Shown one piece after another: positions 1 through 64,000 of a stretch of DNA of 64,000 nt; within the stretch, counting starts at the first letter, position 1, and each line of letters begins with the position of its first letter. Made by a program: the position numbers and the translations under genes. The notes under the pieces are model-generated. The model did no database searches, was not told the origin of the DNA, and worked only from the letters and a program-made list of their open reading frames with translations. The stretch is taken from contig CAMZKV010000018.1 in the NCBI GenBank assembly GCA_947311445.1, positions 89 to 64,088 on the forward strand. Reading direction: 5' to 3'. The stretch comes from an uncultured Chlorobiota bacterium (lineage in GTDB: Bacteria > Bacteroidota > Bacteroidia > Bacteroidales > JAADGE01).

Positions 1-2
1 CT

Positions 3-1997
3 TTGGATGAAGTTCAAATTTCCGAAATAAAATCACTTCAAGAAAAATACGAAGAACTTGAAAAAAGAAGAGAAAGTATTCTTACAGCAATTGAAAAACA
101 AGGAAAACTAACAGAAGAACTTAAAAAACAAATTGAAGCAACTTACGATTTAATAGAATTAGAAGATTTATACCTTCCATACAAAATAAAACGAAAAACC
201 AGAGCTGTAAAAGCAAAAGAAAAAGGCTTAGAACCTCTTGCGAAAATAATTTTTAAACAAAACATTAAAGATGTTGAAAACGAAGCACTAAAATATTTGA
301 ATGATGAAGTTGAAACAATTGAAGATGCCCTGCAAGGAGCAAGAGATATTATTGCAGAAGAAATAAATGAGAACAAAAAAGTTAGAAATGCAGTAAGGCG
401 AGAATTCAAATACACTGCAACCGTTAAAGCATCTGTTGTAAAAACTAAAAAAGAGGAAGCAATAAAATTTAAAGATTATTTTGATTTTCAGGAAAGTCTT
501 AAAAAAATACCTTCTCACAGGCTATTAGCAGTTTTTAGAGGTGTAAATGAAGGATTTTTAAGAGTGAAAATTCATCCTAATGAAGAAAATGTTTTAGAAA
601 AACTTGACAAAATATTGCTGAAAGGAAACGGAAATGCAAGTGCACAAGTTCAAGATGCTATTGATGATGCATATAAAAGACTACTTCTTCCTTCAATAGA
701 AAATGAATTTACAAAATTAGCAAAAGAAAAAGCCGACCAAGAAGCAATTAAAGTTTTTGCCGATAATTTAAGACAACTTTTACTTTCTGCTCCTTTGGGT
801 GAAAAACGCATTCTCGCTATTGACCCTGCATTCCGAACAGGCTGCAAAATTGTTTGTTTAGATGAAAACGGAAACCTTTTACATAATGATGTAATTTACC
901 CACACCCCCCGCAAAAAGATACTTTTAAATCGGCAAGTTTAGTTTCAGAACTCACAAGTAAATACAATATTGAAGCAATTGCAATTGGAAACGGAACAGC
1001 AAGTAGAGAAACGGAACAGTTTGTTAAACAGAAGGTTAGATTTGAAAGAGATGTTGATGTTTTTGTAGTTAGTGAAGACGGAGCATCGGTTTATTCAGCA
1101 TCAAAAATTGCAAGAGATGAATTCCCTAACTTTGATGTAACAGTGCGTGGAGCAGTTTCAATTGGCAGGCGTTTGGCTGACCCATTGGCAGAACTTGTAA
1201 AAATAGACCCAAAATCAATAGGAGTAGGACAATACCAACACGATGTTGACCAAAAAGAACTTCAAAAAAGCCTTGATACTGTTGTTGAAAGTTGCGTAAA
1301 TGCAGTAGGAATTGATATTAACACAGCAAGCAAACAATTGCTAACTTATGTTTCTGGCTTAGGCGAAGGATTGGCTCAAAACATTGTAGATTATAGAAAA
1401 GAAAATGGAGCTTTTAAATCTCGTAAAGAAATTTCAAAAGTAAAAAGACTTGGAAATAAGGCTTTTGAGCAATCAGCTGGTTTTTTAAGAATAAGAAACG
1501 CAAAAAATCCTTTGGATAATTCAGCAGTTCATCCTGAGGCATACCATATTGTTCAGAAAATGGCAAAAAATATGGGTGTAAGTATTAATGAATTTATAAA
1601 AGATGCTGAACTTAGAAAAAAAATAAAATTACAAAATTACCTTACAGACAAAATAGGTTTGCCAACTTTAACCGACATAATGAAGGAGCTCGAAAAGCCC
1701 GGCAGAGACCCACGTGAAAAAGCAAAAGTTTTTGAATTTGCACAAAATGTAACTTCCGTAGATGATTTGCATGAAGGAATGATACTTCCGGGTATTGTTA
1801 CAAATATTACAAATTTTGGTGCTTTTGTTGATGTTGGAGTTAAGCAAGACGGACTTGTACACATTTCGCACCTTAAAAATGCTTATGTTAAAAATCCGGC
1901 AGATGTTGTTAAACTTCATCAGCACGTTAAAGTTAAAGTTTTAAGTATAGATTTAGTTAGAAAACGTTTGGCTTTAAGTATGAAAGAGGCAGAATAA
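3..1997 (+). CDS. tex: Transcription accessory protein Tex (S1 RNA-binding domain protein), 5' partial
   Basis: The ORF is open to the window edge with no start codon. It shows YqgF/RuvC-like region ILAIDPAFRTGCKIVCLDENG, helix-hairpin-helix region GIDINTASKQLLTYVSGLGEGLAQNIVDYR, and C-terminal S1 domain GMILPGIVTNITNFGAFVDVGVKQDGLVHIS. Confidence 0.85.
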   Translation: MDEVQISEIKSLQEKYEELEKRRESILTAIEKQGKLTEELKKQIEATYDLIELEDLYLPYKIKRKTRAVKAKEKGLEPLAKIIFKQNIKDVENEALKYLNDEVETIEDALQGARDIIAEEINENKKVRNAVRREFKYTATVKASVVKTKKEEAIKFKDYFDFQESLKKIPSHRLLAVFRGVNEGFLRVKIHPNEENVLEKLDKILLKGNGNASAQVQDAIDDAYKRLLLPSIENEFTKLAKEKADQEAIKVFADNLRQLLLSAPLGEKRILAIDPAFRTGCKIVCLDENGNLLHNDVIYPHPPQKDTFKSASLVSELTSKYNIEAIAIGNGTASRETEQFVKQKVRFERDVDVFVVSEDGASVYSASKIARDEFPNFDVTVRGAVSIGRRLADPLAELVKIDPKSIGVGQYQHDVDQKELQKSLDTVVESCVNAVGIDINTASKQLLTYVSGLGEGLAQNIVDYRKENGAFKSRKEISKVKRLGNKAFEQSAGFLRIRNAKNPLDNSAVHPEAYHIVQKMAKNMGVSINEFIKDAELRKKIKLQNYLTDKIGLPTLTDIMKELEKPGRDPREKAKVFEFAQNVTSVDDLHEGMILPGIVTNITNFGAFVDVGVKQDGLVHISHLKNAYVKNPADVVKLHQHVKVKVLSIDLVRKRLALSMKEAE

Positions 1998-2036
1998 ATC
2001 AATAAGTTATGTTTACAAAAAAAATTAAGCAATTAA

Positions 2037-2654
2037 ATGCAACACATAACCATTTACTATAACACCCGAAGAATAATCTTGTGGCAAAAAACCGAAGAAT
2101 TAGAAATTAAGGTTGAAAATCTTGAAATAGATGAGCCATTTTTGCATAAATGTACAGATAGGATGAACAATATTTTAAATATTTTCTTTAAAAATGAGAA
2201 TATGCAAGAAATTAGTTTTGAACATTACGATTTGAATAAATTGCTCAACGATTTTAAAACTTATTTTAAATATATTGAAGCAGCAGGAGGATTAGTAAGA
2301 AATAAACAAAATGAATTACTTATAATTCACCGTTTTGGAATACCGGATTTGCCAAAAGGGAAAATTGAAAAAAATGAAAGCCCACAAAAAGCTGCATTAA
2401 GAGAAGTTGAAGAAGAATGCGGAATAAGTACTCTTGAAATTGTTGGAAAAGCAAAATCATCATACCATATTTATATTCATAAAAGTAAAACAATTTTAAA
2501 AAAAACACACTGGTTCTACATGAAATACAAAGACAATGAAAAATTAATTCCTCAAACAGAAGAAGATATAAGTCTGGTAGAATGGTGTAATTATGAGAAA
2601 ATAATGAAATATAAGAAGGAAACATACTTGAGCTTAAAATCTTATCTTCTTTAA
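2037..2654 (+). CDS. NUDIX hydrolase with an N-terminal extension of about 90 aa
   Basis: A complete Nudix box is present: GKIEKNESPQKAALREVEEECGI fits GX5EX7REUXEEXGU. The exact start is uncertain. Confidence 0.75.
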   Translation: MQHITIYYNTRRIILWQKTEELEIKVENLEIDEPFLHKCTDRMNNILNIFFKNENMQEISFEHYDLNKLLNDFKTYFKYIEAAGGLVRNKQNELLIIHRFGIPDLPKGKIEKNESPQKAALREVEEECGISTLEIVGKAKSSYHIYIHKSKTILKKTHWFYMKYKDNEKLIPQTEEDISLVEWCNYEKIMKYKKETYLSLKSYLL

Positions 2655-2759
2655 ATACTTGTATTTTGTACTAATGTTTTCAAATTTATTACAAAATGAA
2701 AAATTATTATAGTTATCATTTTTTTATATCTTTGAAATTGTGAGTGTTTTGCAAGAACT

Positions 2760-3317
2760 ATGAAAAAGAGTTACGACAAAGATATTACTATTTTTAATAA
2801 CATTAAAAGCAATAATCAAAAAGCTTTAAATGAACTGTTTAATAAATATTACCATGTTCTTTGTGAATACTCATTTTTGATTACAAATGATAAAGCAGGC
2901 TCTGAAGAAATTGTTGCTGATATTTTTGCGAATATTTGGATTAATAGAGATAAAATATATATAAAAAAGAATGTAAGAGCATATCTTTTCAAGAGTACAA
3001 AAAATTTAGCAATCTCTTACCTTAGAAAAAATAAAAATATTTTTGAGAAAATAGAAGAAGAAAATCTCATTAATACAAATAGTAATTCTCCCGACCAATA
3101 TATTATTAATAGAGAAAAGCAACTAAAAATAAAAGATATTTTGGATATTATTCCTAAAAGGAGCAGAGAAATATTTATTCTTCACCGTTTTAGTGGTCTA
3201 AAATATCAGGATATTGCAGAAACATTAGATATTTCAGTGAAAACAGTTGAGAAACACATATCAAAGGCATTAAGAGTATTGCGAGAAACTTTTCAAGATA
3301 AATCTCAAATAATTTAA
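2760..3317 (+). CDS. RNA polymerase sigma-70 factor, ECF subfamily
   Basis: 185 aa. Region 2-like EEIVADIFANIW and region 4 HTH YQDIAETLDISVKTVEKHISKALRVLR. Size and layout are typical of Bacteroidota ECF sigmas. Confidence 0.85.
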   Translation: MKKSYDKDITIFNNIKSNNQKALNELFNKYYHVLCEYSFLITNDKAGSEEIVADIFANIWINRDKIYIKKNVRAYLFKSTKNLAISYLRKNKNIFEKIEEENLINTNSNSPDQYIINREKQLKIKDILDIIPKRSREIFILHRFSGLKYQDIAETLDISVKTVEKHISKALRVLRETFQDKSQII

Positions 3318-3333
3318 TATTTTTAACCCAACA

Positions 3334-3365
3334 AAAAAAGAGAAAGCAGTTAACTTTCTCTTTTA
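3334..3365. terminator. Bidirectional intrinsic terminator between convergent genes
   Basis: aaaaaagAGAGAAAGcagttaaCTTTCTCTtttt: an 8-bp stem flanked by an A-run and a T-run. It lies between the sigma factor stop and the stop of the 153-aa minus-strand gene. Confidence 0.5.
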
Positions 3366-3384
3366 TATATATTTTTTAAATATA

Positions 3385-3846
3385 TTACTGATTTTTTCCA
3401 ACAAAAGATAGGATGCCTACTGCACAAGTTTTACTTCTGCCTTTCCCAGGTTTAAATCTTATAGAAACATAGTAAACTCCGGATCTTTTACAAATAAAGT
3501 CAAACTTATCGGTATTACTTTTTTCAGTTGAGTTCCATGGTTTTGTCTCTGGATGTCTGCTGTCAAAAAGAGTTAATTTTACATCATTTCTACTTTTTAT
3601 AGGAGTACATAATATAAAACGATATCTAGTTCCTCTGTTTAAAACAACAGGCCATTTTGTTCCGTTAATACTTCTACTTGATCTTACAGCCCTTAATTTT
3701 GTATTAAAGTCTCGAAGATAGATAGCATTACCACCTTGTCTTGCACATTTATATACTCTTTGCTGCTTACATTGTGCTTTTGTTTCTTCTTGCGGTGCAA
3801 AGATAAATAAACTTGTTATTGCTATAAGAATTGCTATTTTCTTCAT
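3385..3846 (-). CDS. Secreted cysteine-containing hypothetical protein (153 aa)
   Basis: N-terminal signal peptide MKKIAILIAITSLFIFAPQEETKAQ and six Cys residues. Its ATG overlaps the stop of the upstream gene by 1 nt (TAATG on the coding strand). I did not recognise a family. Confidence 0.6.
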   Translation of the reverse strand: MKKIAILIAITSLFIFAPQEETKAQCKQQRVYKCARQGGNAIYLRDFNTKLRAVRSSRSINGTKWPVVLNRGTRYRFILCTPIKSRNDVKLTLFDSRHPETKPWNSTEKSNTDKFDFICKRSGVYYVSIRFKPGKGRSKTCAVGILSFVGKNQ

Positions 3847-4742
3847 TATAGTGAGATTAAATTGTTACGAATTTTAATTATTTTATTTGAAATTTTATCT
3901 AAATCTTCTTGTGTGTATTCTATTGTTGTGTGTTCTCCCGGAATTAATAACGTTATATCTCCCTCTTTTATTATTTCATCTTCTCCGTCAATTATTTCAA
4001 TTTTAACATTGTCATACAATGTTGCTAATTCATGAAACTGCTTGTTCATTCCATCGAAACGTGCTTTTTCATTAAACATATCCAATACCTCTAATAGTTC
4101 TTTCAAAATATCTTTTTGTCCTACTATTATCTCTTCGGTTTTTTTATCGCTTTTAAATTGATTAACTTTTGCAGCGAGATATTGTCCTTCTAACCAAACC
4201 CCCGTAATCATTAATGCACTAAGATCACTTCTTCTTGTTTCTCTAAGGTGTGCATCCATATCATGATAGCTGGTAACAGAAAGATACATAAGTTTCTGCA
4301 TATCCGTGCTGTTGGTTGCTAATCTTTTAAGAGTCTGAAAATCAAAGAATTGGTCAACGTCTAGTGCATCTGCAATTCTTTTAATTGATGTTAAATATTC
4401 AACAATTGCATTTTTTCTTTTGTAAACATTTAAATATCCTAAGTCGGCACTTAACATTCCAAGCCCAAGTGCTTTTTCAAAATTTGCATCAAAGTCTCCT
4501 GCTGTTTCTGTTGGTACTAAATTCTTTTTTGAATATGGTACCTTTAAATCTTCAATTGTTGCTGCCATTTCAATTGGAGATGGGAACATTTCAATTAAAG
4601 CATTAATCTTTTCAGGATCAATTTCAACTCTGTTTATTTCTTCATTTGCATCAGGTCCGTCAATAACATCGCTACTGTCATCACCTCCGCAAGAACTAAA
4701 TATTGCAATTATCGAAAGTAAAAAAAATATCTTTTTTACCAT
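3846..4742 (-). CDS. Hypothetical lipoprotein (298 aa)
   Basis: Lipoprotein signal with lipobox Cys (LLSIIAIFSSCGGDD). The rest looks largely helical. I did not recognise a family. Confidence 0.65.
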   Translation of the reverse strand: MVKKIFFLLSIIAIFSSCGGDDSSDVIDGPDANEEINRVEIDPEKINALIEMFPSPIEMAATIEDLKVPYSKKNLVPTETAGDFDANFEKALGLGMLSADLGYLNVYKRKNAIVEYLTSIKRIADALDVDQFFDFQTLKRLATNSTDMQKLMYLSVTSYHDMDAHLRETRRSDLSALMITGVWLEGQYLAAKVNQFKSDKKTEEIIVGQKDILKELLEVLDMFNEKARFDGMNKQFHELATLYDNVKIEIIDGEDEIIKEGDITLLIPGEHTTIEYTQEDLDKISNKIIKIRNNLISL

Positions 4743-4863
4743 AATTATTTTATTTTCATGCTTAATAATTATCCAAAAGTATTAAAAAAAAAAATATCTA
4801 AAAAATATACTTGAATATTTTTACATTTTTATTTTATTAATCGTCAATACTTAAACTTTTATT

Positions 4864-7800
4864 TTACTTCTTTTTAAAACTTATATTTCCAAAAAAGTCA
4901 ATAAGTTTTCGCAAATGATCGTAATATAAAGGTATGTATAATAACAATGACATTGCCCAAATAAATAGGACATTGAACCAAAAAGTACCATAGAACTTAC
5001 CCATAAAATATTTATTTGGCGAATAAAAATGTGCTCTTATACCAATAAAGTTTGTAGCGTCTGGTTCTAAATAAATAGGTTCTTCTTGTCTTATTAATTT
5101 GTCTTTAAATCTTAGAATTTTATTTTTTTCATATATATTTCTTACAATATCGTCTAAATGTTCATTATGGAATTTGTTTCTAAATTGAACATAATAGTTT
5201 GGCTTTCTTTTGTCTTGAAATTCAATAAGTTCTTCTTTAAGTTCATTTGCACTTGAATATATTGCCAAATAAAACTTTTTCCATATTTCTAATTTGTCTA
5301 ATAAAATATAGCCATGTTCTTCAATATCATAATCTTTTATATTCAAAGAATTAATAAGATTTTCAGGAATAACTAGGGAGTCTTTTAATGTTGCATTATC
5401 GGCTTTTAGTACATCAAAATTATTATAATAGACATCAAAAGGAATTTGTTTTACTCCCTGTCCTGTTTTATATTTTTTTAATGTTTTTATTATTTTAAAG
5501 ATTTCTTTATTTTCTTTTGAAATTTCGTTTCTTAAAAGAGCAAGTTCCATTTTTTGAATTTCAATAATGGAGTCTTTGTCTCCAACTTTATCATTAATTT
5601 CATCTTGTAATATTTCAAAAGATTCAATGCTTTCGGATAGTTTTGGAATAAGTTTATCTTGTTTAAAGTTTGCAGTGCTTTTTATTTGATTATATATGAA
5701 GTATTGTTTTTCAAATTTGTTTTCTTTAAATTGCTCTACCATTAATGCTTCGTATGCCCATCTGGAAACCATAACATCTGCAATAAGCGGAACTTTATCC
5801 ACACTGCCAATTAGTCTGTTTAGTTTGTTAAAGCTGAACATTGCTCCCCCGAGTGCCATTTGAGGAATCATTAATAATGGTATTAAAATGTATATTGTTA
5901 CTGCGGAATTAAATGCTGATGAAATGTTTAATCCCATAAAATTGGCAAATACAAAGGTTGAAAATAAAACTATCCAATATTCAAAATACATTCCTTGAAT
6001 TCCTAAAATTGAGTTTCCTATTAAAACAAAAAGTATTGCTTGTATAGCTGACAATGATGTTAATATAATGATTTTTGCAGTTAAATAAGAGGAACGACTT
6101 AGGTGTAGGAACTTTTCTCGTTTTAGAATTTTTCTGTCTCTGAAAATTTCTTCTGCACTTACTGTAAGTCCAAGGAAAAGTGCAACTACAATACTCATAA
6201 AAATGTATGGTGGAATGTTTTCATTGTCAAAAAAGACATATGTTGATGATGTGGGGTCTGCAATATATCTAATTAAAAATGCTAAGATAAATCCAAGTAG
6301 TGGTGCTTCTAGTAAGTTAAGAACTATGTATTGTGTATTACTAATTTTTGAGAGTAAATCTCTTGTTAGGAATATTTTAAATTGATTAAACCAGCCTGGT
6401 ATGTTCAAATCTGCTGGTGGCTCATCGTTTATTTCTTCAATTTCTTCTTTCGCAACTTTTTCTTGATAGTGTTTTTCCCATTCAATAGCCGATATTTTTC
6501 GCTTATCTGTATATTTTCCAAATTCATCTACAACTTCTGCTTCAATAATGTCAAAAATTAATTCAGGAGTAACATTACCACATACACCACATTCTCCAAC
6601 CTCAGAATTTATTTGGTTGTCAATAGTTTTAAAATGTATAACAGCATCAACCGGATTTCCATAATATACCATATATCCACCAGTATCTAGAATTAGCATT
6701 CTGTCAAACATTTTATAAATGTCTGATGATGGTTGGTGTATTACTACAAAAATAAGTTTGCCTTTTAGTGTTAATTCACTTAAAAGTTCCATAACATTTT
6801 CAGAATCTCTTGATGATAATCCCGAGGTAGGCTCATCTACAAAAAGAATTGATGGTTCTCTTATTAGTTCAAGTGCAATATTTAGTCTTTTTCGTTGTCC
6901 TCCGCTGATTGTTTTGTTCATCGGATTACCAACTTTAAGATCTTTTTTTTCGTAAAGACCAAGGTCTTTTAGTGTTTTATGTACTAGTTTTACAAGTTCA
7001 TCTTCTTTTTTGTTTTTAAAACAAAGTTTTGCATTATAGTATAGGTTCTGGAAAACTGTAAGTTCTTCAATAAGTAGGTCGTCTTGCGGAATGTATCCTA
7101 TAACTCCTTCTATTTTGTCTTTATCATGGTGTAAATCAATTCCGTTAATTTTTACACTTCCTTCGGAGGGTGTTGTAATTCCTGAAAGTGTGTTAACCAT
7201 TGTGGTTTTTCCGGAGCCGCTTGCTCCCATAATTCCAACTAATTTTCCATGGCTAACAGAGAAACTAATACCTCTTATACCAATATCTCCGGTTTTAAAT
7301 TTGTATTGGAGATTTGTAACTTTAAATGAGAGATTTGAGATTTTTAAATCTTTCATAAAAGTTGCAACTACATCACTATAGTGTATTGGTTTTCCTTTTG
7401 GTAGTTTTAGTATACTTCCGGGAGCAAATGGGTAAATGCGATTATTATATACTGTTGTGCTGTTTAGGAAAACATCTTGTTTTCCTGTATATTTTAGAAA
7501 GAACAAGTCTGCACTTTTTAAATGTAAAATTATTACACTTCCATGAAGGCTTTCTGAATTTATATGTTGTGCTTTAAGTTGGAGGTGTTCTCTGTCATGT
7601 ATTGTTAAAATAAATTCAGAATCTAAGTCTCTGTAATCGTCTTTTATAACAAAGTTTTCAATTTCTTTGTATTCTTCTTTTTTTATATGGAAAGCATCAG
7701 AAATAACAAAAATAATTTCCATACGTTGTTCGGTAAGTTTCTTTTCTGCATTTACTAATTCGAAAAGACGTGCTAAAACAATTACTTTTTGTTTATGGCT

Positions 7801-8118
7801 TAGGGTTTTGTTAATTTTTCTACAAATTCCTATAACTCTAACAGAATCAAGTACATTAACTTGTCCTTCTTCTGCTCCTCTTCTTACTTCTTTATCTCCT
7901 TGTTTTGCTTCTCTTTTCTTTTTAGCTCTTTGTTTCTTTTTTTCCTCTTTTGCAATATGATTAATGAACAAATCCATATATTCACTCACTTGAGATTTAC
8001 TCAATTGAGATTCGAGAAAAGTTTTAACAAACTTTTCCTCTTGCTCTACAACTCCTTCGTCTTGTTTTGCTATAATTGCAAAAAGTTGCATTAATGCTTT
8101 TAGTATTTGTTCACTCAT
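4864..8118 (-). CDS. Fused ABC transporter ATP-binding/permease protein (ABCG/ABC-2 type) with TerB-like N-terminus and C-terminal extension
   Basis: Walker A GASGSGKTT, signature ISGGQRKRLNIALELI, Walker B ILFVDEPTSGLS, H-loop VIHQPS, then multiple TM helices (ABC-2 membrane type). The N-terminus resembles TerB/DjlA-N (ILKALMQLFAIIAKQDEGVVEQEEKFV ... KQKVIVLARLFELVNAEKKLTEQRMEIIFVISDAF). Confidence 0.85.
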   Translation of the reverse strand: MSEQILKALMQLFAIIAKQDEGVVEQEEKFVKTFLESQLSKSQVSEYMDLFINHIAKEEKKKQRAKKKREAKQGDKEVRRGAEEGQVNVLDSVRVIGICRKINKTLSHKQKVIVLARLFELVNAEKKLTEQRMEIIFVISDAFHIKKEEYKEIENFVIKDDYRDLDSEFILTIHDREHLQLKAQHINSESLHGSVIILHLKSADLFFLKYTGKQDVFLNSTTVYNNRIYPFAPGSILKLPKGKPIHYSDVVATFMKDLKISNLSFKVTNLQYKFKTGDIGIRGISFSVSHGKLVGIMGASGSGKTTMVNTLSGITTPSEGSVKINGIDLHHDKDKIEGVIGYIPQDDLLIEELTVFQNLYYNAKLCFKNKKEDELVKLVHKTLKDLGLYEKKDLKVGNPMNKTISGGQRKRLNIALELIREPSILFVDEPTSGLSSRDSENVMELLSELTLKGKLIFVVIHQPSSDIYKMFDRMLILDTGGYMVYYGNPVDAVIHFKTIDNQINSEVGECGVCGNVTPELIFDIIEAEVVDEFGKYTDKRKISAIEWEKHYQEKVAKEEIEEINDEPPADLNIPGWFNQFKIFLTRDLLSKISNTQYIVLNLLEAPLLGFILAFLIRYIADPTSSTYVFFDNENIPPYIFMSIVVALFLGLTVSAEEIFRDRKILKREKFLHLSRSSYLTAKIIILTSLSAIQAILFVLIGNSILGIQGMYFEYWIVLFSTFVFANFMGLNISSAFNSAVTIYILIPLLMIPQMALGGAMFSFNKLNRLIGSVDKVPLIADVMVSRWAYEALMVEQFKENKFEKQYFIYNQIKSTANFKQDKLIPKLSESIESFEILQDEINDKVGDKDSIIEIQKMELALLRNEISKENKEIFKIIKTLKKYKTGQGVKQIPFDVYYNNFDVLKADNATLKDSLVIPENLINSLNIKDYDIEEHGYILLDKLEIWKKFYLAIYSSANELKEELIEFQDKRKPNYYVQFRNKFHNEHLDDIVRNIYEKNKILRFKDKLIRQEEPIYLEPDATNFIGIRAHFYSPNKYFMGKFYGTFWFNVLFIWAMSLLLYIPLYYDHLRKLIDFFGNISFKKK

Positions 8119-8216
8119 TTGCTATAAATTTAAATAATAAACATTAAAAAGAATTTTTCAAAAACCTAGCCATTGGAATTTGTTAAATTCTTTTTATTTT
8201 TTATTTTAAATTAAAG

Positions 8217-8606
8217 TTAGTCAATTGTGTAGCTTATCTGTTCAAAAGGAACTTCAACAATGTCTTCATATTCTTCTCCTGCCTCTTCCATGTCTTCATC
8301 ATCATCAGGAAAATGCCATCTTACAAGTACATCTTTGCCATCGTCAGCCATATCTTCTAGTTTCAAGAGTATGTCTAATAAAAGTTTTGAAGATGCGGTA
8401 TTAAAATATTCTAACTTAATGTTTAAAATGGTTTTTTCTAATGGAGATTCTGAGTATTCTTCTAGCCATTCTAATATGGGTTCATAAAACGATACAACAT
8501 CTTCGGGAAGAGATCTTCCTGAGATTTCCATAATTGGGTTATCTGGATTTGCATCTAAAATAACTTGTGGAGTATCGTCTGTACCTTCGATTCTTATTAC
8601 TTGCAT
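8217..8606 (-). CDS. SiaC-like regulatory phosphoprotein (DUF1987)
   Basis: 129 aa. The pattern I recall for DUF1987/SiaC is TPQVILDANPDNPIMEISGRSLPED ... FYEPILEWL ... LEYFNTASSK, and this protein matches it. It has an acidic C-terminal tail and sits 9 nt downstream of the SiaB-like gene. Confidence 0.8.
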   Translation of the reverse strand: MQVIRIEGTDDTPQVILDANPDNPIMEISGRSLPEDVVSFYEPILEWLEEYSESPLEKTILNIKLEYFNTASSKLLLDILLKLEDMADDGKDVLVRWHFPDDDEDMEEAGEEYEDIVEVPFEQISYTID

Positions 8607-8615
8607 AATTATTAT

Positions 8616-9194
8616 TTATTTTGTTCTTGAAATTGTAGATGTTAATACAAAGTATGATTTTTTTTCATTAATATCCAAAAAAGAATATATTAATTTTTGT
8701 TCTGTTTTTCTTACAATGTCAATAAAACCTAGTCCTGCACCGCCTTTTTCAGATAGTCGTCCTTTTTTAATTTTTTCTTTATATAATTTTTTTAGAGACA
8801 TTTTACTTCCAGAGTTTATTGCTTCGAGTTTTATTTTTAAGTTGGGAATTTCTTTTTTATTAATAGAGTTTCCTGTTGTTATTGTATATTCATTTTTAGT
8901 TTTACTCATAAAAAATATTCCTTGTCCATCGGTTGGAGAATTTTTGTCAATCTTTTCTTCTGAGTGTTTACCTATGTTTTGCAAAGATTCAATCATAACA
9001 TGAAAAACTCTTCTTTTAAGAGAATTAGATTCATTGTCAATAGCTATATGGCTTTCAGCTAGAGAGCTAAATACTTTTGTTATTTCATGAGAAATTTCAC
9101 CTTCGTAAGCAAAACTGACATTATTATTTTTCATTTTTGTATAAAAGTCATAAACGAAATCAAGGTCAATGTTATTTTTATTTGTATCTGCCAT
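8616..9194 (-). CDS. SiaB-like protein kinase (GHKL/anti-sigma-kinase-like, DUF6272)
   Basis: 192 aa. It has the ATP-lid-like motif EKGGAGLGFIDIVRKT near the C-terminus and the N-box-like motif IESLQNIGKH. It is positioned between the PP2C and DUF1987 genes, as in Sia cassettes. Confidence 0.8.
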   Translation of the reverse strand: MADTNKNNIDLDFVYDFYTKMKNNNVSFAYEGEISHEITKVFSSLAESHIAIDNESNSLKRRVFHVMIESLQNIGKHSEEKIDKNSPTDGQGIFFMSKTKNEYTITTGNSINKKEIPNLKIKLEAINSGSKMSLKKLYKEKIKKGRLSEKGGAGLGFIDIVRKTEQKLIYSFLDINEKKSYFVLTSTISRTK

Positions 9195-9205
9195 GAAACT
9201 TGTTT

Positions 9206-11794
9206 TTAAAATTCAATTCCTAAAAATAGAACGTCGTCAATTTGTTTGTAATTTTTTTTCCATTCATCAAATTGGGCTACAAAAAAATCGTGAAATTGGT
9301 TCATAGTAAAATCTTTATTTTCTATTATTTCTTTTTGCATTCTTCCTGCTTGATACTTTCTTCCGTCTTTTCCTCCAATTTGATCTGGAAAACCATCGGT
9401 AAATATAAAAATTTTATCGTTCTTCTCAATATTAATTTTATGAGTTGTAAATTTTTTTTCTTTTTGTCCTGGTCTTCCTCGCATTGGTTTTCCTCCAACA
9501 GCCATCCTGTCACCTTTAAATCTTGAAATTTCGGAGCCTCTTAAAAGTAAAAGAGGGTTATGTGCTCCGGCATATTCTAAGATGTTTTCTTTGTAATTAA
9601 TTTTACATAGGGCAATATCCATGCCATCCCGTGCTTTAGAATCTGGGGAATCTTGTTTGAGAGTTCTTCTTACTCTAAAATGTAATTTGTCAAGTATTTC
9701 TCCTGCTGTTTGGTTTTCGTCTTCATTCACAATGCTGTTAAGAGAGAAGTAGCCAATAAATGAAAGCAAAGTTCCCGGGACTCCATGTCCGGTGCAATCT
9801 ATTGCTGCGATATAAATTTCATTTTCTGTAACATAGAACCATGGTAAATCCCCACTAACAACATCTCTTGGTTTATAGAACATAAAAGATTTTGGCAGGT
9901 ATCTTTTTATAATTTTAAAATCGGGGACAATTGCAGATTGAATTCTTTGTGCATAATTTATACTTTCTGTAATGTTTTTGTTCTTTTTTTCAATTTCTTG
10001 CTCAATTTCTTTGCTTTGTGTGATGTCGTGAACAACAAAGAGGAATGTTATGATTTCCCCATTTTCATCTGTTTCGGGTATGGAGTTAAATTGAACTATT
10101 CGTTTTGTATTGTTAATCTTGAAAATTGTTTCTTCTTGAATTTCTACACCTGCAATATTTGTCTTTTTTATAATTTCATTAAAAAAATCTGCAACTTCCT
10201 GATTTAGTTCAGCAGTATTTATGTTTCTTCCAATTAATTCATTGCTTGCTTTTCCAATAAATTTTTCGGTCATAGGGTTTGCATAGAAGAAGTTACCTGT
10301 TTGTCCGACTCTAATAATCATGTCAAGACTATTTTCAGAAAGAGCTTGCATTTCACTGCTTAATCTTTTTGCCGTTTCTGCATCTTTTCTTACTGTTATA
10401 TCTCTTGTATTAAAAATAATTCCGCCAATTGCTGGGTTTTCAGAGAGGTTTCTGCCTCTTGTTTCTAGCCAAACTTTTTCTTCGTTTTTATTTATGTATT
10501 GATATTCAAATGTTTTTTCAGAATCAGGCTTTATAATTAGATCATTAAAAGCATTTTGTAATATATTGCCTCCTCTTTCAAAACGATTAATTCCTAGCAT
10601 TTCTTCGGGGTTAAAGCCTAATATGTTCTTAACTGATGGGCTTACGTATTGTACTATTCCTTTTTTATCGTATATGGTTATAACTTCTGATGCGTTTTCT
10701 AATAGTGCATGTATTCTTTTTTGTCCTGTTTCAACTTCAAATATTTTAGCTGCTAATTCTTTGTTTGATTTTTCAAGCTCAATTTGAGTTAGTTTCATTT
10801 GCTTCGCATTTTCACGAAGGTCATTTTCGTTTTTCTGTAATTTATTTGTTAATTTTTGTGCTTCATCTAGTAATTTTTTTGTTCTTTCATTGGCTTTGAA
10901 ATTAAATAGGGTTTGTCCAATAATTTCCTCTAATTCAGTTAATAAAGAGATTGTACTTTTAGGGTATTCTTGTTGTAAACTTGCAATTTCAATAACCCCT
11001 TGTATCTTTTCATCTCCGGTAAGAGGAAGAATTAGTATAACACCGGGTTTTTTTGTGCCTATTAATCCTGAGCTTATTGAAAAATAATCTTCAGGAATAT
11101 TTTGTCTGTAAATATAATTTTTTTCATAGGCTGCCTGACCAATTAAGCCTTGTCCAATTTTAAAACTTTGGGTTATTTTTTTTTCTCTTTTATAGGCATA
11201 AGAAAAAACATTTTGTAGTTCTTGTTTTTCTTCATTAAATAAATAAAAGGAACCTTGTATTGATTTTGTGTATTCTATTATATTTATAAGAATGTCTTTT
11301 ATTAAAGGATTAAGGTCGTTATGTTTACGTAAGATGTCAGCTATTAACTCTTTGCCTTTTGATATTCCTGAAATTTCTTGTTCTTCTTTATATTTTGCAA
11401 TGAAGTTTTTTTTCAGTAATAGTAAAGATTTATTTGTTTTTGTGTTTTGAAATGAGAGGTTTTTTTCGGGGTTATAGTTGTCTTTCCCTATTTCTTCTGC
11501 AAATTGTGTAAATTGCGAAATAATTTTTTTCTGATTTTCAATTTCATCAAAAAGAGATGATTGAATTTTTCCTACTTTTTCTGAAATAAAAAAGGCAACA
11601 ATTGCTAATACAAAAGGTGCTAAATCAATAATGAAATTAAGAGGGTTATCAGTATGTATTAATTTGATTTGTTCTAAACTAAATGAGTATTCTCCTGATA
11701 ATATTTGAAAAGACCAAGCTGTTAACGGAAAAAAAAGTCCGAAAAAAAAGCCGTAAAAAGCATACTTTATTATATTTGAATTTAATTTGCTCAC
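9206..11794 (-). CDS. Membrane-anchored GAF-PAS-PAS SpoIIE/PP2C protein phosphatase (SiaA-like role)
   Basis: Two N-terminal TM helices. GAF region (GQGLIGQAAYEKNYIY ... ILPLTGDEKIQGVIEIAS), a coiled coil, and two PAS-like regions. C-terminal SpoIIE/PP2C motifs: RDVVSGDLPWFY, AAIDCTGHGVPG, DGMDIALC, IFIFTDGFPDQ. Confidence 0.85.
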   Translation of the reverse strand: MSKLNSNIIKYAFYGFFFGLFFPLTAWSFQILSGEYSFSLEQIKLIHTDNPLNFIIDLAPFVLAIVAFFISEKVGKIQSSLFDEIENQKKIISQFTQFAEEIGKDNYNPEKNLSFQNTKTNKSLLLLKKNFIAKYKEEQEISGISKGKELIADILRKHNDLNPLIKDILINIIEYTKSIQGSFYLFNEEKQELQNVFSYAYKREKKITQSFKIGQGLIGQAAYEKNYIYRQNIPEDYFSISSGLIGTKKPGVILILPLTGDEKIQGVIEIASLQQEYPKSTISLLTELEEIIGQTLFNFKANERTKKLLDEAQKLTNKLQKNENDLRENAKQMKLTQIELEKSNKELAAKIFEVETGQKRIHALLENASEVITIYDKKGIVQYVSPSVKNILGFNPEEMLGINRFERGGNILQNAFNDLIIKPDSEKTFEYQYINKNEEKVWLETRGRNLSENPAIGGIIFNTRDITVRKDAETAKRLSSEMQALSENSLDMIIRVGQTGNFFYANPMTEKFIGKASNELIGRNINTAELNQEVADFFNEIIKKTNIAGVEIQEETIFKINNTKRIVQFNSIPETDENGEIITFLFVVHDITQSKEIEQEIEKKNKNITESINYAQRIQSAIVPDFKIIKRYLPKSFMFYKPRDVVSGDLPWFYVTENEIYIAAIDCTGHGVPGTLLSFIGYFSLNSIVNEDENQTAGEILDKLHFRVRRTLKQDSPDSKARDGMDIALCKINYKENILEYAGAHNPLLLLRGSEISRFKGDRMAVGGKPMRGRPGQKEKKFTTHKINIEKNDKIFIFTDGFPDQIGGKDGRKYQAGRMQKEIIENKDFTMNQFHDFFVAQFDEWKKNYKQIDDVLFLGIEF

Positions 11795-11805
11795 GTGTGT
11801 TGTTG

Positions 11806-13860
11806 TTATTTAAAGCTATTTAACCACATAGAATATTTCTTGTCTTTTTCAGTATCATATTTTGCTTTTATTAAGTTTTCCTTTTTAATATACTTTTTAA
11901 GATCTTGTGTGGTTTTTTTTATTTCGATATTTTTTGTAGCTAATAAATTTTCTTGTTCTTGTGTTTTTTCGGAAAGAATCTTATTTTTTTCTTCAAATTC
12001 TTGGTATTTGCTTATGTCTTCAGCTAAAACAAGAATTCGTACTATAGTTCCTTTTTCATTTTTAATTGGAGAGAAATGTGTGTTTACTTTTAAAATACTT
12101 TTGTCTTTTAATGTAAAAGTTAATATTTGTGTAATAGATTTGTCTGATTTAACATCTTTCACTATTTTGTCTATGAGTTTATCATCTTTTGAATCAACTA
12201 TGTCTGAAAGTGGTCTATTGCTAATTTCAGAAGGAACTATGTTTAAAGCCTTAAGAAGTCGTTGATTTGCAGAAGTTATTTTTCCTCTTGTGTTTAGTTC
12301 AATTTTAATTAAAACATTATTTACAGCTGATATAATATTTGCTATTTCAGTTTCAGATTTTCTTAATTCTTGTTGCGTTTGTTTTAATTGTCGTACTTTT
12401 TCAGACATTTCAGAATCTCTGTAAGCTAGTTCAGTTGATTTTTTTTGTGTTTCTTCCAGCAAAACAGTGGTTCTGTCTGTAATTTTTGTTGTTTCAAGAG
12501 TAGAGGCAATATCTTCGGCAATAGTTTCCATAAAATCTGCTTCGTCTTTTGTGAACTTGTAGAAAGATGCAATTTCTATAACTCCAAGAATTTTTTCGTC
12601 TGTTTTAAGAGGTACTATTAGTATGTTTGTTGGAGGTGCTTCTCCAAGGCCGGATTCAATATCCATATAATCATCTGGAACATTATTTAGCCAAATAGTA
12701 TTTTTTTCTAATGCACACATTCCAATTAAACCTTCTCCAACAGGTATTTTTTTATTTATTGATTTTATTCTGTCGTATGCAAATGCAGATATTAAATTTA
12801 GATAAGGCTGATTAGTTTCGTCGTTAATAATAAAAAAGCCTCCTTGTGCAACATTGAAAAATTTCACTAGGTTTTTTATGGATGCTTCTGCTAATTTGTT
12901 TATTGACGAAGATGATTCTCTAAGTATGTCATTAAATTTTGCTTGTCCTTCTGAGAACCATTGTCTGATTCTTTCTTCTTCAAGTCTTATTTTGTTTAAT
13001 TTAATATTCTCTTTTAGTTTGTCTCTTAGCTTAACTAATGAACTTTCTAATACTACATCTTTGTTGTAATCTTCAAATTGTACATCATAATTGTCATGTA
13101 CTAACTGAATTACAAATTTTGAAATCTCATTAGTTTTATAATATAGTTTGTTTAAATTAGAATGTACATTAGAAAAATCGTCATTAAAATTAGATATTTT
13201 ATGTATTGGTTTCCCTACGTAAATATTTGTAATTGCATCTTCAACAGTACTAATTGGTTTAACGAATTTATTTTTTACAAAGAAATAGATTAAAAGACTA
13301 AAAGTAATATAAAATAATATGGCTGTATAATGGATGAATTTTAGGATGAATATATCATCTTTATATTCTATTGCATATGCTTTTTCAATTTCCTCATGCA
13401 TTAGTTTAAGGGTCTTATACTTTTCGTTTATATTTTTTAAAATAGTTTCATTGTCTTTTATTCTTAATCGTTGATTCAAAGTATAATAATATTCATCCCA
13501 ACTTGTTTTAATAGTTTTTAATTTTTCTAATATTTCTCCGGATGGTTTAGTAAATATAAATGCTTCATCTTTTTCAGAAAAGTTACCCCCGTTTATAAGA
13601 ATAGACAAATTGTTCTTATATAGTTTTGCAGCATCAAAAATTTCTTTTTTAAAATTTGATGATTTTTTTGAAAGAGTATGTACTTCACCTAACAGCAAAG
13701 TGTTTGTTCTAATAAGTTTTGCAGAGTTTAAATTATTTTGCTCTGAATTTATATATAAGTCAGATAAAATAAAATGCAAAACACTAACAATAATTATTCC
13801 TAGAAGTAAAAATCCGGCTTTATGTAATGATAAAGTTTTTTTCAAAACCATAGTGTACAA
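11806..13860 (-). CDS. Membrane sensor protein with periplasmic helical domain, GAF and PAS, and no recognisable output domain
   Basis: TM helix, then a helical extracytoplasmic region of about 150 aa (PilJ/NarX-like layout), then a second TM helix. This is followed by a coiled coil, a GAF region (GEGLIGMCALEKNTIW ... IVPLKTDEKILGVIEIAS), another coiled coil, a PAS-like region and a coiled-coil tail. Its stop is 11 nt upstream of the PP2C gene. Confidence 0.75.
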   Translation of the reverse strand: MYTMVLKKTLSLHKAGFLLLGIIIVSVLHFILSDLYINSEQNNLNSAKLIRTNTLLLGEVHTLSKKSSNFKKEIFDAAKLYKNNLSILINGGNFSEKDEAFIFTKPSGEILEKLKTIKTSWDEYYYTLNQRLRIKDNETILKNINEKYKTLKLMHEEIEKAYAIEYKDDIFILKFIHYTAILFYITFSLLIYFFVKNKFVKPISTVEDAITNIYVGKPIHKISNFNDDFSNVHSNLNKLYYKTNEISKFVIQLVHDNYDVQFEDYNKDVVLESSLVKLRDKLKENIKLNKIRLEEERIRQWFSEGQAKFNDILRESSSSINKLAEASIKNLVKFFNVAQGGFFIINDETNQPYLNLISAFAYDRIKSINKKIPVGEGLIGMCALEKNTIWLNNVPDDYMDIESGLGEAPPTNILIVPLKTDEKILGVIEIASFYKFTKDEADFMETIAEDIASTLETTKITDRTTVLLEETQKKSTELAYRDSEMSEKVRQLKQTQQELRKSETEIANIISAVNNVLIKIELNTRGKITSANQRLLKALNIVPSEISNRPLSDIVDSKDDKLIDKIVKDVKSDKSITQILTFTLKDKSILKVNTHFSPIKNEKGTIVRILVLAEDISKYQEFEEKNKILSEKTQEQENLLATKNIEIKKTTQDLKKYIKKENLIKAKYDTEKDKKYSMWLNSFK

Positions 13861-14021
13861 TAAATTAATTAGCTTTCAAAAATAACATTTTTTTGTTTAT
13901 TTAAAAACTGTATTTGATGTGATTTTAAAAATATGGTATATTTATTTTCTGTTTTCAATATTTTGAGTTTGTTTTTATATTTTTGCATAAATGTCTAAAA
14001 ATGAACTTTCGTACAAAAGAA

Positions 14022-14984
14022 ATGTTTAATATAACTAATAATACGGAGTTTGAAAAACTTTGTTTCAATATTTTTAATTATCAATATAAGTTCAATGTTG
14101 TGTATAAAAACTATGTGAATAATTTAAAAGTTGACATTTCTAAAGTTACTGAAATAAAAGATATTCCATTCATTCCAATTGATTTTTACAAAACACATAA
14201 AATAATTACAAATGCGACTACTATTGAAACAACATTTAGAAGTAGTGGAACAACAGGTTCAAATATAAGTGAACATCATATCATAGACTTATCAATTTAT
14301 GAAAAAAGTTTTTTAAAAACCTTCAATAAATTTTATGGAAATCCTGAGAATTTTACATTTTTAGCTCTACTTCCATCATATTCCGAAAGGAATGATTCTT
14401 CTTTAATATATATGGTTCAGAAATTTATGGAAATTAGCAAAAAAAAGGATGCAGGTTTTTTTCTTTATAATTTTGACGAGCTTTATAAGAAAATTTACGA
14501 ACTTGAGAAACGAAATGATAAAACTATCTTATTCGGAGTTAGTTTTGCTCTGTTAGATTTTTTTGAAAAATATCAGATTAAATTGAAGAACACTATAATT
14601 ATTGAAACTGGCGGGATGAAAGGAAGAAAAAAAGAAATTGTAAGAGAGGAACTTCATTCTAAAATTAAAAGAGCAACAAATTTAGAAGCGATTCACTCAG
14701 AGTATGGGATGACAGAATTACTTTCTCAGGCATATGCAAAAAAGCAAAACAGATACCAGACTCCCCCATGGATGAAAGTTTTAATTAGAGATGTTAATGA
14801 TCCTTTTACTTATGTTAAACATGGAGCAACAGGGGGCATAAATATAATTGATCTTGCAAATATAAATTCATGTTCGTTCATAGAGACAAAAGATTTAGGG
14901 AAGTTACACTATGATAATTCTTTTGAAGTATTGGGAAGATTTGATAATTCAGATATACGAGGTTGTAATTTAATGGTAATTTAA
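14022..14984 (+). CDS. LuxE/PaaK-like acyl-protein synthetase / acyltransferase family protein
   Basis: Adenylate-forming-like motifs FRSSGTTGS and IIIETGGMKGRKKE, plus YGMTEL. The ORF track starts at a TTG (13983). A TATTTTTG -7 box at 13978-13985 argues for an ATG start at 14001 or 14022. Confidence 0.65.
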   Translation: MFNITNNTEFEKLCFNIFNYQYKFNVVYKNYVNNLKVDISKVTEIKDIPFIPIDFYKTHKIITNATTIETTFRSSGTTGSNISEHHIIDLSIYEKSFLKTFNKFYGNPENFTFLALLPSYSERNDSSLIYMVQKFMEISKKKDAGFFLYNFDELYKKIYELEKRNDKTILFGVSFALLDFFEKYQIKLKNTIIIETGGMKGRKKEIVREELHSKIKRATNLEAIHSEYGMTELLSQAYAKKQNRYQTPPWMKVLIRDVNDPFTYVKHGATGGINIIDLANINSCSFIETKDLGKLHYDNSFEVLGRFDNSDIRGCNLMVI

Positions 14985-15034
14985 ATTATTCAGCAGTTTA
15001 TTTTTAACTTTGTAATAAATTAAAAAAAGAAATT

Positions 15035-15814
15035 ATGGGATACAAAAACATTTTAATAGAAATTAAGGATGGAATTTTATATGCTAAATTAAACCGTCCT
15101 AAGCAATTAAACGCATTAAATAAAGAAGTTTTTTCTGAAATTAAACATCTTTTTACAAATATTGCTGTAAAAGATGAAGTTAAAAGTGTTATTATAACAG
15201 GATCGGGAGAAAAAGCATTTGCCGCAGGGGCAGATATAAAAGAATTTGCAGATTTTAATATTGAACAAGGAAAAGCATTGGCATCAAACGGACAAAAAAT
15301 CTTTAAAATTATAGAAACTTTTAAAAAGCCCGTTGTTGCTGCTGTAAATGGATTTGCTCTTGGGGGAGGATTAGAACTTGCAATGGCTTGTCATATAAGA
15401 GTTGCATCTGCAAATGCCCGTTTTGGGCAGCCCGAAGTTAGTTTGGGAGTAACTCCCGGGTATGCCGGGACACAACGTTTAACCCAGCTAATTGGGAAAG
15501 GGAAATCTATTGAATTATTGATGACAGGTGCTATGATAAATGCTGAGGAAGCACAAAGATTGGGACTAGTAAATTATGTTGTTTCACAAGACGATTTAAT
15601 TGGCAAATCAGAAAAACTTCTAAAAACTATAATGAAGCAATCTCCTGTTGCTGTTGCAGGAGTTATACAATGCGTTGATGCGTATTTTACGGAGGGTGTT
15701 GACGGGTTTAAATCGGAAATTGAAGAATTCGGAAAATGTTTTGGAACAGAAGATTTTATAGAAGGGACTAATGCTTTTATGAATAAAAGAAAGGCTATTT
15801 TTACCGGAAAATAA
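15035..15814 (+). CDS. Enoyl-CoA hydratase/isomerase (crotonase family)
   Basis: Crotonase oxyanion-hole motifs FAAGADIKEF and AAVNGFALGGGLELAMACHIRVA, then GQPEVSLGVTPGYAGTQRL. Confidence 0.9.
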   Translation: MGYKNILIEIKDGILYAKLNRPKQLNALNKEVFSEIKHLFTNIAVKDEVKSVIITGSGEKAFAAGADIKEFADFNIEQGKALASNGQKIFKIIETFKKPVVAAVNGFALGGGLELAMACHIRVASANARFGQPEVSLGVTPGYAGTQRLTQLIGKGKSIELLMTGAMINAEEAQRLGLVNYVVSQDDLIGKSEKLLKTIMKQSPVAVAGVIQCVDAYFTEGVDGFKSEIEEFGKCFGTEDFIEGTNAFMNKRKAIFTGK

Positions 15815-15980
15815 ATCTTTAATCATCAAATAGTTGCAAGTCATCAAAAAAAATAGGCAATTCATCAATACAATGTTTTGAAATAAGTTTTTTACAATAC
15901 ATTTGTGTCAACAATTAACTAATAATTTAATAAGGTAACAATTAACGAATAACTAACTTAAAACTTACTTTGTAAAAATT

Positions 15981-16012
15981 AAAAAGAGAGGCGGATTTTG
16001 TCTCTCTTTTTT
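15981..16012. terminator. Intrinsic terminator downstream of the crotonase gene
   Basis: aaaaAGAGAGgcggattttgtCTCTCTtttttt: a 6-bp stem extendable with the flanking A/T runs, followed by a T-run. Confidence 0.5.
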
Positions 16013-16278
16013 ATGTTGTTTTTTAATTTTTTCATTAAACATTTTTTTTCTTTTATAAATAATTATATTGGTTAAAAATAATACTATCGTTACAAGATAT
16101 AAGATAATTTAATGTTTCTAACACATTTAACAAAGAGTATTTTTGCTTTTCAAAATATTTGGGTTTAAACTTTTTTGATACAGTTTATTATTTATTTATC
16201 TTTGAGAAAAAATAATATAAAATAAGCAAATGCAGATGTATAATATTTAGTGTTAGTTAATTATATAATATTAATCGT

Positions 16279-17001
16279 ATGAAAACAAAATGCGTAATAG
16301 TTGACGATGAACCTTTAGCAATAAAAGTTATAAAAAACCATTTACAAAGTTTTGATGATATTGAGATTGTTGCAGAATGTAGAAATGTAATCGAAGCAGA
16401 TAAGATATTGCGAAAAGAAAAAATTGATCTTATTTTTTTAGATATTGAAATGCCAAAAATTACAGGATTTGATTTTTTAAAATCCATGGAAGGACAAACA
16501 AAAATTATAATAATTACTGCATACAGAAATTATGCTCTTAAAGGATATGAATATGATATAGTAGATTATTTATTAAAACCTGTTTCTTTTGATAGGTTTT
16601 ATAAAGCTGTAAATAAATTTTTAAAACAAAAAAAACCATCTGAGGTTCAGATATTTGACGAAAAAAAGAAAGCAAATTCTCCTTTTATATATTTTAATGA
16701 AGATAAAACAATTCATAAAGTATTTTTAGATAAAATTTTATATATAGAAAGTTTTAGAGAGTATATTAAAGTGCATACTCCGGATTTTTCTATAATGACA
16801 AAAATTCCTATAAGTAAGATTGAAAATAAATTAAAAGAATATGATTTTTTAAGGATACATAAATCTTATATTGTTTCTGTAAATTGCATTCAATCATTTA
16901 ATTCTCGTTCAATAAATATTAGCAAACAAGAACTTCCAATAGGCAGAACATATAAGGATGCAGTTATGAAAGTATTAAAATTTGATTCTGATTTATTATA
17001 A
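16279..17001 (+). CDS. LytR/AlgR-family response regulator (REC + LytTR), orphan
   Basis: REC domain (VIVDDEPLAIKVI ... DLIFLDIEMPKITGFDF). C-terminal LytTR-like domain (ILYIESFREYIKVHT ... FLRIHKSYIVSVNCI). There is no adjacent kinase. Confidence 0.85.
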   Translation: MKTKCVIVDDEPLAIKVIKNHLQSFDDIEIVAECRNVIEADKILRKEKIDLIFLDIEMPKITGFDFLKSMEGQTKIIIITAYRNYALKGYEYDIVDYLLKPVSFDRFYKAVNKFLKQKKPSEVQIFDEKKKANSPFIYFNEDKTIHKVFLDKILYIESFREYIKVHTPDFSIMTKIPISKIENKLKEYDFLRIHKSYIVSVNCIQSFNSRSINISKQELPIGRTYKDAVMKVLKFDSDLL

Positions 17002-17151
17002 AATCTACTTCTATTAATAATAAAAATATATTTTTGTAGTTTTTTATGCTATAAAATATCATTAAAAATACAAATTTACATTAAAAATAATTGGCTAATA
17101 AAATTCAATTTTTAGTTTTTCAATCTTAAAAAAAATAAAAACTTCTGACAG

Positions 17152-18144
17152 GTGAATACAAAAATAAAAAACGCACTAAAAATATTATTGTTTTTTTCAA
17201 TTGGAGCAGGAGTTTTCTTTTTAGTTTATAAAGATCAAGATTGGTCTGAAACAAAAGATGTATTATTAAAAGCAAATTATACTTGGGTAATTGTTTCATT
17301 GGTACTTGGTGTTTTAAGCCATGTTAGCAGAGCAATAAGGTGGAATATTTTAATAGAGCCGCTAGGACATAAACCTTCTTTTATTAATTCTTTTTTTGCG
17401 GTTATGATTATGTATCTTTCTAATATTGCTTTCCCTCGTTCCGGTGAAGTTGTTAGATGTGGTGTTATGAGTAAAAAAGAGGAGATCCCATTTTCAAAAC
17501 TTTTAGGAACAGTGTTTACTGAAAGAATTGTTGATTTTATTATGCTTTTTATTCTACTTGCAATTGTATTAGTAACTCAAGCAGATGTTGTTGCAGATTT
17601 ATTTAGCAGGATGAATTTAAATAAAAAACTTGACGGTCTATTTTCTTCTGTGCCTTTTATTTTTTCTTTTACTTTTATTATTATAATAATTACAAGTTTA
17701 TTATATTATTTTCGTGAAAGAATCAAAAAATCAAAGATATATCAAAAATTCAAAAAAATATTCATAAACTTTGGAGACGGTGTAAAATCAGTTTTGAAAA
17801 TGGAACGAAAATTTGAATTTATAGCTCATTCAATTTTTATTTGGGTAATGTATTTTGTTATGATTTATCTTATTTTTTGGAGTTTTGAATTTACAGAAAA
17901 TCTAAGTTTACTAACCGGTTTAACAGTTTTTGTTATGTCTGCTTTCGGAATGGTGTTTCCCTCTCCTGGTGGCATGGGATCTTGGCATTTTGCAGTAAGA
18001 GAAACTCTTAACTTATATGGTGTCGATATTTCAGATGCAAATGCTTTTGCTCTTGCAGCACATGAACCAATGACATTTATGATGATTGTTATTGGAGTTA
18101 TCGCTGTTATTTTACTTCCAATTGTTAACAAATCAAAAAATTAA
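17152..18144 (+). CDS. Flippase-like / lysylphosphatidylglycerol-synthase TM-region family membrane protein (UPF0104-like)
   Basis: About 8 TM helices with conserved-looking SHVSRAIRWNILIEPLG and FPRSGEVVRCGVM segments. It has a GTG start. The family call is from memory of the UPF0104 pattern. Confidence 0.6.
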   Translation: MNTKIKNALKILLFFSIGAGVFFLVYKDQDWSETKDVLLKANYTWVIVSLVLGVLSHVSRAIRWNILIEPLGHKPSFINSFFAVMIMYLSNIAFPRSGEVVRCGVMSKKEEIPFSKLLGTVFTERIVDFIMLFILLAIVLVTQADVVADLFSRMNLNKKLDGLFSSVPFIFSFTFIIIIITSLLYYFRERIKKSKIYQKFKKIFINFGDGVKSVLKMERKFEFIAHSIFIWVMYFVMIYLIFWSFEFTENLSLLTGLTVFVMSAFGMVFPSPGGMGSWHFAVRETLNLYGVDISDANAFALAAHEPMTFMMIVIGVIAVILLPIVNKSKN

Positions 18145-18263
18145 GCACTCTATGTTAAAAACTTTTTAAGAGTGTAAAATAATTTCCAAACAGAACAAAC
18201 CAAAATGCCATTTTCAATAATAATTAATTATTTTTGCAACTCAAAAAATTTAAAATTTCAATT

Positions 18264-19361
18264 ATGGCCTTAAAATGCGGTATAGTAGGACTAACAAATA
18301 TAGGAAAAACAACCATATTCAATTGCTTTTCAGAAACAAAAGCAGAAGTAACAAGTTTTAGTTTTAGCACAGACAAATCAAACCTTGGAACTGTAAAAGT
18401 TCCGGATAATCGTTTACATGAATTATTAAGAGTACAAGAATCTGAAAAAATAATTCCCACAGTTGTTGATATAATTGATATTCCGGGAATTGCGAAAGGA
18501 GCAAGCGAAGGAGAAGGAACAGGAAATAAATTTCTTGGAGATTTAAGAAACACAGATGCCTTAATACACGTATTAAGATGTTTTGATGATGAAAATCTTG
18601 TTCATATAGAAGGTGAAATTGACCCTGTAAGAGATTTAGAACTTATAAATTTTGAATTGCAAGTAAAAGATTTAGAATCGGTTGAAAAAAAAATTACAAG
18701 ACTAGAGAAAATTGCAAAATCAAATGATAAAGAAGCAATAAAAGGTTTAGAAGTATTAAAAATATATAAAGAGCATTTGGAAAATTTTAAACCTGCAAAA
18801 TCTGCCCCTGTTAAAGAAGACGATAAAATACACGTTAAGGATTTAAATTTGCTTACCATAAAACCTGTTATGTATGTTTGTAATGTAGATGAGTCATCCG
18901 CTGTTTCCGGAAACAAATATTCAGAAGCTGTTGCAGATGCTCTTAAAGACGAGAATGTTAAAGTACTCGTAATAGCTGCTGCACTAGAAGCTGATATTAC
19001 CGAATTGGAAGAGGCAGAAGAACGTCAAGAATTTCTAGAAGATGCGGGCTTATCAGAACCCGGGATGGACAAGCTCATACGTGCAGCATATGATTTGTTA
19101 AACTTACAAACATTTTTTACCGTTGGACCAAAAGAAATTCATGCTTGGACTCTAAAAAAAGGGATGTCTGCTCCCGAAGCAGCCGGAGTTATACACAGCG
19201 ATTTACAAAAAGGATTTATCAGAGCAGAAGTAATGCACTATGATGATTTTATTGAACTTGGAGGAGAAAAAAACTGTAAAGATAAAGGAAAGTTTTATGT
19301 GGAAGGAAAAAACTATATTGTTCAAGATGGAGATATTCTAAATATTAGATTTAATGTTTGA
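18264..19361 (+). CDS. ychF: Redox-regulated ATPase YchF
   Basis: MALKCGIVGLTNIGKTTIFN (P-loop), DIPGIAKGASEGEGTGNKFL, and the C-terminal TGS-like segment GFIRAEVMHYDDF ... YIVQDGDILNIRFNV. I used the ATG at 18264 rather than the upstream ORF-track start. Confidence 0.92.
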   Translation: MALKCGIVGLTNIGKTTIFNCFSETKAEVTSFSFSTDKSNLGTVKVPDNRLHELLRVQESEKIIPTVVDIIDIPGIAKGASEGEGTGNKFLGDLRNTDALIHVLRCFDDENLVHIEGEIDPVRDLELINFELQVKDLESVEKKITRLEKIAKSNDKEAIKGLEVLKIYKEHLENFKPAKSAPVKEDDKIHVKDLNLLTIKPVMYVCNVDESSAVSGNKYSEAVADALKDENVKVLVIAAALEADITELEEAEERQEFLEDAGLSEPGMDKLIRAAYDLLNLQTFFTVGPKEIHAWTLKKGMSAPEAAGVIHSDLQKGFIRAEVMHYDDFIELGGEKNCKDKGKFYVEGKNYIVQDGDILNIRFNV

Positions 19362-19412
19362 TTTTTAATTTGGTTTGTTTTTTGTATCTTTATATTTTCT
19401 AAAACTTAAAAT

Positions 19413-20357
19413 ATGAAAATTATAAAACATTTTAAACTGATAGGCTTATTAATTCCGATTTTTGCACTATTTCTTTCTGTTTTCTTAACAAATTGTAAAG
19501 GGAAAGCTGTAATTCATGAAATTAAAGATAGTATAATAAATTGCTCTGCTCCTTATGTTGTCCATTTTTCTGCTGATGCAGAACACAGGTCAAGAAAACT
19601 TGAATACACTTGGGATTTTGGAGATGGAACAACTTCACATGAAAGAACTCCTGTTCATGTGTACAACGAAAGTAATGTATATCAAGTAAGCCTTTCAATA
19701 AAACAAAACAAAGCATTTGACTCTCAAACTAAATCAATAAATTTAACTCCTGATGCAACAAAACCATATTCAGATTGGGATTTTGCTATTGCAGCCGGTG
19801 AATTATGGGCTCCTGCAAGAGTAGAATTTCAAAATTATTCAAAATTCTCAACAAAATTTATTTGGGACTTTGGTGATGGAAATATAAGTTCGGCACAAGA
19901 CCCTATTCATATTTTTGAAGACGAAGGAACTTATAGAACTGTGTTAAGTGCTATTTGTGAGGAAGATACTTCAAAATATTCTGTAGATTTGATAATAAAA
20001 GATTCTCCTAGTAATATTTTAATAAACGAAGTTTCTGTAACATTACCTGAAAATATTTTGGGGCATGATATAGAACTAGAAATATGGTATAACAACAATC
20101 AAGATTATCGTTATAGGGTACGAGAAGTTTCCTCTTTTCCTGTTGTGTTTAATGTAAAGAAAAAACTATTTAGGTTTAATGGAGATTTTAATAGAGAAAG
20201 ATTAGAATTTATTGTATTTGTCGATAATGATGATGTTCCCTACGTTAATTTTTATAAAGAATCAAGAGATTTTCAACTAGATTATTATCCTTCTTTAATT
20301 ACTTTTGATGACGGGTACGGTAGAGATATTAAAGCACAAATTGGTTATCAGGATTAG
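19413..20357 (+). CDS. Lipoprotein with two PKD-like domains
   Basis: Signal/lipobox LSVFLTNCKG. The PKD hallmark occurs twice: WDFGDGTTSHERTPVHVY and WDFGDGNISSAQDPIHIF. Confidence 0.75.
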   Translation: MKIIKHFKLIGLLIPIFALFLSVFLTNCKGKAVIHEIKDSIINCSAPYVVHFSADAEHRSRKLEYTWDFGDGTTSHERTPVHVYNESNVYQVSLSIKQNKAFDSQTKSINLTPDATKPYSDWDFAIAAGELWAPARVEFQNYSKFSTKFIWDFGDGNISSAQDPIHIFEDEGTYRTVLSAICEEDTSKYSVDLIIKDSPSNILINEVSVTLPENILGHDIELEIWYNNNQDYRYRVREVSSFPVVFNVKKKLFRFNGDFNRERLEFIVFVDNDDVPYVNFYKESRDFQLDYYPSLITFDDGYGRDIKAQIGYQD

Positions 20358-20497
20358 CTATTTTACTTTTTTAATGTCCTAAAAAGATATAAAAAACAAC
20401 TTTAGTCTTTTTTTTTTTATTGAGTTTCAATATTTTATTTAAACATAATTTTTCTTTGCCGGTAAATTGAATAATTAGACGGATTATAATGATATTT

Positions 20498-21259
20498 TTA
20501 TTCTAACCATGTCTTAAAAGCACTAACTTTTTCGCGGCTAACAATAATTTCATGAGCTTTAAAATCTTTAATGTTTATTTTCAATCGGCTGTTTGAGTAT
20601 GCTATAATATCTTTTATTGCATTTATATTTACTATAAATTTTCGGTTTACTCGAAAAAATATTTTTGGGTTCACAAGGTTTTCAAGTTTTTCCAATGAAT
20701 AATCTAAAAGATAGTTTCTTTGCTCGTTATTCAGCAAATATGTTGCTTTTTCAGAACTGTAAAAACATAAAATATCAATAGTTTCTATAAGTTTTATGTG
20801 CTCACCTATTTTTACGGCAAATCTTTTTTTATACTCTTTTGAAAGCATATTTATTACTTGCTTAATTTGAATGTTTTGTGCAAAATTATTATCTGTAACT
20901 TTATTTGTACGACTTTTAAATTTATCTATTGCATTTGCAAGTTCTTCAAAATCAAATGGTTTCAAAAGATAATCAATGCTGTTTACTTTAAATGCTTTTA
21001 TTGCATACTCATCAAAAGCAGTTGTAAAAATAATTGGACAATTTATTTTAACTTGTTCAAAAATTTCAAAACTTAAACCGTCGCCAAGTTGAATATCCAT
21101 AAAAATTAAATCAGGTTCAGGGTTTTCATTGAACCATTCAATAGCTTTTTTTACAGATTGGATTTTTGTTGAAATTATAATTCTTTCATCATATTTTTTT
21201 AATAAATCTGAAAGTCTTTTGGCTGCAAGATGTTCATCTTCTATTATTATTATGTTCAT
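20498..21259 (-). CDS. LytR/AlgR-family response regulator (REC + LytTR)
   Basis: MNIIIIEDEHLAAKRL ... DLIFMDIQLGDGLSFE, then the LytTR C-terminus (ILCFYSSEKATYL ... FFRVNRKFIVNINAI). It lies directly downstream of the kinase gene. Confidence 0.88.
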   Translation of the reverse strand: MNIIIIEDEHLAAKRLSDLLKKYDERIIISTKIQSVKKAIEWFNENPEPDLIFMDIQLGDGLSFEIFEQVKINCPIIFTTAFDEYAIKAFKVNSIDYLLKPFDFEELANAIDKFKSRTNKVTDNNFAQNIQIKQVINMLSKEYKKRFAVKIGEHIKLIETIDILCFYSSEKATYLLNNEQRNYLLDYSLEKLENLVNPKIFFRVNRKFIVNINAIKDIIAYSNSRLKINIKDFKAHEIIVSREKVSAFKTWLE

Positions 21260-21286
21260 TTTTTTGATGTTTAATTAAATTGGTTG

Positions 21287-22324
21287 TTAGCTTTTGTTAT
21301 AAGAGGCATCGCCAAAAGTCAATAAAGGCAGTTTCACAACAAAATTATTTTTATTTTTTTCAATAACAACTTCTTTATTTGTCAAATAACTATATCTTTT
21401 TTTTATGTTTTCTAATCCAATATTTAACGATTTCTCTCTAATATTTTTTATTTGCACGTTATTTTTAATAACAATGTAATCATTTGTATTTGAGATGTTT
21501 ATGTGCAGATGTTTATCTTCCGAAATAATATTATGTTTTATTGCATTTTCAATTAACATTTGTAAAGAAAGAGGAACAATTGTGAATTTTTTGTTTGAAA
21601 TATTAATGTTAGATTTTAAATTTTCGCCAAATCTAATTTTATGCAAATAAATATATGCTTCTGCAAATTTTAATTCTGTTGAAAGTTTAACAGTTTGTTT
21701 ATCCTTATTTTCAAGTAAATACCTGTAAACATCTGATAGTTTTTTTATGTATTTTACGGCATCATCATTGTCTCCGACAAGGCTTGTCAGCACATTTAAA
21801 CTATTAAACAAAAAATGCGGATTTACCTGATTTTTTAAAGATGCATATTCAAGTTCAAGAACATTTCGTTTTAACTTTTCTTCTCGAAGAATTGCTTTTT
21901 TCCACTCTCTAAAAAAACCTATGCTATATAAAAAAAATGTTATAACAGAAGTTATAATCATCATTATCATAACAAACTTAAAAGAAATTGTATATGTGCT
22001 GAATGTTGCTCCGTAGAAACTTACACTGAGTAGAAAGTTTACAAGCACTGTTATAATTGCAGAATAAATGAATGAAGTTAATATTCTAAAAATAAGACCT
22101 TTAAGTGGATTTTCATGCCAAGGCATCAATTTTGAGAGTAGTTTTGCAATGTATCCGTTTCCAAATGCAAGTGGTAGTCCATACGAAAGTGAAAATATAA
22201 TACTTAAAAGAAAATTATTTTTTATATTCTCAAAGTTTGAAAAGAATAAGAGCATAACAAAAAATCCTAATACCAGAATTAGTAATATTCTTTTACTGAA
22301 CTTTAAAATGTTTTTTTTGTTCAT
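21287..22324 (-). CDS. Sensor histidine kinase, LytS/YehU-like (PF06580 type)
   Basis: Multi-TM N-terminus, the H-region motif NQVNPHFLFNSLNVL, and the C-terminal ATPase-like segment LQMLIENAIKHN. Confidence 0.85.
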   Translation of the reverse strand: MNKKNILKFSKRILLILVLGFFVMLLFFSNFENIKNNFLLSIIFSLSYGLPLAFGNGYIAKLLSKLMPWHENPLKGLIFRILTSFIYSAIITVLVNFLLSVSFYGATFSTYTISFKFVMIMMIITSVITFFLYSIGFFREWKKAILREEKLKRNVLELEYASLKNQVNPHFLFNSLNVLTSLVGDNDDAVKYIKKLSDVYRYLLENKDKQTVKLSTELKFAEAYIYLHKIRFGENLKSNINISNKKFTIVPLSLQMLIENAIKHNIISEDKHLHINISNTNDYIVIKNNVQIKNIREKSLNIGLENIKKRYSYLTNKEVVIEKNKNNFVVKLPLLTFGDASYNKS

Positions 22325-22371
22325 TTTTTTGTTTTTTATAGATACGGCAGGTTTTTAAAACTTAGTGGGTT

Positions 22372-23535
22372 TTATATATTTTTAATAAAATTTCTAAAAT
22401 TGCAAATTGTAATATCTTCATTACTTAATTCTGTATCACCATCATAAACAACAATCTTTTTTACTTTGCTATTCAATTTATTTTCAAGCCAATCAAGTTT
22501 CTTTCTGAATGAATTGTGATAAGTTTTTGCCGATTTAATTTCTGTTAAAATATATTTATTTCCATTTTTAAAAAGCAGGTCAACTTCATTTTGATGATTA
22601 TCTCTATAAAAAAAAGCATTGTTTGCAAGCCCCTTATTAAAACGATATTTTAAATATTCTGAAATAAGCATATTTTCGAACAAAAAACCTTTTAAAGGGT
22701 GGTTTTCTATATGTGATTGTTTTTCAATTCCTAATAAATAAGAGGCAAGACCTACGTCATAAAAATATAATTTATGAGATTTTACAACACGTTTTTTTAA
22801 ATTTTTAAAATAAGGTGGCAGCAAATAAATAATGTACGAAGCTTCAAGTACAGAAATCCAAGATTTAATTGTTTTTGCAGAAACACCTGTTTCATTAGCC
22901 AATTGCTCAAAGTTTAAAAGTTGACCAACTCGTCCTGCACACAAACGTATAAAAGTTTGAAAAAGATGAATGTCTTTTATGTTTATTAGCTGTCTTACAT
23001 CTCTTTCTATATATGTTTGGTAATAATTATCGTGAGTTTTTACGGCACTTCTGTTCTCTGAATAAATTACAGGATAAAAACCTTTATAAAGTAAATCGTC
23101 TGTTGCATAACTTTTTTTAAACAAATTTATTTCATTTAATGAAAATGGCATAAGCCTTAATAGTGCAACTCGTCCTGCTAAGGATTGGCTAATATTCTCC
23201 ATCATTAAAAAGTTACTACTTCCTGTGAGAATAAACATTCCGTTTTGCTGTCTTTCATCAACAATTTCTTGCAGATAAGATGCTAATTCCGGCACCCTTT
23301 GAAATTCATCTATAATTGCTCCGCTTTCTTTTATTTTGCTTAAAAATAAACGAGGGTCATCTTTTGCAATACGCCTTATATCAGGGCTTTCTAAATTATA
23401 ATATGCTTTGTTTAATACTGTTTTTGATAAAGTTGTTTTTCCCGTTTGTCTTGCTCCTGTGATAACAACTATCGGATAGCTTTTTAATGCTTCTTCAAAT
23501 TCTTTTTGAATATCTCGTGTTATTATTTTTTTCAT
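22372..23535 (-). CDS. AAA-family ATPase with C-terminal DUF4143-like domain
   Basis: Walker A VITGARQTGKTTL. Length and layout match the widespread ATPase + DUF4143 family (COG1373-like). Confidence 0.75.
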   Translation of the reverse strand: MKKIITRDIQKEFEEALKSYPIVVITGARQTGKTTLSKTVLNKAYYNLESPDIRRIAKDDPRLFLSKIKESGAIIDEFQRVPELASYLQEIVDERQQNGMFILTGSSNFLMMENISQSLAGRVALLRLMPFSLNEINLFKKSYATDDLLYKGFYPVIYSENRSAVKTHDNYYQTYIERDVRQLINIKDIHLFQTFIRLCAGRVGQLLNFEQLANETGVSAKTIKSWISVLEASYIIYLLPPYFKNLKKRVVKSHKLYFYDVGLASYLLGIEKQSHIENHPLKGFLFENMLISEYLKYRFNKGLANNAFFYRDNHQNEVDLLFKNGNKYILTEIKSAKTYHNSFRKKLDWLENKLNSKVKKIVVYDGDTELSNEDITICNFRNFIKNI

Positions 23536-23646
23536 TGCTTGTGTAAATATGGATTTTAATTCCTGTTTTTGTACAAATATATTAATATTTTTTTATTTTT
23601 AAAACTTTTTTTACAAACCTAGCGGTCTAGGTCTTATATATATAAC

Positions 23647-24291
23647 TTACTTTTCACTACAAAATTCAAATTTTTTCTCATTGCTTGTTTTCCCCCAATT
23701 GGGCATAAGTTTGTTTTCAGGAGTAAATTTATCATATTTTTCTTTCCCTTTTTTAAAATAGGGTAAAGCTTTTTCTTTTCCTCCTCCAAACATTTTTGGC
23801 ATATTTAAAGCATTCATTCCTTCAAGATAATAAATTCTTGGGTTTTCCTCATCAATATTTTTTGCATTTCCCAATGAATTGTTTGAAAGTGAAGAGTATT
23901 TATAACCTCTTGCCATTGGAGAAACACTTATTCTTGCTTGGTATAACATTCCTTGCAGCACAAGTAACTCATCTTCTTTCTCATTCAGTTTTAATGCTTT
24001 ATCAAGTGTTTTTTGTGCTTTGTCTAATATTGCATCTTTTTTATCGTCATCCTGTTCCAAATAATTCATTAATATTCGTGAAAATGTTGCATAATATAAA
24101 GGTAGCCACTCATCTTTTTCATTATTTGCTATAAGCTCAAATTTGTTTGTAATATTTTGATACTCTGATGTTTTCTTTGCACGATACAATTTTTCTATAC
24201 TCTCTTTCATCGTTTTTTCATAGATTGATTTTTGTGCAAATCCGCTTGTTAATACAAGGCTTAAAACTAATACTAATGTTAAATTTTTCAT
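23647..24291 (-). CDS. Secreted helical hypothetical protein (214 aa)
   Basis: Signal peptide MKNLTLVLVLSLVLTSGFAQ, then helical/TPR-like composition. It is downstream of the TonB-dependent receptor. I did not recognise a family. Confidence 0.5.
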   Translation of the reverse strand: MKNLTLVLVLSLVLTSGFAQKSIYEKTMKESIEKLYRAKKTSEYQNITNKFELIANNEKDEWLPLYYATFSRILMNYLEQDDDKKDAILDKAQKTLDKALKLNEKEDELLVLQGMLYQARISVSPMARGYKYSSLSNNSLGNAKNIDEENPRIYYLEGMNALNMPKMFGGGKEKALPYFKKGKEKYDKFTPENKLMPNWGKTSNEKKFEFCSEK

Positions 24292-24387
24292 TTTCTTTTA
24301 TTTTTAAATTGTTTGTAAAATATTTGATTTTATTTTGGTATTTACTTTTTGACATCGTGGCACAATAAAACCCGCAGGGTCTTAAAA

Positions 24388-26526
24388 TTAGAATTTTATA
24401 ATTATTGCAAGTACAACAAATCTTTTTGCTGCCGGTTTTATTGGGTGTGCTTCGTATTCCACATTTTCGTTTGTTTGGCTGTCGTATCTGTATCCGTAAA
24501 TTTTATCAAATCCAAGAATATTACTTACTGAAAGATGTATAATTGTGGAAGATTCAAAAAATTCTGTTAAATAACTTGCATTAAAACTTAAATCATGGCT
24601 TCCTTTTGTTTTGTCAGAAAGAAAATTTGTATTGTTTGGGTTGTAATAAGGTCTTCCGCTTGCATAAGAATAAGTTAAACCAAGGTATGTTTGAATTTTT
24701 TCAATCCATTGGTTATATACAAAAGTTGCATTATGTTTTGAGCTGAAAGTTGGATTTGCAAGTTTTTTATAGTTTAAATAATCTCTTTGGGTATCAAGAT
24801 ATGAGAATGAAATTCTGTAAAATGATTTTTTGAAAGTTTTTTTATCTTGCCAAAAAACATCAAATCCTTTTGCATATCCGTAACCTAAATTATTGTAAGA
24901 ATTTTTAAGAGGAGAGTTTAAAATTTCATATTTTACAAGATTATTGTAGTTTTTTAAGTAGCCTTCTAATCTTAAAATTCTATTTTGAGCAGAATATTGC
25001 CAATTAATAATATAATGACTTGCGGTTTCCGATTTTAAATCATTATTAAATTTTATGAAATCGTTTTGTGCTTTTTGGTAAAATATTCCATAAGCCAAAG
25101 AAAACTGGCTAAATGTGCTTGTTTTTATAGCCAATGATAATCTTGGAGATATATTTGTTTCTTTTGAAATTGTTGAATTCTCAAATCTTCCTCCGACACG
25201 TGCAGCAAATTTGCTTGTAAATTTTATTTCAGCTTCGGCAAAAGATGAGTATAAAGTATTTTCGAAATTTGAATTAAAAGTTTTGTTAATTCCTTCATTA
25301 AAATAATTTTGATTATAATTGAAATTGTAAATTCCGGATCCGAATTTTATTACAAACTTTTCACTATAAAAATATTTGAAGTTTAAAACTGATTGAACTG
25401 CATTTTCTTTTGTAGAAACATTATCTTGGTTCAAATCAATATCATCAAGATTAAAATTATAGGCAATTCCAAATTTCATTTTCATTTTTTTTGAAAGCAT
25501 ATCCGTATAAACTGTATTCCCATAGACATTTTTGTTCTTTAAATTAATCAATTGCTCGTTGCCAACTTCATAATTTGAATATGTAAGCCTACTTTCAGAG
25601 ATGCTTCCTGAAATAAATGTTTTTATCAATCCAAGTTTTCCTACTTTTTGCCTATAAATAATATCTGCTCCGTAACTTTCTGGCGATTTCTTCCAATCAA
25701 CATCTTGTTTTACCAAACCAAAATACGGTGCAAGGTTTTGATAATCAGCGGTTAGTGTGAGCGATTTGTTTTCCCCTATAATTGTTTGCGAAGCACTTGC
25801 CCCAACTGAAAGTAAAGTTATTTCAGTTTTGTTTTTTTCTGCAATCCCCTTTGTATCAAGAATTAAAACTGATGATAATGCTTGCCCAAATTCGGCAGAA
25901 TATCCACCTGTGCTAAAAACTGTTCCTCCAAAAAGGAAAGGAGAAAACCTGCTTCGGGAAGGTAAATTTGGCATAGTTGTAGAATATGGTTTTTGTATAA
26001 GCATACCGTCCATATATGTTTTTGCTTCGTAACCATCGCCCCCTCTTACAAAAAGTCCGCCTTCTTCACCAACTTTTTGGGTTCCGGGCATTGTGTTGTA
26101 TGCTCCGTATAAATCTGCTTCGCCACTTGCCGTGCTAACAATATCCAAAGAAGTCATTGTTGCAGATTTTTTAACATCACTTGCTTCAAAACTTCCTGCC
26201 AAAATAACAACTGCATTTATATTATTTACGCTTTCTGTAAGTCTTATTTTAATGTTTTTATAATCAGATAAATTACCAAGTTGTTTTTCGTATGTATTGT
26301 ATCCAATATAATTTGCAACAATTGTATCTGCATTTGATTTTTCAAATTCAAAACTAAAATTTCCTAGTGTATCAGTTGAACATCCATAATAAGAATTTTT
26401 AATAAAAATATTTGCACCAATAATTGGATTTCCTTTTTTGTCAGAAATTTTTCCTGTTAAAGTTTGTTGTGCATTTAAGTTTAAGAAACTTATACTTGTA
26501 AAAATTATAATTATTAGACTTTTCAT
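24388..26526 (-). CDS. TonB-dependent receptor with CarboxypepD_reg-like N-terminal domain
   Basis: Signal peptide, then LTGKISDKKGNPIIGANIFIKNSYYG (carboxypeptidase-regulatory-like fold), a plug-like region, a long beta-rich Y/N/S-rich barrel and a C-terminal aromatic residue (F). Confidence 0.8.
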   Translation of the reverse strand: MKSLIIIIFTSISFLNLNAQQTLTGKISDKKGNPIIGANIFIKNSYYGCSTDTLGNFSFEFEKSNADTIVANYIGYNTYEKQLGNLSDYKNIKIRLTESVNNINAVVILAGSFEASDVKKSATMTSLDIVSTASGEADLYGAYNTMPGTQKVGEEGGLFVRGGDGYEAKTYMDGMLIQKPYSTTMPNLPSRSRFSPFLFGGTVFSTGGYSAEFGQALSSVLILDTKGIAEKNKTEITLLSVGASASQTIIGENKSLTLTADYQNLAPYFGLVKQDVDWKKSPESYGADIIYRQKVGKLGLIKTFISGSISESRLTYSNYEVGNEQLINLKNKNVYGNTVYTDMLSKKMKMKFGIAYNFNLDDIDLNQDNVSTKENAVQSVLNFKYFYSEKFVIKFGSGIYNFNYNQNYFNEGINKTFNSNFENTLYSSFAEAEIKFTSKFAARVGGRFENSTISKETNISPRLSLAIKTSTFSQFSLAYGIFYQKAQNDFIKFNNDLKSETASHYIINWQYSAQNRILRLEGYLKNYNNLVKYEILNSPLKNSYNNLGYGYAKGFDVFWQDKKTFKKSFYRISFSYLDTQRDYLNYKKLANPTFSSKHNATFVYNQWIEKIQTYLGLTYSYASGRPYYNPNNTNFLSDKTKGSHDLSFNASYLTEFFESSTIIHLSVSNILGFDKIYGYRYDSQTNENVEYEAHPIKPAAKRFVVLAIIIKF

Positions 26527-26828
26527 ATTTGGTTTGTTTTAAATTTGATACAAATAACAGCCAAAATGAAATATTTCTAAAATTATACTTTCTGGATTGA
26601 GGAATTTATAGGATGAGTTGTTGAATGTTTCGGTTGAAGTTTTTTTAAAGTTAATTTTTTAACCGCTTTATGTATTCGGATTTCTTCTTGGGTGTTCAAA
26701 CTACAAAAATATGAAATTTTACTATTTTCAGTGTGGTATTTCTATACTGAAAGAGGAAAACTTATTGAAGCAGAATGTTTTGCAGTTGTCTTTGTACGTA
26801 ATAGAAAGTTATAATAAATAAGTGGATT

Positions 26829-27833
26829 TTAATTTATTTTATCAGTTAAATCCTCTATTTCGGATGCAGGAGAACCGTTCTTGTATAGAATGTTGTAAAC
26901 AGCATTGACAATAGGCAAGTCAATATGTTTTTCTTTGTTAATCTCACAAATTCCTTTAACAGAATAATATCCTTCCGGAACCATTTTCATTTCCAATAAA
27001 GCGTTTTTTACAGAGTAACCCTTACCTATCATTGTGCCAAAAACTCTGTTTCTACTGAATTTTGAATATGCTGTAACCAGTAAATCTCCAAGATATGCTG
27101 AATTTTTAATGTCTCTTGTTATTGGATGAACAGTATCAACAAAGCGTTTAATTTCTCGTATTGAATTTGAAACCAAAACAGCCTGAAAATTATCTCCGTA
27201 TCCAAGTCCGTTACAAATTCCTGATGCTATTGCAAAAATGTTTTTTAAAACAGCAGAATATTCTGTCCCGTAAATATCATCAGAAATCTTAATTTTTGTA
27301 AAATGTGTTCTTAATCTGTCTCCCATAAAATTTGCCAACTTGCTGTTTTCAGAAGCAATTGTAAGGTATGATAACCTTTCTAAGGCAACTTCTTCTGCAT
27401 GGCAAGGACCTGTTATAACACCAATGTTTTGAATTGGTATTTTATATTTTTCATTAAAATATTCTGCAATTATCTGATTTTCTTCTGGAATTAACCCTTT
27501 TACTGCTGAAAAAATATATTTTCCGGAAAAAGAGAAATTGTTTTTAGATAGTGCGTTTTTGATAAATGCTGATGGTATTGCAACTATTAATAAATCAGAT
27601 TTTTCAATAGTAAAATTAATGTCATTTGTCAAGGAAAGTTTTTCAGTCCTAAGATTTGCAGAGCTTATATAAAACTTATTTCTATGGTGTTTCTTTATGT
27701 AATCAATATTTGTTTTATCTCTTATAAACCAATTTATTTTTTCTATTAATTCGGATTCTGAAAGTATTTTTATTAATGCTGTTGCCCAGCTTCCTCCCCC
27801 AAGAACTCCTATTGTTTTTATATTATTATTCAT
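26829..27833 (-). CDS. gpsA: NAD(P)H-dependent glycerol-3-phosphate dehydrogenase
   Basis: Rossmann motif IGVLGGGSWATAL, then KGL..E and GPCHAEEVA, then YGTEYSAVLKNIFAIASG. This is the typical GpsA pattern. Confidence 0.9.
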   Translation of the reverse strand: MNNNIKTIGVLGGGSWATALIKILSESELIEKINWFIRDKTNIDYIKKHHRNKFYISSANLRTEKLSLTNDINFTIEKSDLLIVAIPSAFIKNALSKNNFSFSGKYIFSAVKGLIPEENQIIAEYFNEKYKIPIQNIGVITGPCHAEEVALERLSYLTIASENSKLANFMGDRLRTHFTKIKISDDIYGTEYSAVLKNIFAIASGICNGLGYGDNFQAVLVSNSIREIKRFVDTVHPITRDIKNSAYLGDLLVTAYSKFSRNRVFGTMIGKGYSVKNALLEMKMVPEGYYSVKGICEINKEKHIDLPIVNAVYNILYKNGSPASEIEDLTDKIN

Positions 27834-27996
27834 GTGTGTAGCTTTGTAATTACCTGACGCTTAGTGTGTTGTGCGAATGTATATGCTTAAAATAATTATT
27901 TTGCTTTTCAAATATCCACATTTATTAGCCAAGTGTTTTTGTTTTAACCTCCTTTTATGTATTAAAACTTTTTAGAAGTATATTAGACTTGTTTTT

Positions 27997-28575
27997 TCAA
28001 GGTTTTTCATTTTTCCATTCAAATGTTTCAATCATTTTATCAATATCTTTTCTTAAAAAAGCTAAAGAAGGAGCAAGAGAATCTTTATTTGGAATGCGGT
28101 TAAAATAAAAAGCTCCACGTAGAAAGTGTTTTGTACTGTCGGTTAAATAAAATTGTAGTTGAGATGCTACATTACCTTTTATTTCATATAATGTTCCATA
28201 TACTTTTTTTTCTTTGTTATTCCAGTTTACAGGGGTAATTTCATCTGCTTTAATAGTATGTTTATATACTAATTTACGAGTATCTTCTTCTAGCTCATTT
28301 AAATTATTTTCAATGTTTTTGTAACTTAAATATACTGTTGCATTAAAAGTTTTAAAATTCCAGTTGGACCATAGTTTTTCTGCACCTCTGCTAGTGTCTT
28401 TTTCTATTTTAGAATATTGAGGAATATCAAAAGTATAAGGATAAGCAGAGTTGAACTTTTTATATTCTTTCTTAGGAAAGTCTATTCTAATATATCCGTG
28501 CGAACGAGGGTAATATGTTTCATCGCATGAGAATAGTATTATAAATAATGTGAAAACAAAAATTATCTTTTTCAT
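27997..28575 (-). CDS. gldD: Gliding-motility lipoprotein GldD-like
   Basis: Lipobox FIILFSCDE. It has the segments PRSHGYIRIDFPKKEY, YKHTIKADEI, GNVASQLQFYLTDSTKHFLRGAFYF and MIETFEWK, which match my recollection of Flavobacterium GldD. Not verified by search. Confidence 0.65.
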   Translation of the reverse strand: MKKIIFVFTLFIILFSCDETYYPRSHGYIRIDFPKKEYKKFNSAYPYTFDIPQYSKIEKDTSRGAEKLWSNWNFKTFNATVYLSYKNIENNLNELEEDTRKLVYKHTIKADEITPVNWNNKEKKVYGTLYEIKGNVASQLQFYLTDSTKHFLRGAFYFNRIPNKDSLAPSLAFLRKDIDKMIETFEWKNEKP

Positions 28576-28586
28576 TTAAGTTTTTT

Positions 28587-30374
28587 TTAATCCAACTTTA
28601 AAACAGCCATAAAAGCATTTTGAGGAATTTCTACATTTCCAATTTGCTTCATTCTTTTTTTACCTTTTTTTTGTTTCTCGAGGAGTTTACGTTTTCTAGT
28701 AATATCACCTCCATAGCATTTTGCCGTAACATCTTTTCTTACTGCTTTTATTGTAGTTCGTGCAATAATTTTTGAGCCAATAGCTGCTTGTATTGGAACT
28801 GCAAATTGTTGTCTTGGGATTAAATCTTTTAATTTATCGGTCATTCTTCTGCCAAATCTATATGCATTATCAGCATGAATTAATGTTGAAAGAGCATCAA
28901 CTTTTTCACTGTTAACTAAAATGTCTAATTTTACAAGATTTGCTTTCCTAAATTCTGACATTTGGTAATCGAATGAGGCATAGCCTTTTGAAACACTTTT
29001 AAGTTTATCATAAAAATCAAAAACAATTTCTGCTAAGGGAATTTTAAATGTAAGTTCTGCCCTGTCGGAAGATAAATATGTTTCTTTTAGGAGTTCTCCT
29101 CTTTTGTCGAGACAGAGTTTCATAACTTGACCATAGTAGTCCGTTTGAGTAATTATTTGTGCATCAATATATGGTTCTTGTATTTCTGCTATAATGCCTG
29201 GGTCGGGTAGTCCGGATGGATTATGAACTTCAATTGTTTCACCTTTTGTTGTTTTTATAATGTAAGAAACATTGGGTACGGTAGTAATAACGTTCATATT
29301 AAACTCTCTATCTAGCCGTTCTTGAACAATTTCCATATGCAATAAACCTAAAAAACCACATCTGAAACCAAACCCTAGTGCCATTGATGATTCCGGTTCA
29401 AAAGTTAAGGATGCATCGTTTAATTGAAGTTTTTCAATTGAATATCTAAGGTCTTCATAGTCTTCTGTATCTATCGGGTATATTCCTGCAAAAAGCATTG
29501 GTTTAACTTCTTCAAATCCATCAACAGCAGCTTCGCAAGGATTTTCTACCTGCGTTATTGTGTCTCCGACTTTAACTTCTTTAGACTCTTTAATTCCTGA
29601 AATTATATAACCTACGTCTCCTACTTTTAAGGTTTTTTTACTTTCTTGTTTAAGTCTAAGAACCCCAATTTCATCAGCATAATATTGTTTTTCGGTGTTA
29701 ACAAATTTCACATAATCTCCTTTGTTTATTGTACCATTTATAATTTTGATATATGCAATTATTCCTCTGTAAGAGTTGTAAACAGAGTCGAAAATCATTG
29801 CTTGTAAAGGTGCGTTTTCATCTCCTTCCGGATGAGGTACATCTTTAATTATTCTTTCTAAAATAAGTTCTACTCCTAGTCCTGTTTTTCCACTTGCCTC
29901 AATTATGTCTTCTCTTTTCCCGCCTAGAAGCTCAATTATTTGATCTTTTACTTCTTCGGGCATTGCTGTATCCATGTCCATCTTGTTTAGAACAGGAATA
30001 ATTTCTAAATCATTTTCAATTGCCATATAAACATTTGCAATAGTTTGAGCTTGAATGCCTTGTGTGGCATCTACAATAAGCAAGGCTCCTTCGCAAGCAG
30101 CAATTGAACGAGAAACTTCGTAAGAAAAATCAACATGTCCGGGGGTGTCTATAAGGTTTAGAGTATAATCTTTTCCGTTTAGTTCATAATCCATTTGTAT
30201 GGCATGACTTTTAATTGTAATTCCTCTTTCTTTTTCAAGTTCCATGTCGTCGAGTACTTGCTCTTGCAAATCTCTTGCAAATACAGTTTCCGTTTTTTCT
30301 AAAAGTCGGTCTGCAATAGTGCTTTTTCCATGATCTATGTGGGCTATTATGCAAAAATTTCTTATGTTCTTCAC
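28587..30374 (-). CDS. lepA: Translation elongation factor 4 (LepA)
   Basis: [30 protein letters not shown] and NKMD GTPase motifs. The LepA-specific C-terminus is also present ([25 protein letters not shown]). Confidence 0.95.
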
Positions 30375-30728
30375 TATATCTTTATTTTTATATCTTAAAG
30401 TGCAAAAATACTTTTTTTTAGCTAATAAAAAAGGCTTGTTTTTTTAATGGCACGACATTATTATTTTTTCAAGCTATAAAAATTCAAATTAGTTTTACTT
30501 AGTAGCTATATAATTCATTTAAAACTTCTGAGAGATTATATTTAATGCAAGATTGAGATTCTTGATTTAATTTGTGTGTTATTGTAAGTAGTTATAAATC
30601 AGCTATCTTACTGTTTCTATGGATTTCTTAAGTAAATATAATTTGTTATGCTTAAACCTTTTTAAGAAATAAAAGTCAAAAAGGCAAACAAAATATTTTT
30701 TTATTCATAATATTAAAAATAAAACAAA

Positions 30729-31181
30729 ATGAAAACAAAACAAATAATGATCATTGTAGTACTGATATTTGTTTCAGGAAGCATTTTTGCACAAGGACAG
30801 ATGAAACGAAACGGACAAGTAGGGGGCAGAATGATGAATATTCCGGACTTAACAGATGTTCAAAAATCACAGATTAAAGATATGCGAACTGCAAACATGA
30901 AAGAAATGCTTCCTTTAAAAAATGAATTAAGAGAGAAACAAGCACATTTGAATACAATTTCAACAGGAGATAATGTTAAAATGACTGATGTAAACAGGGC
31001 AATTGAAGAAATTAGTGCAATTAAATTGACAATGGCAAAAAAAAGAGCTAAAAACAAACAAAATATCCGAAAGATTTTAACAGATGACCAAAGAGTGTTT
31101 TTTGATATGCAGCAAGGCAAACATAAAAGAAAACTGAATGCTAAAAAACAAGGAAACAGGCAAGGAAAATGTATGAAATAG
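30729..31181 (+). CDS. Periplasmic Spy/CpxP-family (LTXXQ motif) protein
   Basis: Signal peptide plus two LTXXQ motifs (LTDVQKSQIKDM and LTDDQRVFF) in a helical protein of about 150 aa. Confidence 0.7.
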   Translation: MKTKQIMIIVVLIFVSGSIFAQGQMKRNGQVGGRMMNIPDLTDVQKSQIKDMRTANMKEMLPLKNELREKQAHLNTISTGDNVKMTDVNRAIEEISAIKLTMAKKRAKNKQNIRKILTDDQRVFFDMQQGKHKRKLNAKKQGNRQGKCMK

Positions 31182-31222
31182 TTTTTTTTTCTATACTGAT
31201 TTTAAAACACTTGATATATGAA

Positions 31223-31242
31223 CCGACGGGTTAACCCGTCGG
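31223..31242. terminator. GC-rich hairpin between convergent genes
   Basis: CCGACGGGttaaCCCGTCGG: a perfect 8-bp GC-rich stem. The flanks are only moderately T-rich, so terminator function is plausible but not certain. Confidence 0.45.
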
Positions 31243-31280
31243 CGATTTGATTCTGTTTATTTTCTGTTACGTAATTCTGA

Positions 31281-32285
31281 TTAAAAAAGTCCTTCTGTGC
31301 AATTTTTGCAAATGTCAATTTTTTTTCTATTTAAAAGAAGTTGTTGCCTGAATTTTAGAGCTTTATTGTTATTTTGAATTTCTTGAAATGTTTTTTTAGA
31401 AATATTTCCGAAAGAATACTTAGCGTCCTTATCAAAACAACAGGGTAATATTTCTCCTGTGTTTGTAATAACTACCGACTCCCAAAGTCTTTTACATTTG
31501 TTTTTAAGTTTGCTTTTTATCTTATATTTTCCGGTTCCATCTTTTTTATATCTGGAGTATTTTTTATTTTTTGGAATTAAGTTTATAGCGTCTTTAAAAT
31601 TGTAAATTTGTGCAGTTTTTATTTCAAGTTTATCTGCTTTAAGTTTTTTGCATAACTTTCTAATTTCAGGAATTTGATGTTCATTAAATTTAAAAACCAA
31701 AAATTGAATTACTACAAAAGGGGTTTTTGATTTTAGTTCTTTTTTCCAAAAAACAATATTTTTAACAGACTGTATAACTGTCTCTAAATTTCCTGATTTC
31801 CGGTATTTTTGATAAATATCTTGCGTTGTTCCGTCTATTGAAACAATTAGTTTGTCTAGTCCGGATTCTATTGTTTTTTTTGCATTTTCAGAATTTAAAA
31901 AATGTCCGTTTGTTGATGTCGCTGTGAAAATATTTTTCTTTTTAGCAGAATATTCAATGAGTTTAAAAATATCAGGATTTAAAAAAGGTTCTCCTTGAAA
32001 ATATAGTATTAAATTTATTAAATAAGGAGAAAGTTCATCTATTGCTTTTTTATAAATATTGAAATTAATATTTCCTTTTAAACGTGTTAGTTCTCCTGTT
32101 CCTGTTGGGCATTCAGGGCAATGTAAGTTGCAATTAGAAGTTGGTTCAATTGATATGCTTATTGGCTTTGCATTTATCTTAGAGCTTTTAAAGATGCTTG
32201 AAACAATAAAATTTAGATATAGTTTTACTGCATTAATAACTTTCCTAATTGTTATTTTTTTTAATATATTAAAAGCAAGTTGCAT
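31281..32285 (-). CDS. Radical SAM protein with C-terminal SPASM-like domain
   Basis: CX3CX2C cluster motif EPTSNCNLHCPECPTG. Cys-rich C-terminus CKRLWESVVITNTGEILPCCFD ... ICKNCTEG. A hydrophobic N-terminal segment precedes these. Confidence 0.85.
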   Translation of the reverse strand: MQLAFNILKKITIRKVINAVKLYLNFIVSSIFKSSKINAKPISISIEPTSNCNLHCPECPTGTGELTRLKGNINFNIYKKAIDELSPYLINLILYFQGEPFLNPDIFKLIEYSAKKKNIFTATSTNGHFLNSENAKKTIESGLDKLIVSIDGTTQDIYQKYRKSGNLETVIQSVKNIVFWKKELKSKTPFVVIQFLVFKFNEHQIPEIRKLCKKLKADKLEIKTAQIYNFKDAINLIPKNKKYSRYKKDGTGKYKIKSKLKNKCKRLWESVVITNTGEILPCCFDKDAKYSFGNISKKTFQEIQNNNKALKFRQQLLLNRKKIDICKNCTEGLF

Positions 32286-32310
32286 AGAGAATTGGGTATG
32301 TTTAAAAGTA

Positions 32311-32337
32311 AAAAAGTCGGTTTAAGCCGACTTTTTG
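32311..32337 (-). terminator. Intrinsic terminator after the 206-aa lipoprotein gene
   Basis: aaaaAGTCGGtttaagCCGACTttttt. On the minus-strand transcript the stem is followed by a T-run. Confidence 0.6.
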
Positions 32338-32356
32338 TCAATTGTTATTAATGTTT

Positions 32357-32977
32357 TTATTTATCCTCAGAAGTAGTTACCATATATGCTGCTTTTAGGT
32401 CTTTATCTTTGCCATTTATAGTAATTGTTGCACTATTTTTATCTTTTTTATAAATAAACATTGCTTCTCCTCCCATATTCATATCCATTTCACTTTTCCA
32501 GCCGTTGCTTTTCATTTCTTTTTTAATTTTACTTATAACTTCTTCTTTACTGTTCTCAGGTTTTATAACAACAGTTATCATGCTTTCTTTTTCAGAGTTC
32601 ATATTACCTACGGATTCAATTTCTCCTTTAACAAGATAAACATCTTTTGGAAAATTGGCAGGAATTTCTTTGGTATTACCACTAAAAGTAATTTCTTCTC
32701 CGTCTTCTCCGGAAATTTTTAACTCGCCATCATCACCTGTAATTTTTATTTCTTTTCCGTTTTCATCAGTTATTGTCATTCCTCCACCGTCCATTGCCTT
32801 ATCAATGTCAATATCAACATCAATTTTTTTACCGTCTTCCGCTGCTGCTTTTTCTAGTATTTTTTCAAAAATGCCTTCTGCAATTTTTTTTCCGGTTTCT
32901 TCTTGTTTTTCTTCACTAAAACATGAAGAGAAAAGAATAGTAGTTAATGCTAAAATAATAATACTTATTTTTTTCAT
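32357..32977 (-). CDS. Hypothetical lipoprotein (206 aa), acidic G/E/D/K-rich N-terminal half
   Basis: Lipobox TTILFSSCFSE. It contains repeated GK(E/K)I..TGDDGE-like segments. I did not recognise a family. Confidence 0.55.
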   Translation of the reverse strand: MKKISIIILALTTILFSSCFSEEKQEETGKKIAEGIFEKILEKAAAEDGKKIDVDIDIDKAMDGGGMTITDENGKEIKITGDDGELKISGEDGEEITFSGNTKEIPANFPKDVYLVKGEIESVGNMNSEKESMITVVIKPENSKEEVISKIKKEMKSNGWKSEMDMNMGGEAMFIYKKDKNSATITINGKDKDLKAAYMVTTSEDK

Positions 32978-33022
32978 GTGTCTAAAATTTTATAATTAAT
33001 ATTGCTTTAAGAAAAGACGTAT

Positions 33023-33694
33023 TTACCATCTTTTTAGTTTTACTTCAAAATTCATAGAATAATCGGTAGAATATATGTCAAATAAACTTCCTGAAAATTC
33101 AATGCTTTTTTTGTCTGGACTTAATTTTGCAAATTCACTTTTTAAGGCTTTGACTTTTGTAGGAAAATTAAATTTTAATTTATAACCGTAATAATCTTTC
33201 ATTGATTCAATATCAGCTTTTTTAAAAACAGAATCATTTGTATTTCTAGGAGCAATATATGAAAGTTTTCGTTTTCCTTTTTTTATAAACTTAGGGTTTT
33301 TAAGGGTAGAGTCTGTCCCCATTCTTCCTCTAAATAGTTTTCCGGTTTCATTTAAATCTAACATTTTATTAAGTATGCTTATATCTTTAAAATTATACGA
33401 TATAAATAATACTGTTTTGTCCTTTTTCCACCCGTATTTAACATTTGTTGCACCATTTTCTATAAATTTTGCAGCAATTTTTTCAAAAGATTTATCCAAA
33501 GTGTCTATTGATTTTATTTTATTAAAACTGTTTGACGAATCGATATTGCTCATATAGTCAATTAATTGAGACATATCAATTTCTAAATTTGATGTACCGG
33601 ACATATCTTTATTAAAAGTATATTCTTGGGAAATGTTACAGCTTACTATAAGAAGAAGAAATAGTGTTATAAGATATGTTATAGTTTGTTTCAT
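33023..33694 (-). CDS. Hypothetical lipoprotein (223 aa)
   Basis: Signal/lipobox LLLIVSCNISQ. I did not recognise a family. Confidence 0.5.
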   Translation of the reverse strand: MKQTITYLITLFLLLIVSCNISQEYTFNKDMSGTSNLEIDMSQLIDYMSNIDSSNSFNKIKSIDTLDKSFEKIAAKFIENGATNVKYGWKKDKTVLFISYNFKDISILNKMLDLNETGKLFRGRMGTDSTLKNPKFIKKGKRKLSYIAPRNTNDSVFKKADIESMKDYYGYKLKFNFPTKVKALKSEFAKLSPDKKSIEFSGSLFDIYSTDYSMNFEVKLKRW

Positions 33695-33921
33695 GTAAAA
33701 TTGCCTAATTAACTGATATTAAAAAAGATGTCTAACAAATCGTATTTTAAAAAAATTATGTTGTTTAGAATATAGGAACACTTGTTTTATTGAGTACGAA
33801 ATCAATGTGCTAGGATTATAGTAGTGTCCCTTGCGTGTCAAACTCTTTGTCATTGGTGTTTCATATTCAAAACATCAAAGATAATAAAAAAGAATAGATT
33901 TTATAATTTTGGAGTTCAAAA

Positions 33922-34977
33922 TTATGCCTTTAATATTGTAAATGCGAAGCTTGTACCAATACCAATAGTACTTCTAACATTAATTGTTTGGTTATGAGCT
34001 TCAATAATATGCTTTACTATTGCTAGGCCTAAGCCAGTGCCACCATTATCTCTTGAACGAGCTTTGTCTGTTCTGTAAAAACGTTCAAAAACTCTTGGAA
34101 GATCATCTTTATGAATACCAGGACCTTCATCAGTTATTTCAACTAAGTGATTTTTATCCATGTCGAAGAAACTTATTTTTATTTTACTATCTTTAAGGCT
34201 ATATTTTATTGCATTATCAATCAGATTAATAAGCACTTGTTTTATTTTGTTTTTATCTCCAACTGCAAAAATTGGATTTGAATATGGTTCTCGGAAAAAA
34301 ATTTTAATATTCTTTTTTGTTGCTTTATCAATAAATAATTCTAATACTTCGTTAGCTAATTTTAAAATATCAAATTTTATGAAATTTGCTTTTAAATTTG
34401 TTATTTCGAGTTCGGAAATAGTATCTAAATCCTCAATTATATCTATAATTCTTTCTATATTTTTATTTGTCCTTTTCAAATACTTTTTTGTAAGTTTATT
34501 ATCATTTAAAGCTCCGTTTATTAAAGAATGAACGTATCCTTGTATATTAAAAATTGGGTTTTTCAATTCATGAGAAATATTACCAATATATTCTCTTCTA
34601 AAAGTTTCTCTTTCTTTAAGAGTCAAAATCTCTGTGTTATGTTCTTTACTCCATTCTTCAACTTCTTCTTTTACTTCTTTTATTATATCTTCTTTATCAA
34701 GTTCATGATTTTTGTCTTTATTAAGTTTTAAATTACGTATTGTTTTGTATATAAGCCTTATTTTATCATAAATAAACCTTTTTAAAATAAAAAAGAAAAG
34801 AGAATACGAAAAGATAAAAATTGAAACATCAAACAATAGTAATGCAAAATAGTTAAATTTTATTTCTTGAAAAATGAAACATGAGAAGATGTACAGTAAT
34901 GTTACAAATAGGGTTATACTTGAAGCAACTGCTAGTGAGATTTTTTTAGGATTTGTTGTATTTATTATTTTTTTCAC
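33922..34977 (-). CDS. Sensor histidine kinase (HisKA + HATPase_c), PhoR-like
   Basis: Two TM helices, H-box [11 protein letters not shown]-box [13 protein letters not shown]-boxes DEGPGI and [13 protein letters not shown]. It overlaps the upstream response regulator gene by 4 nt. Confidence 0.88.
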
Positions 34978-35657
34978 ATTTTTAATTTATAACCAATTCC
35001 TTTAATGGTTTTTATGTTTTCAATACCTGTTTTTTCTCTTATTTTTCTGACATGAACATCAATTGTTCTTGACCCTACAATAACATCGTTGCCCCATATT
35101 TTTTCAAAAATATTTTCTCTTGTAAAAACATGGTTTGGTTTTGAGGCAAGTAATCTAAGTATTTCAAACTGTTTTTTTGGTAGTGTTAAAGGCTTATTTC
35201 CTTTATATACTACATATTCTGTTGTATCAATCCGATATTCTCCGAAAGTTAAAGTTTCATCTTCTTCTGTTATGCTTTTATATCTTTTAAGTAAAGCTTT
35301 AATTCTAGAAAGTAAAACTTTTGGATTTATCGGCTTTGTAATGTAATCATCACCTCCGGCTTCGAAACCGGTTATTTGCGAATAATCTTCATTTCTGGCA
35401 GACAAGAAAACAATTATTGTATCTTTATTTTCAGGAAGTGTTCTAATTTTTTTACAAGTTTCATAGCCATCCATAATAGGCATCATAACATCTAAAATAA
35501 TTAATTGAGGTTTTTCCTTTTCAATTATTTTTAATGCTTTTTTTCCGTTTTCCGCAGTATGAACAGTATAGCCTTCTTGACTTAAATTAAAATAAAGGAT
35601 TTCTCTTACATCTTTTTCATCGTCAACAATAAGGATTTTATAGTCTTTCTTATTCAT
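34974..35657 (-). CDS. OmpR/PhoB-family response regulator
   Basis: REC domain ([15 protein letters not shown] ... [13 protein letters not shown] ... ITKP) and winged-helix output domain ([14 protein letters not shown] ... [12 protein letters not shown] ... [11 protein letters not shown]). Confidence 0.9.
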
Positions 35658-35722
35658 TTTAAAGGTTTAAGTATTATAGAGCTAATTTGAAAAATTAAAA
35701 CAAAAAAGTTAGCTTTTTAAAT

Positions 35723-37978
35723 TTATTCTTCTGTAATATCCATAAAATCTCTATATGCTTTAAAAAGACTCATTATATACATATTAACATTTTTTAATTC
35801 CGATAAGATGTTAAAATATAATAAACTGTTTCTTACATTTACTATATCCGCTTTAACTCTCTTTACTTGGTTTTTTTGTGCTCCATCTATAAATTTAATT
35901 ACCTCCTCCATTTGGGTATTCAAACTATCTCTTTGCTGGAAATCTCTTTTTTCCATTGTTAACATAACATTTGAACTAAATTTATCCATTAAATCATATA
36001 ATTTATCTAATTCTTCTTTTTGTTCTTTAAGTAGTGGTGTATGAGAATTAATAAAGTGCATTGCAATAGGTTCTAAAGCATAAAAAACTCCAAGAGCAAT
36101 TTCTCTTTGGGCTTCTATCATTTGAACATAGAAAATTCCTGAATCGGCAGCTTCAGGTACAAGTTTTTTTAGTACTTTATTTGTCCTGTTTTTTCTTTTC
36201 TTAGTATATTCTCTAAGTTTGGTAATATCTTTAATTAAAGGTTTTGCAAATTTACTTTTATTTTCAGTAAGGTGTGAAAATGCTTCTTTAATATATTTGC
36301 CCGATCTTCCTAAAACTCTCTTGATTTGCTTTTCAGCTTTTTCAATTAATTCAGTTTCGGTTATTTCTTCTTTATCAATTGCTTCTTTTTCTTCTTTTTC
36401 AATTTCTATATCATCTTCATTTGTTTTGGTTTTCTTACTACTTTTAAATAACAAATAGATAACACCTACTTCTAAAAGTAAGGCCATGATAAAACCTGTG
36501 TTGTATATTATTGCTGCTAAAGTAGATGCAATAACGAAAGCAGAAAAAGCAGTTAAGAACCAACCTCCAATAACATTTGTAACTCCTGCAATACGATATA
36601 CCGCAGACTCTCTGCCCCATGCCCTGTCGGCTAATGAAGCTCCCATTGCTACCATAAAAGTAATATATGTTGTAGAAAGAGGAAGTTTAAAAGATGTTCC
36701 TATTGAAATTAAAATTGCTGCTATTAAAAGATTTACTGATGCTCTAATTAAATCGAACTCTGGAACATTCTTCATTTCTTTATTAGACATTTTAGGCATT
36801 TGAAATCTGCTGTCTAGCCATGCTCTAGTCTTAACGGGTATTATAGTTTCAAACGCATTACTCAGATGAATAGAACCCTTAACAATAGCTCTTGAAAAGG
36901 AATTTGAAGTAAATTTTTCTTCTTTATCTCCTTGAGCAGAAAGGTCTAAAGTTGTTTTTGCTACATTTTTGGCTTTTTTTGATGTCCATAATGTAATTAT
37001 CATAATTGTACCGGCTGCAAATAAAAATAATGTTGGAGTAGGAACTTTTTTTCCAAGAGCATCCATTTGGTATAAATGAGGATCTATTGACCCAGCAGCT
37101 GACCAGAACTCCCAAGAATTGTAACCTGCAATTGGTACTCCAATAAAGTTTACTAAATCATTTCCTGCAAAAGCTAATGCAAGTGAAAAAGTTCCCAATA
37201 AGATTATAAATTTTAATATATTAATTTTAAAGAATTTTAGTGCGATGAAAGATATTATTGTCCAAAATAAAAAACTCCCTGCAATAATAATTAAAGTATA
37301 TTCTTTTAAAAAAACTTTAATATCTCCATAAAAGTCGGTGCCTTTTAGTCCTTTAAGTACAATAAAATAAGTAATTGCTGCAATGGAAATCCCTCCAAAT
37401 ATTGCCATTGATATTGCTCTTGTTTTTATATTAAATTGAAAAGTAAAAATAATTCTTGAAATATATTGTGTTATAGATCCAAGAGTAAATGCAACCACTA
37501 CCGAAAGTAAAATTCCAAAAACTATCCAAAGTGCCGTTGACGAATTTATAAAAAGAGCTAAGTCTGCAATAGGTCTATTCTCTCCAATAACTTTTATTAG
37601 TCCAACTGCAACTGCTGCTCCTAATAAGTTAAAAACAATAGAAACCGTGGTTGATGTGGGCATTCCCAGTGAGTTGAATATGTTCAATAAAAGAATGTCT
37701 CCGATAAGGACGGCAACAAAAATCACCATTATATCATAAAATGAAAACATTTGTGGGTGAAAAATACCTTTTCTTGCTACCTCCATCATTCCGCTAGAAA
37801 AAACTGCACCAATAAAAATTCCCAAACTAGCAATTATCATTATTGTTTTGTAGTTAAAGGCTTTTGAACCCAATGCAGAGTTCAAAAAATTAATTGCATC
37901 ATTGCTAACTCCAACTACTATATCAACAACTGCAAGTACTAATAAACTTATTACAACTATTAAAATTATTGTTTCCAT
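35723..37978 (-). CDS. Inorganic phosphate transporter (PiT/PHO4 family) with long C-terminal cytoplasmic helical domain
   Basis: PHO4-type signatures are duplicated: GVSNDAINFLNSALGSKA and AGNDLVNFIGVPIAG. There are many TM helices. The last 250 aa or so are hydrophilic and helical. Confidence 0.85.
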   Translation of the reverse strand: METIILIVVISLLVLAVVDIVVGVSNDAINFLNSALGSKAFNYKTIMIIASLGIFIGAVFSSGMMEVARKGIFHPQMFSFYDIMVIFVAVLIGDILLLNIFNSLGMPTSTTVSIVFNLLGAAVAVGLIKVIGENRPIADLALFINSSTALWIVFGILLSVVVAFTLGSITQYISRIIFTFQFNIKTRAISMAIFGGISIAAITYFIVLKGLKGTDFYGDIKVFLKEYTLIIIAGSFLFWTIISFIALKFFKINILKFIILLGTFSLALAFAGNDLVNFIGVPIAGYNSWEFWSAAGSIDPHLYQMDALGKKVPTPTLFLFAAGTIMIITLWTSKKAKNVAKTTLDLSAQGDKEEKFTSNSFSRAIVKGSIHLSNAFETIIPVKTRAWLDSRFQMPKMSNKEMKNVPEFDLIRASVNLLIAAILISIGTSFKLPLSTTYITFMVAMGASLADRAWGRESAVYRIAGVTNVIGGWFLTAFSAFVIASTLAAIIYNTGFIMALLLEVGVIYLLFKSSKKTKTNEDDIEIEKEEKEAIDKEEITETELIEKAEKQIKRVLGRSGKYIKEAFSHLTENKSKFAKPLIKDITKLREYTKKRKNRTNKVLKKLVPEAADSGIFYVQMIEAQREIALGVFYALEPIAMHFINSHTPLLKEQKEELDKLYDLMDKFSSNVMLTMEKRDFQQRDSLNTQMEEVIKFIDGAQKNQVKRVKADIVNVRNSLLYFNILSELKNVNMYIMSLFKAYRDFMDITEE

Positions 37979-38023
37979 GTGTTATTTTCTTAGAATTATT
38001 TGAAAAAATATTATAATTTTTAT

Positions 38024-38031
38024 CAAAAGTA
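38024..38031 (-). promoter_or_regulatory. Candidate Bacteroidota -7 promoter box for the PiT gene
   Basis: Plus-strand CAAAAGTA equals TACTTTTG on the minus strand and matches the TAnnTTTG consensus. It lies about 46 nt upstream of the PiT ATG. I found no clear -33 TTTG. Confidence 0.3.
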
Positions 38032-38062
38032 AAATAAAAAATTAATCTGAAAAAGAGAGTTT

Positions 38063-38128
38063 CTAACTTAACATTAACTTAACTTTAAACTTACAATTAA
38101 TTAACTTTTTCTTAAACATTTCTTAACC
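38063..38128. promoter_or_regulatory. Six tandem 11-bp units, each carrying (T)TAAC in the same phase; candidate response-regulator binding array
   Basis: ctaacTTAACa / ttaacTTAACt / ttaaaCTTACa / attaaTTAACt / ttttcTTAAAC / atttcTTAACc. The array lies in the 238-bp divergent region between the PiT gene and the lipoprotein/TonB-receptor operon. Confidence 0.35.
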
Positions 38129-38148
38129 AAGTTTTCTGTAAGTCCGGT

Positions 38149-38156
38149 TACTTTTG
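38149..38156 (+). promoter_or_regulatory. Candidate Bacteroidota -7 promoter box for the lipoprotein/TonB-receptor operon
   Basis: TACTTTTG matches TAnnTTTG and lies about 60 nt upstream of the ATG at 38217. Confidence 0.3.
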
Positions 38157-38216
38157 CAAAATAAATTAACAGTCATAAAACTATTAAAATTTTTATTTAA
38201 ATTAAAAACAAAGAAA

Positions 38217-39629
38217 ATGAAACGAAATTTATTAAAATTTACAGCAATTGCAATACTTGGTGCAATTATCACATTAAGTTCGTGCAAAACAGACCCAATT
38301 GAACCAGTAGATAAGGATGCAACAACTTTTGTTAAAGATGCAAATGGAAATATTGTTGTAACAGATAAAGGTAAAGGTACAGGTAATTATACATTTAAAG
38401 AAAGTGAAGTATATGTTCTTAACGGATTAGTTTTTGTAAACGACGGACAAACTTTAACAATTGAGCCAGGAACATTAATTAAAGGAAAACCCGGAACAGG
38501 CGAAAGTGCAAGTGCATTAGTTGTTGCAAGAGGTGGAAAAATAATGGCAGAAGGAACGTCTGAAAAACCAATTATTTTTACTGCCGAAGCAGATAACAGA
38601 GAAGGAACCGGAGTTAGTGCCGATGCAAGAGGTCTTTGGGGTGGTGTAATTATGCTTGGAAAAGCTACAACAAATAATCTAACAACAGATAAAGCAATTG
38701 AAGGAATTTCTACAAGCGAAGCAAGAGGTTTATACGGAGGAAATGATGATACCGACAATTCCGGAACTTTAAAATATGTTTCAATTCGTCATGGAGGAAC
38801 TGATATTGGTGAAGGTAATGAAATTAACGGACTTACACTTGGTGCAGTTGGTAGCGGAACAACAATAGATTATATTGAAGTTATTGCAAACAACGATGAT
38901 GGAATTGAATTTTTTGGTGGTTCTGTTTTTGTAAAACACGCTTTAATAGTAAAATGTAAAGACGATTCTTACGATTACGACCAAGGTTTTCATGGAAAAG
39001 GACAGTTTTGGTTAACTACTCAAGACACAGATTCTGACAGAGGCGGAGAACATGACGGAGGACCAAAAGACAATGAAACAGGAACACCTTATGCAAAACC
39101 TGAAATTTATAATGCTACATACATTAGTGTTGAAGGTGGAGAAAGCAAAACTTTTACATTAAGAGATAACGCAGGTGTAACTTATGCAAATTCAATTTTT
39201 GTGAATTTTGACAAAGGTGTTGACATTGAATATTTAGAAGACGGAGGAACAATGGCAGGATGTTCATATAAAATGTGGGAAGACGGATATGTTCATGTAC
39301 AAAACAATGTTTTTTATAATGTTGCAGGACAAACAGATGGTTCAAATGTAGATGCTAGTGTTTTATTTAAAGTTTCAACAGCAAAAGATGCAGAAGGAAA
39401 TCATTTACCATGTCCTCAAAATATAAAAGATGCTTGGACATTAGCTTTTGCAGGAAACACAAACAAAGTAGCAAACCCCGGCGTAACAGCAAATAATCCT
39501 GTGCCTACAAATGCACAAACTGACGATATGGCAACTTATCCTTCCGGATTTGAGAATGTTTCTTACAAAGGAGCATTTGGAACTACTAACTGGGCAGCAG
39601 GATGGACTTTAACTTTCCCTAGTAAATAA
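38217..39629 (+). CDS. Hypothetical lipoprotein, Gly/Asp-rich (possibly beta-helix-like)
   Basis: Lipobox AIITLSSCKTD at the ATG 38217 start; the ORF-track TTG start at 38154 adds a non-signal leader. The protein is G/T/D-rich with repeated G-x-G segments. I did not recognise a family. Confidence 0.6.
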   Translation: MKRNLLKFTAIAILGAIITLSSCKTDPIEPVDKDATTFVKDANGNIVVTDKGKGTGNYTFKESEVYVLNGLVFVNDGQTLTIEPGTLIKGKPGTGESASALVVARGGKIMAEGTSEKPIIFTAEADNREGTGVSADARGLWGGVIMLGKATTNNLTTDKAIEGISTSEARGLYGGNDDTDNSGTLKYVSIRHGGTDIGEGNEINGLTLGAVGSGTTIDYIEVIANNDDGIEFFGGSVFVKHALIVKCKDDSYDYDQGFHGKGQFWLTTQDTDSDRGGEHDGGPKDNETGTPYAKPEIYNATYISVEGGESKTFTLRDNAGVTYANSIFVNFDKGVDIEYLEDGGTMAGCSYKMWEDGYVHVQNNVFYNVAGQTDGSNVDASVLFKVSTAKDAEGNHLPCPQNIKDAWTLAFAGNTNKVANPGVTANNPVPTNAQTDDMATYPSGFENVSYKGAFGTTNWAAGWTLTFPSK

Positions 39630-39653
39630 ACAAACAACAATTACTTTTTATTA

Positions 39654-39681
39654 CCGACGGGATTTTCCCGTCGGTTTTTTT
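39654..39681 (+). terminator. Intrinsic terminator or attenuator between the lipoprotein and TonB-receptor genes
   Basis: CCGACGGGattttCCCGTCGGttttttt: an 8-bp GC-rich stem plus a T7 run. Confidence 0.65.
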
Positions 39682-39704
39682 CAAACACAAACAAACACAA
39701 AAAA

Positions 39705-42482
39705 ATGAAACAAGTTATTATTATTTTATCTTTTTTCTACCTGTCTGTATTTTTTGTAAATGCCCAAGACAGAGGAACAATACGAGGAAACATAACTGAT
39801 AAAGAAACAGGAGAAGCCATTGTTGGAGCAATGCTTATAATAGAAGAAACTGAGCCTGAAATTGTTGCTTTAACAGATTTTGACGGAAATTACAGTTTAG
39901 AAAATGTTCCGATAAATGCCAAGAAATTTACAGTTTCTTTTCTTTCTTATAAAACACAAATAATTGAAAATTTACATTTAATTCCCGGTAATACCGAAAT
40001 TCTTAATCTAATTTTGGAAAAAGTTGCAGAAGATATTGATGAGGTTGTAGTAAGTGCAAAATCAATTACAAATACCGATGCTGCAATAAATACTGTTCAA
40101 AAAAACTCTGCCGGTATTATAAACGGAGTATCATCGCAACAAATGTCTAAACTTGGCGATAGTGATGCTGCATCTGCATTAAAAAGAGTTGCAGGGATAT
40201 CAGTGTCGGGAGGTAAGTATGTGTTTATAAGGGGTTTAAGTGATAGATATTCGAAAGTTACATTGAATGGTGCAGAAATTCCCGGACTTGACCCAAACAA
40301 AAACACTGTTCAAATGGATATGTTTCCATCAAATATAATTGATAATATTATTGTTCATAAATCATTTACACCTGACCTACCGGCTTCCTTCACCGGAGGA
40401 TATATAAATGTAACAACAAAAAGTTATCCTGAAAAATTCACATTGCATTTTTCTAATTCAATCGGGTATAACAGTCAGGCAAACTTAAATGAAGATTTTA
40501 TAAGTTACGAAGGCGGAAAATATGATGCTTTGGGAATTGATGACGGAATAAGAAATATTCCTGAACAAGCAAATGATATTCCTGCAATTTATCAAAATGA
40601 TGAAAAACTTGCAGAAATTTCAAAATCATTTAACAAAATAATGTCAACAAACACAAAAAAATCTTTTCTAAATCATGGACATTCACTTTCAATAGGAAAT
40701 CAAATAAAACTATTTGGTAAGCCTTTTGGGTTTATTCTTTCAGCTAGTTACGACAGAAAGTTTAAATACTACGACAATGGTCTATATGCAAAATACGATT
40801 ATACACATTCGCAAAATTCTTCGGGTGTTATGAATTTATATATTTCTGAAAAAGAAAAAAAAGGAGAAGAAGATATAATGCTTTCTTTACTCGGCGGTTT
40901 TTCATATAAACTAAACAGGAATAACAGTTTAAATATTTCAATATTAAAAAATAGCAGTGGGTTAAAATCTGCAAGATATAGAGAAGGTCCAAGACCGGAA
41001 GACGATATTTATATGCACGAACATACATTAGGTTTTCAAGAAAGAAATTTTACATCAGCTCAGTTTTCCGGGAAACACATTTTAACAAACTTTTTAAATA
41101 TTAGGATAAATTGGATTAGTTCATATACACTTTCAAAACAAGATGAACCAGATTTGAGATTTTTTTCTTATGATAATACAGGTATAAATTCAAGTGCCTA
41201 TGCCGTTCCTGCACGTTTTTATAGGTTTATGACAGAAAATAATGCAGATAATAAATTAACCTTTGAAATTCCTGTAAACATAAAAGGCAAAAGTGCAAAA
41301 ATTAAATCCGGAGCAGCTTATACTTATAAAAGCAGAAATTCTGATGAAAAGAAATTTGACATCTTATCACAAGGAATTGTGTTTAACGGAAACATTTATG
41401 AATATTTATCCGATGAAAACATTATTAAAGATGTTAATAATTCGCCCAAAGGCATTTATGTAGGAAACGATACAATTACAGATAGTTTTAACAGCTACCA
41501 AGCAAAAGAAAATGTGATAGCAGCATTTGGAATGATTGATATTGATATTACAAAAAATCTTAAAATAATTACGGGAGCAAGATTTGAAAACAATTCTATT
41601 TTTGTTGAAAATAAGGTCCCGACTTATCATCATAAATATAAAAAAGCAGAAAGAATTTATCCTGACATCTTGCCTGTTTTTAACACACGTTATTCTGTAA
41701 ATAAAAACATGAACCTAAGGTTTGTATATTCCAAAACCGTTGGAAGACCTGCATTTAGAGAAATTGCACCTTATGCAGTTTACGACTTTAAAGAAGGTTG
41801 GCGAGTTGTAGGAAATCCGGATTTGCAAAGAACACTAATTGATAATTTAGATTTAAGATGGGAAAAATTTGGGATTAATGGCGATATTATTTCCGCAAGT
41901 GTTTTTTACAAATATTTTAAAAATCCTATTGAACTTGTTGATGATGCTCGTGCAACAAATACCGAATTTCATTATGTAAATATAAATAATTCAAAATTAT
42001 ATGGTATTGAATTTGAATTTAAACAACACTTAGGATTTGTTAATTTGAATAATTTTATGATTGGAAGTAATATTACAATTTTAAAATCAGAAGTTGAATT
42101 TCCCGTAAATTCAAACACAGAGGAAAGTGCAATTTTAAAAAGACCTATGTATGAACAAGCACCATGGGTTGTAAATGCGTTTTTATCTTACGATAACAAA
42201 GAAGTTGGGCTTAACTCAAATGTTTCTTTCAATATGGAAGGAGATAAACTTGCAGTTGTAATAAGAGGAGATGCACCTGATATTTATAAGCGTTCATATC
42301 CAAATTTAAAATTTAATATTTCAAAAACCATAGGAAAAAATTTTTCTGTTAAATTTTCCGTAAAAAACATATTAGATAAAGTTCATAAGAAAACTTATGA
42401 TATAGAAGACAAAGAATATATTTTTCAATCTTACAGTTTAGGCAGAACTTATTCATTCTCTGTAAGTTATAATATTAATTAA
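39705..42482 (+). CDS. TonB-dependent receptor with CarboxypepD_reg-like N-terminal domain
   Basis: Signal peptide, IRGNITDKETGEAIVGAMLII, and plug motifs (SGGKYVFIRGLSDRYSKVTLNGAEIPGLDP). A long beta-barrel follows and the protein is 925 aa. Confidence 0.85.
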   Translation: MKQVIIILSFFYLSVFFVNAQDRGTIRGNITDKETGEAIVGAMLIIEETEPEIVALTDFDGNYSLENVPINAKKFTVSFLSYKTQIIENLHLIPGNTEILNLILEKVAEDIDEVVVSAKSITNTDAAINTVQKNSAGIINGVSSQQMSKLGDSDAASALKRVAGISVSGGKYVFIRGLSDRYSKVTLNGAEIPGLDPNKNTVQMDMFPSNIIDNIIVHKSFTPDLPASFTGGYINVTTKSYPEKFTLHFSNSIGYNSQANLNEDFISYEGGKYDALGIDDGIRNIPEQANDIPAIYQNDEKLAEISKSFNKIMSTNTKKSFLNHGHSLSIGNQIKLFGKPFGFILSASYDRKFKYYDNGLYAKYDYTHSQNSSGVMNLYISEKEKKGEEDIMLSLLGGFSYKLNRNNSLNISILKNSSGLKSARYREGPRPEDDIYMHEHTLGFQERNFTSAQFSGKHILTNFLNIRINWISSYTLSKQDEPDLRFFSYDNTGINSSAYAVPARFYRFMTENNADNKLTFEIPVNIKGKSAKIKSGAAYTYKSRNSDEKKFDILSQGIVFNGNIYEYLSDENIIKDVNNSPKGIYVGNDTITDSFNSYQAKENVIAAFGMIDIDITKNLKIITGARFENNSIFVENKVPTYHHKYKKAERIYPDILPVFNTRYSVNKNMNLRFVYSKTVGRPAFREIAPYAVYDFKEGWRVVGNPDLQRTLIDNLDLRWEKFGINGDIISASVFYKYFKNPIELVDDARATNTEFHYVNINNSKLYGIEFEFKQHLGFVNLNNFMIGSNITILKSEVEFPVNSNTEESAILKRPMYEQAPWVVNAFLSYDNKEVGLNSNVSFNMEGDKLAVVIRGDAPDIYKRSYPNLKFNISKTIGKNFSVKFSVKNILDKVHKKTYDIEDKEYIFQSYSLGRTYSFSVSYNIN

Positions 42483-42525
42483 TATTTGAAGTTTTTTGTA
42501 ATTTCAAATGTGTGTTTTGTTTGTG

Positions 42526-42555
42526 AAGCCTGATTTTTTAAATCGGGCTTTTTTT
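42526..42555 (+). terminator. Intrinsic terminator after the TonB-dependent receptor
   Basis: AAGCCTGATTTtttAAATCGGGCTTttttt: an 11-bp stem with one T-G wobble, followed by a T-run. Confidence 0.6.
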
Positions 42556-42624
42556 ATATTTTATAAAAGTTTTTGTAATAATATTTTATTTTTTTCTTTT
42601 GTGTTTAAATATTAATTTTTTTTC

Positions 42625-43707
42625 ATGAAAGCCAAAGTTTCAACACTTATTGTTATTGTTATATTTTTGGGAAATATCTTGAATGCCCAATCCGACAGCT
42701 CAAGAGTTGAAAAAATAGTTAAAAAAATTGACATTTCAGGTACATGGTATTTAGCGTACAATAAAAATATTACTGATAGCACAAATCAGTTCCTATTAAA
42801 AAGAGGATATATTACTTTCAAATCAAAGTTAAATTCAAAACTTTCAATTAGATACACACAAGACATCACTCTTGACAACGAAGGTTCTGATGCTGGAAAT
42901 ATTGAAATAAGGATGAAATATCTGTATATGAAACTAAAACCTTTTCAAAAAGGGTTTTTGAAAAATTCTTTTATGGAATTTGGTTTAGTCCACAGACCTT
43001 TTGTAGATTTTGAACAAAAAATAAATACCTATCGTTCACAAGGGAAAATGTTTATTGAGAAATCTGGAATTGTAAACACTTCTGATTTTGGTTTTTCGTT
43101 CAATGGACTTATTGGAGGGAAATTAAGTTCAGAAACACAAAAAAAAGCAGGGAAACATTACCCCGGAAAGTACGGTAGTTATTCTGTTGGAATATATAAT
43201 GGAGGAGGATATCACGCAATAGAAAAAAATAACAATAAAACTATTGAAGGCAGACTAAGCATAAGACCTTTGCCCGAATATATTTCTGGTTTGCAGTTTT
43301 CTTATGGAGGTATTTTTGGAAAAGGGAATAGAGATGAAGATGTAAAGGATTTTGTAATGAGCTTGTTTGCAGCAACATACAAGAGTAAGCGCTGTGTTTT
43401 GTCTGGTCAATACTATATAGGACAAGGAGATTACAAAGGGAAATATAGGGATGTTAAAAATAATGCTGCAAAAAACGAAGGATACTCTGTTTTTGGAGAA
43501 TTAAAAATTCCAAAAACTTCCTTAGCTTTATTCGGAAGATATGACAATTTTGTTTCTTACCAAGAATTAAATTTTAAAAAGACATACTATTTTGGAGGAG
43601 TAACATATAGGTTTTTGAAAAATAAAGTATTTGCATATTACGGAAATGAATTAATTGCAGGAAAAAAAGAAGAAGTTTTTGAAGTTGTTCTAGAAGTAGT
43701 TTTTTAA
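42625..43707 (+). CDS. Putative outer-membrane beta-barrel porin (possibly OprO/P-like)
   Basis: Signal peptide, alternating beta-strand pattern, G/Y-rich composition and a C-terminal F. The porin assignment comes from composition and context only. Confidence 0.45.
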   Translation: MKAKVSTLIVIVIFLGNILNAQSDSSRVEKIVKKIDISGTWYLAYNKNITDSTNQFLLKRGYITFKSKLNSKLSIRYTQDITLDNEGSDAGNIEIRMKYLYMKLKPFQKGFLKNSFMEFGLVHRPFVDFEQKINTYRSQGKMFIEKSGIVNTSDFGFSFNGLIGGKLSSETQKKAGKHYPGKYGSYSVGIYNGGGYHAIEKNNNKTIEGRLSIRPLPEYISGLQFSYGGIFGKGNRDEDVKDFVMSLFAATYKSKRCVLSGQYYIGQGDYKGKYRDVKNNAAKNEGYSVFGELKIPKTSLALFGRYDNFVSYQELNFKKTYYFGGVTYRFLKNKVFAYYGNELIAGKKEEVFEVVLEVVF

Positions 43708-43746
43708 AAAAACTTATGTAATTTAAGCTATATTGCGTATGTTAGT

Positions 43747-44526
43747 TTAAATAGAAACTTGAACTTCAAAACCAGCATCTTTTACTTTATTTGCAATTTC
43801 ATTTAACTTTTCAGGGGCAACTTTTTTTAAACCTTTTGATGGAGTATCTCTATCAATTGTGTAAATCATAATTTTCTTTGGTTTTATTTCTTTCAAGAGT
43901 TTTATCCATTCTAAAACTTCGATATTGCTTGTGTTGTCAGCAGATTTGTTTTTGTATGTTCCTGTAAGAAACATAGTTTGAATAATTAAATTACCATTAA
44001 AAAGTTTTAAATTCTCAACTAATTTTGAAGCAGAAAAATTAGGTAGAGGATTATTCAAAAATTTAATTGTACTATCAAAAGCAGAATCAAGTTTAAGAAT
44101 ATTATCATCTACTTTATTAAGAGCATCAAGAACACTTTTTTTATTAAGCATAGTTGCATTGGAAAGAACTGCAACTCTTGCCTCCGGGAAGTATTTATTT
44201 CTTATTTCAATTGTATCATCAATTATTTCGGCAAAATCGGGATGTGTTGTTGGCTCACCATTTCCTGCAAAAGTAATAACATCAGGAGGATTATTATTTT
44301 GCTTCATTTGGTAAAGTACTTCTTCTAATCTTTGTTTTACCTCTTTTCTTTTGTGAAATTGCATACCTTTAAACTTGTCTTTATAAGTTCTGCCACATTC
44401 ACAATAAATACAATCAAAATTGCAAAACTTATAATCAAGAGGAAGTAAATTTACTCCAAGAGAAACCCCAAGCCTTCGGCTTCTTACAGGTCCAAAAATT
44501 ATTTTATTAAACAAGAAAACTGCCAT
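43747..44526 (-). CDS. Radical SAM protein
   Basis: CX3CX2C motif YKFCNFDCIYCECG preceded by GPVRSRRLGVSLGVNL. The start is set at MAVFLFNK (44526), because the longer ORF-track N-terminus looks non-native. Confidence 0.8.
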   Translation of the reverse strand: MAVFLFNKIIFGPVRSRRLGVSLGVNLLPLDYKFCNFDCIYCECGRTYKDKFKGMQFHKRKEVKQRLEEVLYQMKQNNNPPDVITFAGNGEPTTHPDFAEIIDDTIEIRNKYFPEARVAVLSNATMLNKKSVLDALNKVDDNILKLDSAFDSTIKFLNNPLPNFSASKLVENLKLFNGNLIIQTMFLTGTYKNKSADNTSNIEVLEWIKLLKEIKPKKIMIYTIDRDTPSKGLKKVAPEKLNEIANKVKDAGFEVQVSI

Positions 44527-44672
44527 TTTTTTTCGGCAAATGTATAAAAAACATAATAAAGATTTCAATATAAAAAACAATGTTGCCGAATTAAAAATTT
44601 AAGAGGTGTTTTTTTAAGAATTTTTCAAACGAAGCCTAATGAAAACATTTTGTTTTTTGCAAATAAGCTGAT

Positions 44673-44714
44673 AAAAAAAATACAGCAACTAGCAAAAGCT
44701 AATTACTGTATTTT
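44673..44714 (-). terminator. Intrinsic terminator after the T9SS cargo gene
   Basis: aaaaaaAATACAGcaacTAGCaaaaGCTAattaCTGTATTtt: a two-tier hairpin. On the minus-strand transcript it is followed by a T8 run. Confidence 0.55.
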
Positions 44715-44739
44715 AAAAAATGAAATTTATACTGCACTT

Positions 44740-47622
44740 TTATTTAACTATTAATTTTTTAGTAAAAGTGTTTTTACTGTTAGAAAAGTTCAGTAAATAT
44801 ATACCGGATTCAGGAATAAATAGTTTATCTTCCTTTACTATATTTTTTTCATGTATAATTTGCCCAGAAATATTATAGACTTTAAGTTTATAAGAATCGT
44901 CAGTAGTAATATTTAAAAAACCAGACGAAGGATTTGGATATATGCGAATATTATTTGTTATGTTTTTTATCCCTACTGCTTGATCAACTCTTAGCTCATC
45001 AACAAAAATATCACAAAATTCTCCTCCATTAAAAATAATGCTTTCTGCATAAAACCCAAACATTACAGTACCACTGTATGCAGATAAATCAAAAGTCATT
45101 TCTTGTCCTTGGTAAGGTATATCTGAAAAAGCAGGGTTTGAAGTATTATCCCACATTTGCAAAGCATTCGCAGACGACCAAGTCTCACCGGCATCAGTAG
45201 ATATAATTACAGCAAACTTATTATCTTCGCCATATACATCGGGAGGTCCACTTTCTCCTGCTTTTGTAATAGCAAGATTAAATTTAAGTTCTGTATTGTT
45301 GTCTGTCCCTAAATCAATTTTTGGACTTATTAACCAATCTTGTCTGTAAGTTCCAAAAACAGTTATACAAGCAGATTGATTTGAAGGGTCAGAATTTAGG
45401 TATGGATCTTGTTCCCAACTTGCCTCCAGAGGACTTATGTAGGTGTTATTTTCTAGCAAAGCTTTTCCTTCTTTCCAATCATTTGGCAGATATGTATCAA
45501 ATTTTTCTTCAAAAGGAACAGAATAAGCTGTTGAAAATTGAAATGGACCTGCCCATTCACTAACATCTGTATTATTTCCTCCGCAATCGGCTCTTACATA
45601 AAAATCGTATGATATAGTTGGTAGTAAATCAGAAACACTAAAAGGGTTACTTGTAACATTGTCATATGTTGGTGTTCCTGTTGGTACAAAATCTGCAATG
45701 CCAAGTTCTATATCCCACATTGTTTCGTCGTTTCCATTTTGCCATGTTAAATTTGCACTTGTAGATGTAATATTAGTAGCATTTAAAAGAGCGGGTTGAG
45801 GGCAAGCTGGTCTTAATCTTACCTCAAAATTATCTACAAAAACATCATAATCTCTTGGGTCGTCAATTTCTCCTTCACTAGCCCAAAATGCAAACCTTAC
45901 ATGCGAAGCTGTTATGTTTTCAATATTTATTAAAATATTATCTCCTAAATTTGAAGGTTCACTGCCAACTGTCCAAGAATATAATGTCTGCCAATTTAAA
46001 CCGTCTTCTGTATATGCAAATTTTATTTCATCATCACTTCCCATTTCCATAGGTAATGTGTCGTAATATTTTGTCAAAGCAATATCAAAATTAACCTCAT
46101 AGCCTCCTGCCGACATATCAAGCTGAGGACTTATGAGCCAATCTTTTTTATTATTATTATATAAATTAATTCTTGCACTAGGCGAACCATTTGTTTGGTT
46201 ACCAAAATTTTGTTGATTCCACGAAGCAACACCTTGTTGTCCTACGGGGCCTTCATCAAATCCTCCTCTTATTACGTCCCAACAAGCAGGAATATAGGAA
46301 GAAAAATCTTGAGTATATATAGGCATAGTCGGTGAGCAAGGAGTGGTAAAGGTACGAGGTCCTACCCAAGAACTTTGAGTTCCTCCGCAGTCATTCCTTA
46401 CATAAAAATCATAAGATGTAGATTCTGATAAGCCTGTGACAGTTAGAGGTTTAGTGCTAATGTCATTATTTGTTGGTGTTCCTGTTGGTGAGAATCCTGT
46501 TAAGCCCCATTCCACATCCCAATTAGCATTTCCTCCTGTTTGTGTCCAAGCTAAATTTGCACTAGTTTCATTAATAAGTATAACAGTTAAATCTGTTGGT
46601 TCAGGGCAATCTGCAAGAGTTGTAAACTCATAAGGTCCTGTCCAATAACTTACATCTGAATTATCTCCACTACAATCTGCCCTAACATAAAATTCATAAG
46701 CTGTTTCTGAATTTAATCCTGAGAGATTAAAATTGGTTGTCGTTACATCTTCTATTGTTGGTGTTCCTGTTTGAGTGAAACCGGAAACTCCCCATTCAAT
46801 ATCCCAATTAGTGGCTGTTGCTGTTTCATGCCAACTTAATAAGGCAGAACTTGATGTAATATTCTCTGCATTTAAATTATCCGGTTGAAAGCATGTTGGC
46901 ACTGCATAAGTAAAAGTATAAGTTGTGCCTGTTACGATAGCTGCCATTATACTCTTTGGAATATTATCATTTGCAACAGTTGTTGAATAAGTTGCCGGAG
47001 AACCGGGGGTTACAGATAAAAAAGTAAGACTGCTGTTTTCTGTATCATTAAAACCTATTGACCCGCCATCAGGGTACCAGTTTATAGCATTCGACATATC
47101 GCCGTAAATAAACGCTATTTTCCCGTCCGTTTCATACAGTTTTAGTTGATAACTAACATTAGATGCTTTTGTAGATTTGCTATCATCATAAGTCTCAACA
47201 TCATGCCATTCTATGGTTAAAACTTGACTTCCGGCAGTACCTGAAAGTTCATAATAACAATGACCATTTGTGTATGTCATATCCATATCATCCCAGTAGG
47301 GTGCTATGTAGGGTGTGGTGTTTGGGGCATTCAAATTATTATCGCTATATACTTGTGCAGTAGTTGTTCCAAGAATAATAGCACCATTAACCCCAACCGT
47401 AAATTGAGAGTAATTATTTTCATTATAAACAAAGGAAAAACTTCCTGTTAAATCTAGCGGAAACTCTGAATCGTCTCCTGTACCTAGATTTGTTCCTGTT
47501 GTAGAAATTGAAGTAAAAGTTCCTACTGTTTCAGCAAACTGATAATAATTAATTGTTTTTTGTGCATTAATACCCAAAGAAAAGGCAAATGTTAGAATAA
47601 AATAAATATAGATTTGTTTCAT
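44740..47622 (-). CDS. Large secreted T9SS cargo protein with three Fn3-like repeats and MAM/choice-of-anchor-J-like modules
   Basis: Signal peptide. Three copies of CP.P..L....IT..SA.L.W ... NWD(I/V)EWG..GF..TGTPT ... Y(E/D)FYVR(A/N)DCGG. C-terminal T9SS type A sorting domain IRIYPNPSSGFLNITT ... GIYLLNF ... KKLIVK. Confidence 0.8.
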   Translation of the reverse strand: MKQIYIYFILTFAFSLGINAQKTINYYQFAETVGTFTSISTTGTNLGTGDDSEFPLDLTGSFSFVYNENNYSQFTVGVNGAIILGTTTAQVYSDNNLNAPNTTPYIAPYWDDMDMTYTNGHCYYELSGTAGSQVLTIEWHDVETYDDSKSTKASNVSYQLKLYETDGKIAFIYGDMSNAINWYPDGGSIGFNDTENSSLTFLSVTPGSPATYSTTVANDNIPKSIMAAIVTGTTYTFTYAVPTCFQPDNLNAENITSSSALLSWHETATATNWDIEWGVSGFTQTGTPTIEDVTTTNFNLSGLNSETAYEFYVRADCSGDNSDVSYWTGPYEFTTLADCPEPTDLTVILINETSANLAWTQTGGNANWDVEWGLTGFSPTGTPTNNDISTKPLTVTGLSESTSYDFYVRNDCGGTQSSWVGPRTFTTPCSPTMPIYTQDFSSYIPACWDVIRGGFDEGPVGQQGVASWNQQNFGNQTNGSPSARINLYNNNKKDWLISPQLDMSAGGYEVNFDIALTKYYDTLPMEMGSDDEIKFAYTEDGLNWQTLYSWTVGSEPSNLGDNILINIENITASHVRFAFWASEGEIDDPRDYDVFVDNFEVRLRPACPQPALLNATNITSTSANLTWQNGNDETMWDIELGIADFVPTGTPTYDNVTSNPFSVSDLLPTISYDFYVRADCGGNNTDVSEWAGPFQFSTAYSVPFEEKFDTYLPNDWKEGKALLENNTYISPLEASWEQDPYLNSDPSNQSACITVFGTYRQDWLISPKIDLGTDNNTELKFNLAITKAGESGPPDVYGEDNKFAVIISTDAGETWSSANALQMWDNTSNPAFSDIPYQGQEMTFDLSAYSGTVMFGFYAESIIFNGGEFCDIFVDELRVDQAVGIKNITNNIRIYPNPSSGFLNITTDDSYKLKVYNISGQIIHEKNIVKEDKLFIPESGIYLLNFSNSKNTFTKKLIVK

Positions 47623-47799
47623 ATTAATATATTTTAATTTAAGAATTTTTTGTTTCTCAAAAGTAATGATTTAAACTTATTGAAACACCATGGTTAACAT
47701 AAAATTAACACAAACTTAATATAATATCCACTATCCATAACCTACTACATAAAAATTATATGGTAGTGTTAAATATTTTATATATTTAGTTGTAAATTG

Positions 47800-47829
47800 T
47801 TTGAAAAAAGTATATAATACTTATTTTTG
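47800..47829 (+). promoter_or_regulatory. Candidate Bacteroidota sigma-A promoter of the glycogen operon
   Basis: TTTG (47800-47803), an 18-nt spacer, then TATTTTTG (47822-47829). This fits the -33 TTTG / -7 TAnnTTTG architecture, about 100 nt upstream of the ATG at 47937. Confidence 0.35.
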
Positions 47830-47936
47830 TAGAGATTTTAATAATTTTAATGAAAACAGTTTTATATTTCCTTAAAAACCATTATATTTAAAGAATTTAA
47901 TATTGTTCTTTAAAGCAAAATAAAAAGCAAATACAA

Positions 47937-49856
47937 ATGTCATATATAAAAATTGAAAAAGATAAACTTGTTAACCTAGAGTATGCTTTGAGCAAAGAAC
48001 TTCTTCGTTCAAATAGAGCAGGCTCATATGCCAGCACTACTCTTAATGGATGCAATACTAGAAAATATCATGGCTTATTGGTAAGTTTATTGAAAGATGA
48101 AAAAAAATATGTTTTGTTATCAACTGTTGATGAAACTGTTATACAAAAAGGAAAAGAATTTAGATTGGGAATACACCAATATCCCGGGAATATTTATTTT
48201 CCGCATGGGCATAGATATTTAACAGGATTTCAAAGTGAACCAATACCTGCAAAAACATATAGGGTAGGAGGGGTTGTTCTAAAAAAAGAACTAATACTTG
48301 CCCAAGAAGAAGAGCAAATATTAATAAAGTACACAATTGAAGATGCTCATTCTGCAACAATTTTAAGACTGCAACCTTTTTTTGCTTTTAGAAATATTCA
48401 TGAACTAAGCAAAGAAAATTTTGATGTAAACACCAAAACTTCTGAAATAGAGAATGGAATAAAATACAGAATGTACGAAAAATACCCTTATTTGTATATC
48501 CAAACTTCAAAAAAAGGAAAATTTATTACAGCACCGGATTGGAATAAAAATAATTTATATATTGAAGAACAAAAAAGAGGTTATGACTATCTTGAAGATT
48601 TGTTTGTTATTGGCTATTTTGAAGTAAAAGTAAAAAAAGGAGATGAAATAATTTTTTCGGTAGGATTAAGAGAGGCAAAACCAAAAAGTTTGAATTCTAA
48701 ATTTAAATCTGAAATTAAAAAAAGAACTTCTCGAAAGAGTTTTGAAACAAATCTTGAAAATTCGGCACAACAATTTTTTATCAATAAAAAAAAAGAAGCA
48801 CGATTATTAGCCGGTTTCCATTGGTACGGTTCGTCTTTCAGGAGGACATTAATTGCTTTAAGCGGCTTAACTCTTTATAATAAAAATACTAAAAAATTTA
48901 TAGAAATATTAGATGTAATAATTAAAAAGGTATTAGAAAATCCTGAAAAATTTTCTGCGGATATACCTTTACTAATAATTAGAGCAATACAAGAATATGT
49001 AGCTTTTGCAGATAACTGTGAAAAAGTATGGAAAAAATATGGAAAACATATAATTTCTATTTTTAGAAACTTAAAGGAAGGGAAATATAATGCAGATTTG
49101 CAAAACAATGGATTATTATATATTCCTGAAGATAAACCTGTTTCAACTTGGATGAAAGAACTTTATCGAGGGAAAGCTGTAACTCCCAGAACAGGTTTTG
49201 TAGTTGAGGTTAATGCTTTGTGGTATAATGCTTTACAATATCTTTCAGGGGTGGCAGAATTAAATAATAGTAAAATACTTAAAAAGGAAATAGGCAATTT
49301 ACCTGAACAAGCAAAACATTTCTTCAATAATATTTTTATTAATGAGAAAGAAAAGTATTTATATGATTATGTAAATAACAATGAGCAAAATGAAGATGTA
49401 AGACCAAATCAAATATTTGCAGTATCGCTTCCGTATTCTCCATTATCCGATAAAAATAAAAAAAATATTTTACTAAAAGCTGAAAAACATTTAGTTACAC
49501 CGAAAGGTCTAAGAACCCTTTCTCCAAAAAACAAAAAGTATATTGGAAAGTACGGAGGAAATGAAGATGAAAGAAATTTAGCAACACATCAAGGAACTGT
49601 TCATCCTTGGCTTTTTGCAGAATATGCAAAAGCATGGCTGAATTTATATAATGAGCAAGGATTAGATTATGTAGAAAAAAAGTATAAAAAATTTGAAGAA
49701 GAAATGAACAGTTATGGTTTAGGTACAGTTTCAGAGCTTTATGACGGAAACCCTCCGCATAATGCAAATGGGGCAATATCTTATGCTCCAAGTGTTGCTG
49801 CATTATTGAGAGTAAAAATGTTGATTGAAGAGTATAAAAAAATAACAAAAATATAA
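47937..49856 (+). CDS. Glycogen debranching enzyme family protein (GDE N-terminal + amylo-alpha-1,6-glucosidase domains)
   Basis: CNTRKYHGLLV, RPNQIFAVSLPYSPL, GLRTLSP, HQGTVHPWLFAEY and GTVSELYDGNPPH, which are typical of bacterial GDE/GH133-like proteins. Confidence 0.85.
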   Translation: MSYIKIEKDKLVNLEYALSKELLRSNRAGSYASTTLNGCNTRKYHGLLVSLLKDEKKYVLLSTVDETVIQKGKEFRLGIHQYPGNIYFPHGHRYLTGFQSEPIPAKTYRVGGVVLKKELILAQEEEQILIKYTIEDAHSATILRLQPFFAFRNIHELSKENFDVNTKTSEIENGIKYRMYEKYPYLYIQTSKKGKFITAPDWNKNNLYIEEQKRGYDYLEDLFVIGYFEVKVKKGDEIIFSVGLREAKPKSLNSKFKSEIKKRTSRKSFETNLENSAQQFFINKKKEARLLAGFHWYGSSFRRTLIALSGLTLYNKNTKKFIEILDVIIKKVLENPEKFSADIPLLIIRAIQEYVAFADNCEKVWKKYGKHIISIFRNLKEGKYNADLQNNGLLYIPEDKPVSTWMKELYRGKAVTPRTGFVVEVNALWYNALQYLSGVAELNNSKILKKEIGNLPEQAKHFFNNIFINEKEKYLYDYVNNNEQNEDVRPNQIFAVSLPYSPLSDKNKKNILLKAEKHLVTPKGLRTLSPKNKKYIGKYGGNEDERNLATHQGTVHPWLFAEYAKAWLNLYNEQGLDYVEKKYKKFEEEMNSYGLGTVSELYDGNPPHNANGAISYAPSVAALLRVKMLIEEYKKITKI

Positions 49857-49860
49857 TCAG

Positions 49861-51294
49861 ATGAGAGTATTAATGTTTGGTTGGGAATTCCCTCCGCATA
49901 TATCCGGAGGCTTAGGAACGGCAAGTTACGGTCTTACAAAAAGCTTGTCTGCAATAGACGATTTAGAAATACTTTTTGTTGTTCCTAAGTTGTATGGTGA
50001 TGAAGATGAGGATGTTGCAAACTTAATTGGAGCAGGCGATATAAGAGTTAAACAATATAAGAAAAAGTTTACAGATGCATGGAAAGAATATATACAGGAA
50101 ATTTCAGAGAAAGGAGAAATTGATTATATATCAGGTAAAAACAAATTAAATTTAAAAAGTATTGAATTTATTGAAGTAAAATCTAGACTGCAACCATATT
50201 TGTCTCCTGCAGAGTTTGAAAATTTTTTGAAAGAAAAAAATATTATTGGAGCTAAAATTAAAATTGATGAAAGAGGAAAGCTATATTATGAGAAAGATGG
50301 AAAAATAAAAGAAATTAATTTTTCAAAAAAAGAAACTGAAGTATATTCTGAAGACGGAAAGTTTATTTTCTCAGGAAAATATGGTTCAAATTTACTTCAA
50401 GAAGTATATAATTATGCGAGAGTAGCTGTAGTAATTGCCAAAGAAAATGATTTTGACTTAATACATGGGCATGATTGGCTTGCAAATGCTGCAGGAATTG
50501 CAGCGAAAAAGGTTTCCGGGAAACCATTGGTAATTCATGTTCATGCAACAGAATATGACAGAGGAGGTGCGGATAGAATTGACTCACGTGTTTTTGCTTT
50601 GGAACAAGCCGGAATGATGGCAGCAGATAAAATAATTACAGTAAGTAATTTAACAAAAAACACTGTAATAAAACACTATGGAGCTGATGAAAATAAAGTT
50701 CAAACAGTATATAATGCAGTAGAGCCACAGGAAGCGGAAAAAAATATTTATAAAAAAAATGTAAAAGAAAAGCTAGTAACTTTCCTAGGAAGAATTACCT
50801 ATCAAAAAGGACCTGCATACTTTATAAATGCAGCAAAAAAAGTACTTGAAAAGACAGATAATGTTAGATTTGTTATGGCAGGGAATGGAGATATGTATCA
50901 AGAAATGATTAAATATGCTGCAAAAATGGGTATTGCAGATAAATTTCATTTTACAGATTTTTTGAAAGGAGATGAGGTTATTAAAATGTTCTCAATTAGC
51001 GATGTATATGTTATGCCATCTGTTTCTGAACCCTTTGGAATTTCTCCATTGGAAGCAATGAGATCAAATGTTCCTGTTATAATTTCTAAGCAATCAGGAG
51101 TAGCAGAAGTAATTCAAAATGCAATAAAGATTGATTATTGGGATGATGAGGCTTTGGCAGATTCAATATACGGGCTTATAAAATACAACGGATTATCTAA
51201 AATGTTCATCAAACAATCAAAAGAAGAAGTTGAAGCTATGAAATGGGATAAGCCTGCAAAAGAAGTAAAAGAAATTTATGATTCATTAGTTTAA
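49861..51294 (+). CDS. Glycosyltransferase family 4 (glycogen synthase-like)
   Basis: N-terminal FGWEFPPHISGGLG. GT-B C-terminal motif PSVSEPFGISPLEAM (E-x7-E). Operon position is between the GDE and GH57 genes, 4 nt after the GDE stop. Confidence 0.85.
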   Translation: MRVLMFGWEFPPHISGGLGTASYGLTKSLSAIDDLEILFVVPKLYGDEDEDVANLIGAGDIRVKQYKKKFTDAWKEYIQEISEKGEIDYISGKNKLNLKSIEFIEVKSRLQPYLSPAEFENFLKEKNIIGAKIKIDERGKLYYEKDGKIKEINFSKKETEVYSEDGKFIFSGKYGSNLLQEVYNYARVAVVIAKENDFDLIHGHDWLANAAGIAAKKVSGKPLVIHVHATEYDRGGADRIDSRVFALEQAGMMAADKIITVSNLTKNTVIKHYGADENKVQTVYNAVEPQEAEKNIYKKNVKEKLVTFLGRITYQKGPAYFINAAKKVLEKTDNVRFVMAGNGDMYQEMIKYAAKMGIADKFHFTDFLKGDEVIKMFSISDVYVMPSVSEPFGISPLEAMRSNVPVIISKQSGVAEVIQNAIKIDYWDDEALADSIYGLIKYNGLSKMFIKQSKEEVEAMKWDKPAKEVKEIYDSLV

Positions 51295-51307
51295 AAAAAA
51301 CAACATT

Positions 51308-53038
51308 ATGCAACACATCTGTTTATATTTTCAAGTACATCAACCGTATAGGTTAAAAAGATATAGGTTTTTTAATATTGGTGAAGATAGCAAATATTTT
51401 GACGATTTTGAAAACAGAATGCACATGCAAAGAATTGCAAACGACAGCTATCTATACACCAACAAAATTCTTTTAGATTTAATAAAAAAACATAAAAAAA
51501 AGTTTAAAGTTAGTTTCTCCATTTCGGGTATGGCTTTGGAGCAGTTTAACGAATATGCACCCGAAGTTCTAGAAAGTTTTAAAGAACTTGCAAAAACAGG
51601 AAGTGTTGAGTTTTTAGCAGAAACATACTCTCATTCTCTAATCTCAATGTTTGATAAGGATGAGTTTAAATTGCAAGTAAACGAGCATGTAAAGGATATT
51701 AAAAAATATTTTGGTCAAACTCCTAAGGTATTCAGAAATACAGAGTTGATATATGATAATTTAATAGGACAAGCAGTTTCGGAAATGGGTTATAAAGCTA
51801 TGATTACAGAGGGGGCAAAACATATTCTTGGCTGGAAAAGTCCTAATGTTTTATATTATAATGTGCTTAAACCGGAATTGAAACTTATACTTAAAAACTA
51901 TAAATTAAGTGATGATATTGCATTTAGGTTTTCGGATGAGGCTTGGGATGAATATCCGCTTACAGCAAAAAAATATGCCAGTTGGATTAATGAATTAGAT
52001 GATAAACAAGAAGTTGTAAACCTTTTTATGGATTATGAAACTTTTGGAGAACATCAAAAGGCACATACTGGAATTTTTGATTTTCTTAAAACATTTCCAG
52101 ATGAGATTATTAAAAACAAGAAGTTTAAATTTGCAACGCCTTCGGAAATTGCAAAAAAACATGAGCCTGTTGCCTCTATGAATGTACCTTATGCAATTTC
52201 TTGGGCAGATGAGGAGCGAGATTTAACAGCTTGGCTCGGAAATGAAATGCAAAAAGAAGCATTTAATAAATTATATGAATTGTTACCGAAAATAAAAATT
52301 ATAAAAAGACCTGATTTGCAAAAAGCATGGAGATATTTGCAGACTTCGGACCATTTTTATTATATGAGCACAAAAATTTTATCAGACGGAATGGTGCATG
52401 ATTATTTTAATCCTTTTAATTCTCCATATGATGCTTTCATAAATTATATGAATGTTCTAAGTGATTTTCAATTGAGAGTTAATGAAGCCTATGAACAAAG
52501 CATTCCGGAAGAACCAGAAGATATTATGAACAAGATTAAAGATTTTGAAAAGAAAATTTATGATTTATACTTAATACTTAATAAACCTGCAATGATTGAA
52601 AGGGTAAAACCAATTTTTGCCGCAATTGAAAAAACAAAAAAAGAATATGTTGCTATTGCAGGGACAAAAAAAACTGTTAAGGCTTTGCCAAAGAAAAAAA
52701 TAGTTGTTCCAAAATCTAAAAAGAAAACAATAAGAAAAACAAGCATAAAAAAAAGAACTTCAAAAAAGGCTATTATAAAAACAGATGATTTAACTAAAAT
52801 TGAAGGTATTGGACCAAAAATTTCATCAATACTATTTGATGCAGGAATAAATACCTTTAAGAAATTATCAAAGGCAAAGGGTGAAAAAATTTCTGAGATA
52901 TTAATAAAATTCGGAGGTAATGCTTATAAACGTTTTAATCCTAGCACGTGGGGAGAACAAGCAAATCTTGCTGATGGCGGGAAATGGGATGCTTTAAAAA
53001 AGTTGCAAGATAAATTGGATGGTGGCAGAAAAAAATAA
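51308..53038 (+). CDS. Glycoside hydrolase family 57 (alpha-amylase-like) fused to a Lys-rich linker and a C-terminal helix-hairpin-helix domain
   Basis: GH57 regions LYFQVHQPYRL, AETYSHSL, FMDYETFGEH and WADEERD. The tail is KKTVKALPKKKIVVPKSKKKTIRK ..., then DDLTKIEGIGPKISSILFDAGINTF. Confidence 0.85.
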   Translation: MQHICLYFQVHQPYRLKRYRFFNIGEDSKYFDDFENRMHMQRIANDSYLYTNKILLDLIKKHKKKFKVSFSISGMALEQFNEYAPEVLESFKELAKTGSVEFLAETYSHSLISMFDKDEFKLQVNEHVKDIKKYFGQTPKVFRNTELIYDNLIGQAVSEMGYKAMITEGAKHILGWKSPNVLYYNVLKPELKLILKNYKLSDDIAFRFSDEAWDEYPLTAKKYASWINELDDKQEVVNLFMDYETFGEHQKAHTGIFDFLKTFPDEIIKNKKFKFATPSEIAKKHEPVASMNVPYAISWADEERDLTAWLGNEMQKEAFNKLYELLPKIKIIKRPDLQKAWRYLQTSDHFYYMSTKILSDGMVHDYFNPFNSPYDAFINYMNVLSDFQLRVNEAYEQSIPEEPEDIMNKIKDFEKKIYDLYLILNKPAMIERVKPIFAAIEKTKKEYVAIAGTKKTVKALPKKKIVVPKSKKKTIRKTSIKKRTSKKAIIKTDDLTKIEGIGPKISSILFDAGINTFKKLSKAKGEKISEILIKFGGNAYKRFNPSTWGEQANLADGGKWDALKKLQDKLDGGRKK

Positions 53039-53048
53039 GACTATAATA

Positions 53049-53240
53049 TTATCTATTGGCAATTCTTTTGTTACGCCAAATAAAATACATTAGAACTGAA
53101 ATTAAAATAAATACAAAATAGTACCAACTTGTTGCAAAAGAATGGGTTATGGTTTTGTGGATTCCTATAATAAGATTCATTAAAGCAATAGCAATCCAAA
53201 GAATTTCACGTGCTTTTGATTGTTTATATTCTTGGTTCAT
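53049..53240 (-). CDS. Small two-TM membrane protein (63 aa), hypothetical
   Basis: Two clear hydrophobic helices (ILWIAIALMNLIIGI and WYYFVFILISVLMYFIW). It lies 37 nt downstream of the PP2C gene on the same strand. Coding status is not proven. Confidence 0.35.
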   Translation of the reverse strand: MNQEYKQSKAREILWIAIALMNLIIGIHKTITHSFATSWYYFVFILISVLMYFIWRNKRIANR

Positions 53241-53277
53241 TTTATTTGGTTGTTCCTAATGAAAGGGAATTTAATTT

Positions 53278-56200
53278 TTATATTTTCATGCCTATAAGCA
53301 ATATGTCATCTACTTGAATATTGTCATTTTTCCATTTTAATAATACTGTTTCCGAAATTTCTTTTTGTTTTTCTAATGGGTATTTTTGTATGTGCATTAA
53401 TAGTTCTCTAAAACGCCGAAGATTAAACTTTTTGCCAAATTTTCCGCCAAATTGATCTGCATATCCATCAGAAAAAATATAAATTAAATCATCTTTTTTA
53501 AGTTTAACATATTTATTTGTAAACTTACTATTATTTAGTTTTTTATTGTATCCAATTGGAATTCTGTCGGCTTCAATTTTGGATAGTTTTTTGTTTCTAA
53601 TTATATATGCAGGGTTATTCGCTCCGGCAAAGTTCAAAGACATATTTTTCTTGTCAATTATTGCCAAAGCCATGTCCATTCCGTCATGTGTTGTATTTTC
53701 ATTTTGTTGATGTAGAGTGGATATTACTTGTTTTCTGAGCGAATTTAATATGCTTGCAGCATCAATATCTCCTTCTTTACGAATAAGGCCATTTATTATT
53801 TCATTTAAAAAAGATATTCCAAGCATACTTAAAAAACCTCCCGGAACACCATGCCCCGTACAATCAACCGCAGCAACTAAAAGTTTGTTTTTAGCTTCTG
53901 CCATCCAGTAAAAATCTCCACTAACAATGTCTCTTGGTTTGTATAGATTAAAAAATCCGGATAAATATTTTTTGTGTAATGAAGTGTCAGGTAAGGCAGC
54001 TTTTTGTATTTTTCCTGCATATCTAATACTTCCCTTTATCTCATTATTCTGATAATTTATTTTTTCATATTGTTTATATATTTCATTGTTTTGATTTTTT
54101 ATAAGTTGGTTTTGTTGTTCAATTTCAGCTGTTCTTTCTTTTACTTTAATTTCTAAAATTTCATTATACTCTTTTATTCGTCTTTGTTTTCTTCTGTAAA
54201 ATGCTGAAATTAATACTGCTGTTAGTATAAGTAGTGCTAAAAACGAAATTACAATAAGTGTTGTTGATTTCCAAAAAGGAGCTTCTATGCTTAAATTTAT
54301 TTTAATTAATTCAGATTGCTCATTTAAATCATTTATAGCTGTAAAATAGATTGTATGATTCCCAGCTGGTAATACTGAAATTTTAATTTTTGGGCCGGAA
54401 GATTCTATGTAGTTTTCAGTATTTTTACTGTCTATTGTAAAGTAATATTTAACAAAGCCTTTTTTTAGATAATATGGAGAAGTTAATTGAATATTTATAA
54501 ATTCATAATCACTTTGTAGTTTAATTTCATTAAAGTTTGCGAAAGATTTTCCGTTTTTATCTGTAATATCTGTAATGAATAGTTTAAATTCTCGTTTATT
54601 TTTCTTGCTATTTTTAGATATTTTAAAAAGAGAGTTATTTTGACATATTACCCAAAAATTATTTTTATCGTCGCTTAAAATTTTTTCAATATTTTCAAAT
54701 AACCAAGCATATTTAAGATGATTCAAATTTTCACTTGTGTTAATTTTTGCTTTTATAGAATTGTTTTCTGTTATTATTATACTTGAATCCGATAATGAAA
54801 ATATTTTTAAGATATTATCAAATTTTGAATATTCTCGTACTGCTAAGGTTTCACTATCGTAATAGTATGCGAAATTTGATGTTATAAAAATAATAGTGTC
54901 ATTACTTTCAATAATTTTTAAGTTATTACTTTGGTCAATATTTAATTCGAATTTTTGAGAAGATAAAATGTTTGAACCTTTAATGCTAAGTCTAAATAAA
55001 CTATTTTGAGAGTCGCCCCAAAGCGTAGAGTCGTTAACTTTGAATATTTTTTGGAAACTAGCCTTGTTTATTGTCTCTCCTTTAATTTTAGAAACCAAAA
55101 GTTTATTATTTTTTTTTGTAATCTTATATATTCCATCTTCTGTTGCAGAAAATGTAGATTTGTTATCTCCGGATATATCATTTATATATGTGTTAGGAAT
55201 TAAAGGCAGAGCAACTGTGTCTTTAACATAAAATAGACCTGAATTTGTTGATGCTAATAAATATCCGTTAAACTCTTTAAGATGTTTGCATTTACTGTTA
55301 ATTCCTCTAATTTTTTTGTAAATATTTCTTACAGATTGTAATTCATATATTTTTTTGTATTCAGTAACTTCTTTATATACAGCCTTGTACCTTGTTTTAG
55401 TTTTTACTTTTTTGTTATTGCTTTTAGAACTTTTATTATTTGTTTTATTGTTTCCTTCTTCTTTTTCATCTGTTACTTTTTCTTGTTTCTTTCTTTCCTT
55501 TCTTTCTTTCCATCTTTTAAAAAAGCCCTTTTTTTCGGTTTCTTGTTCAATTTCTTCATATGGAATAGAATTAATTGTTTCAGAATATGAATTATTTCTA
55601 ATGTTTTTGTTTTTTGTCTTTCTAGGAGAAATTCTTTTCCATGTTTTCTTCTTAGTTTTTGTTGCAACTTCTACTTCATTATAATTTTTAAATTCTGATA
55701 AAACAAATAGTCCTTCACCAGTTGCAATGTATAATGAACTGTCAATAACTTTTACATAATTTATTTTTCCTTGCAAACCGGGGTAATAGTTGTAAGAAGA
55801 AACAGGAACATCAAATGCAATTCTGCTTACTCCATAATCGTGAGAAAGCCATAACTCTCCATTTTTATTTGTTGATGAAGCATATATTTCATCATCGGGA
55901 AGTCCTGTTCTGTAATTAATTGTATGAGAAGTTTTTCCGGTTTTTTTATTTATTATAATTGCCCCACCGTTAAGAGTTGTAACAATAAATTCATTTTCAT
56001 TGTAATCCAATGCTCCTGTAATTATACTTTCTTTTATGTAATTATCTGAGCTTGTTTTAAATGGCTTATAAGTTTTACCGTTAAATGAATATATCTTATT
56101 GTTACTCATTCCAATAAGAACTGACTTGCCATTGTTTATGGAAAAAGATATTTCGTAACTTGAAAATATTGAATCAGATAAAAGAGATGATGTTGATTCT

Positions 56201-56826
56201 TTTTCAATAATATGTAATCCTAAATCTGATAAGGAAGCATATAATTTATTATTAAAATAAAATGCTCCTGTTATTGTTTTATTGTCATCAAAATACTCTA
56301 ACTCTATTCTTAATGGCTCGTTTTTGTCTGTACAAAATATTTTATGCTTACTTCTAAAAAATACTTTGTTCTCATTTTCAAAAATATTTGAGTATTTTTC
56401 ATTATTATTAATAGAAGTCTTTTTAAATTCATAATTGCCTGATTTATTTCTCTTTATGACACCAAATCCTTTGCTTGTTGAAACGTAAAAAACATCTCTT
56501 TTTTTATCTTTCAATAGTAAATTAGGATTGTTTTTAATTGGGAGTTCTTTTTCTGTAATTCCATCAAAAAATATAATTCCTTTGCTTGTTAAAAAAAGCA
56601 TAATGCCGGAACTATCTTGGCATATAGATTTTATTTTGGTGTTAAAACTAAAGTTTGTAATAAATTGATGTCCATTTGGAAGAATATTTTTGGAAGAATC
56701 AATTTTAGAATTTGTTATTTTAGAGAGTTTTTCATTTGTTTTATTTTGCTTAATATTATTAATTCCGGGCATAAAAAAGGAAGCTGAAATTAGAAGAATT
56801 AAGCTAAATGAAAAAAAGTGTTTCAT
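53278..56826 (-). CDS. Membrane SpoIIE/PP2C phosphatase with periplasmic beta-propeller + Y_Y_Y-like sensor region
   Basis: Signal/TM, then about 850 aa of repeat-rich extracytoplasmic region ending in an Ig-like segment (FVKYYFTIDS ... AGNHTIYFTAINDLNEQS). A TM helix (LIVISFLALLILTAVLISAFY) and a coiled coil follow. PP2C motifs: RDIVSGDFYWM, AAVDCTGHGVPG, DGMDMALA, IYIFSDGYADQ. Confidence 0.85.
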   Translation of the reverse strand: MKHFFSFSLILLISASFFMPGINNIKQNKTNEKLSKITNSKIDSSKNILPNGHQFITNFSFNTKIKSICQDSSGIMLFLTSKGIIFFDGITEKELPIKNNPNLLLKDKKRDVFYVSTSKGFGVIKRNKSGNYEFKKTSINNNEKYSNIFENENKVFFRSKHKIFCTDKNEPLRIELEYFDDNKTITGAFYFNNKLYASLSDLGLHIIEKESTSSLLSDSIFSSYEISFSINNGKSVLIGMSNNKIYSFNGKTYKPFKTSSDNYIKESIITGALDYNENEFIVTTLNGGAIIINKKTGKTSHTINYRTGLPDDEIYASSTNKNGELWLSHDYGVSRIAFDVPVSSYNYYPGLQGKINYVKVIDSSLYIATGEGLFVLSEFKNYNEVEVATKTKKKTWKRISPRKTKNKNIRNNSYSETINSIPYEEIEQETEKKGFFKRWKERKERKKQEKVTDEKEEGNNKTNNKSSKSNNKKVKTKTRYKAVYKEVTEYKKIYELQSVRNIYKKIRGINSKCKHLKEFNGYLLASTNSGLFYVKDTVALPLIPNTYINDISGDNKSTFSATEDGIYKITKKNNKLLVSKIKGETINKASFQKIFKVNDSTLWGDSQNSLFRLSIKGSNILSSQKFELNIDQSNNLKIIESNDTIIFITSNFAYYYDSETLAVREYSKFDNILKIFSLSDSSIIITENNSIKAKINTSENLNHLKYAWLFENIEKILSDDKNNFWVICQNNSLFKISKNSKKNKREFKLFITDITDKNGKSFANFNEIKLQSDYEFINIQLTSPYYLKKGFVKYYFTIDSKNTENYIESSGPKIKISVLPAGNHTIYFTAINDLNEQSELIKINLSIEAPFWKSTTLIVISFLALLILTAVLISAFYRRKQRRIKEYNEILEIKVKERTAEIEQQNQLIKNQNNEIYKQYEKINYQNNEIKGSIRYAGKIQKAALPDTSLHKKYLSGFFNLYKPRDIVSGDFYWMAEAKNKLLVAAVDCTGHGVPGGFLSMLGISFLNEIINGLIRKEGDIDAASILNSLRKQVISTLHQQNENTTHDGMDMALAIIDKKNMSLNFAGANNPAYIIRNKKLSKIEADRIPIGYNKKLNNSKFTNKYVKLKKDDLIYIFSDGYADQFGGKFGKKFNLRRFRELLMHIQKYPLEKQKEISETVLLKWKNDNIQVDDILLIGMKI

Positions 56827-57353
56827 GTGTTTAGAATCGTATAATTAGTTTATATTGAATGAGTTGTTTGTGTTTTTTATGTTTATTAAAATTGTTTTAC
56901 TTTTTACATAGGGACGCTTACGTTGTTCTGCAATTAATTAGTATCCTTAATTTTAGCCATGCTATTTGGTGCAAAAATATTTGTTATTTGTGTTTCGCAT
57001 GTTACAATATTGAGAGATGTTTTCTAAAAATTCAGTAAAAGTATTATTTATAATTATGAAAACAAAAAAAAATACATATATGGGCAGACAGGTGTAAACT
57101 TATGCTTTCTTAAAAATAATAATTTACTTTAATCGTGGCACATTATAACGTGCCACGATAACACAATAATTTTGGATTTTTAGATTTTTAAGTTTAAGCG
57201 TTCTTAAAAGTTGTAATTTTAATTGTTAAATTTTATTAATTGGTATATTTAAAGCATTACATGATTTTATTATATTAAGTTTTAAAACTTAACTTAATTT
57301 GAAAAAAAACCACAATATTTAATTTTAGAATAGAAACTTACTTTTTTTATATT

Positions 57354-57384
57354 AAAAAGCTGAATAAATAATTATTCAGCTTTT
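57354..57384 (-). terminator. Intrinsic terminator after kbl
   Basis: aaaaAGCTGAATAAataaTTATTCAGCTtttt: a 10-bp stem with A/T runs on both sides, 23 nt past the kbl stop. Confidence 0.6.
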
Positions 57385-57406
57385 AAAATTACATTTAAAT
57401 AAACAA

Positions 57407-58633
57407 CTATTCTCCGTACATTTCAATAATTTCTTCTTTGCTTTTCCCAAGAATTTTAAATTCTTCACCAATTTTTATAAACGCATTAATAGCCTTATCA
57501 AGATGAGCCTTAGTATGTGCAGCAGACAGCTGAATTCTTATTCTTGCTTGTCCTTTTGCAACAACAGGATAATAAAAACCAATAACATAAATTCCTTCGT
57601 CTAATAATTTTGATGCGAAATCTTGAGATAACTTTGCGTTAAATAGCATTAAAGCAACAATTGCAGACTCAGAAGGTTTCAATACAAAACCTGCATCAGC
57701 CATTTTGTTTCTGAAATAATCAGAATTATTCATTAATTTATCTCTAAGATCTGTTGAAGAACTTAATAAATCAAAAACTTGACTTGCAGCACCCGTAATT
57801 ACCGGAGCTAATGAATTTGAAAATAAATAAGGTCTTGACCGTTGTCTTAACATTTCAATAATCTCTTTTTTTCCGGTGGTAAAACCTCCCATAGCTCCTC
57901 CCAATGCTTTGCCTAAAGTACTTGTTATTATGTCAACTCTGTCTATTACATTGTGGTATTCGTGTGTTCCTCTGCCGGTTTTTCCAATAAATCCCGAAGA
58001 GTGGCTGTCATCAACCATAACAAGAGCATCATATTTATCTGCTAAATCACATATTTTATTTAATTTTGCAATATCTCCATCCATTGAAAAAACTCCATCT
58101 GTTACAATAATTCTATAACGTTGGGCTTGCGAAACTTTTAATTGTTCCTCCAAGTCTTCCATATTGCTGTGCTTATATCTGTATCTTGCAGCTTTGCAAA
58201 GTCTCACTCCATCAATTATTGATGCGTGGTTCAGTTCGTCTGAAATTATGGCATCTTCTTTGCTGAAAAGAGGCTCAAAAACACCACCATTTGCATCAAA
58301 TGCAGCAGCATATAAAATTGTGTCTTCTGTCCCAAAGAATTTAGCAATTTTTTCTTCCAAATTTTTGTGAATATCTTGTGTTCCACATATAAATCTTACA
58401 GAAGACATTCCATATCCATGAGTATCCAAAGTTTTTTTTGCAGCTTCAATAACTTTTGGATGAGATGATAAACCCAAATAGTTATTAGCACAAAAATTAA
58501 TAACAGTTTTTCCCGTATTTAGTGAAATCTCTGCATCTTGCGGTGTTGTAATAACCCTTTCGTTTTTATACAATCCTGCATCATTAATAGCTTTTAACTC
58601 ATTTGCCAGATAATCTTTAATTTTTCCGTACAT
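57407..58633 (-). CDS. kbl: Glycine C-acetyltransferase (2-amino-3-ketobutyrate CoA ligase)
   Basis: Class II aminotransferase/AONS family: [46 protein letters not shown], and the PLP-lysine segment [10 protein letters not shown]. Length and N-terminus are typical of Kbl. Confidence 0.9.
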
Positions 58634-58822
58634 ATTGTTTTTATGAAATTAATTTGAATATAAATTTAAAACATCAAAAGTATTAAAATATGATTAAATT
58701 TTTATTATAAGGGAATGTTTTTTTAGCAAATATAAACCTTGTTGAATATCAATGTTATTAAACACATAAAATAAGTAAAACATTGTGAAACTTTCTATAA
58801 ATAAATTAACTTCGCAATATAA

Positions 58823-59494
58823 ATGTTAAAAGAACCTAATAATAGCATGTCAATAGAAAAAAAAACTAAAAATATTTTTATTGCAGATGATCATAAAATT
58901 TTTGTAAACGGATTAAAATCTATGATATCTGAATTTGGAGGATATAATGTTGTAGGCTGTGAATCCAATAGTATGTATATTATGAGAAGACTCAAAGAAA
59001 AAAAAACAGATATTCTCTTGCTCGATTTGAATATGCCGGAAAAAGATGGACTAGAAATTTTAAATGAAATTAGAATATCAGATAAAGAAACAAAAGTGAT
59101 TATCTTAACAATGTATAACGATGATATTTTAGCACAAAAAATTAAAAAGAGTGGAGGGAATGCTTATTTATTGAAATCTCTTGATAGATATGAATTGTTT
59201 GATTGTATGGAAAATATATATACAAAAGATTTTGTTATTGGAAAGTCTGTAACGGAATCTAAAAAAATGAATCCTATTTTTAGTGATAATTTTTTTGATA
59301 AGTATAAACTAACAAAACGTGAAACAGAAATTGTTAAACTAATAGTTGAAGGACAAACAAGTATGGAAATATGTAATAATTTGTTTATTAGTTTAAATAC
59401 CGTAGAAACGCACAGAAAAAATATTTTTAAAAAACTTAAAATAAAAAGTTTATCTGAACTCATTCACTTTGCCTATGAACACCAAATTATTTAA
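58823..59494 (+). CDS. LuxR/NarL-family response regulator
   Basis: REC domain (IFIADDHKIFVNGL ... DILLLDLNMPEKDG). C-terminal LuxR HTH (LTKRETEIVKLIVEGQTSMEICNNLFISLNTVETHRKNIFKKL). The start could instead be the ATG at 58847. Confidence 0.85.
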   Translation: MLKEPNNSMSIEKKTKNIFIADDHKIFVNGLKSMISEFGGYNVVGCESNSMYIMRRLKEKKTDILLLDLNMPEKDGLEILNEIRISDKETKVIILTMYNDDILAQKIKKSGGNAYLLKSLDRYELFDCMENIYTKDFVIGKSVTESKKMNPIFSDNFFDKYKLTKRETEIVKLIVEGQTSMEICNNLFISLNTVETHRKNIFKKLKIKSLSELIHFAYEHQII

Positions 59495-59626
59495 AACTAC
59501 GGTTTTTATTTTATTGTTTTTTAATGTGTCAATAATATTGCTTGGGCCAAAAAATGATACAATTCTTTTAAATCTTTTGAATTTACCGAATCAAGATATC
59601 TTGTTGAAAAAACAGATGGAACTTAT

Positions 59627-60061
59627 ATGTATGGAAGTCTTTCTGCAAATTCTGATAATAGTGAATTAACACTAAAGAATTTTGGTAAAATTGAAATAAC
59701 TTATGTTAATGTAAATAATATTTCAATTAAAACTTTGGAAGAGGTTTTGGAATGTGCTAAATCTGACGATGAAATTCCAACTAATGAAGTTGTTAAAATG
59801 TTTACATACGATGTTTGGATTGTTAAAGAAGCTGATAATGCAGAAATAGGCTCAGAGTTTCTAATGACAAAGAATGGTACTTATGTTTATACTTTCAATG
59901 GTAATGTTTATGTTAAATATTGGAGATATATTGACGAAACAACATGGGGATATGGATGGAATCCGGCAGCAAACCAAGGAGAAGCAACAAACGTAAAACT
60001 AACATACACAGAATGGCGATTGGAAGATACCGCAGGTTATAATTATTACATGACTCGATAG
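59627..60061 (+). CDS. Hypothetical protein (144 aa), possibly the 3' part of a frameshifted gene
   Basis: W/Y/T-rich, beta-like sequence with no signal peptide. The frame is open upstream to 59558 without a start codon. See the related finding. Confidence 0.4.
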   Translation: MYGSLSANSDNSELTLKNFGKIEITYVNVNNISIKTLEEVLECAKSDDEIPTNEVVKMFTYDVWIVKEADNAEIGSEFLMTKNGTYVYTFNGNVYVKYWRYIDETTWGYGWNPAANQGEATNVKLTYTEWRLEDTAGYNYYMTR

Positions 60062-60107
60062 TTTTTAAACAAAAATATATTTAATCAAATACTTAAAATA
60101 AAAACTA

Positions 60108-60567
60108 ATGAAAAAAATAAAGATATCAATTATTGTATCAATACTTATAATAATAAATGTGGTTTTGCTAAAAGCTCAATCAACAAGTACATTTACTGAC
60201 ACTCGCGATGGCAAAACATATAAAATTGTAAAAATAGGAAATCAAACATGGATGGCTGAAAGCCTTGCTTATGATGAGGGAAGCGGTACTTGGGCATATA
60301 ATAGTAATCCAAGCAATATTGAAAAATTATACTCCTAACAAGGAAATAATGACAGCCCTAGTTCTAGGAGGTAAAAGCGGATTTAATATAATTTTTGGAG
60401 GATTTAAAGATAAATACTCAACATATAGCTACAAAGATGCAATCGGACAATATTGGACTTCAGATAATGAAAACTATGATTCTTGGGCAATAGAATTTGC
60501 AAATAATCCACATTTTATGTGGAGGCATATTAAATATGCAATTTCAGTAAGATGTTTGAAGGAATAA
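60108..60567 (+). pseudogene. Disrupted FISUMP-domain (Fibrobacter succinogenes major paralogous domain) lipoprotein-like gene
   Basis: The first ORF carries a signal peptide plus the hallmark FTDTRDGKTYKIVKIGNQTWMAESLAY and stops at 60338. The C-terminal part (GFNIIFGG ... GQYWTSD ... AISVRCLKE) continues in the +1 frame from 60265. Confidence 0.6.
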
Positions 60568-60915
60568 AACTTAAAAACAATTGTTCCGTTTAATATATTA
60601 GAAGACCCAAAAACAAGGGATTTAATATTTTTAGTATCAAAAAACAACAAAGCAGATTACAAAATAAGCAGAATTAATTAATTAACAAAAGACAAAATAA
60701 CAAAAGTTATTTACTCTATATAGTGAGTTTTTGAAACCACTTTTAAAAAATAATTTTGCCTAACTATTGAATAAAGACAGAAACATTTTTTAAAACCCCA
60801 TTGCTTTAAAATGAATAAAAGAGATTTTAATTATTTAAATAAGATAAAGACATCTTTATATCTTTAATAATCGTATCTTTGTTCTTATACTAATATATTT
60901 ATAAAATTAAACAAG

Positions 60916-61332
60916 ATGGAATTTATTTGGAAAAAAGAATACGAAACCGGGATTGATAAGATTGACGGTCAGCATATTAAAATAGTTAACTTAATAAACA
61001 AACTAAATGATGCAATTAGAGATAGATCTGAGGATACCATTATTTCAGGAATAATACTAGATTTGAAAATTTATGCAATAAGTCATTTAGTTTATGAAGA
61101 AAAATTATTCAAGAAATACAATTATAGTGGAGAAGATTTTGAAAAACACAAAAGGACTCATGATAATTTTAGAAACCAAATTTCAGATTTCATTGGAAAT
61201 CCTAATTACCTTCCAAAAGAATTAGCCTATAAGATTTCTTTATTTCTTATAGACTGGCTAAAAACCCATATCAATGAAACAGATATGAAATTTGCAAAAT
61301 TTTTAAAAAGTACAGCAACTTATGAACAGTAA
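60916..61332 (+). CDS. Hemerythrin-like metal-binding protein (bacteriohemerythrin)
   Basis: WKKEYETGIDKIDGQHIKIV, H..YEE..F, HKRTHDNF and DWLKTHINETDMKF. This is the classic His/Glu/Asp iron-ligand pattern of bacteriohemerythrins. Confidence 0.85.
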   Translation: MEFIWKKEYETGIDKIDGQHIKIVNLINKLNDAIRDRSEDTIISGIILDLKIYAISHLVYEEKLFKKYNYSGEDFEKHKRTHDNFRNQISDFIGNPNYLPKELAYKISLFLIDWLKTHINETDMKFAKFLKSTATYEQ

Positions 61333-63012
61333 TTATTTTTTTATAATTAAATTTTCATAATAAAACTCAGTTTTTGTGTTAATTTTTACTAAATATATTC
61401 CATCTTTAAGTCTGGAAACATCAATAATCTTATTATTATTTGAAATATTGCATAAAAAAATCTCTTGTCCGTTAATATTATATATATGTAATATTCCTGA
61501 ATTAAAAGATGTTTCCAATGTAAATGCCCCACTATTTGGATTGGGAAAAATGCAAACTTCTTCATTTTTTGTTGCAGTATTTATAAATGTACTTTCGGAA
61601 TATGAAAACTTGTGAGGATCAGACGAACCTATTCTAGGATGAGATTCTGACTTACCATTTTCATTCATTGCAAATATGTAATATTCCACTAAATTATCTC
61701 CAATTAATCCGGGTATTATTCCTAAATATGTATTGCCGGTAGTGTTATTCATAATAACTTCATTCCAATTGCCTCCATTTTGCTTGTAAAATAACTTCGG
61801 AAAACCTGTTGAAATAGAACTTCCTCCATAAGAAACAATATCTGCCTCAATTACAAACTCCTCCTGAAAAGATAAGGTTCCATGAACAGGGAAATGCTTA
61901 ATGTAAAGCATTTCTCTATCTGCAATTCCATGCGTTCTGCAATGCAAAGCATCAGAATTTATCCAACTATCAGAATAGACGCCAATGATTTCATATCCTG
62001 GCATAGCATTTTCATATACTGTAATTGCCTCACCATCAAGTGCAGAACCCGTTTGAGGAACAAAAACTTTATCGTTCAATATCAGCGAGTTTGTGTACGG
62101 ATTAATATCATAATCATAATATGTTGCAGCCTGAACTCTAATAACTTCATATGGATAACCCCAAGAACAGTTTTGATCCGAAAAATATGTCGCAACAGCT
62201 TCATAATCATTATATCTGTAATCCGAAGTAGGAACTTCTGTTATCAGTATCTTATCAACATCAAGAAACTTACCCCAACAATCAATGTGTTTTATATAAT
62301 CATCCAAAGGGTCTTCTGTAACATAATATGTTTCAATTCCCAAATAATTTAACATTTTTGTATTAATTTGTTCAGATGTTTGAGTTTCCTCGTCCCAAAC
62401 TAAATTTGTTGCAGCTGCAATTCCGTATCCATCGCACATATAATTACCACCTGTTTGGATTACATTCATTCCATAAAGGTCAATACCTAGTGAATCTGCC
62501 ATCAAAATAGGAACATCATTGTCATTTGGTCTTGGTCTGTTATAAGGAAAATTGATAATTGCAAGCTCGCTATCATCAATTGCAATATACCAAGGACTAT
62601 AATCTCGTGTCCAGTAAGAATTTGGATCTTGGTAAACAAAATTACAATTACTCAAATTCACACTATTTGAAGAAAAAGTACTTCTTACAGTAATCTCTTC
62701 TGAAAGATTAGAAACAATAGTAGTTACATCACAATTTTCCGACATTTCGGCTATAAGACTTAGAGGGATTCCAAAGCCCCCATCATAAGCAATAAGAACA
62801 CTTTCCATTGATTCCCATTCAGCTATATTTCTGACAATACCTGTTGGAGGATCTGTTTCAAAGAAACTTCTTTGGTAGCTTTTCATTAATTCCTTTTCAT
62901 TAGCATTCATACTATGAGAAAGATGATACTTTTTTGTTTCCACTTGCGAAAATGAAGAATAACACTGAGAAACCATTAAAAATAAAACTATGAGAACTTG
63001 TCTTTTATACAT
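61333..63012 (-). CDS. Secreted agmatine deiminase / Porphyromonas-type peptidylarginine deiminase family (PF04371-like) protein with T9SS sorting domain
   Basis: Signal peptide, then AEWESMESVLIAY, YWTRDYSPWYI, GGNYMCDGYGIAAAT, HIDCWGKF and the catalytic-Cys-like segment DALHCRTHG. C-terminal T9SS CTD CIFPNPNSGAFTLET ... DGIYLVKINT. Confidence 0.8.
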   Translation of the reverse strand: MYKRQVLIVLFLMVSQCYSSFSQVETKKYHLSHSMNANEKELMKSYQRSFFETDPPTGIVRNIAEWESMESVLIAYDGGFGIPLSLIAEMSENCDVTTIVSNLSEEITVRSTFSSNSVNLSNCNFVYQDPNSYWTRDYSPWYIAIDDSELAIINFPYNRPRPNDNDVPILMADSLGIDLYGMNVIQTGGNYMCDGYGIAAATNLVWDEETQTSEQINTKMLNYLGIETYYVTEDPLDDYIKHIDCWGKFLDVDKILITEVPTSDYRYNDYEAVATYFSDQNCSWGYPYEVIRVQAATYYDYDINPYTNSLILNDKVFVPQTGSALDGEAITVYENAMPGYEIIGVYSDSWINSDALHCRTHGIADREMLYIKHFPVHGTLSFQEEFVIEADIVSYGGSSISTGFPKLFYKQNGGNWNEVIMNNTTGNTYLGIIPGLIGDNLVEYYIFAMNENGKSESHPRIGSSDPHKFSYSESTFINTATKNEEVCIFPNPNSGAFTLETSFNSGILHIYNINGQEIFLCNISNNNKIIDVSRLKDGIYLVKINTKTEFYYENLIIKK

Positions 63013-63560
63013 AAAAAATATTTTGTTATAACAATAGAGATGATTTTAAAATAAAAAGTTGCACCCAAATTTCAAAGATTTATATTTCTCAATCATTGTA
63101 CTCCCAATTTATTAATACCCTTTTTAAGTCGAGGGATATAATAAATATCTCAGTTATACAGGCTCTGAACAGCTTTTTATATCTTTTTCAGACAACAATG
63201 CTTATCAATGAAGTAATAATCACCATTCACTAAGAGAACATTAAGATTATTAATATCTAATAATAATTAAATTTATTTGTATTTTTATATATGATTATTA
63301 ATCAGTATTTTCAATGTGTATTTATAGAATTTCATGAACCTTTATTATATTTAGCATAATAATTTGGGTAAAAAAGAAATGTTTAATGTATAAAGTGCGT
63401 TAAATACATTATATAAGGTGTTCCTAAAAAAATAAAATACCTTTTAATAATAAATTAAGATGAATAATTGTCAAATCGTAAGAAGTAATTTTTTGTAATG
63501 TGTTGATAAAAAGGTAATTGCTGTATTAGACAAATAATAATAAAAAAAAATTACAAAATA

Positions 63561-63592
63561 TTTGGTATATTTAAAAAACATCACTTCATTTG
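63561..63592 (+). promoter_or_regulatory. Candidate rRNA promoter P1
   Basis: TTTG (63561-63564), a 20-nt spacer, then TTCATTTG (63585-63592). There is one mismatch to TAnnTTTG. Confidence 0.35.
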
Positions 63593-63760
63593 CATCCGCT
63601 TTTGAAAAGAGGCATAGAAAAAAGTTTTAAAAAAGTTGAAAAAAGTTTTGCAGATTAGAATTTAATTATTTCCTTTGCATCCGCTTTTGAAACGAGCAAA
63701 AAAAGAAACGAGAAGAAAGAAAAAAAGTTTTAAAAAAGTTGAAAAAAGTTTTGCAGATTA
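63589..63760 (+). repeat. Tandem duplication of about 85 bp upstream of 16S, including an exact 40-nt repeat
   Basis: TTTGCATCCGCTTTTGAAA(A/C)GAG starts both units, at 63589 and 63674. aaaaaagttttaaaaaagttgaaaaaagttttgcagatta is identical at 63618-63657 and 63721-63760. Confidence 0.85.
63647..63677 (+). promoter_or_regulatory. Candidate rRNA promoter P2
   Basis: TTTG (63647-63650), a 19-nt spacer, then TTCCTTTG (63670-63677). It is preceded by three A6 tracts spaced 10-11 bp apart. Confidence 0.4.
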
Positions 63761-63780
63761 AGACATAACATTTAACTTTG
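63750..63780 (+). promoter_or_regulatory. Candidate rRNA promoter P3
   Basis: TTTG (63750-63753), a 19-nt spacer, then TAACTTTG (63773-63780), a perfect TAnnTTTG match. It is preceded by the same three phased A-tracts. Confidence 0.5.
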
Positions 63781-63904
63781 CAGTCCTTTTTAAAATATAA
63801 CAAATAAAGTTCTTTGAAAATAATGAAAGGTTAAGGTAAAAACAAGAAACTTGTCAATTAACTTAACAGAATAAATCTTGAGCTAACAATAATTAAAATT
63901 TTTT

Positions 63905-64000
63905 ACAACGAAGAGTTTGATCCTGGCTCAGGATGAACGCTAGCGGCAGGCTTAACACATGCAAGTCGAGGGGTAACGATGGTGCTTGCACCAGGCGACG
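63905..64000 (+). rRNA. rrs: 16S ribosomal RNA, 5' end (partial; continues beyond the window)
   Basis: The universal 27F site AGAGTTTGATCCTGGCTCAG starts at 63912. It is followed by GATGAACGCTAGCGGCAGGCTTAACACATGCAAGTCGAGGGG, typical of Bacteroidota. The exact mature 5' end is approximate. Confidence 0.95.

What the first reader, a model, noticed from the sequence alone, without database searches (positions are those of the whole stretch)
3385..13860. Sia-type partner-switch cassette without a diguanylate cyclase, next to an atypical ABC exporter and two secreted proteins: a candidate uncharacterised signalling-export system
Seven co-oriented minus-strand genes make up the locus.
- The first four have 9-11 nt spacers, so they are almost certainly one transcript: output-less GAF-PAS sensor, GAF-PAS-PP2C phosphatase, SiaB-like kinase, DUF1987/SiaC-like phosphoprotein.
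- After a 98-nt gap comes a 1084-aa ABCG-type exporter.
- After a 121-nt gap comes a translationally coupled lipoprotein / secreted Cys-protein pair.

In the characterised Pseudomonas SiaABCD system, unphosphorylated SiaC activates the diguanylate cyclase SiaD. No GGDEF protein is encoded here or anywhere else in the window, so the output of this switch is unknown. The nearest plausible target is the ABC exporter, whose N-terminal regulatory region precedes the ATPase. A Ser/Thr partner switch gating an exporter would be a new wiring for this module.
Basis: partly seen in the sequence, partly recalled or inferred. Interest (0 to 1): 0.78.

Follow-up and report, generated by a model that had tools for sequence, protein, structure and literature searches.

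The report
Phospho-switch cassette locked to ABC exporter
A kinase, phosphatase and small phosphoprotein switch known from Pseudomonas biofilm control sits here, and in about 100 other Bacteroidota-type genomes and metagenome contigs, next to an unusual membrane exporter and two secreted proteins instead of its usual enzyme partner, so it probably controls export, which nobody has tested.

Summary
Seven co-oriented minus-strand genes (3385-13860) encode:
- a TM-GAF-PAS sensor with no output domain;
- a 2TM-GAF-PAS-PAS-PP2C phosphatase (SiaA-like);
- a SiaB-family kinase;
- a SiaC/DUF1987 phosphoprotein with the phospho-Thr motif intact;
- a 1084-aa TerB-headed ABCG-fold half-transporter;
- a lipoprotein;
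- a small secreted protein.

No GGDEF motif occurs in any frame of the window, or within about 10 kb of the cassette in 80 related genomes.

New result: the link is conserved.
- In 80 species-level genomes the ABC gene directly follows siaC in 76 of 77 testable loci. The lipoprotein follows in 66/67 and the small protein in 59/60, while the flanks differ.
- In a deeper metagenome sample of the ABC family, siaC lies in the locus in 37 of 58 testable cases, in at least five gene orders. Twenty-one loci lack it nearby.
- The upstream sensor is the variable part. In 23/80 genomes a CheR-CheR-CheB-GAF module takes its place.

I infer that the ABC protein's 280-residue helical-hairpin insert is periplasmic.

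Best reading (about 0.5): SiaB/SiaA set the phosphorylation state of SiaC, which binds and gates the exporter. This rests on gene context only. It is a new variant of a known kind.

The parts
11806..13860 (-). 684-aa membrane sensor with no output domain: TM 15-33, about 138-aa predicted periplasmic segment, TM 172-190, GAF 318-456, PAS 520-617. It is a variable accessory input, not part of the core.
   Evidence: Pfam GAF_2 2.4e-18 and PAS_9 5.9e-10. Hydrophobic segments. A homologue scoring over 150 bits is present in only 38/59 related loci. The true start may be the ATG at 13851 rather than the TTG at 13860 (sequence).
9206..11794 (-). 862-aa SiaA-like phosphatase: membrane anchor (one hydrophobic segment detected at 52-70, a second at about 10-28 read by eye), GAF 165-295, two PAS domains (about 360-600), PP2C/SpoIIE 658-861.
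   Evidence: Pfam SpoIIE 1.4e-13, PAS and GAF. NF038263 SiaA scores 149.8 bits over the PP2C part only, below the equivalog cutoff of 700. Matches the 6k4e SiaA-PP2C structure at 1.3e-27 with the Asp motifs aligned. Present in 67/67 testable related loci.
8616..9194 (-). 192-aa SiaB-family Ser/Thr kinase (DUF6272).
   Evidence: PF19788 5.7e-38. NF038262 scores 157.4 bits, above the cutoff of 85. Matches 6kko_A at 4.3e-11, and 'VMIESLQNI' aligns with SiaB 'VYIEMTQNI'. Present in 78/78 related loci.
8217..8606 (-). 129-aa SiaC-like phosphoprotein. The predicted phospho-acceptor is Thr70, in YFNTASS. An invariant acidic segment, DDDEDMEEAGEEY, aligns with SiaC residues 100-112 (R103-E110 contact region).
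   Evidence: PF09345 1.9e-38. Matches 6kko_C/6k4f at 8e-14 with T68 aligned to T70. It is the most conserved protein of the block, with mean identity 0.78. Motif alignment.
8119..8216 (-). 98-nt siaC-ABC intergenic gap with no terminator-like hairpin.
   Evidence: Terminator scan and the sequence itself.
7645..8118 (-). ABC residues 1-158: cytoplasmic helical TerB-like domain.
   Evidence: PF05099 TerB scores 28.5 bits against a cutoff of 24.4 when scanned alone. PF05099 is precomputed for most homologues. The AF2 model shows helices 3-158. In every full-length representative listed (about 980-1160 aa), among 619 representatives in all, the module starts at or near residue 1.
7369..7623 (-). 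ABC residues 166-250: small all-beta cytoplasmic domain of unassigned family, containing the strongly conserved LPKGKP.YYSD motif.
   Evidence: AF2 strands 170-238. Invariant columns. No Pfam or PDB sequence-profile match, and no FHA match.
6619..7329 (-). ABC residues 264-500: nucleotide-binding domain.
   Evidence: PF00005 3.8e-33. Foldseek matches to ABCG5/G8, ABCG1 and ABCG2 with target-normalised TM-score about 0.75.
5833..6393 (-). ABC residues 576-762: connecting helix and TM1-TM5 of an ABC-2/ABCG-type membrane domain.
   Evidence: PF01061 1.8e-19. Hydrophobic segments and K/R distribution. AF2 helices.
4987..5832 (-). ABC residues 763-1044: about 280-aa insert between TM5 and TM6. It consists of two long alpha-hairpins (801-885, 932-971) and a beta subdomain, and is predicted to be periplasmic.
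   Evidence: AF2 pLDDT is mostly 85-95 here. The topology is inferred from the TM count and the positive-inside rule: loop 661-676 has 6 K/R and the C-tail has 5 K/R.
4864..4986 (-). ABC residues 1045-1084: TM6 (1046-1064), a K/R-rich cytoplasmic tail and the stop codon.
4743..4863 (-). 121-nt gap before the lipoprotein gene. It holds a match to the Bacteroidetes -7 promoter motif, TACTTTTG, at 4774-4781 (-). This may be an internal promoter. No terminator-like hairpin is present.
   Evidence: The motif is no more frequent in the window than chance (144 found, 129 expected), so this is only a candidate.
3846..4742 (-). 298-aa lipoprotein (lipobox Cys18) of an uncharacterised family: helical bundle, four-strand beta meander and a C-terminal helix.
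   Evidence: No Pfam, NCBIfam or PADLOC hit. 2418 homologous clusters; every hit that carries a name is called hypothetical. Cys18 is invariant. AF2 pLDDT 82.7, pTM 0.77. No PDB fold match, best E 0.22. Next to the ABC gene in 66/67 near loci and 47/60 distant loci.
3385..3846 (-). 153-aa secreted protein with a signal peptide and 6 Cys. Its start overlaps the lipoprotein stop (TAATG).
   Evidence: No family hit. Present in 59/60 near loci. Orthologue alignment.
3336..3364 (.). Terminator-like hairpin of 11-12 pairs, readable on both strands. It is the only minus-strand terminator-like site in 3200-14100, lies 21 nt after the last gene, and is shared with the convergent ECF sigma gene.

Best explanation
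This is a conserved Bacteroidota envelope-export module whose activity is set by a Sia-type partner switch.

Shown:
- The locus encodes a SiaA-like PP2C phosphatase with GAF/PAS sensory domains, a SiaB-family kinase and a SiaC-like phosphoprotein with the phospho-Thr motif.
- It also encodes a TerB-headed ABCG-fold half-transporter, a lipoprotein and a small secreted protein.
- These genes stay together across deep divergence and across gene-order changes.
- No diguanylate cyclase is nearby.

Inferred:
1. Signals sensed by the membrane-anchored GAF/PAS phosphatase shift the balance between SiaA and SiaB. The adjacent sensor, or the CheR/CheB/GAF module in other lineages, may help.
2. That balance sets the phosphorylation state of SiaC Thr70.
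3. By analogy with SiaC-SiaD, unphosphorylated SiaC binds a cytoplasmic part of the ABC protein through its N-T motif and its acidic alpha-2/alpha-3 face. The target could be the TerB or beta module, or the NBD.
4. Binding stabilises or blocks the productive homodimer, switching ATP-driven export on or off.
5. The ABCG-type membrane domain expels a lipid-like or other hydrophobic substrate into its own 280-residue periplasmic hairpin domain. From there the substrate passes to the lipoprotein and the small secreted protein.

The substrate and the sign of regulation are unknown.
For: Synteny in 80 species-level genomes (tallied):
- ABC directly downstream of siaC in 76/77 testable loci;
- lipoprotein 66/67;
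- small protein 59/60;
- siaB 78/78;
- siaA 67/67.
The flanking genes differ between loci, and the window's flanks recur only in the same-species contig L005.

Deeper sample of 80 metagenome loci, with ABC 40-51% identical to a distant member:
- siaC lies in the locus in 37 of 58 testable cases;
- 23 are convergent downstream, 8 colinear, 2 divergent upstream, 1 has siaC-lipoprotein-ABC, and 3 have siaC further away;
- linked and unlinked loci are intermixed on the ABC tree.
Linkage that persists while gene order changes is a classical sign of functional coupling.

In the convergent arrangement siaB-siaC stay beside the ABC gene although no PP2C gene was detected beside them (phmmer scan of all loci; Pfam on L101 only). 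So SiaBC track the transporter more tightly than they track their phosphatase.

No GGDEF-motif ORF occurs in the window or in any of the 80 genome loci.

SiaC is the most conserved protein of the block: 0.78 mean identity, against 0.62 for ABC and 0.44 for the lipoprotein.

The segment of SiaC that aligns with residues 100-112 of P. aeruginosa SiaC reads DDEDM.EAGE[DE]Y. P. aeruginosa SiaC uses alpha-3 residues R103, L107, E110 and D114 to hold the SiaD stalk (PMC8457831). The motif is near-invariant in all ABC-linked SiaCs of both arrangements, yet differs from P. aeruginosa SiaC.

The ABC N-terminal module is strongly conserved. In every full-length representative listed, among 619 representatives in all, it starts at or near residue 1 of an ABC protein of about 1000 residues.

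Literature support:
- The authors of the SiaC-SiaD structure propose that DUF1987 proteins modulate adjacent proteins (PMC8457831).
- The STAS protein MlaB binds and regulates the ABC ATPase MlaF (PMC7367683).
- The ABC transporter Rv1747 is positively regulated by Ser/Thr phosphorylation (PMC3138270).
Against: - All evidence is genomic context and homology. No interaction, phosphorylation or transport was tested, and no complex model could be run.
- 21 of 58 testable distant ABC loci have no siaC within the flanks. One near genome, L016, has siaA-siaB-siaC without the ABC gene.
- ABC proteins with and without a linked siaC have the same architecture and the same regional conservation. No transporter feature therefore tracks the presence of SiaC.
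- The 121-nt gap before the lipoprotein gene carries a possible promoter motif, and single-transcript status is not shown.
- The 80 genome loci are the best 80 of 274 relatives, so they are biased towards close relatives.
- The periplasmic placement of the insert is inferred, not shown.
Confidence: 0.5

Rival explanations
1. The transporter is the input, not the output. As in Bce-type flux sensing, the ABC protein, its periplasmic domain and the two secreted partners would report envelope or substrate status to SiaB/SiaC. The switch's real output would then be a regulator or enzyme encoded elsewhere, bound by SiaC or released by SiaB.
For: The same synteny data fit equally well. The transporter carries two extra cytoplasmic domains of unknown role, TerB and the beta domain, which could be signalling surfaces. 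In the convergent loci no PP2C is adjacent, so the local unit could be a sensor-transducer set. Flux sensing by ABC transporters is established for BceAB (my own knowledge).
Against: No conserved candidate output gene lies in the flanks of the 80 genomes. The ECF sigma factor beside the window's block is not conserved there. The SiaA-like phosphatase already carries GAF and PAS input domains, which makes a second input less necessary.
Confidence: 0.17
2. The genes are co-regulated with no direct contact. The Sia module and the exporter would serve the same physiological response, such as surface or biofilm remodelling, and be co-transcribed for that reason. SiaC would act on an unlinked target.
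For: Operons often combine regulators and effectors of one response. About a third of distant ABC loci lack a nearby siaC, and L016 keeps siaABC without the ABC gene.
Against: Linkage survives at least five different gene orders, including a convergent one in which siaC-siaB cannot be co-transcribed with the ABC gene. That argues against co-transcription as the reason for proximity. In Pseudomonas the partner switch acts post-translationally on the product of the neighbouring gene (PMC8457831).
Confidence: 0.15
3. This is a classical SiaABCD logic with a distant partner: SiaC activates a diguanylate cyclase encoded outside the window.
For: Only 64 kb of the genome is visible. The SiaC N-T motif that contacts SiaD is conserved.
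Against: No GG[DE]EF-motif ORF occurs in the window or within about 10 kb in 80 genomes. The SiaC segment that aligns with its SiaD-contacting alpha-3 residues has a different, subfamily-specific sequence. NCBIfam's SiaC, SiaB and SiaA equivalog cutoffs are all missed: 81.5 against 150, 67.2 against 225, and 149.8 against 700. From my own knowledge, c-di-GMP signalling proteins are scarce in Bacteroidota.
Confidence: 0.05

Closest known systems
SiaABCD of Pseudomonas aeruginosa (PP2C phosphatase SiaA, kinase SiaB, phosphoprotein SiaC, diguanylate cyclase SiaD)
   Same: It has the same three switch proteins by profile and by direct match to the solved structures. The phospho-Thr motif, the kinase Glu motif and the PP2C Asp motifs are conserved. 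The gene order siaA-siaB-siaC-target is the same (PMC7647112, PMC8457831).
   Different: There is no SiaD or other GGDEF gene. The position after siaC is taken by an ABC exporter. The phosphatase has 2TM-GAF-PAS-PAS input domains. All three proteins score below the NCBIfam equivalog cutoffs. The SiaC segment that aligns with its target-binding alpha-3 residues has a distinct invariant acidic motif.
MlaFEDB with its STAS subunit MlaB (E. coli)
   Same: A small protein with a STAS-like fold (SiaC is structurally STAS-like, PMC7647112) is associated with an ABC transporter. That transporter works with periplasmic and lipoprotein partners in the envelope. MlaB binds and regulates the ATPase MlaF (PMC7367683).
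   Different: No sequence relationship was found. There is no MCE protein here. Mla has separate NBD and TMD subunits and a different membrane fold. To my knowledge MlaB is not cycled by a dedicated kinase and phosphatase. The resemblance is functional only.
Rv1747 of Mycobacterium tuberculosis (FHA-ABC exporter regulated by the kinase PknF)
   Same: It is an ABC-2/ABCG-like half-transporter with N-terminal cytoplasmic regulatory domains, encoded beside a Ser/Thr kinase, with activity controlled by Thr phosphorylation (PMC3138270).
   Different: The N-terminal domains here are TerB plus an unassigned beta domain, not FHA. The kinase is an RsbW/SiaB-type kinase acting on a separate phosphoprotein, not a Hanks kinase acting on the transporter.
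Eukaryotic ABCG half-transporters (ABCG1, ABCG2, ABCG5/G8, AtABCG25)
   Same: The best structural matches cover the NBD-TMD core, with target-normalised TM-score about 0.75 and E down to 2.7e-23. The NBD-first order is shared. Their substrates are lipids, sterols or hormones, which suggests a hydrophobic substrate here.
   Different: Sequence identity is only about 20%. This protein adds a TerB domain, a beta domain and an insert of about 280 residues at the position of the last extracellular loop.
RsbU/RsbV/RsbW-type partner switches (sigma-B; BtrUVW; HsbA)
   Same: The logic is the same: a PP2C phosphatase and a GHKL-type kinase act on a small STAS-like antagonist.
   Different: No sigma or anti-sigma pair is conserved in the block. 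The adjacent ECF sigma gene is specific to this genome.

Membership tests
SiaABCD signalling system | A DUF1987/SiaC phosphoprotein with the phospho-acceptor Thr | tested here: met
   PF09345 1.9e-38. T68 of 6kko_C aligns with T70. The NCBIfam SiaC equivalog cutoff is not reached, 81.5 against 150.
SiaABCD signalling system | A SiaB-type kinase | tested here: met
   NF038262 SiaB_fam_kinase scores 157.4 bits, above the cutoff of 85. The strict SiaB equivalog NF038264 scores 67.2 against 225. Matches 6kko_A at 4.3e-11.
SiaABCD signalling system | A PP2C phosphatase, SiaA | tested here: met
   SpoIIE 1.4e-13. Matches 6k4e at 1.3e-27 with the Asp motifs aligned. The equivalog score is 149.8 against 700, and the input domains differ.
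SiaABCD signalling system | A GGDEF diguanylate cyclase, SiaD, as the co-encoded output | tested here: not met
   No G[GAS][DE]EF motif in any frame of the window. None in ORFs of at least 150 aa in 80 related loci with flanks of about 10 kb.
ABCG / ABC-2 (type V fold) exporters | NBD followed by an ABC-2 membrane domain in one chain, with an ABCG-like fold | tested here: met
   PF00005 and PF01061. TIGR00955 scores 255.6 bits, below its subfamily cutoff of 736. Foldseek target-normalised TM-score is about 0.75 to ABCG5/G8, ABCG1 and ABCG2.
TerB domain proteins | A match to PF05099 above the gathering score | tested here: met
   28.5 bits against 24.4 for residues 1-165 scanned alone. The whole protein gives 20.2, below the cutoff. 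PF05099 is precomputed for most homologues.
FHA-domain ABC transporters (Rv1747-like) | An FHA domain N-terminal to the NBD | tested here: not met
   No FHA hit for residues 160-265 in 23 family members at E up to 10. None with a profile against PDB sequences. A fold-level test of this domain alone was not possible.
Mla-type lipid transport system | An MlaD/MCE protein, an MlaE permease, and a STAS subunit by sequence | tested here: not met
   No MCE, MlaE or STAS Pfam hit on any of the seven proteins. The lipoprotein model has no PDB fold match.
Known anti-phage defence systems | A match to PADLOC system-specific models | tested here: not met
   Only generic ABC-ATPase matches (mad3, mad8, AbiLi) on the NBD. 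There were no hits on the other six proteins.
Partner switch controlling a sigma factor (RsbUVW-like) | A conserved co-encoded sigma or anti-sigma factor | tested here: not met
   An ECF sigma gene at 2760-3317 is adjacent in this window, but no homologue is found in any of the other loci.

The most novel reading that the evidence does not exclude
A Ser/Thr partner switch directly gates an ABC exporter. SiaC, in one phospho-state, would clamp the cytoplasmic domains of a TerB-ABCG half-transporter and control its dimerisation or ATPase cycle. The transporter's built-in periplasmic hairpin domain, with a new-fold lipoprotein and a small secreted protein, would form a previously unrecognised trans-envelope export route for a lipid-like substrate, widespread in the sampled Bacteroidota-type genomes and metagenomes.
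Probability: 0.4. Interest if true: 0.78.

Novelty: new variant of a known kind. Interest (0 to 1): 0.62.

Why it matters
Partner switches are known to control sigma factors, diguanylate cyclases and secretion regulators. Post-translational control of an ABC exporter by such a switch has not been described in the literature I could search.

If the wiring is real, it would matter in four ways:
1. It would give DUF1987/SiaC proteins a second defined class of target. This would test the published proposal that they regulate adjacent proteins.
2. It would add a reversible, signal-dependent mechanism to the few known ways in which ABC transporters are regulated.
3. It would assign a role to a large uncharacterised protein set: 619 representative ABC N-terminal modules and 2418 lipoprotein clusters with no Pfam family and no structural relative.
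4. It would point to an unstudied envelope export route in anaerobic, marine-sediment and rumen Bacteroidota.

The system is compact, six genes, and has clear mutational handles: T70, the kinase Glu, the PP2C Asp residues and the Walker motifs.

Tried and rejected
1. FHA hypothesis. By eye, residues 166-250 of the ABC protein resembled the C-terminal half of an FHA domain. That would have given a direct phospho-Thr reader. No FHA signal appeared with Pfam on 23 members at E up to 10 or with a family profile against PDB sequences. I dropped the idea. The domain could not be searched alone at fold level.

2. Sigma-factor output. The ECF sigma gene at 2760-3317 is convergent with the block, but no homologue lies beside the block in any other locus. 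Rejected.

3. Defence-system reading, prompted by TerB. PADLOC gave only generic ABC hits. Rejected.

4. RNA element or riboswitch in the leaders. Rfam found nothing in 1-20000 at E up to 0.1.

5. Fold of the lipoprotein. The model is confident, but there is no significant PDB match. This says nothing about function.

6. A transporter feature that tracks SiaC linkage. Regional identities of ABC proteins from colinear, convergent and unlinked loci are alike, so there is no discriminating signal.

7. A first attempt to fetch distant loci with an alignment of N-termini alone failed, because it had no conserved stretch. I replaced it with a full-length alignment.

8. The sigma-70 promoter scan is uninformative here: 62 sites found against 58 expected. 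The Bacteroidetes -7 motif is also at chance frequency.

9. Cluster look-ups gave no organism names for the isolate-sized contigs.

Full report
**1. The observation**

- Spacers are 11, 11 and 9 nt. The two gaps are 98 and 121 nt. The last two genes overlap in TAATG.
- The window has 28.8% G+C.
- Pfam and NCBIfam confirm each assignment:
  - the 129-aa protein is PF09345 SiaC (E 1.9e-38);
  - the 192-aa protein is DUF6272 and passes NCBI's SiaB-family kinase model (157 bits, cutoff 85);
  - the 862-aa protein is GAF, two PAS and SpoIIE/PP2C;
  - the 684-aa protein is GAF-PAS with no output domain;
  - the 1084-aa protein has ABC_tran followed by ABC2_membrane.
- None of the three Sia-like proteins reaches the strict NCBIfam equivalog cutoffs. 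They are relatives of the Pseudomonas proteins, not orthologues by that standard.

Each matches the solved P. aeruginosa structure directly.
- SiaC matches 6kko_C and 6k4f at E 8e-14. The phosphorylated T68, in YLNTSS, aligns with T70 in YFNTASS. The role of T68 is from PMC7647112.
- SiaB matches 6kko_A at 4e-11.
- The PP2C domain matches 6k4e at 1.3e-27, with the metal-binding Asp motifs aligned.

A six-frame search for G[GAS][DE]EF finds nothing in the 64 kb.

**2. Anatomy of the transporter and its partners**

- Scanned alone, residues 1-165 pass Pfam's TerB threshold. Most homologues carry a precomputed TerB hit.
- An AlphaFold2 model was built on 60 homologues, with mean pLDDT 79.7. It shows:
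  - a helical TerB domain (3-158);
  - a small all-beta domain (170-240);
  - the NBD (264-500);
  - the membrane domain (from 576);
  - two long alpha-hairpins (801-885, 932-971);
  - a beta subdomain and a last hydrophobic helix (1046-1064).
- Foldseek places the core with ABCG5/G8, ABCG1, ABCG2 and plant ABCG25, with target-normalised TM-score about 0.75.
- Hydrophobic segments and the positive-inside rule indicate that residues 763-1044 form a large periplasmic loop between TM5 and TM6, not a cytoplasmic tail. Loop 661-676 has 6 K/R, the C-tail has 5, and the loops predicted to face outward have none. This is an inference.
- The lipoprotein has an invariant lipobox Cys and 2418 homologous clusters; every hit that carries a name is called hypothetical, and none has a Pfam domain. 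Its model is confident (pLDDT 82.7, pTM 0.77) but has no significant PDB fold match (best E 0.22).
- The small secreted protein has no family hit either.
- The only minus-strand terminator-like hairpin between 3200 and 14100 lies just after the last gene (3336-3364). This is consistent with one long operon but does not prove it. A Bacteroidetes -7-like motif sits in the 121-nt gap, though that motif is at chance frequency in the window.

**3. Is the linkage real?**

Two context look-ups of ABC homologues, at 60% and 80% identity, showed the same seven-gene order with unrelated flanks.

A scan of one genome per species with a SiaC alignment found 274 relatives, of which the best 80 were fetched. 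All are MAGs, most labelled Bacteroidales, Marinilabiliales or Salinivirgaceae. Some are labelled Chlorobi. In these loci:
- the ABC gene lies immediately downstream of siaC in 76 of 77 testable loci;
- the lipoprotein is present in 66/67 and the small protein in 59/60;
- siaB is present in 78/78 and siaA in 67/67;
- the upstream sensor is present in only 38/59.

The one exception, L016, has a split siaA, then siaB and siaC, then unrelated genes. The window's own flanking genes recur only in the same-species contig L005. No GGDEF-motif ORF occurs in any of the 80 loci. Lipoprotein homologues at 41% identity still sit in the same block.

These 80 loci are biased towards close relatives, so I sampled further out.
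- The ABC N-terminal module (residues 1-265) finds 619 representatives among 1.84 billion proteins. Every full-length representative listed is about 980-1160 residues long, with the module at or near its N-terminus.
- I took twelve distant members, 28-35% identical in the module, and fetched 80 metagenome loci.
- There the gene order changes but the association largely persists:
  - 23 loci are lipoprotein-small protein-ABC with siaC-siaB convergent just downstream;
  - 8 are colinear like the window;
  - 2 have siaC divergent upstream, 1 has siaC-lipoprotein-ABC, and 3 have siaC a few kb away;
  - 21 testable loci have none, and 22 are too short to tell.
- The lipoprotein gene is adjacent to the ABC gene in 47 of 60 testable loci.
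- On an ABC tree the colinear type forms a clade with the window, while convergent and unlinked loci are intermixed. Adjacency has therefore been lost or gained repeatedly.
- In the convergent type no PP2C gene was detected next to siaB (Pfam check on L101 only).

The conserved core is therefore ABC, lipoprotein, small protein, SiaB and SiaC.

**4. Mechanism**

In Pseudomonas, unphosphorylated SiaC binds the dimeric coiled-coil stalk of SiaD through N67-T68-S69 and helices alpha-2 and alpha-3, and promotes the active dimer. Phosphorylation of T68 blocks binding (PMC8457831). The authors suggest that DUF1987 proteins generally modulate adjacent proteins.

Here SiaC is the most conserved protein of the block (0.78 mean identity, against 0.62 for ABC, 0.56 for SiaB and 0.44 for the lipoprotein). 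The segment aligned with SiaC residues 100-112, which include the alpha-3 contact residues R103, L107 and E110, carries a near-invariant acidic motif, DDEDM.EAGE[DE]Y. The motif is shared by colinear and convergent loci but differs from P. aeruginosa SiaC. That is what a common, subfamily-specific partner would produce.

A half-transporter must dimerise to work, so a SiaC-type dimer clamp is a natural way to gate it.

My best explanation, at confidence about 0.5, is that the SiaA/SiaB balance sets SiaC phosphorylation and SiaC gates the exporter. The exporter would hand a hydrophobic substrate to its periplasmic domain, the lipoprotein and the small secreted protein. Only the gene content and the linkage are shown. 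Binding, the docking site, the sign of regulation and the substrate are inferred.

Rival readings:
- the transporter is a co-sensor and the output lies elsewhere (0.17);
- the genes are co-regulated without contact (0.15);
- SiaC acts on a distant diguanylate cyclase (0.05).

**5. Comparison with known systems**

- The locus contains a Sia-type switch but fails the SiaABCD membership test on SiaD.
- The nearest functional precedents are MlaB-MlaF, a STAS protein regulating an ABC ATPase (PMC7367683), and Rv1747/PknF, an ABC exporter regulated by Thr phosphorylation through FHA domains (PMC3138270).
- Neither is related by sequence. The FHA idea for the beta domain found no support.
- PADLOC and Rfam searches were negative.
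- Full-text searches found no paper linking SiaB/SiaC or DUF1987/DUF6272 with an ABC transporter.

**6. Verdict**

The proposed wiring remains a hypothesis. It is a new variant of a known kind of system: a Sia-type partner switch with a new output class. It is widespread in the sampled Bacteroidota-type genomes and metagenomes, and it is compact and testable. Interest 0.62.

Noticed in passing
L076:3718-6744 (also L085:1037-3211); 23 of the 80 genome loci L005-L084: In Salinivirgaceae/Marinilabiliales-type genomes the upstream output-less sensor is replaced by CheR-CheR-CheB-small GAF protein (about 256 aa), directly upstream of siaA. This is a chemotaxis-style methylation module with no MCP gene in view, apparently feeding a partner switch.
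   Followed up: partly
window 2760-3317 (+): An ECF-type sigma-70 factor (Sigma70_r2 and r4_2) is convergent with the block and shares the bidirectional hairpin at 3336-3364. No homologue lies beside the block in any other locus.
   Followed up: yes
L016:2472-6097 and downstream: This is the one near genome without the transporter: siaA split into two ORFs, then siaB and siaC, then a CNNM/CorC gene on the other strand and TPR genes. It may be a decaying copy or a MAG assembly artefact.
   Followed up: partly
L095-L163 (23 loci), e.g. L101:6515-12786: There is an alternative stable gene order: lipoprotein-small protein-ABC, then siaC-siaB convergent. No PP2C phosphatase gene is adjacent. In L101 the neighbours are an M48-like peptidase, a DUF4139-like protein and an S41 peptidase.
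   Followed up: partly
window 8217-8606 (-), SiaC residues 100-113: The acidic motif DDEDM.EAGE[DE]Y is near-invariant in all ABC-linked SiaC proteins. It is absent from P. aeruginosa SiaC, which has RRNERVAELAEEF at the aligned position.
   Followed up: partly
window 3846-4742 (-): The lipoprotein family has 2418 clusters at E up to 1e-3, no Pfam model and no PDB fold match despite a confident model. It looks like an undescribed domain family.
   Followed up: partly
window 7840-7960 (-), ABC residues about 53-93: A Lys/Arg-rich, low-confidence linker (AKEEKKKQRAKKKREAKQGDKEVRRG) sits inside the TerB region. In distant homologues the equivalent stretch is a basic, Ser-rich segment such as KRRSLSAVK or SEKRLSVSSVK. 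It ends at a nearly invariant Ser (S92 here). Its role is unknown.
   Followed up: no
window 16279-17001 (+) and 20498-21259 (-); 19413-20357 (+): Two LytTR-type response regulators and a PKD-domain protein lie a few kb upstream of the block. No histidine kinase was seen between them.
   Followed up: no
L005 (CAMZKL010000068.1) and other loci: The closest public contig (SiaC 98% and ABC 97% identical) is labelled 'uncultured Chlorobi bacterium', as are several other loci. Most near relatives are labelled Bacteroidales. The taxonomic labels of these MAGs are inconsistent.
   Followed up: no

What the first reader, a model, noticed from the sequence alone, without database searches (positions are those of the whole stretch)
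4864..8118. ABCG-type half transporter with a TerB-like N-terminus, a beta-rich pre-NBD module and a post-TMD extension of about 270 aa ending in an extra TM helix
Canonical ABC-2/ABCG exporters consist of an NBD and a 6-TM domain. This protein adds three things.
1. A TerB/DjlA-N-like helical region, split by a K/E-rich linker (KEEKKKQRAKKKREAKQGDKE).
2. A beta-rich segment of about 100 aa (HGSVIILHLKSADLFFLKYTGKQDVFLNSTTVYNNRIYPFAPGSILKLPKGKPI). Its layout recalls FHA-like beta-sandwiches, but I cannot see the canonical FHA Arg/Ser/His residues.
3. About 270 hydrophilic, partly coiled-coil residues after the last ABC-2 helix (after VSRWAYEALMVEQF; roughly nt 4990-5740), followed by one more TM helix (FWFNVLFIWAMSLLLYIPLYY).

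FHA-regulated ABCG-like exporters do exist (mycobacterial Rv1747), which makes phospho-dependent regulation conceivable next to a Thr-phosphoprotein gene.
Basis: partly seen in the sequence, partly recalled or inferred. Interest (0 to 1): 0.62.

Follow-up and report, generated by a model that had tools for sequence, protein, structure and literature searches.

The report
Switch-linked ABCG exporter with periplasmic insert
This gene encodes a bacterial relative of the human ABCG lipid and drug pumps with two extra cytoplasmic domains and a large periplasmic domain inserted inside its membrane part, and it always sits next to a phospho-switch, so it is probably a signal-controlled envelope exporter of an unstudied kind.

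Summary
The 1084-aa ORF (4864-8118, minus strand) is real and intact. It is an ABCG/White-type half transporter with fully canonical ATPase motifs.

- **TerB-like N-terminus:** confirmed, and split by a disordered K/E-rich linker.
- **Beta-rich module:** it folds with high confidence into an FHA-like sandwich, and FHA domains fill the top Foldseek ranks. It fails every sequence test for FHA and has no conserved GR or SxxH, so it is best called a pseudo-FHA.
- **"Post-TMD extension plus extra TM helix":** this is misread. Only five TM helices and the re-entrant helices precede it. It is a 246-aa periplasmic insertion in the TM5-TM6 loop, and the last helix is the canonical TM6.

The architecture is found in at least 580 species genomes, and the sampled relatives are nearly all Bacteroidota. 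The gene order PP2C phosphatase, SiaB-like kinase, SiaC-like phosphoprotein, ABC, lipoprotein, small secreted protein holds in about 60-66 of 62-66 informative loci.

My best reading is that a Sia-type partner switch without a diguanylate cyclase gates this exporter through its N-terminal module. The periplasmic insert would work with the two exported proteins. Substrate and direct binding are untested.

`genome search` and `fetch from genomes` were closed.

The parts
4864..8118 (-). Whole ORF, 1084 aa: TerB-like domain, pseudo-FHA, NBD, TM1-TM5, periplasmic insert, TM6
7645..8118 (-). Residues 1-158: TerB-like helical domain with two D-(E/G)-G...E / A-D-R-K...E half-motifs
   Evidence: Pfam PF05099 at 28.6 bits on the fragment. 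Seven helices in the AF2 model. Invariant K18 Q19 D20 G22, E120, R132.
7855..7950 (-). Residues 57-88: K/E-rich linker of variable length, inserted within the TerB-like domain
   Evidence: About 48% gaps and 14% identity in 117 homologues. pLDDT 47-54.
7369..7626 (-). Residues 165-250: pseudo-FHA beta-sandwich
   Evidence: AF2 pLDDT 92-95. Foldseek top hits are all FHA domains: prob about 1.0, E 0.02-0.5, TM-score normalised to target 0.4-0.5. No Pfam FHA hit in 69 members. hhalign against 65 true FHA domains gives Prob 3.3%.
6619..7326 (-). Residues 265-500: ABC ATPase domain with canonical Walker A, Q-loop, signature ISGGQRKR, Walker B DE and H-loop IHQPS
   Evidence: PF00005 at E 3.8e-33. 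All motif residues are invariant in 69 sequences.
6562..6597 (-). Residues 508-519: invariant G-E-C-x-x-C-G-N-x-x-P-E motif in the NBD-TMD connector
   Evidence: C510 and C513 are present in 69 of 69 sequences.
5725..6393 (-). Residues 576-798: elbow helix, TM1-TM5a and re-entrant helices 5b/5c of the ABCG-type membrane domain
   Evidence: PF01061 matches 579-794. AF2 helices. Foldseek finds ABCG5/8, ABCG2, ABCG1, ABCG16/25, Cdr1 and Pdr5 at E 1e-4 to 1e-3 over about 230 columns.
4987..5724 (-). Residues 799-1044: periplasmic insertion in the TM5-TM6 loop. It has three helices of about 40 residues (801-842, 848-885, 932-971), a variable subdomain (886-931) and a conserved beta-hairpin region next to the membrane (about 975-1044).
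   Evidence: Hydropathy and positive-inside analysis. AF2 pLDDT mostly 85-96. No Pfam hit. No free-standing homologues.
4867..4986 (-). Residues 1045-1084: TM6 and a basic cytoplasmic tail
   Evidence: Sixth and only remaining hydrophobic helix. Helical in the AF2 model, whose pTM is 0.86. TIGR00955 profile positions 577-617 are left unmatched before the insert.
8217..8606 (-). SiaC-family phosphoprotein with the phospho-acceptor Thr kept (YFNTASS)
   Evidence: PF09345 at 131 bits. Aligns to P. aeruginosa SiaC 6KKO at E 8e-14, with NT(A/S)S aligned.
8616..9194 (-). SiaB-family protein kinase
   Evidence: NF038262 at 157 bits against a cut-off of 85; PF19788.
9206..11794 (-). Membrane GAF-PAS-PAS-SpoIIE (PP2C) phosphatase, the SiaA analogue
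3846..4742 (-). Lipoprotein of 298 aa with no family assignment; conserved downstream partner
   Evidence: Invariant lipobox Cys18 in 64 sequences. No Pfam or PDB hit. Present in 61 of 62 loci.
3385..3846 (-). Small secreted Cys-containing protein of 153 aa with no family assignment; conserved downstream partner
   Evidence: Present in 60 of 62 loci.
3336..3364 (.). Bidirectional terminator hairpin closing the minus-strand gene string
   Evidence: It is the only minus-strand terminator-like site between 3200 and 14100.

Best explanation
The ORF encodes one half of a homodimeric ABCG/White-type ABC exporter. It belongs to a large, uncharacterised family whose sampled members are nearly all Bacteroidota.

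Shown:
- Domain order is TerB-like helical domain (split by a disordered K/E-rich linker), an FHA-shaped beta-sandwich that lacks the FHA sequence signature (pseudo-FHA), a catalytically canonical NBD, TM1-TM5 with re-entrant helices, a 246-aa insertion, and TM6.
- The gene is fourth in a conserved string: PP2C phosphatase, SiaB-like kinase, SiaC-like phosphoprotein, ABC, lipoprotein, small secreted protein.

Inferred from topology: the insertion lies in the periplasm, in the loop that forms the extracellular roof of eukaryotic ABCG pumps.

Inferred mechanism:
- The Sia-type partner switch has no diguanylate cyclase here and uses the exporter as its output.
- When the sensor phosphatase dephosphorylates the SiaC-like protein, that protein docks on the cytoplasmic TerB/pseudo-FHA platform. 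This changes NBD dimerisation and ATPase activity.
- Phosphorylation of its conserved Thr by the SiaB-like kinase releases it.
- On the outside, the helical insert of the dimer works with the lipoprotein and the small secreted protein. They would act as acceptor or adaptor for the exported substrate, most likely a lipid-like or other envelope component.
For: ABCG identity:
- TIGR00955 at E 1e-75 over residues 249-823.
- ABCG and PDR chains are top hits by sequence and by fold.
- All ATPase motifs are invariant.

Topology:
- Five hydrophobic helices come before the 284-aa hydrophilic segment and one comes after.
- The K/R-rich loop 654-682 and the C-terminal tail are on the inside.
- AF2 of residues 575-1084 has pLDDT 85.9 and pTM 0.86, with helix order TM1a, 1, 2, 3, 4, 5a, 5b/c, insert, TM6.
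- The last 40 positions of the ABCG profile are unmatched before the insert.

N-terminal module:
- TerB matches.
- The AF2 model of the N-terminal region (residues 1-270, pLDDT 84.1 overall) gives pLDDT 92-95 for the beta module.
- The top 31 Foldseek hits are all FHA domains.
- There is no FHA signature.

Spread:
- More than 120 full-length homologue clusters.
- 983 clusters at 50% identity carry the N-terminal module, and every full-length one is 980-1160 aa.
- At least 580 species genomes.

Synteny:
- SiaC-like in 65 of 66 loci, SiaB-like in 66 of 66, PP2C in 66 of 66.
- Lipoprotein in 61 of 62, small protein in 60 of 62.
- The median gap from SiaC to the ABC gene is 45 nt.
- There is no internal minus-strand terminator.

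Switch competence: the SiaC-like protein keeps the N-T-x-S site aligned to SiaC T68. In P. aeruginosa, unphosphorylated SiaC binds its output and T68 phosphorylation blocks binding (PMC8457831).

Co-variation after removing the NBD+TMD distance (partial Mantel):
- Insert with lipoprotein r=0.46; insert with small protein r=0.43 (p about 5e-4).
- Insert with SiaC r=0.10; insert with SiaB r=-0.10.
- Pseudo-FHA with SiaC r=0.35; pseudo-FHA with SiaB r=0.30.
- Pseudo-FHA with lipoprotein r=0.05.
Against: - No binding, transport or expression data exist, and the substrate is a guess.
- The identity of TM6 rests on topology and the AF2 model. Sequence tests did not show it: a membrane-domain profile with the insert deleted finds nothing in the PDB, and TIGR00955 does not extend into TM6 on the insert-deleted protein.
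- The Foldseek alignments are about 230 columns long. That is too short to include TM6.
- FHA fold matches have weak E-values (0.02-0.5).
- Partial Mantel tests are known to be over-optimistic on related sequences. TerB also co-varies with the lipoprotein (r=0.35), which the two-compartment picture does not predict.
- The synteny sample is the 80 loci closest to the query out of at least 580.
- One relative (L069) has the SiaB-like kinase but no SiaC-like gene. One (L050, labelled Chitinophagales) has neither SiaB/C nor the two downstream genes, only SpoIIE phosphatases nearby.
- A candidate promoter box lies before the lipoprotein gene, so the last two genes may also be transcribed separately.
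Confidence: 0.6

Rival explanations
1. First reader's reading. The beta module is a working FHA domain that reads a phospho-threonine, on the phosphorylated SiaC-like protein or on the transporter's own linker. The pump would then be regulated as Rv1747 is by PknF.
For: - The fold is FHA-like.
- The module co-varies with the SiaC-like and SiaB-like proteins.
- A Thr-phosphoprotein gene is directly upstream.
- Rv1747 shows that FHA-regulated ABCG-like pumps exist (PMC3138270, listed).
- Position 176 is K or R in 44 of 69 sequences, and T211 is present in 61 of 69.
Against: - None of the 69 members hits Pfam FHA or YscD-type FHA models, even at E<=10.
- The family profile finds no FHA chain in the PDB.
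- hhalign against 65 verified FHA domains gives Prob 3.3%.
- True FHA domains keep invariant S, H, D, S, G, T and near-invariant G-R. The module has no conserved G-R or S-x-x-H.
- In the characterised Sia system, the unphosphorylated SiaC is the binding form.
- No Hanks-type kinase is present in the cassette.
Confidence: 0.12
2. The transporter is a mechanotransducer rather than a pump. ATP hydrolysis would move the periplasmic helical insert to activate or release the lipoprotein and small secreted protein, as FtsEX and MacB-type systems do. No substrate would cross the membrane.
For: - The periplasmic domain is large, rigid and helical.
- Two periplasmic partners are strictly conserved and co-vary with it.
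- No substrate-related biosynthetic genes are visible in the cassette.
Against: - The membrane domain has the ABCG exporter fold, and from general knowledge the characterised members of that fold move substrates.
- Known mechanotransmitters use the MacB/FtsX fold, with the periplasmic domain between TM1 and TM2 (general knowledge, not tested here).
- The part of the insert next to the membrane, near the expected exit of the translocation path, is its most conserved part.
Confidence: 0.18
3. The Sia-type switch and the transporter are only co-transcribed. The switch would act on another target, such as a protein encoded elsewhere. The N-terminal TerB/pseudo-FHA module would sense something else, such as a metal, the membrane state or a different partner.
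For: - L069 lacks the SiaC-like gene, and L050 lacks both the SiaB-like and SiaC-like genes, yet both keep the full transporter architecture.
- From general knowledge, TerB domains have been linked to metal and stress responses.
- No direct interaction evidence exists.
Against: - The SiaC-like gene abuts the transporter gene in 65 of 66 loci, with a median gap of 45 nt.
- No other candidate output domain is present in the cassette.
- The eLife authors propose that DUF1987 proteins modulate adjacent proteins.
- The pseudo-FHA module co-varies with the SiaC-like and SiaB-like proteins but not with the lipoprotein.
Confidence: 0.15
4. The topology is: a complete 6-TM domain, then a cytoplasmic or extracytoplasmic tail of about 270 aa, then a seventh anchoring helix.
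For: - The Pfam ABC2_membrane model is matched almost end to end (positions 2-208 of 211) before the hydrophilic segment.
- Sequence tests could not show that the last helix is homologous to ABCG TM6.
Against: - Only five hydrophobic helices precede the segment.
- AF2 shows TM1a, 1, 2, 3, 4, 5a and then short re-entrant helices, exactly as in ABCG structures.
- The ABCG full-length profile TIGR00955 still has about 40 positions unmatched at that point.
- A seventh helix would put the basic C-terminal tail outside the cell, against the positive-inside rule.
Confidence: 0.04

Closest known systems
Eukaryotic ABCG half transporters and PDR pumps (ABCG1, ABCG2, ABCG5/G8, plant ABCG16/25, Cdr1, Pdr5; White family TIGR00955)
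   Same: - NBD before the membrane domain, with an IHQPS H-loop and the ISGGQ signature.
- The same membrane-domain fold, with re-entrant helices after TM5 and an outward-facing loop before TM6.
- A Cys-containing motif ahead of an NP(A/x)(D/E)-like stretch in the NBD-TMD connector. The comparison with ABCG rests on memory; the motif itself is seen.
   Different: - It is bacterial.
- It scores far below the TIGR00955 cut-off (255.6 against 736 bits).
- It carries about 260 extra N-terminal residues (TerB-like plus pseudo-FHA).
- Its TM5-TM6 loop is about 246 aa, built of three helices of about 40 residues each. In the eukaryotic pumps the loop is a few tens of residues (from memory).
Rv1747 of Mycobacterium tuberculosis, with its kinase PknF
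   Same: - A bacterial ABCG-like half transporter with a cytoplasmic FHA-type regulatory module directly before the NBD.
- It is encoded next to a Ser/Thr phosphorylation system (PMC3138270, PMC8339232, listed).
   Different: - Rv1747 has two canonical phospho-Thr-binding FHA domains, a phosphorylated linker and a Hanks-type kinase.
- Here there is one FHA-shaped domain without the FHA signature, a TerB-like domain, a partner-switch kinase of the SiaB type, and a giant periplasmic insert.
- No comparison with the Rv1747 sequence was made.
SiaABCD partner-switch system of Pseudomonas aeruginosa
   Same: - A PP2C phosphatase with sensor domains.
- A SiaB-family kinase (above the NCBIfam cut-off).
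- A DUF1987/SiaC-family protein with the aligned N-T-x-S phospho-site.
- The output gene lies directly downstream of the SiaC gene.
   Different: - There is no GGDEF protein. The position of SiaD is taken by the ABC transporter.
- The SiaC-like and SiaB-like proteins score below the equivalog cut-offs (81.5 against 150 bits; 67 against 225 bits).
- The phosphatase has GAF and PAS input domains, and a second output-less GAF/PAS protein lies upstream.
Pseudo-FHA domains such as the N-terminal domains of the type VII secretion ATPase EssC (PDB 5FWH)
   Same: An FHA-like sandwich attached to a membrane ATPase and lacking the phospho-Thr-binding residues. The description of EssC is from memory. 5FWH is Foldseek hit 24.
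   Different: A different ATPase class and no detectable sequence relationship. The partner of the module here is unknown.

Membership tests
ABCG/White-type ABC half transporter (type V exporter fold) | NBD precedes the membrane domain in one polypeptide, with intact Walker A, Q-loop, signature, Walker B and H-loop | tested here: met
   PF00005 matches 282-432 ahead of PF01061 at 579-794. All motif residues are invariant in 69 sequences.
ABCG/White-type ABC half transporter (type V exporter fold) | Membrane domain with the ABCG fold: elbow helix, TM1-TM5, re-entrant helices, outward loop, TM6 | tested here: met
   AF2 helix order. The top 50 Foldseek hits are all ABCG or PDR chains, and 26 matches reach E<=1e-3. 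Superposition of TM6 itself could not be checked, because no coordinates were available and the alignments are about 230 columns.
ABCG/White-type ABC half transporter (type V exporter fold) | Score above the curated cut-off of the White subfamily model TIGR00955 | tested here: not met
   255.6 bits against a cut-off of 736.35. It is a distant relative, not a member of the curated subfamily.
FHA domain (PF00498) | Beta-sandwich of the FHA fold | tested here: met
   The top 31 Foldseek PDB hits are all FHA domains, with prob 0.66-1.00 (mostly near 1.0), TM-score normalised to target mostly 0.4-0.5 for single-domain chains, and rmsd 2.8-5 A over 75-84 columns for most. E-values are only 0.02-0.5. 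Model pLDDT is 92-95.
FHA domain (PF00498) | Detectable sequence or profile similarity to FHA | tested here: not met
   None of the 69 members hits any FHA model at E<=10. The family profile finds no FHA chain in the PDB. hhalign against 65 verified FHA domains gives Prob 3.3%.
FHA domain (PF00498) | Conserved phospho-Thr-binding residues: G-R after strand 3, S-x-x-H before strand 5, and N in the S-x-N-G-T loop | tested here: not met
   True FHA domains keep S, H, D, S, G, T invariant and G-R near-invariant. The module's invariant residues are L198, F207, Y210, G212, L218, N219, I228, Y229, G234, P244 and D249, with no conserved G-R or S-x-x-H. Exact structural equivalences could not be derived without coordinates.
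TerB domain (PF05099) | Profile match above the gathering score | tested here: inconclusive
   28.6 bits against 24.4 on the isolated N-terminal fragment, but 20.2 bits in the full-length protein. PF05099 is precomputed for most of the 120 homologues. Foldseek did not list TerB structures among its top 50.
SiaABC-type partner switch (context of the gene) | DUF1987/SiaC-family protein with the phospho-acceptor Thr, a SiaB-family kinase and a PP2C phosphatase encoded together | tested here: met
   PF09345 at 131 bits. NF038262 at 157 bits against a cut-off of 85. SpoIIE domain present. N-T-A-S aligns with N-T-S-S of P. aeruginosa SiaC.
SiaABC-type partner switch (context of the gene) | Diguanylate cyclase (SiaD) as the output | tested here: not met
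   No GGDEF domain is found in any ORF of the cassette. The ABC transporter occupies the downstream position in 65 of 66 loci.
Rv1747-type FHA-regulated ABC transporter | Canonical FHA domains and a cognate Hanks-type Ser/Thr kinase | tested here: not met
   No canonical FHA. No Pkinase domain in the neighbouring ORFs.

The most novel reading that the evidence does not exclude
In Bacteroidota, a SiaC-type partner switch would directly gate an ABC exporter instead of a diguanylate cyclase. The unphosphorylated SiaC-like protein would dock on a TerB/pseudo-FHA platform and control dimerisation of the half transporter. The exporter's 246-aa periplasmic tower, an orphan lipoprotein and a small secreted protein would together form a previously unrecognised, signal-controlled route. 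That route would move a lipid-like envelope component out of the inner membrane.
Probability: 0.3. Interest if true: 0.8.

Novelty: new variant of a known kind. Interest (0 to 1): 0.6.

Why it matters
ABCG pumps are studied almost only in eukaryotes, and bacterial relatives with known regulation are few; Rv1747 is the example found here.

This family is found in at least 580 species genomes, nearly all Bacteroidota among those sampled, and its architecture is uniform. It adds a new cytoplasmic control module and a very large domain in the outward loop that caps the substrate exit of ABCG pumps.

Its fixed position after a Sia-type switch gives a concrete, testable answer to an open question. 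What do DUF1987/SiaC partner switches control in bacteria where no diguanylate cyclase follows them?

The family also links an ABC pump to two orphan periplasmic proteins. That points to an unstudied envelope export or remodelling pathway in a phylum whose envelope biology is poorly mapped.

No paper in the searched library mentions DUF1987 outside Pseudomonas or describes this transporter family. Cultured carriers exist for experiments, namely Anaerophaga thermohalophila DSM 12881 and Plebeiibacterium sediminum.

Tried and rejected
1. Sequence proof that the last helix is ABCG TM6.
   - A 14-sequence profile of the membrane domain with the insert removed found nothing in the PDB, even at E<=10.
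   - TIGR00955 on the insert-deleted protein stopped at profile position 557.
   - The TM6 assignment therefore rests on topology and the AF2 model.
2. Sequence detection of FHA. All of the following were negative:
   - a Pfam scan of the fragment;
   - Pfam scans of all 69 members;
   - PDB profile searches;
   - hhalign against a verified FHA alignment. They were accepted only because all carry precomputed PF00498.
3. Regex searches for canonical FHA proteins in the 80 loci found none.
4. Assigning the insert to a known domain. There is no Pfam hit. A search with the insert alone found only truncated copies of the same family.
5. Assigning the lipoprotein and the small secreted protein. There are no Pfam or NCBIfam hits. 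PDB profile searches gave only coiled-coil noise or nothing.
6. `genome search` and `fetch from genomes` were closed. The window's own genome could not be searched for paralogues, FHA proteins or GGDEF proteins, and the taxonomic spread could not be sampled evenly.
7. Model coordinates are not exposed. Residue-level superposition on FHA or ABCG structures, and the orientation of the three long helices, could not be determined.
8. The sigma-70 promoter scan was uninformative: 62 sites against 58 expected.

Full report
**1. What is there**

The minus strand of the window carries an uninterrupted 1084-codon ORF at 4864-8118.
- Pfam finds ABC_tran at residues 282-432, ABC2_membrane at 579-794 and a weak TerB match at 8-153.
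- The ABCG/White subfamily model TIGR00955 matches residues 249-823 at E 1e-75, though far below its curated cut-off.
- The best PDB sequence hits are PDR pumps, with ABCG1, ABCG5 and ABCG25 further down among other ABC transporters.
- Walker A, the ISGGQRKR signature, Walker B D-E and the IHQPS H-loop are invariant in 69 family members.

The protein should therefore be an active ATPase of the ABCG type.

**2. The N-terminal 260 residues**

*TerB-like domain*
- On the isolated fragment, TerB scores 28.6 bits, above its 24.4 gathering score.
- PF05099 is precomputed for most homologues.
- I predicted residues 1-270 with AlphaFold2 from a 69-sequence alignment built from the window and related loci. 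The model has mean pLDDT 84.1 and pTM 0.78.
- Residues 3-158 form seven helices.
In the family it varies in length and is barely conserved.

*Beta module*
- Residues 170-246 form a compact module with pLDDT 92-95.
- In Foldseek against the PDB, the top 31 hits are all FHA domains: MEK1, CEP170, Rad53 FHA1, KIF1A, aprataxin, RNF8, EssC. DgcB appears a little lower (rank 43).
- Probabilities are mostly near 1.0 (0.66-1.00 across these hits), TM-scores normalised to the target are mostly 0.4-0.5 for single-domain chains, and rmsd is 2.8-5 A over 75-84 columns for most hits.
- E-values are weak (0.02-0.5) and none reaches 0.001.

*Sequence tests for FHA all fail*
- The fragment gives no Pfam hit.
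- None of the 69 members hits any FHA model, even at E<=10.
- The family profiles find no FHA chain in the PDB.
- hhalign against an alignment of 65 proteins that all carry PF00498 gives a probability of 3.3%.
- True FHA domains keep an invariant S-x-x-H, D, S, G-T and a near-invariant G-R.
- The module's conserved residues are different. They are L198, F207, Y210, G212, L218-N219-G220, R227-I228-Y229, G234 and the basic loop K-L-P-K-G-K-P.

I call it a pseudo-FHA domain. The fold is FHA-like and the phosphate-reading signature is absent.

**3. The 'C-terminal extension' is an insertion in the TM5-TM6 loop**

*Topology*
- Hydropathy finds five hydrophobic helices: 598-616, 635-653, 683-712, 716-734 and 739-757.
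- A 284-residue hydrophilic stretch follows, and then one more helix at 1046-1064.
- With the NBD in the cytoplasm, the K/R-rich loop 654-682 (8 K+R) and the basic C-terminal tail (5 K+R in 20 residues) fall inside, and the long stretch falls outside.

*Model of residues 575-1084*
- AlphaFold2 from 69 sequences gives pLDDT 85.9 and pTM 0.86.
- The helix order is elbow helix, TM1, TM2, TM3, TM4 and TM5a.
- A low-confidence loop follows, and then short helices ending in 784-798.
- Next come three long helices (801-842, 848-885, 932-971) and a small subdomain (886-931).
- Short helices and two beta hairpins (1001-1010, 1035-1044) follow, and then the final membrane helix.
- The top 50 Foldseek hits are all ABCG or PDR chains, aligned over their membrane domains: ABCG5/8, ABCG16, ABCG2, Cdr1, ABCG25, ABCG1 and Pdr5. 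Twenty-six matches reach E<=1e-3, over about 230 columns.

*Conclusion*
- In those structures, TM5 is followed by re-entrant helices, an outward loop and TM6.
- The ABCG profile TIGR00955 still has its last 40 or so positions unmatched where the hydrophilic stretch begins.
- The protein therefore has six membrane helices, not seven.
- Residues 799-1044 are a periplasmic insertion in the loop that roofs the exit of ABCG pumps.
- I could not show the TM6 equivalence by sequence. I had no coordinates for a superposition, so this step rests on topology and the model.

*Properties of the insert*
- It has no Pfam family.
- It has no free-standing relatives.
- Its membrane-proximal part (about 975-1044) is well conserved.
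- The subdomain 870-930 is missing in about half of the family.

**4. Spread of the architecture**
- More than 120 clusters of full-length homologues (56-97% identity, about 1015-1190 aa) were listed. The few that carry an organism name are labelled Bacteroidales, Bacteroidia or Bacteroidota, apart from one partial sequence labelled Chlorobi.
- A profile of the N-terminal module finds 983 clusters at 50% identity. Every full-length hit is 980-1160 aa, and the shorter ones look like fragments.
The 80 best are nearly all Bacteroidales in the broad sense. They include Draconibacterium, Saccharicrinis, Salinivirgaceae, Williamwhitmania and Rikenellaceae. They also include the cultured Anaerophaga thermohalophila DSM 12881 and Plebeiibacterium sediminum.

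The N-terminal module thus seems to exist only in this transporter.

**5. Context**
- Upstream on the same strand lie a SiaC-family protein (PF09345, 131 bits), a SiaB-family kinase (NF038262, 157 bits against a cut-off of 85) and a membrane GAF-PAS-PAS-SpoIIE phosphatase.
- Further upstream lies an output-less GAF-PAS protein.
- Downstream lie a 298-aa lipoprotein with an invariant lipobox Cys and a 153-aa secreted protein with conserved cysteines. Neither has a family or PDB match.
- Among the 80 related loci with enough flanking DNA, the SiaC-like gene lies directly upstream in 65 of 66. The SiaB-like gene and the PP2C gene are each present in 66 of 66.
- The lipoprotein is present in 61 of 62 and the small protein in 60 of 62. 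The median gap from SiaC to the ABC gene is 45 nt.
- The only minus-strand terminator-like hairpin between 3200 and 14100 is at 3336-3364, after the last gene.
- The SiaC-like protein aligns to P. aeruginosa SiaC (6KKO, E 8e-14), with its N-T-A-S on the N-T-S-S that holds T68.

Exceptions are informative:
- L069 has a TPR-SpoIIE phosphatase and a SiaB-like kinase but no SiaC-like gene.
- L050, labelled Chitinophagales, has two propeller/Y_Y_Y-SpoIIE phosphatases on the other strand and none of the other partners.

The sensor part varies and the transporter stays.

**6. How it most likely works**

In Pseudomonas, unphosphorylated SiaC binds the helical stalk of the cyclase SiaD through N67/T68/S69 and promotes the active dimer. 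Phosphorylation of T68 by SiaB blocks binding. The authors suggest that DUF1987 proteins in general modulate adjacent proteins (PMC8457831).

Here no GGDEF protein is present, and the transporter sits where SiaD would be. I infer the following steps:
- The transporter is the output of the switch.
- The dephosphorylated SiaC-like protein docks on the TerB/pseudo-FHA platform and alters NBD dimerisation.
- The periplasmic insert cooperates with the lipoprotein and the small secreted protein.

A rough co-variation test fits this two-compartment picture. It uses partial Mantel correlations on 55 loci, after regressing out the NBD+TMD distance.

| Pair | r | p |
|---|---|---|
| Insert, lipoprotein | 0.46 | about 5e-4 |
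| Insert, small protein | 0.43 | about 5e-4 |
| Insert, SiaC-like | 0.10 | 0.12 |
| Insert, SiaB-like | -0.10 | 0.87 |
| Pseudo-FHA, SiaC-like | 0.35 | about 5e-4 |
| Pseudo-FHA, SiaB-like | 0.30 | 0.001 |
| Pseudo-FHA, lipoprotein | 0.05 | 0.27 |

Such tests are over-optimistic on related sequences, and TerB also correlates with the lipoprotein (r=0.35). I count this as weak support only.

The substrate is unknown. The ABCG fold and the envelope partners suggest a lipid-like or other envelope component, but this is a guess.

**7. Comparison and novelty**
- The protein works like an ABCG pump and belongs to that fold class, but not to the curated White subfamily.
- It resembles Rv1747 in having an FHA-type module before the NBD and a phosphorylation system next door. 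It fails the defining features of that system, which are canonical FHA domains and a Hanks kinase.
- Its context is a Sia-type switch that fails the SiaD criterion.
- The library searches found no paper on this family and none on DUF1987 outside Pseudomonas.
- Earlier notes of this scan on other genomes reach similar conclusions. They agree with my reading, which I had formed beforehand, and are not independent evidence.
- I rate it a new variant of known kinds: an ABCG exporter with new accessory domains, and a Sia-type switch with a new output.

**8. Limits**
- No coordinates, no multimer prediction and no expression data were available.
- The synteny figures come from the 80 closest loci only.

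Noticed in passing
window 6562-6597 (-), residues 508-519: The motif G-E-C-x-x-C-G-N-x-x-P-E in the NBD-TMD connector is invariant in 69 of 69 family members, both cysteines included. In a homodimer, two CxxC pairs could form a metal or redox site. This was not examined further.
   Followed up: partly
window 4774-4781 (-): TACTTTTG, a match to the Bacteroidota -7 promoter motif TAnnTTTG, lies 32 nt before the ATG of the lipoprotein gene, in the 121-nt gap after the ABC stop codon. The last two genes may have their own promoter in addition to read-through.
   Followed up: no
L069:6711-9971 and L050:3973-10882: Relatives keep the transporter but change the sensor. L069 has a TPR-SpoIIE phosphatase and a SiaB-like kinase with no SiaC-like gene. 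L050 (labelled Chitinophagales) has two Reg_prop/Y_Y_Y-SpoIIE phosphatases on the opposite strand and an OmpA-family gene upstream. L050 has no SiaB/SiaC and no lipoprotein or small-protein pair.
   Followed up: partly
window 11806-13860 (-): A 684-aa membrane protein with GAF and PAS domains but no output domain lies directly upstream of the GAF-PAS-SpoIIE phosphatase. It recurs, at lower identity, in many related loci.
   Followed up: no
window 3846 (-): The lipoprotein ORF (3846-4742) and the 153-aa ORF (3385-3846) share nucleotide 3846, so the stop and start codons overlap. This suggests translational coupling.
   Followed up: no
L040, L001, L003 (record titles): Contigs carrying this cassette are labelled 'Thiohalospira sp.' (a gammaproteobacterium) and 'uncultured Chlorobi bacterium', while the other sampled carriers are labelled Bacteroidota lineages. 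These look like binning or labelling errors. L001 is 95-100% identical to the window across the cassette proteins.
   Followed up: no
window 2760-3317 (+): An ECF-type sigma factor gene converges on the end of the cassette and shares the bidirectional terminator at 3336-3364. No anti-sigma gene is adjacent, and it is not conserved next to the cassette in the other loci.
   Followed up: no
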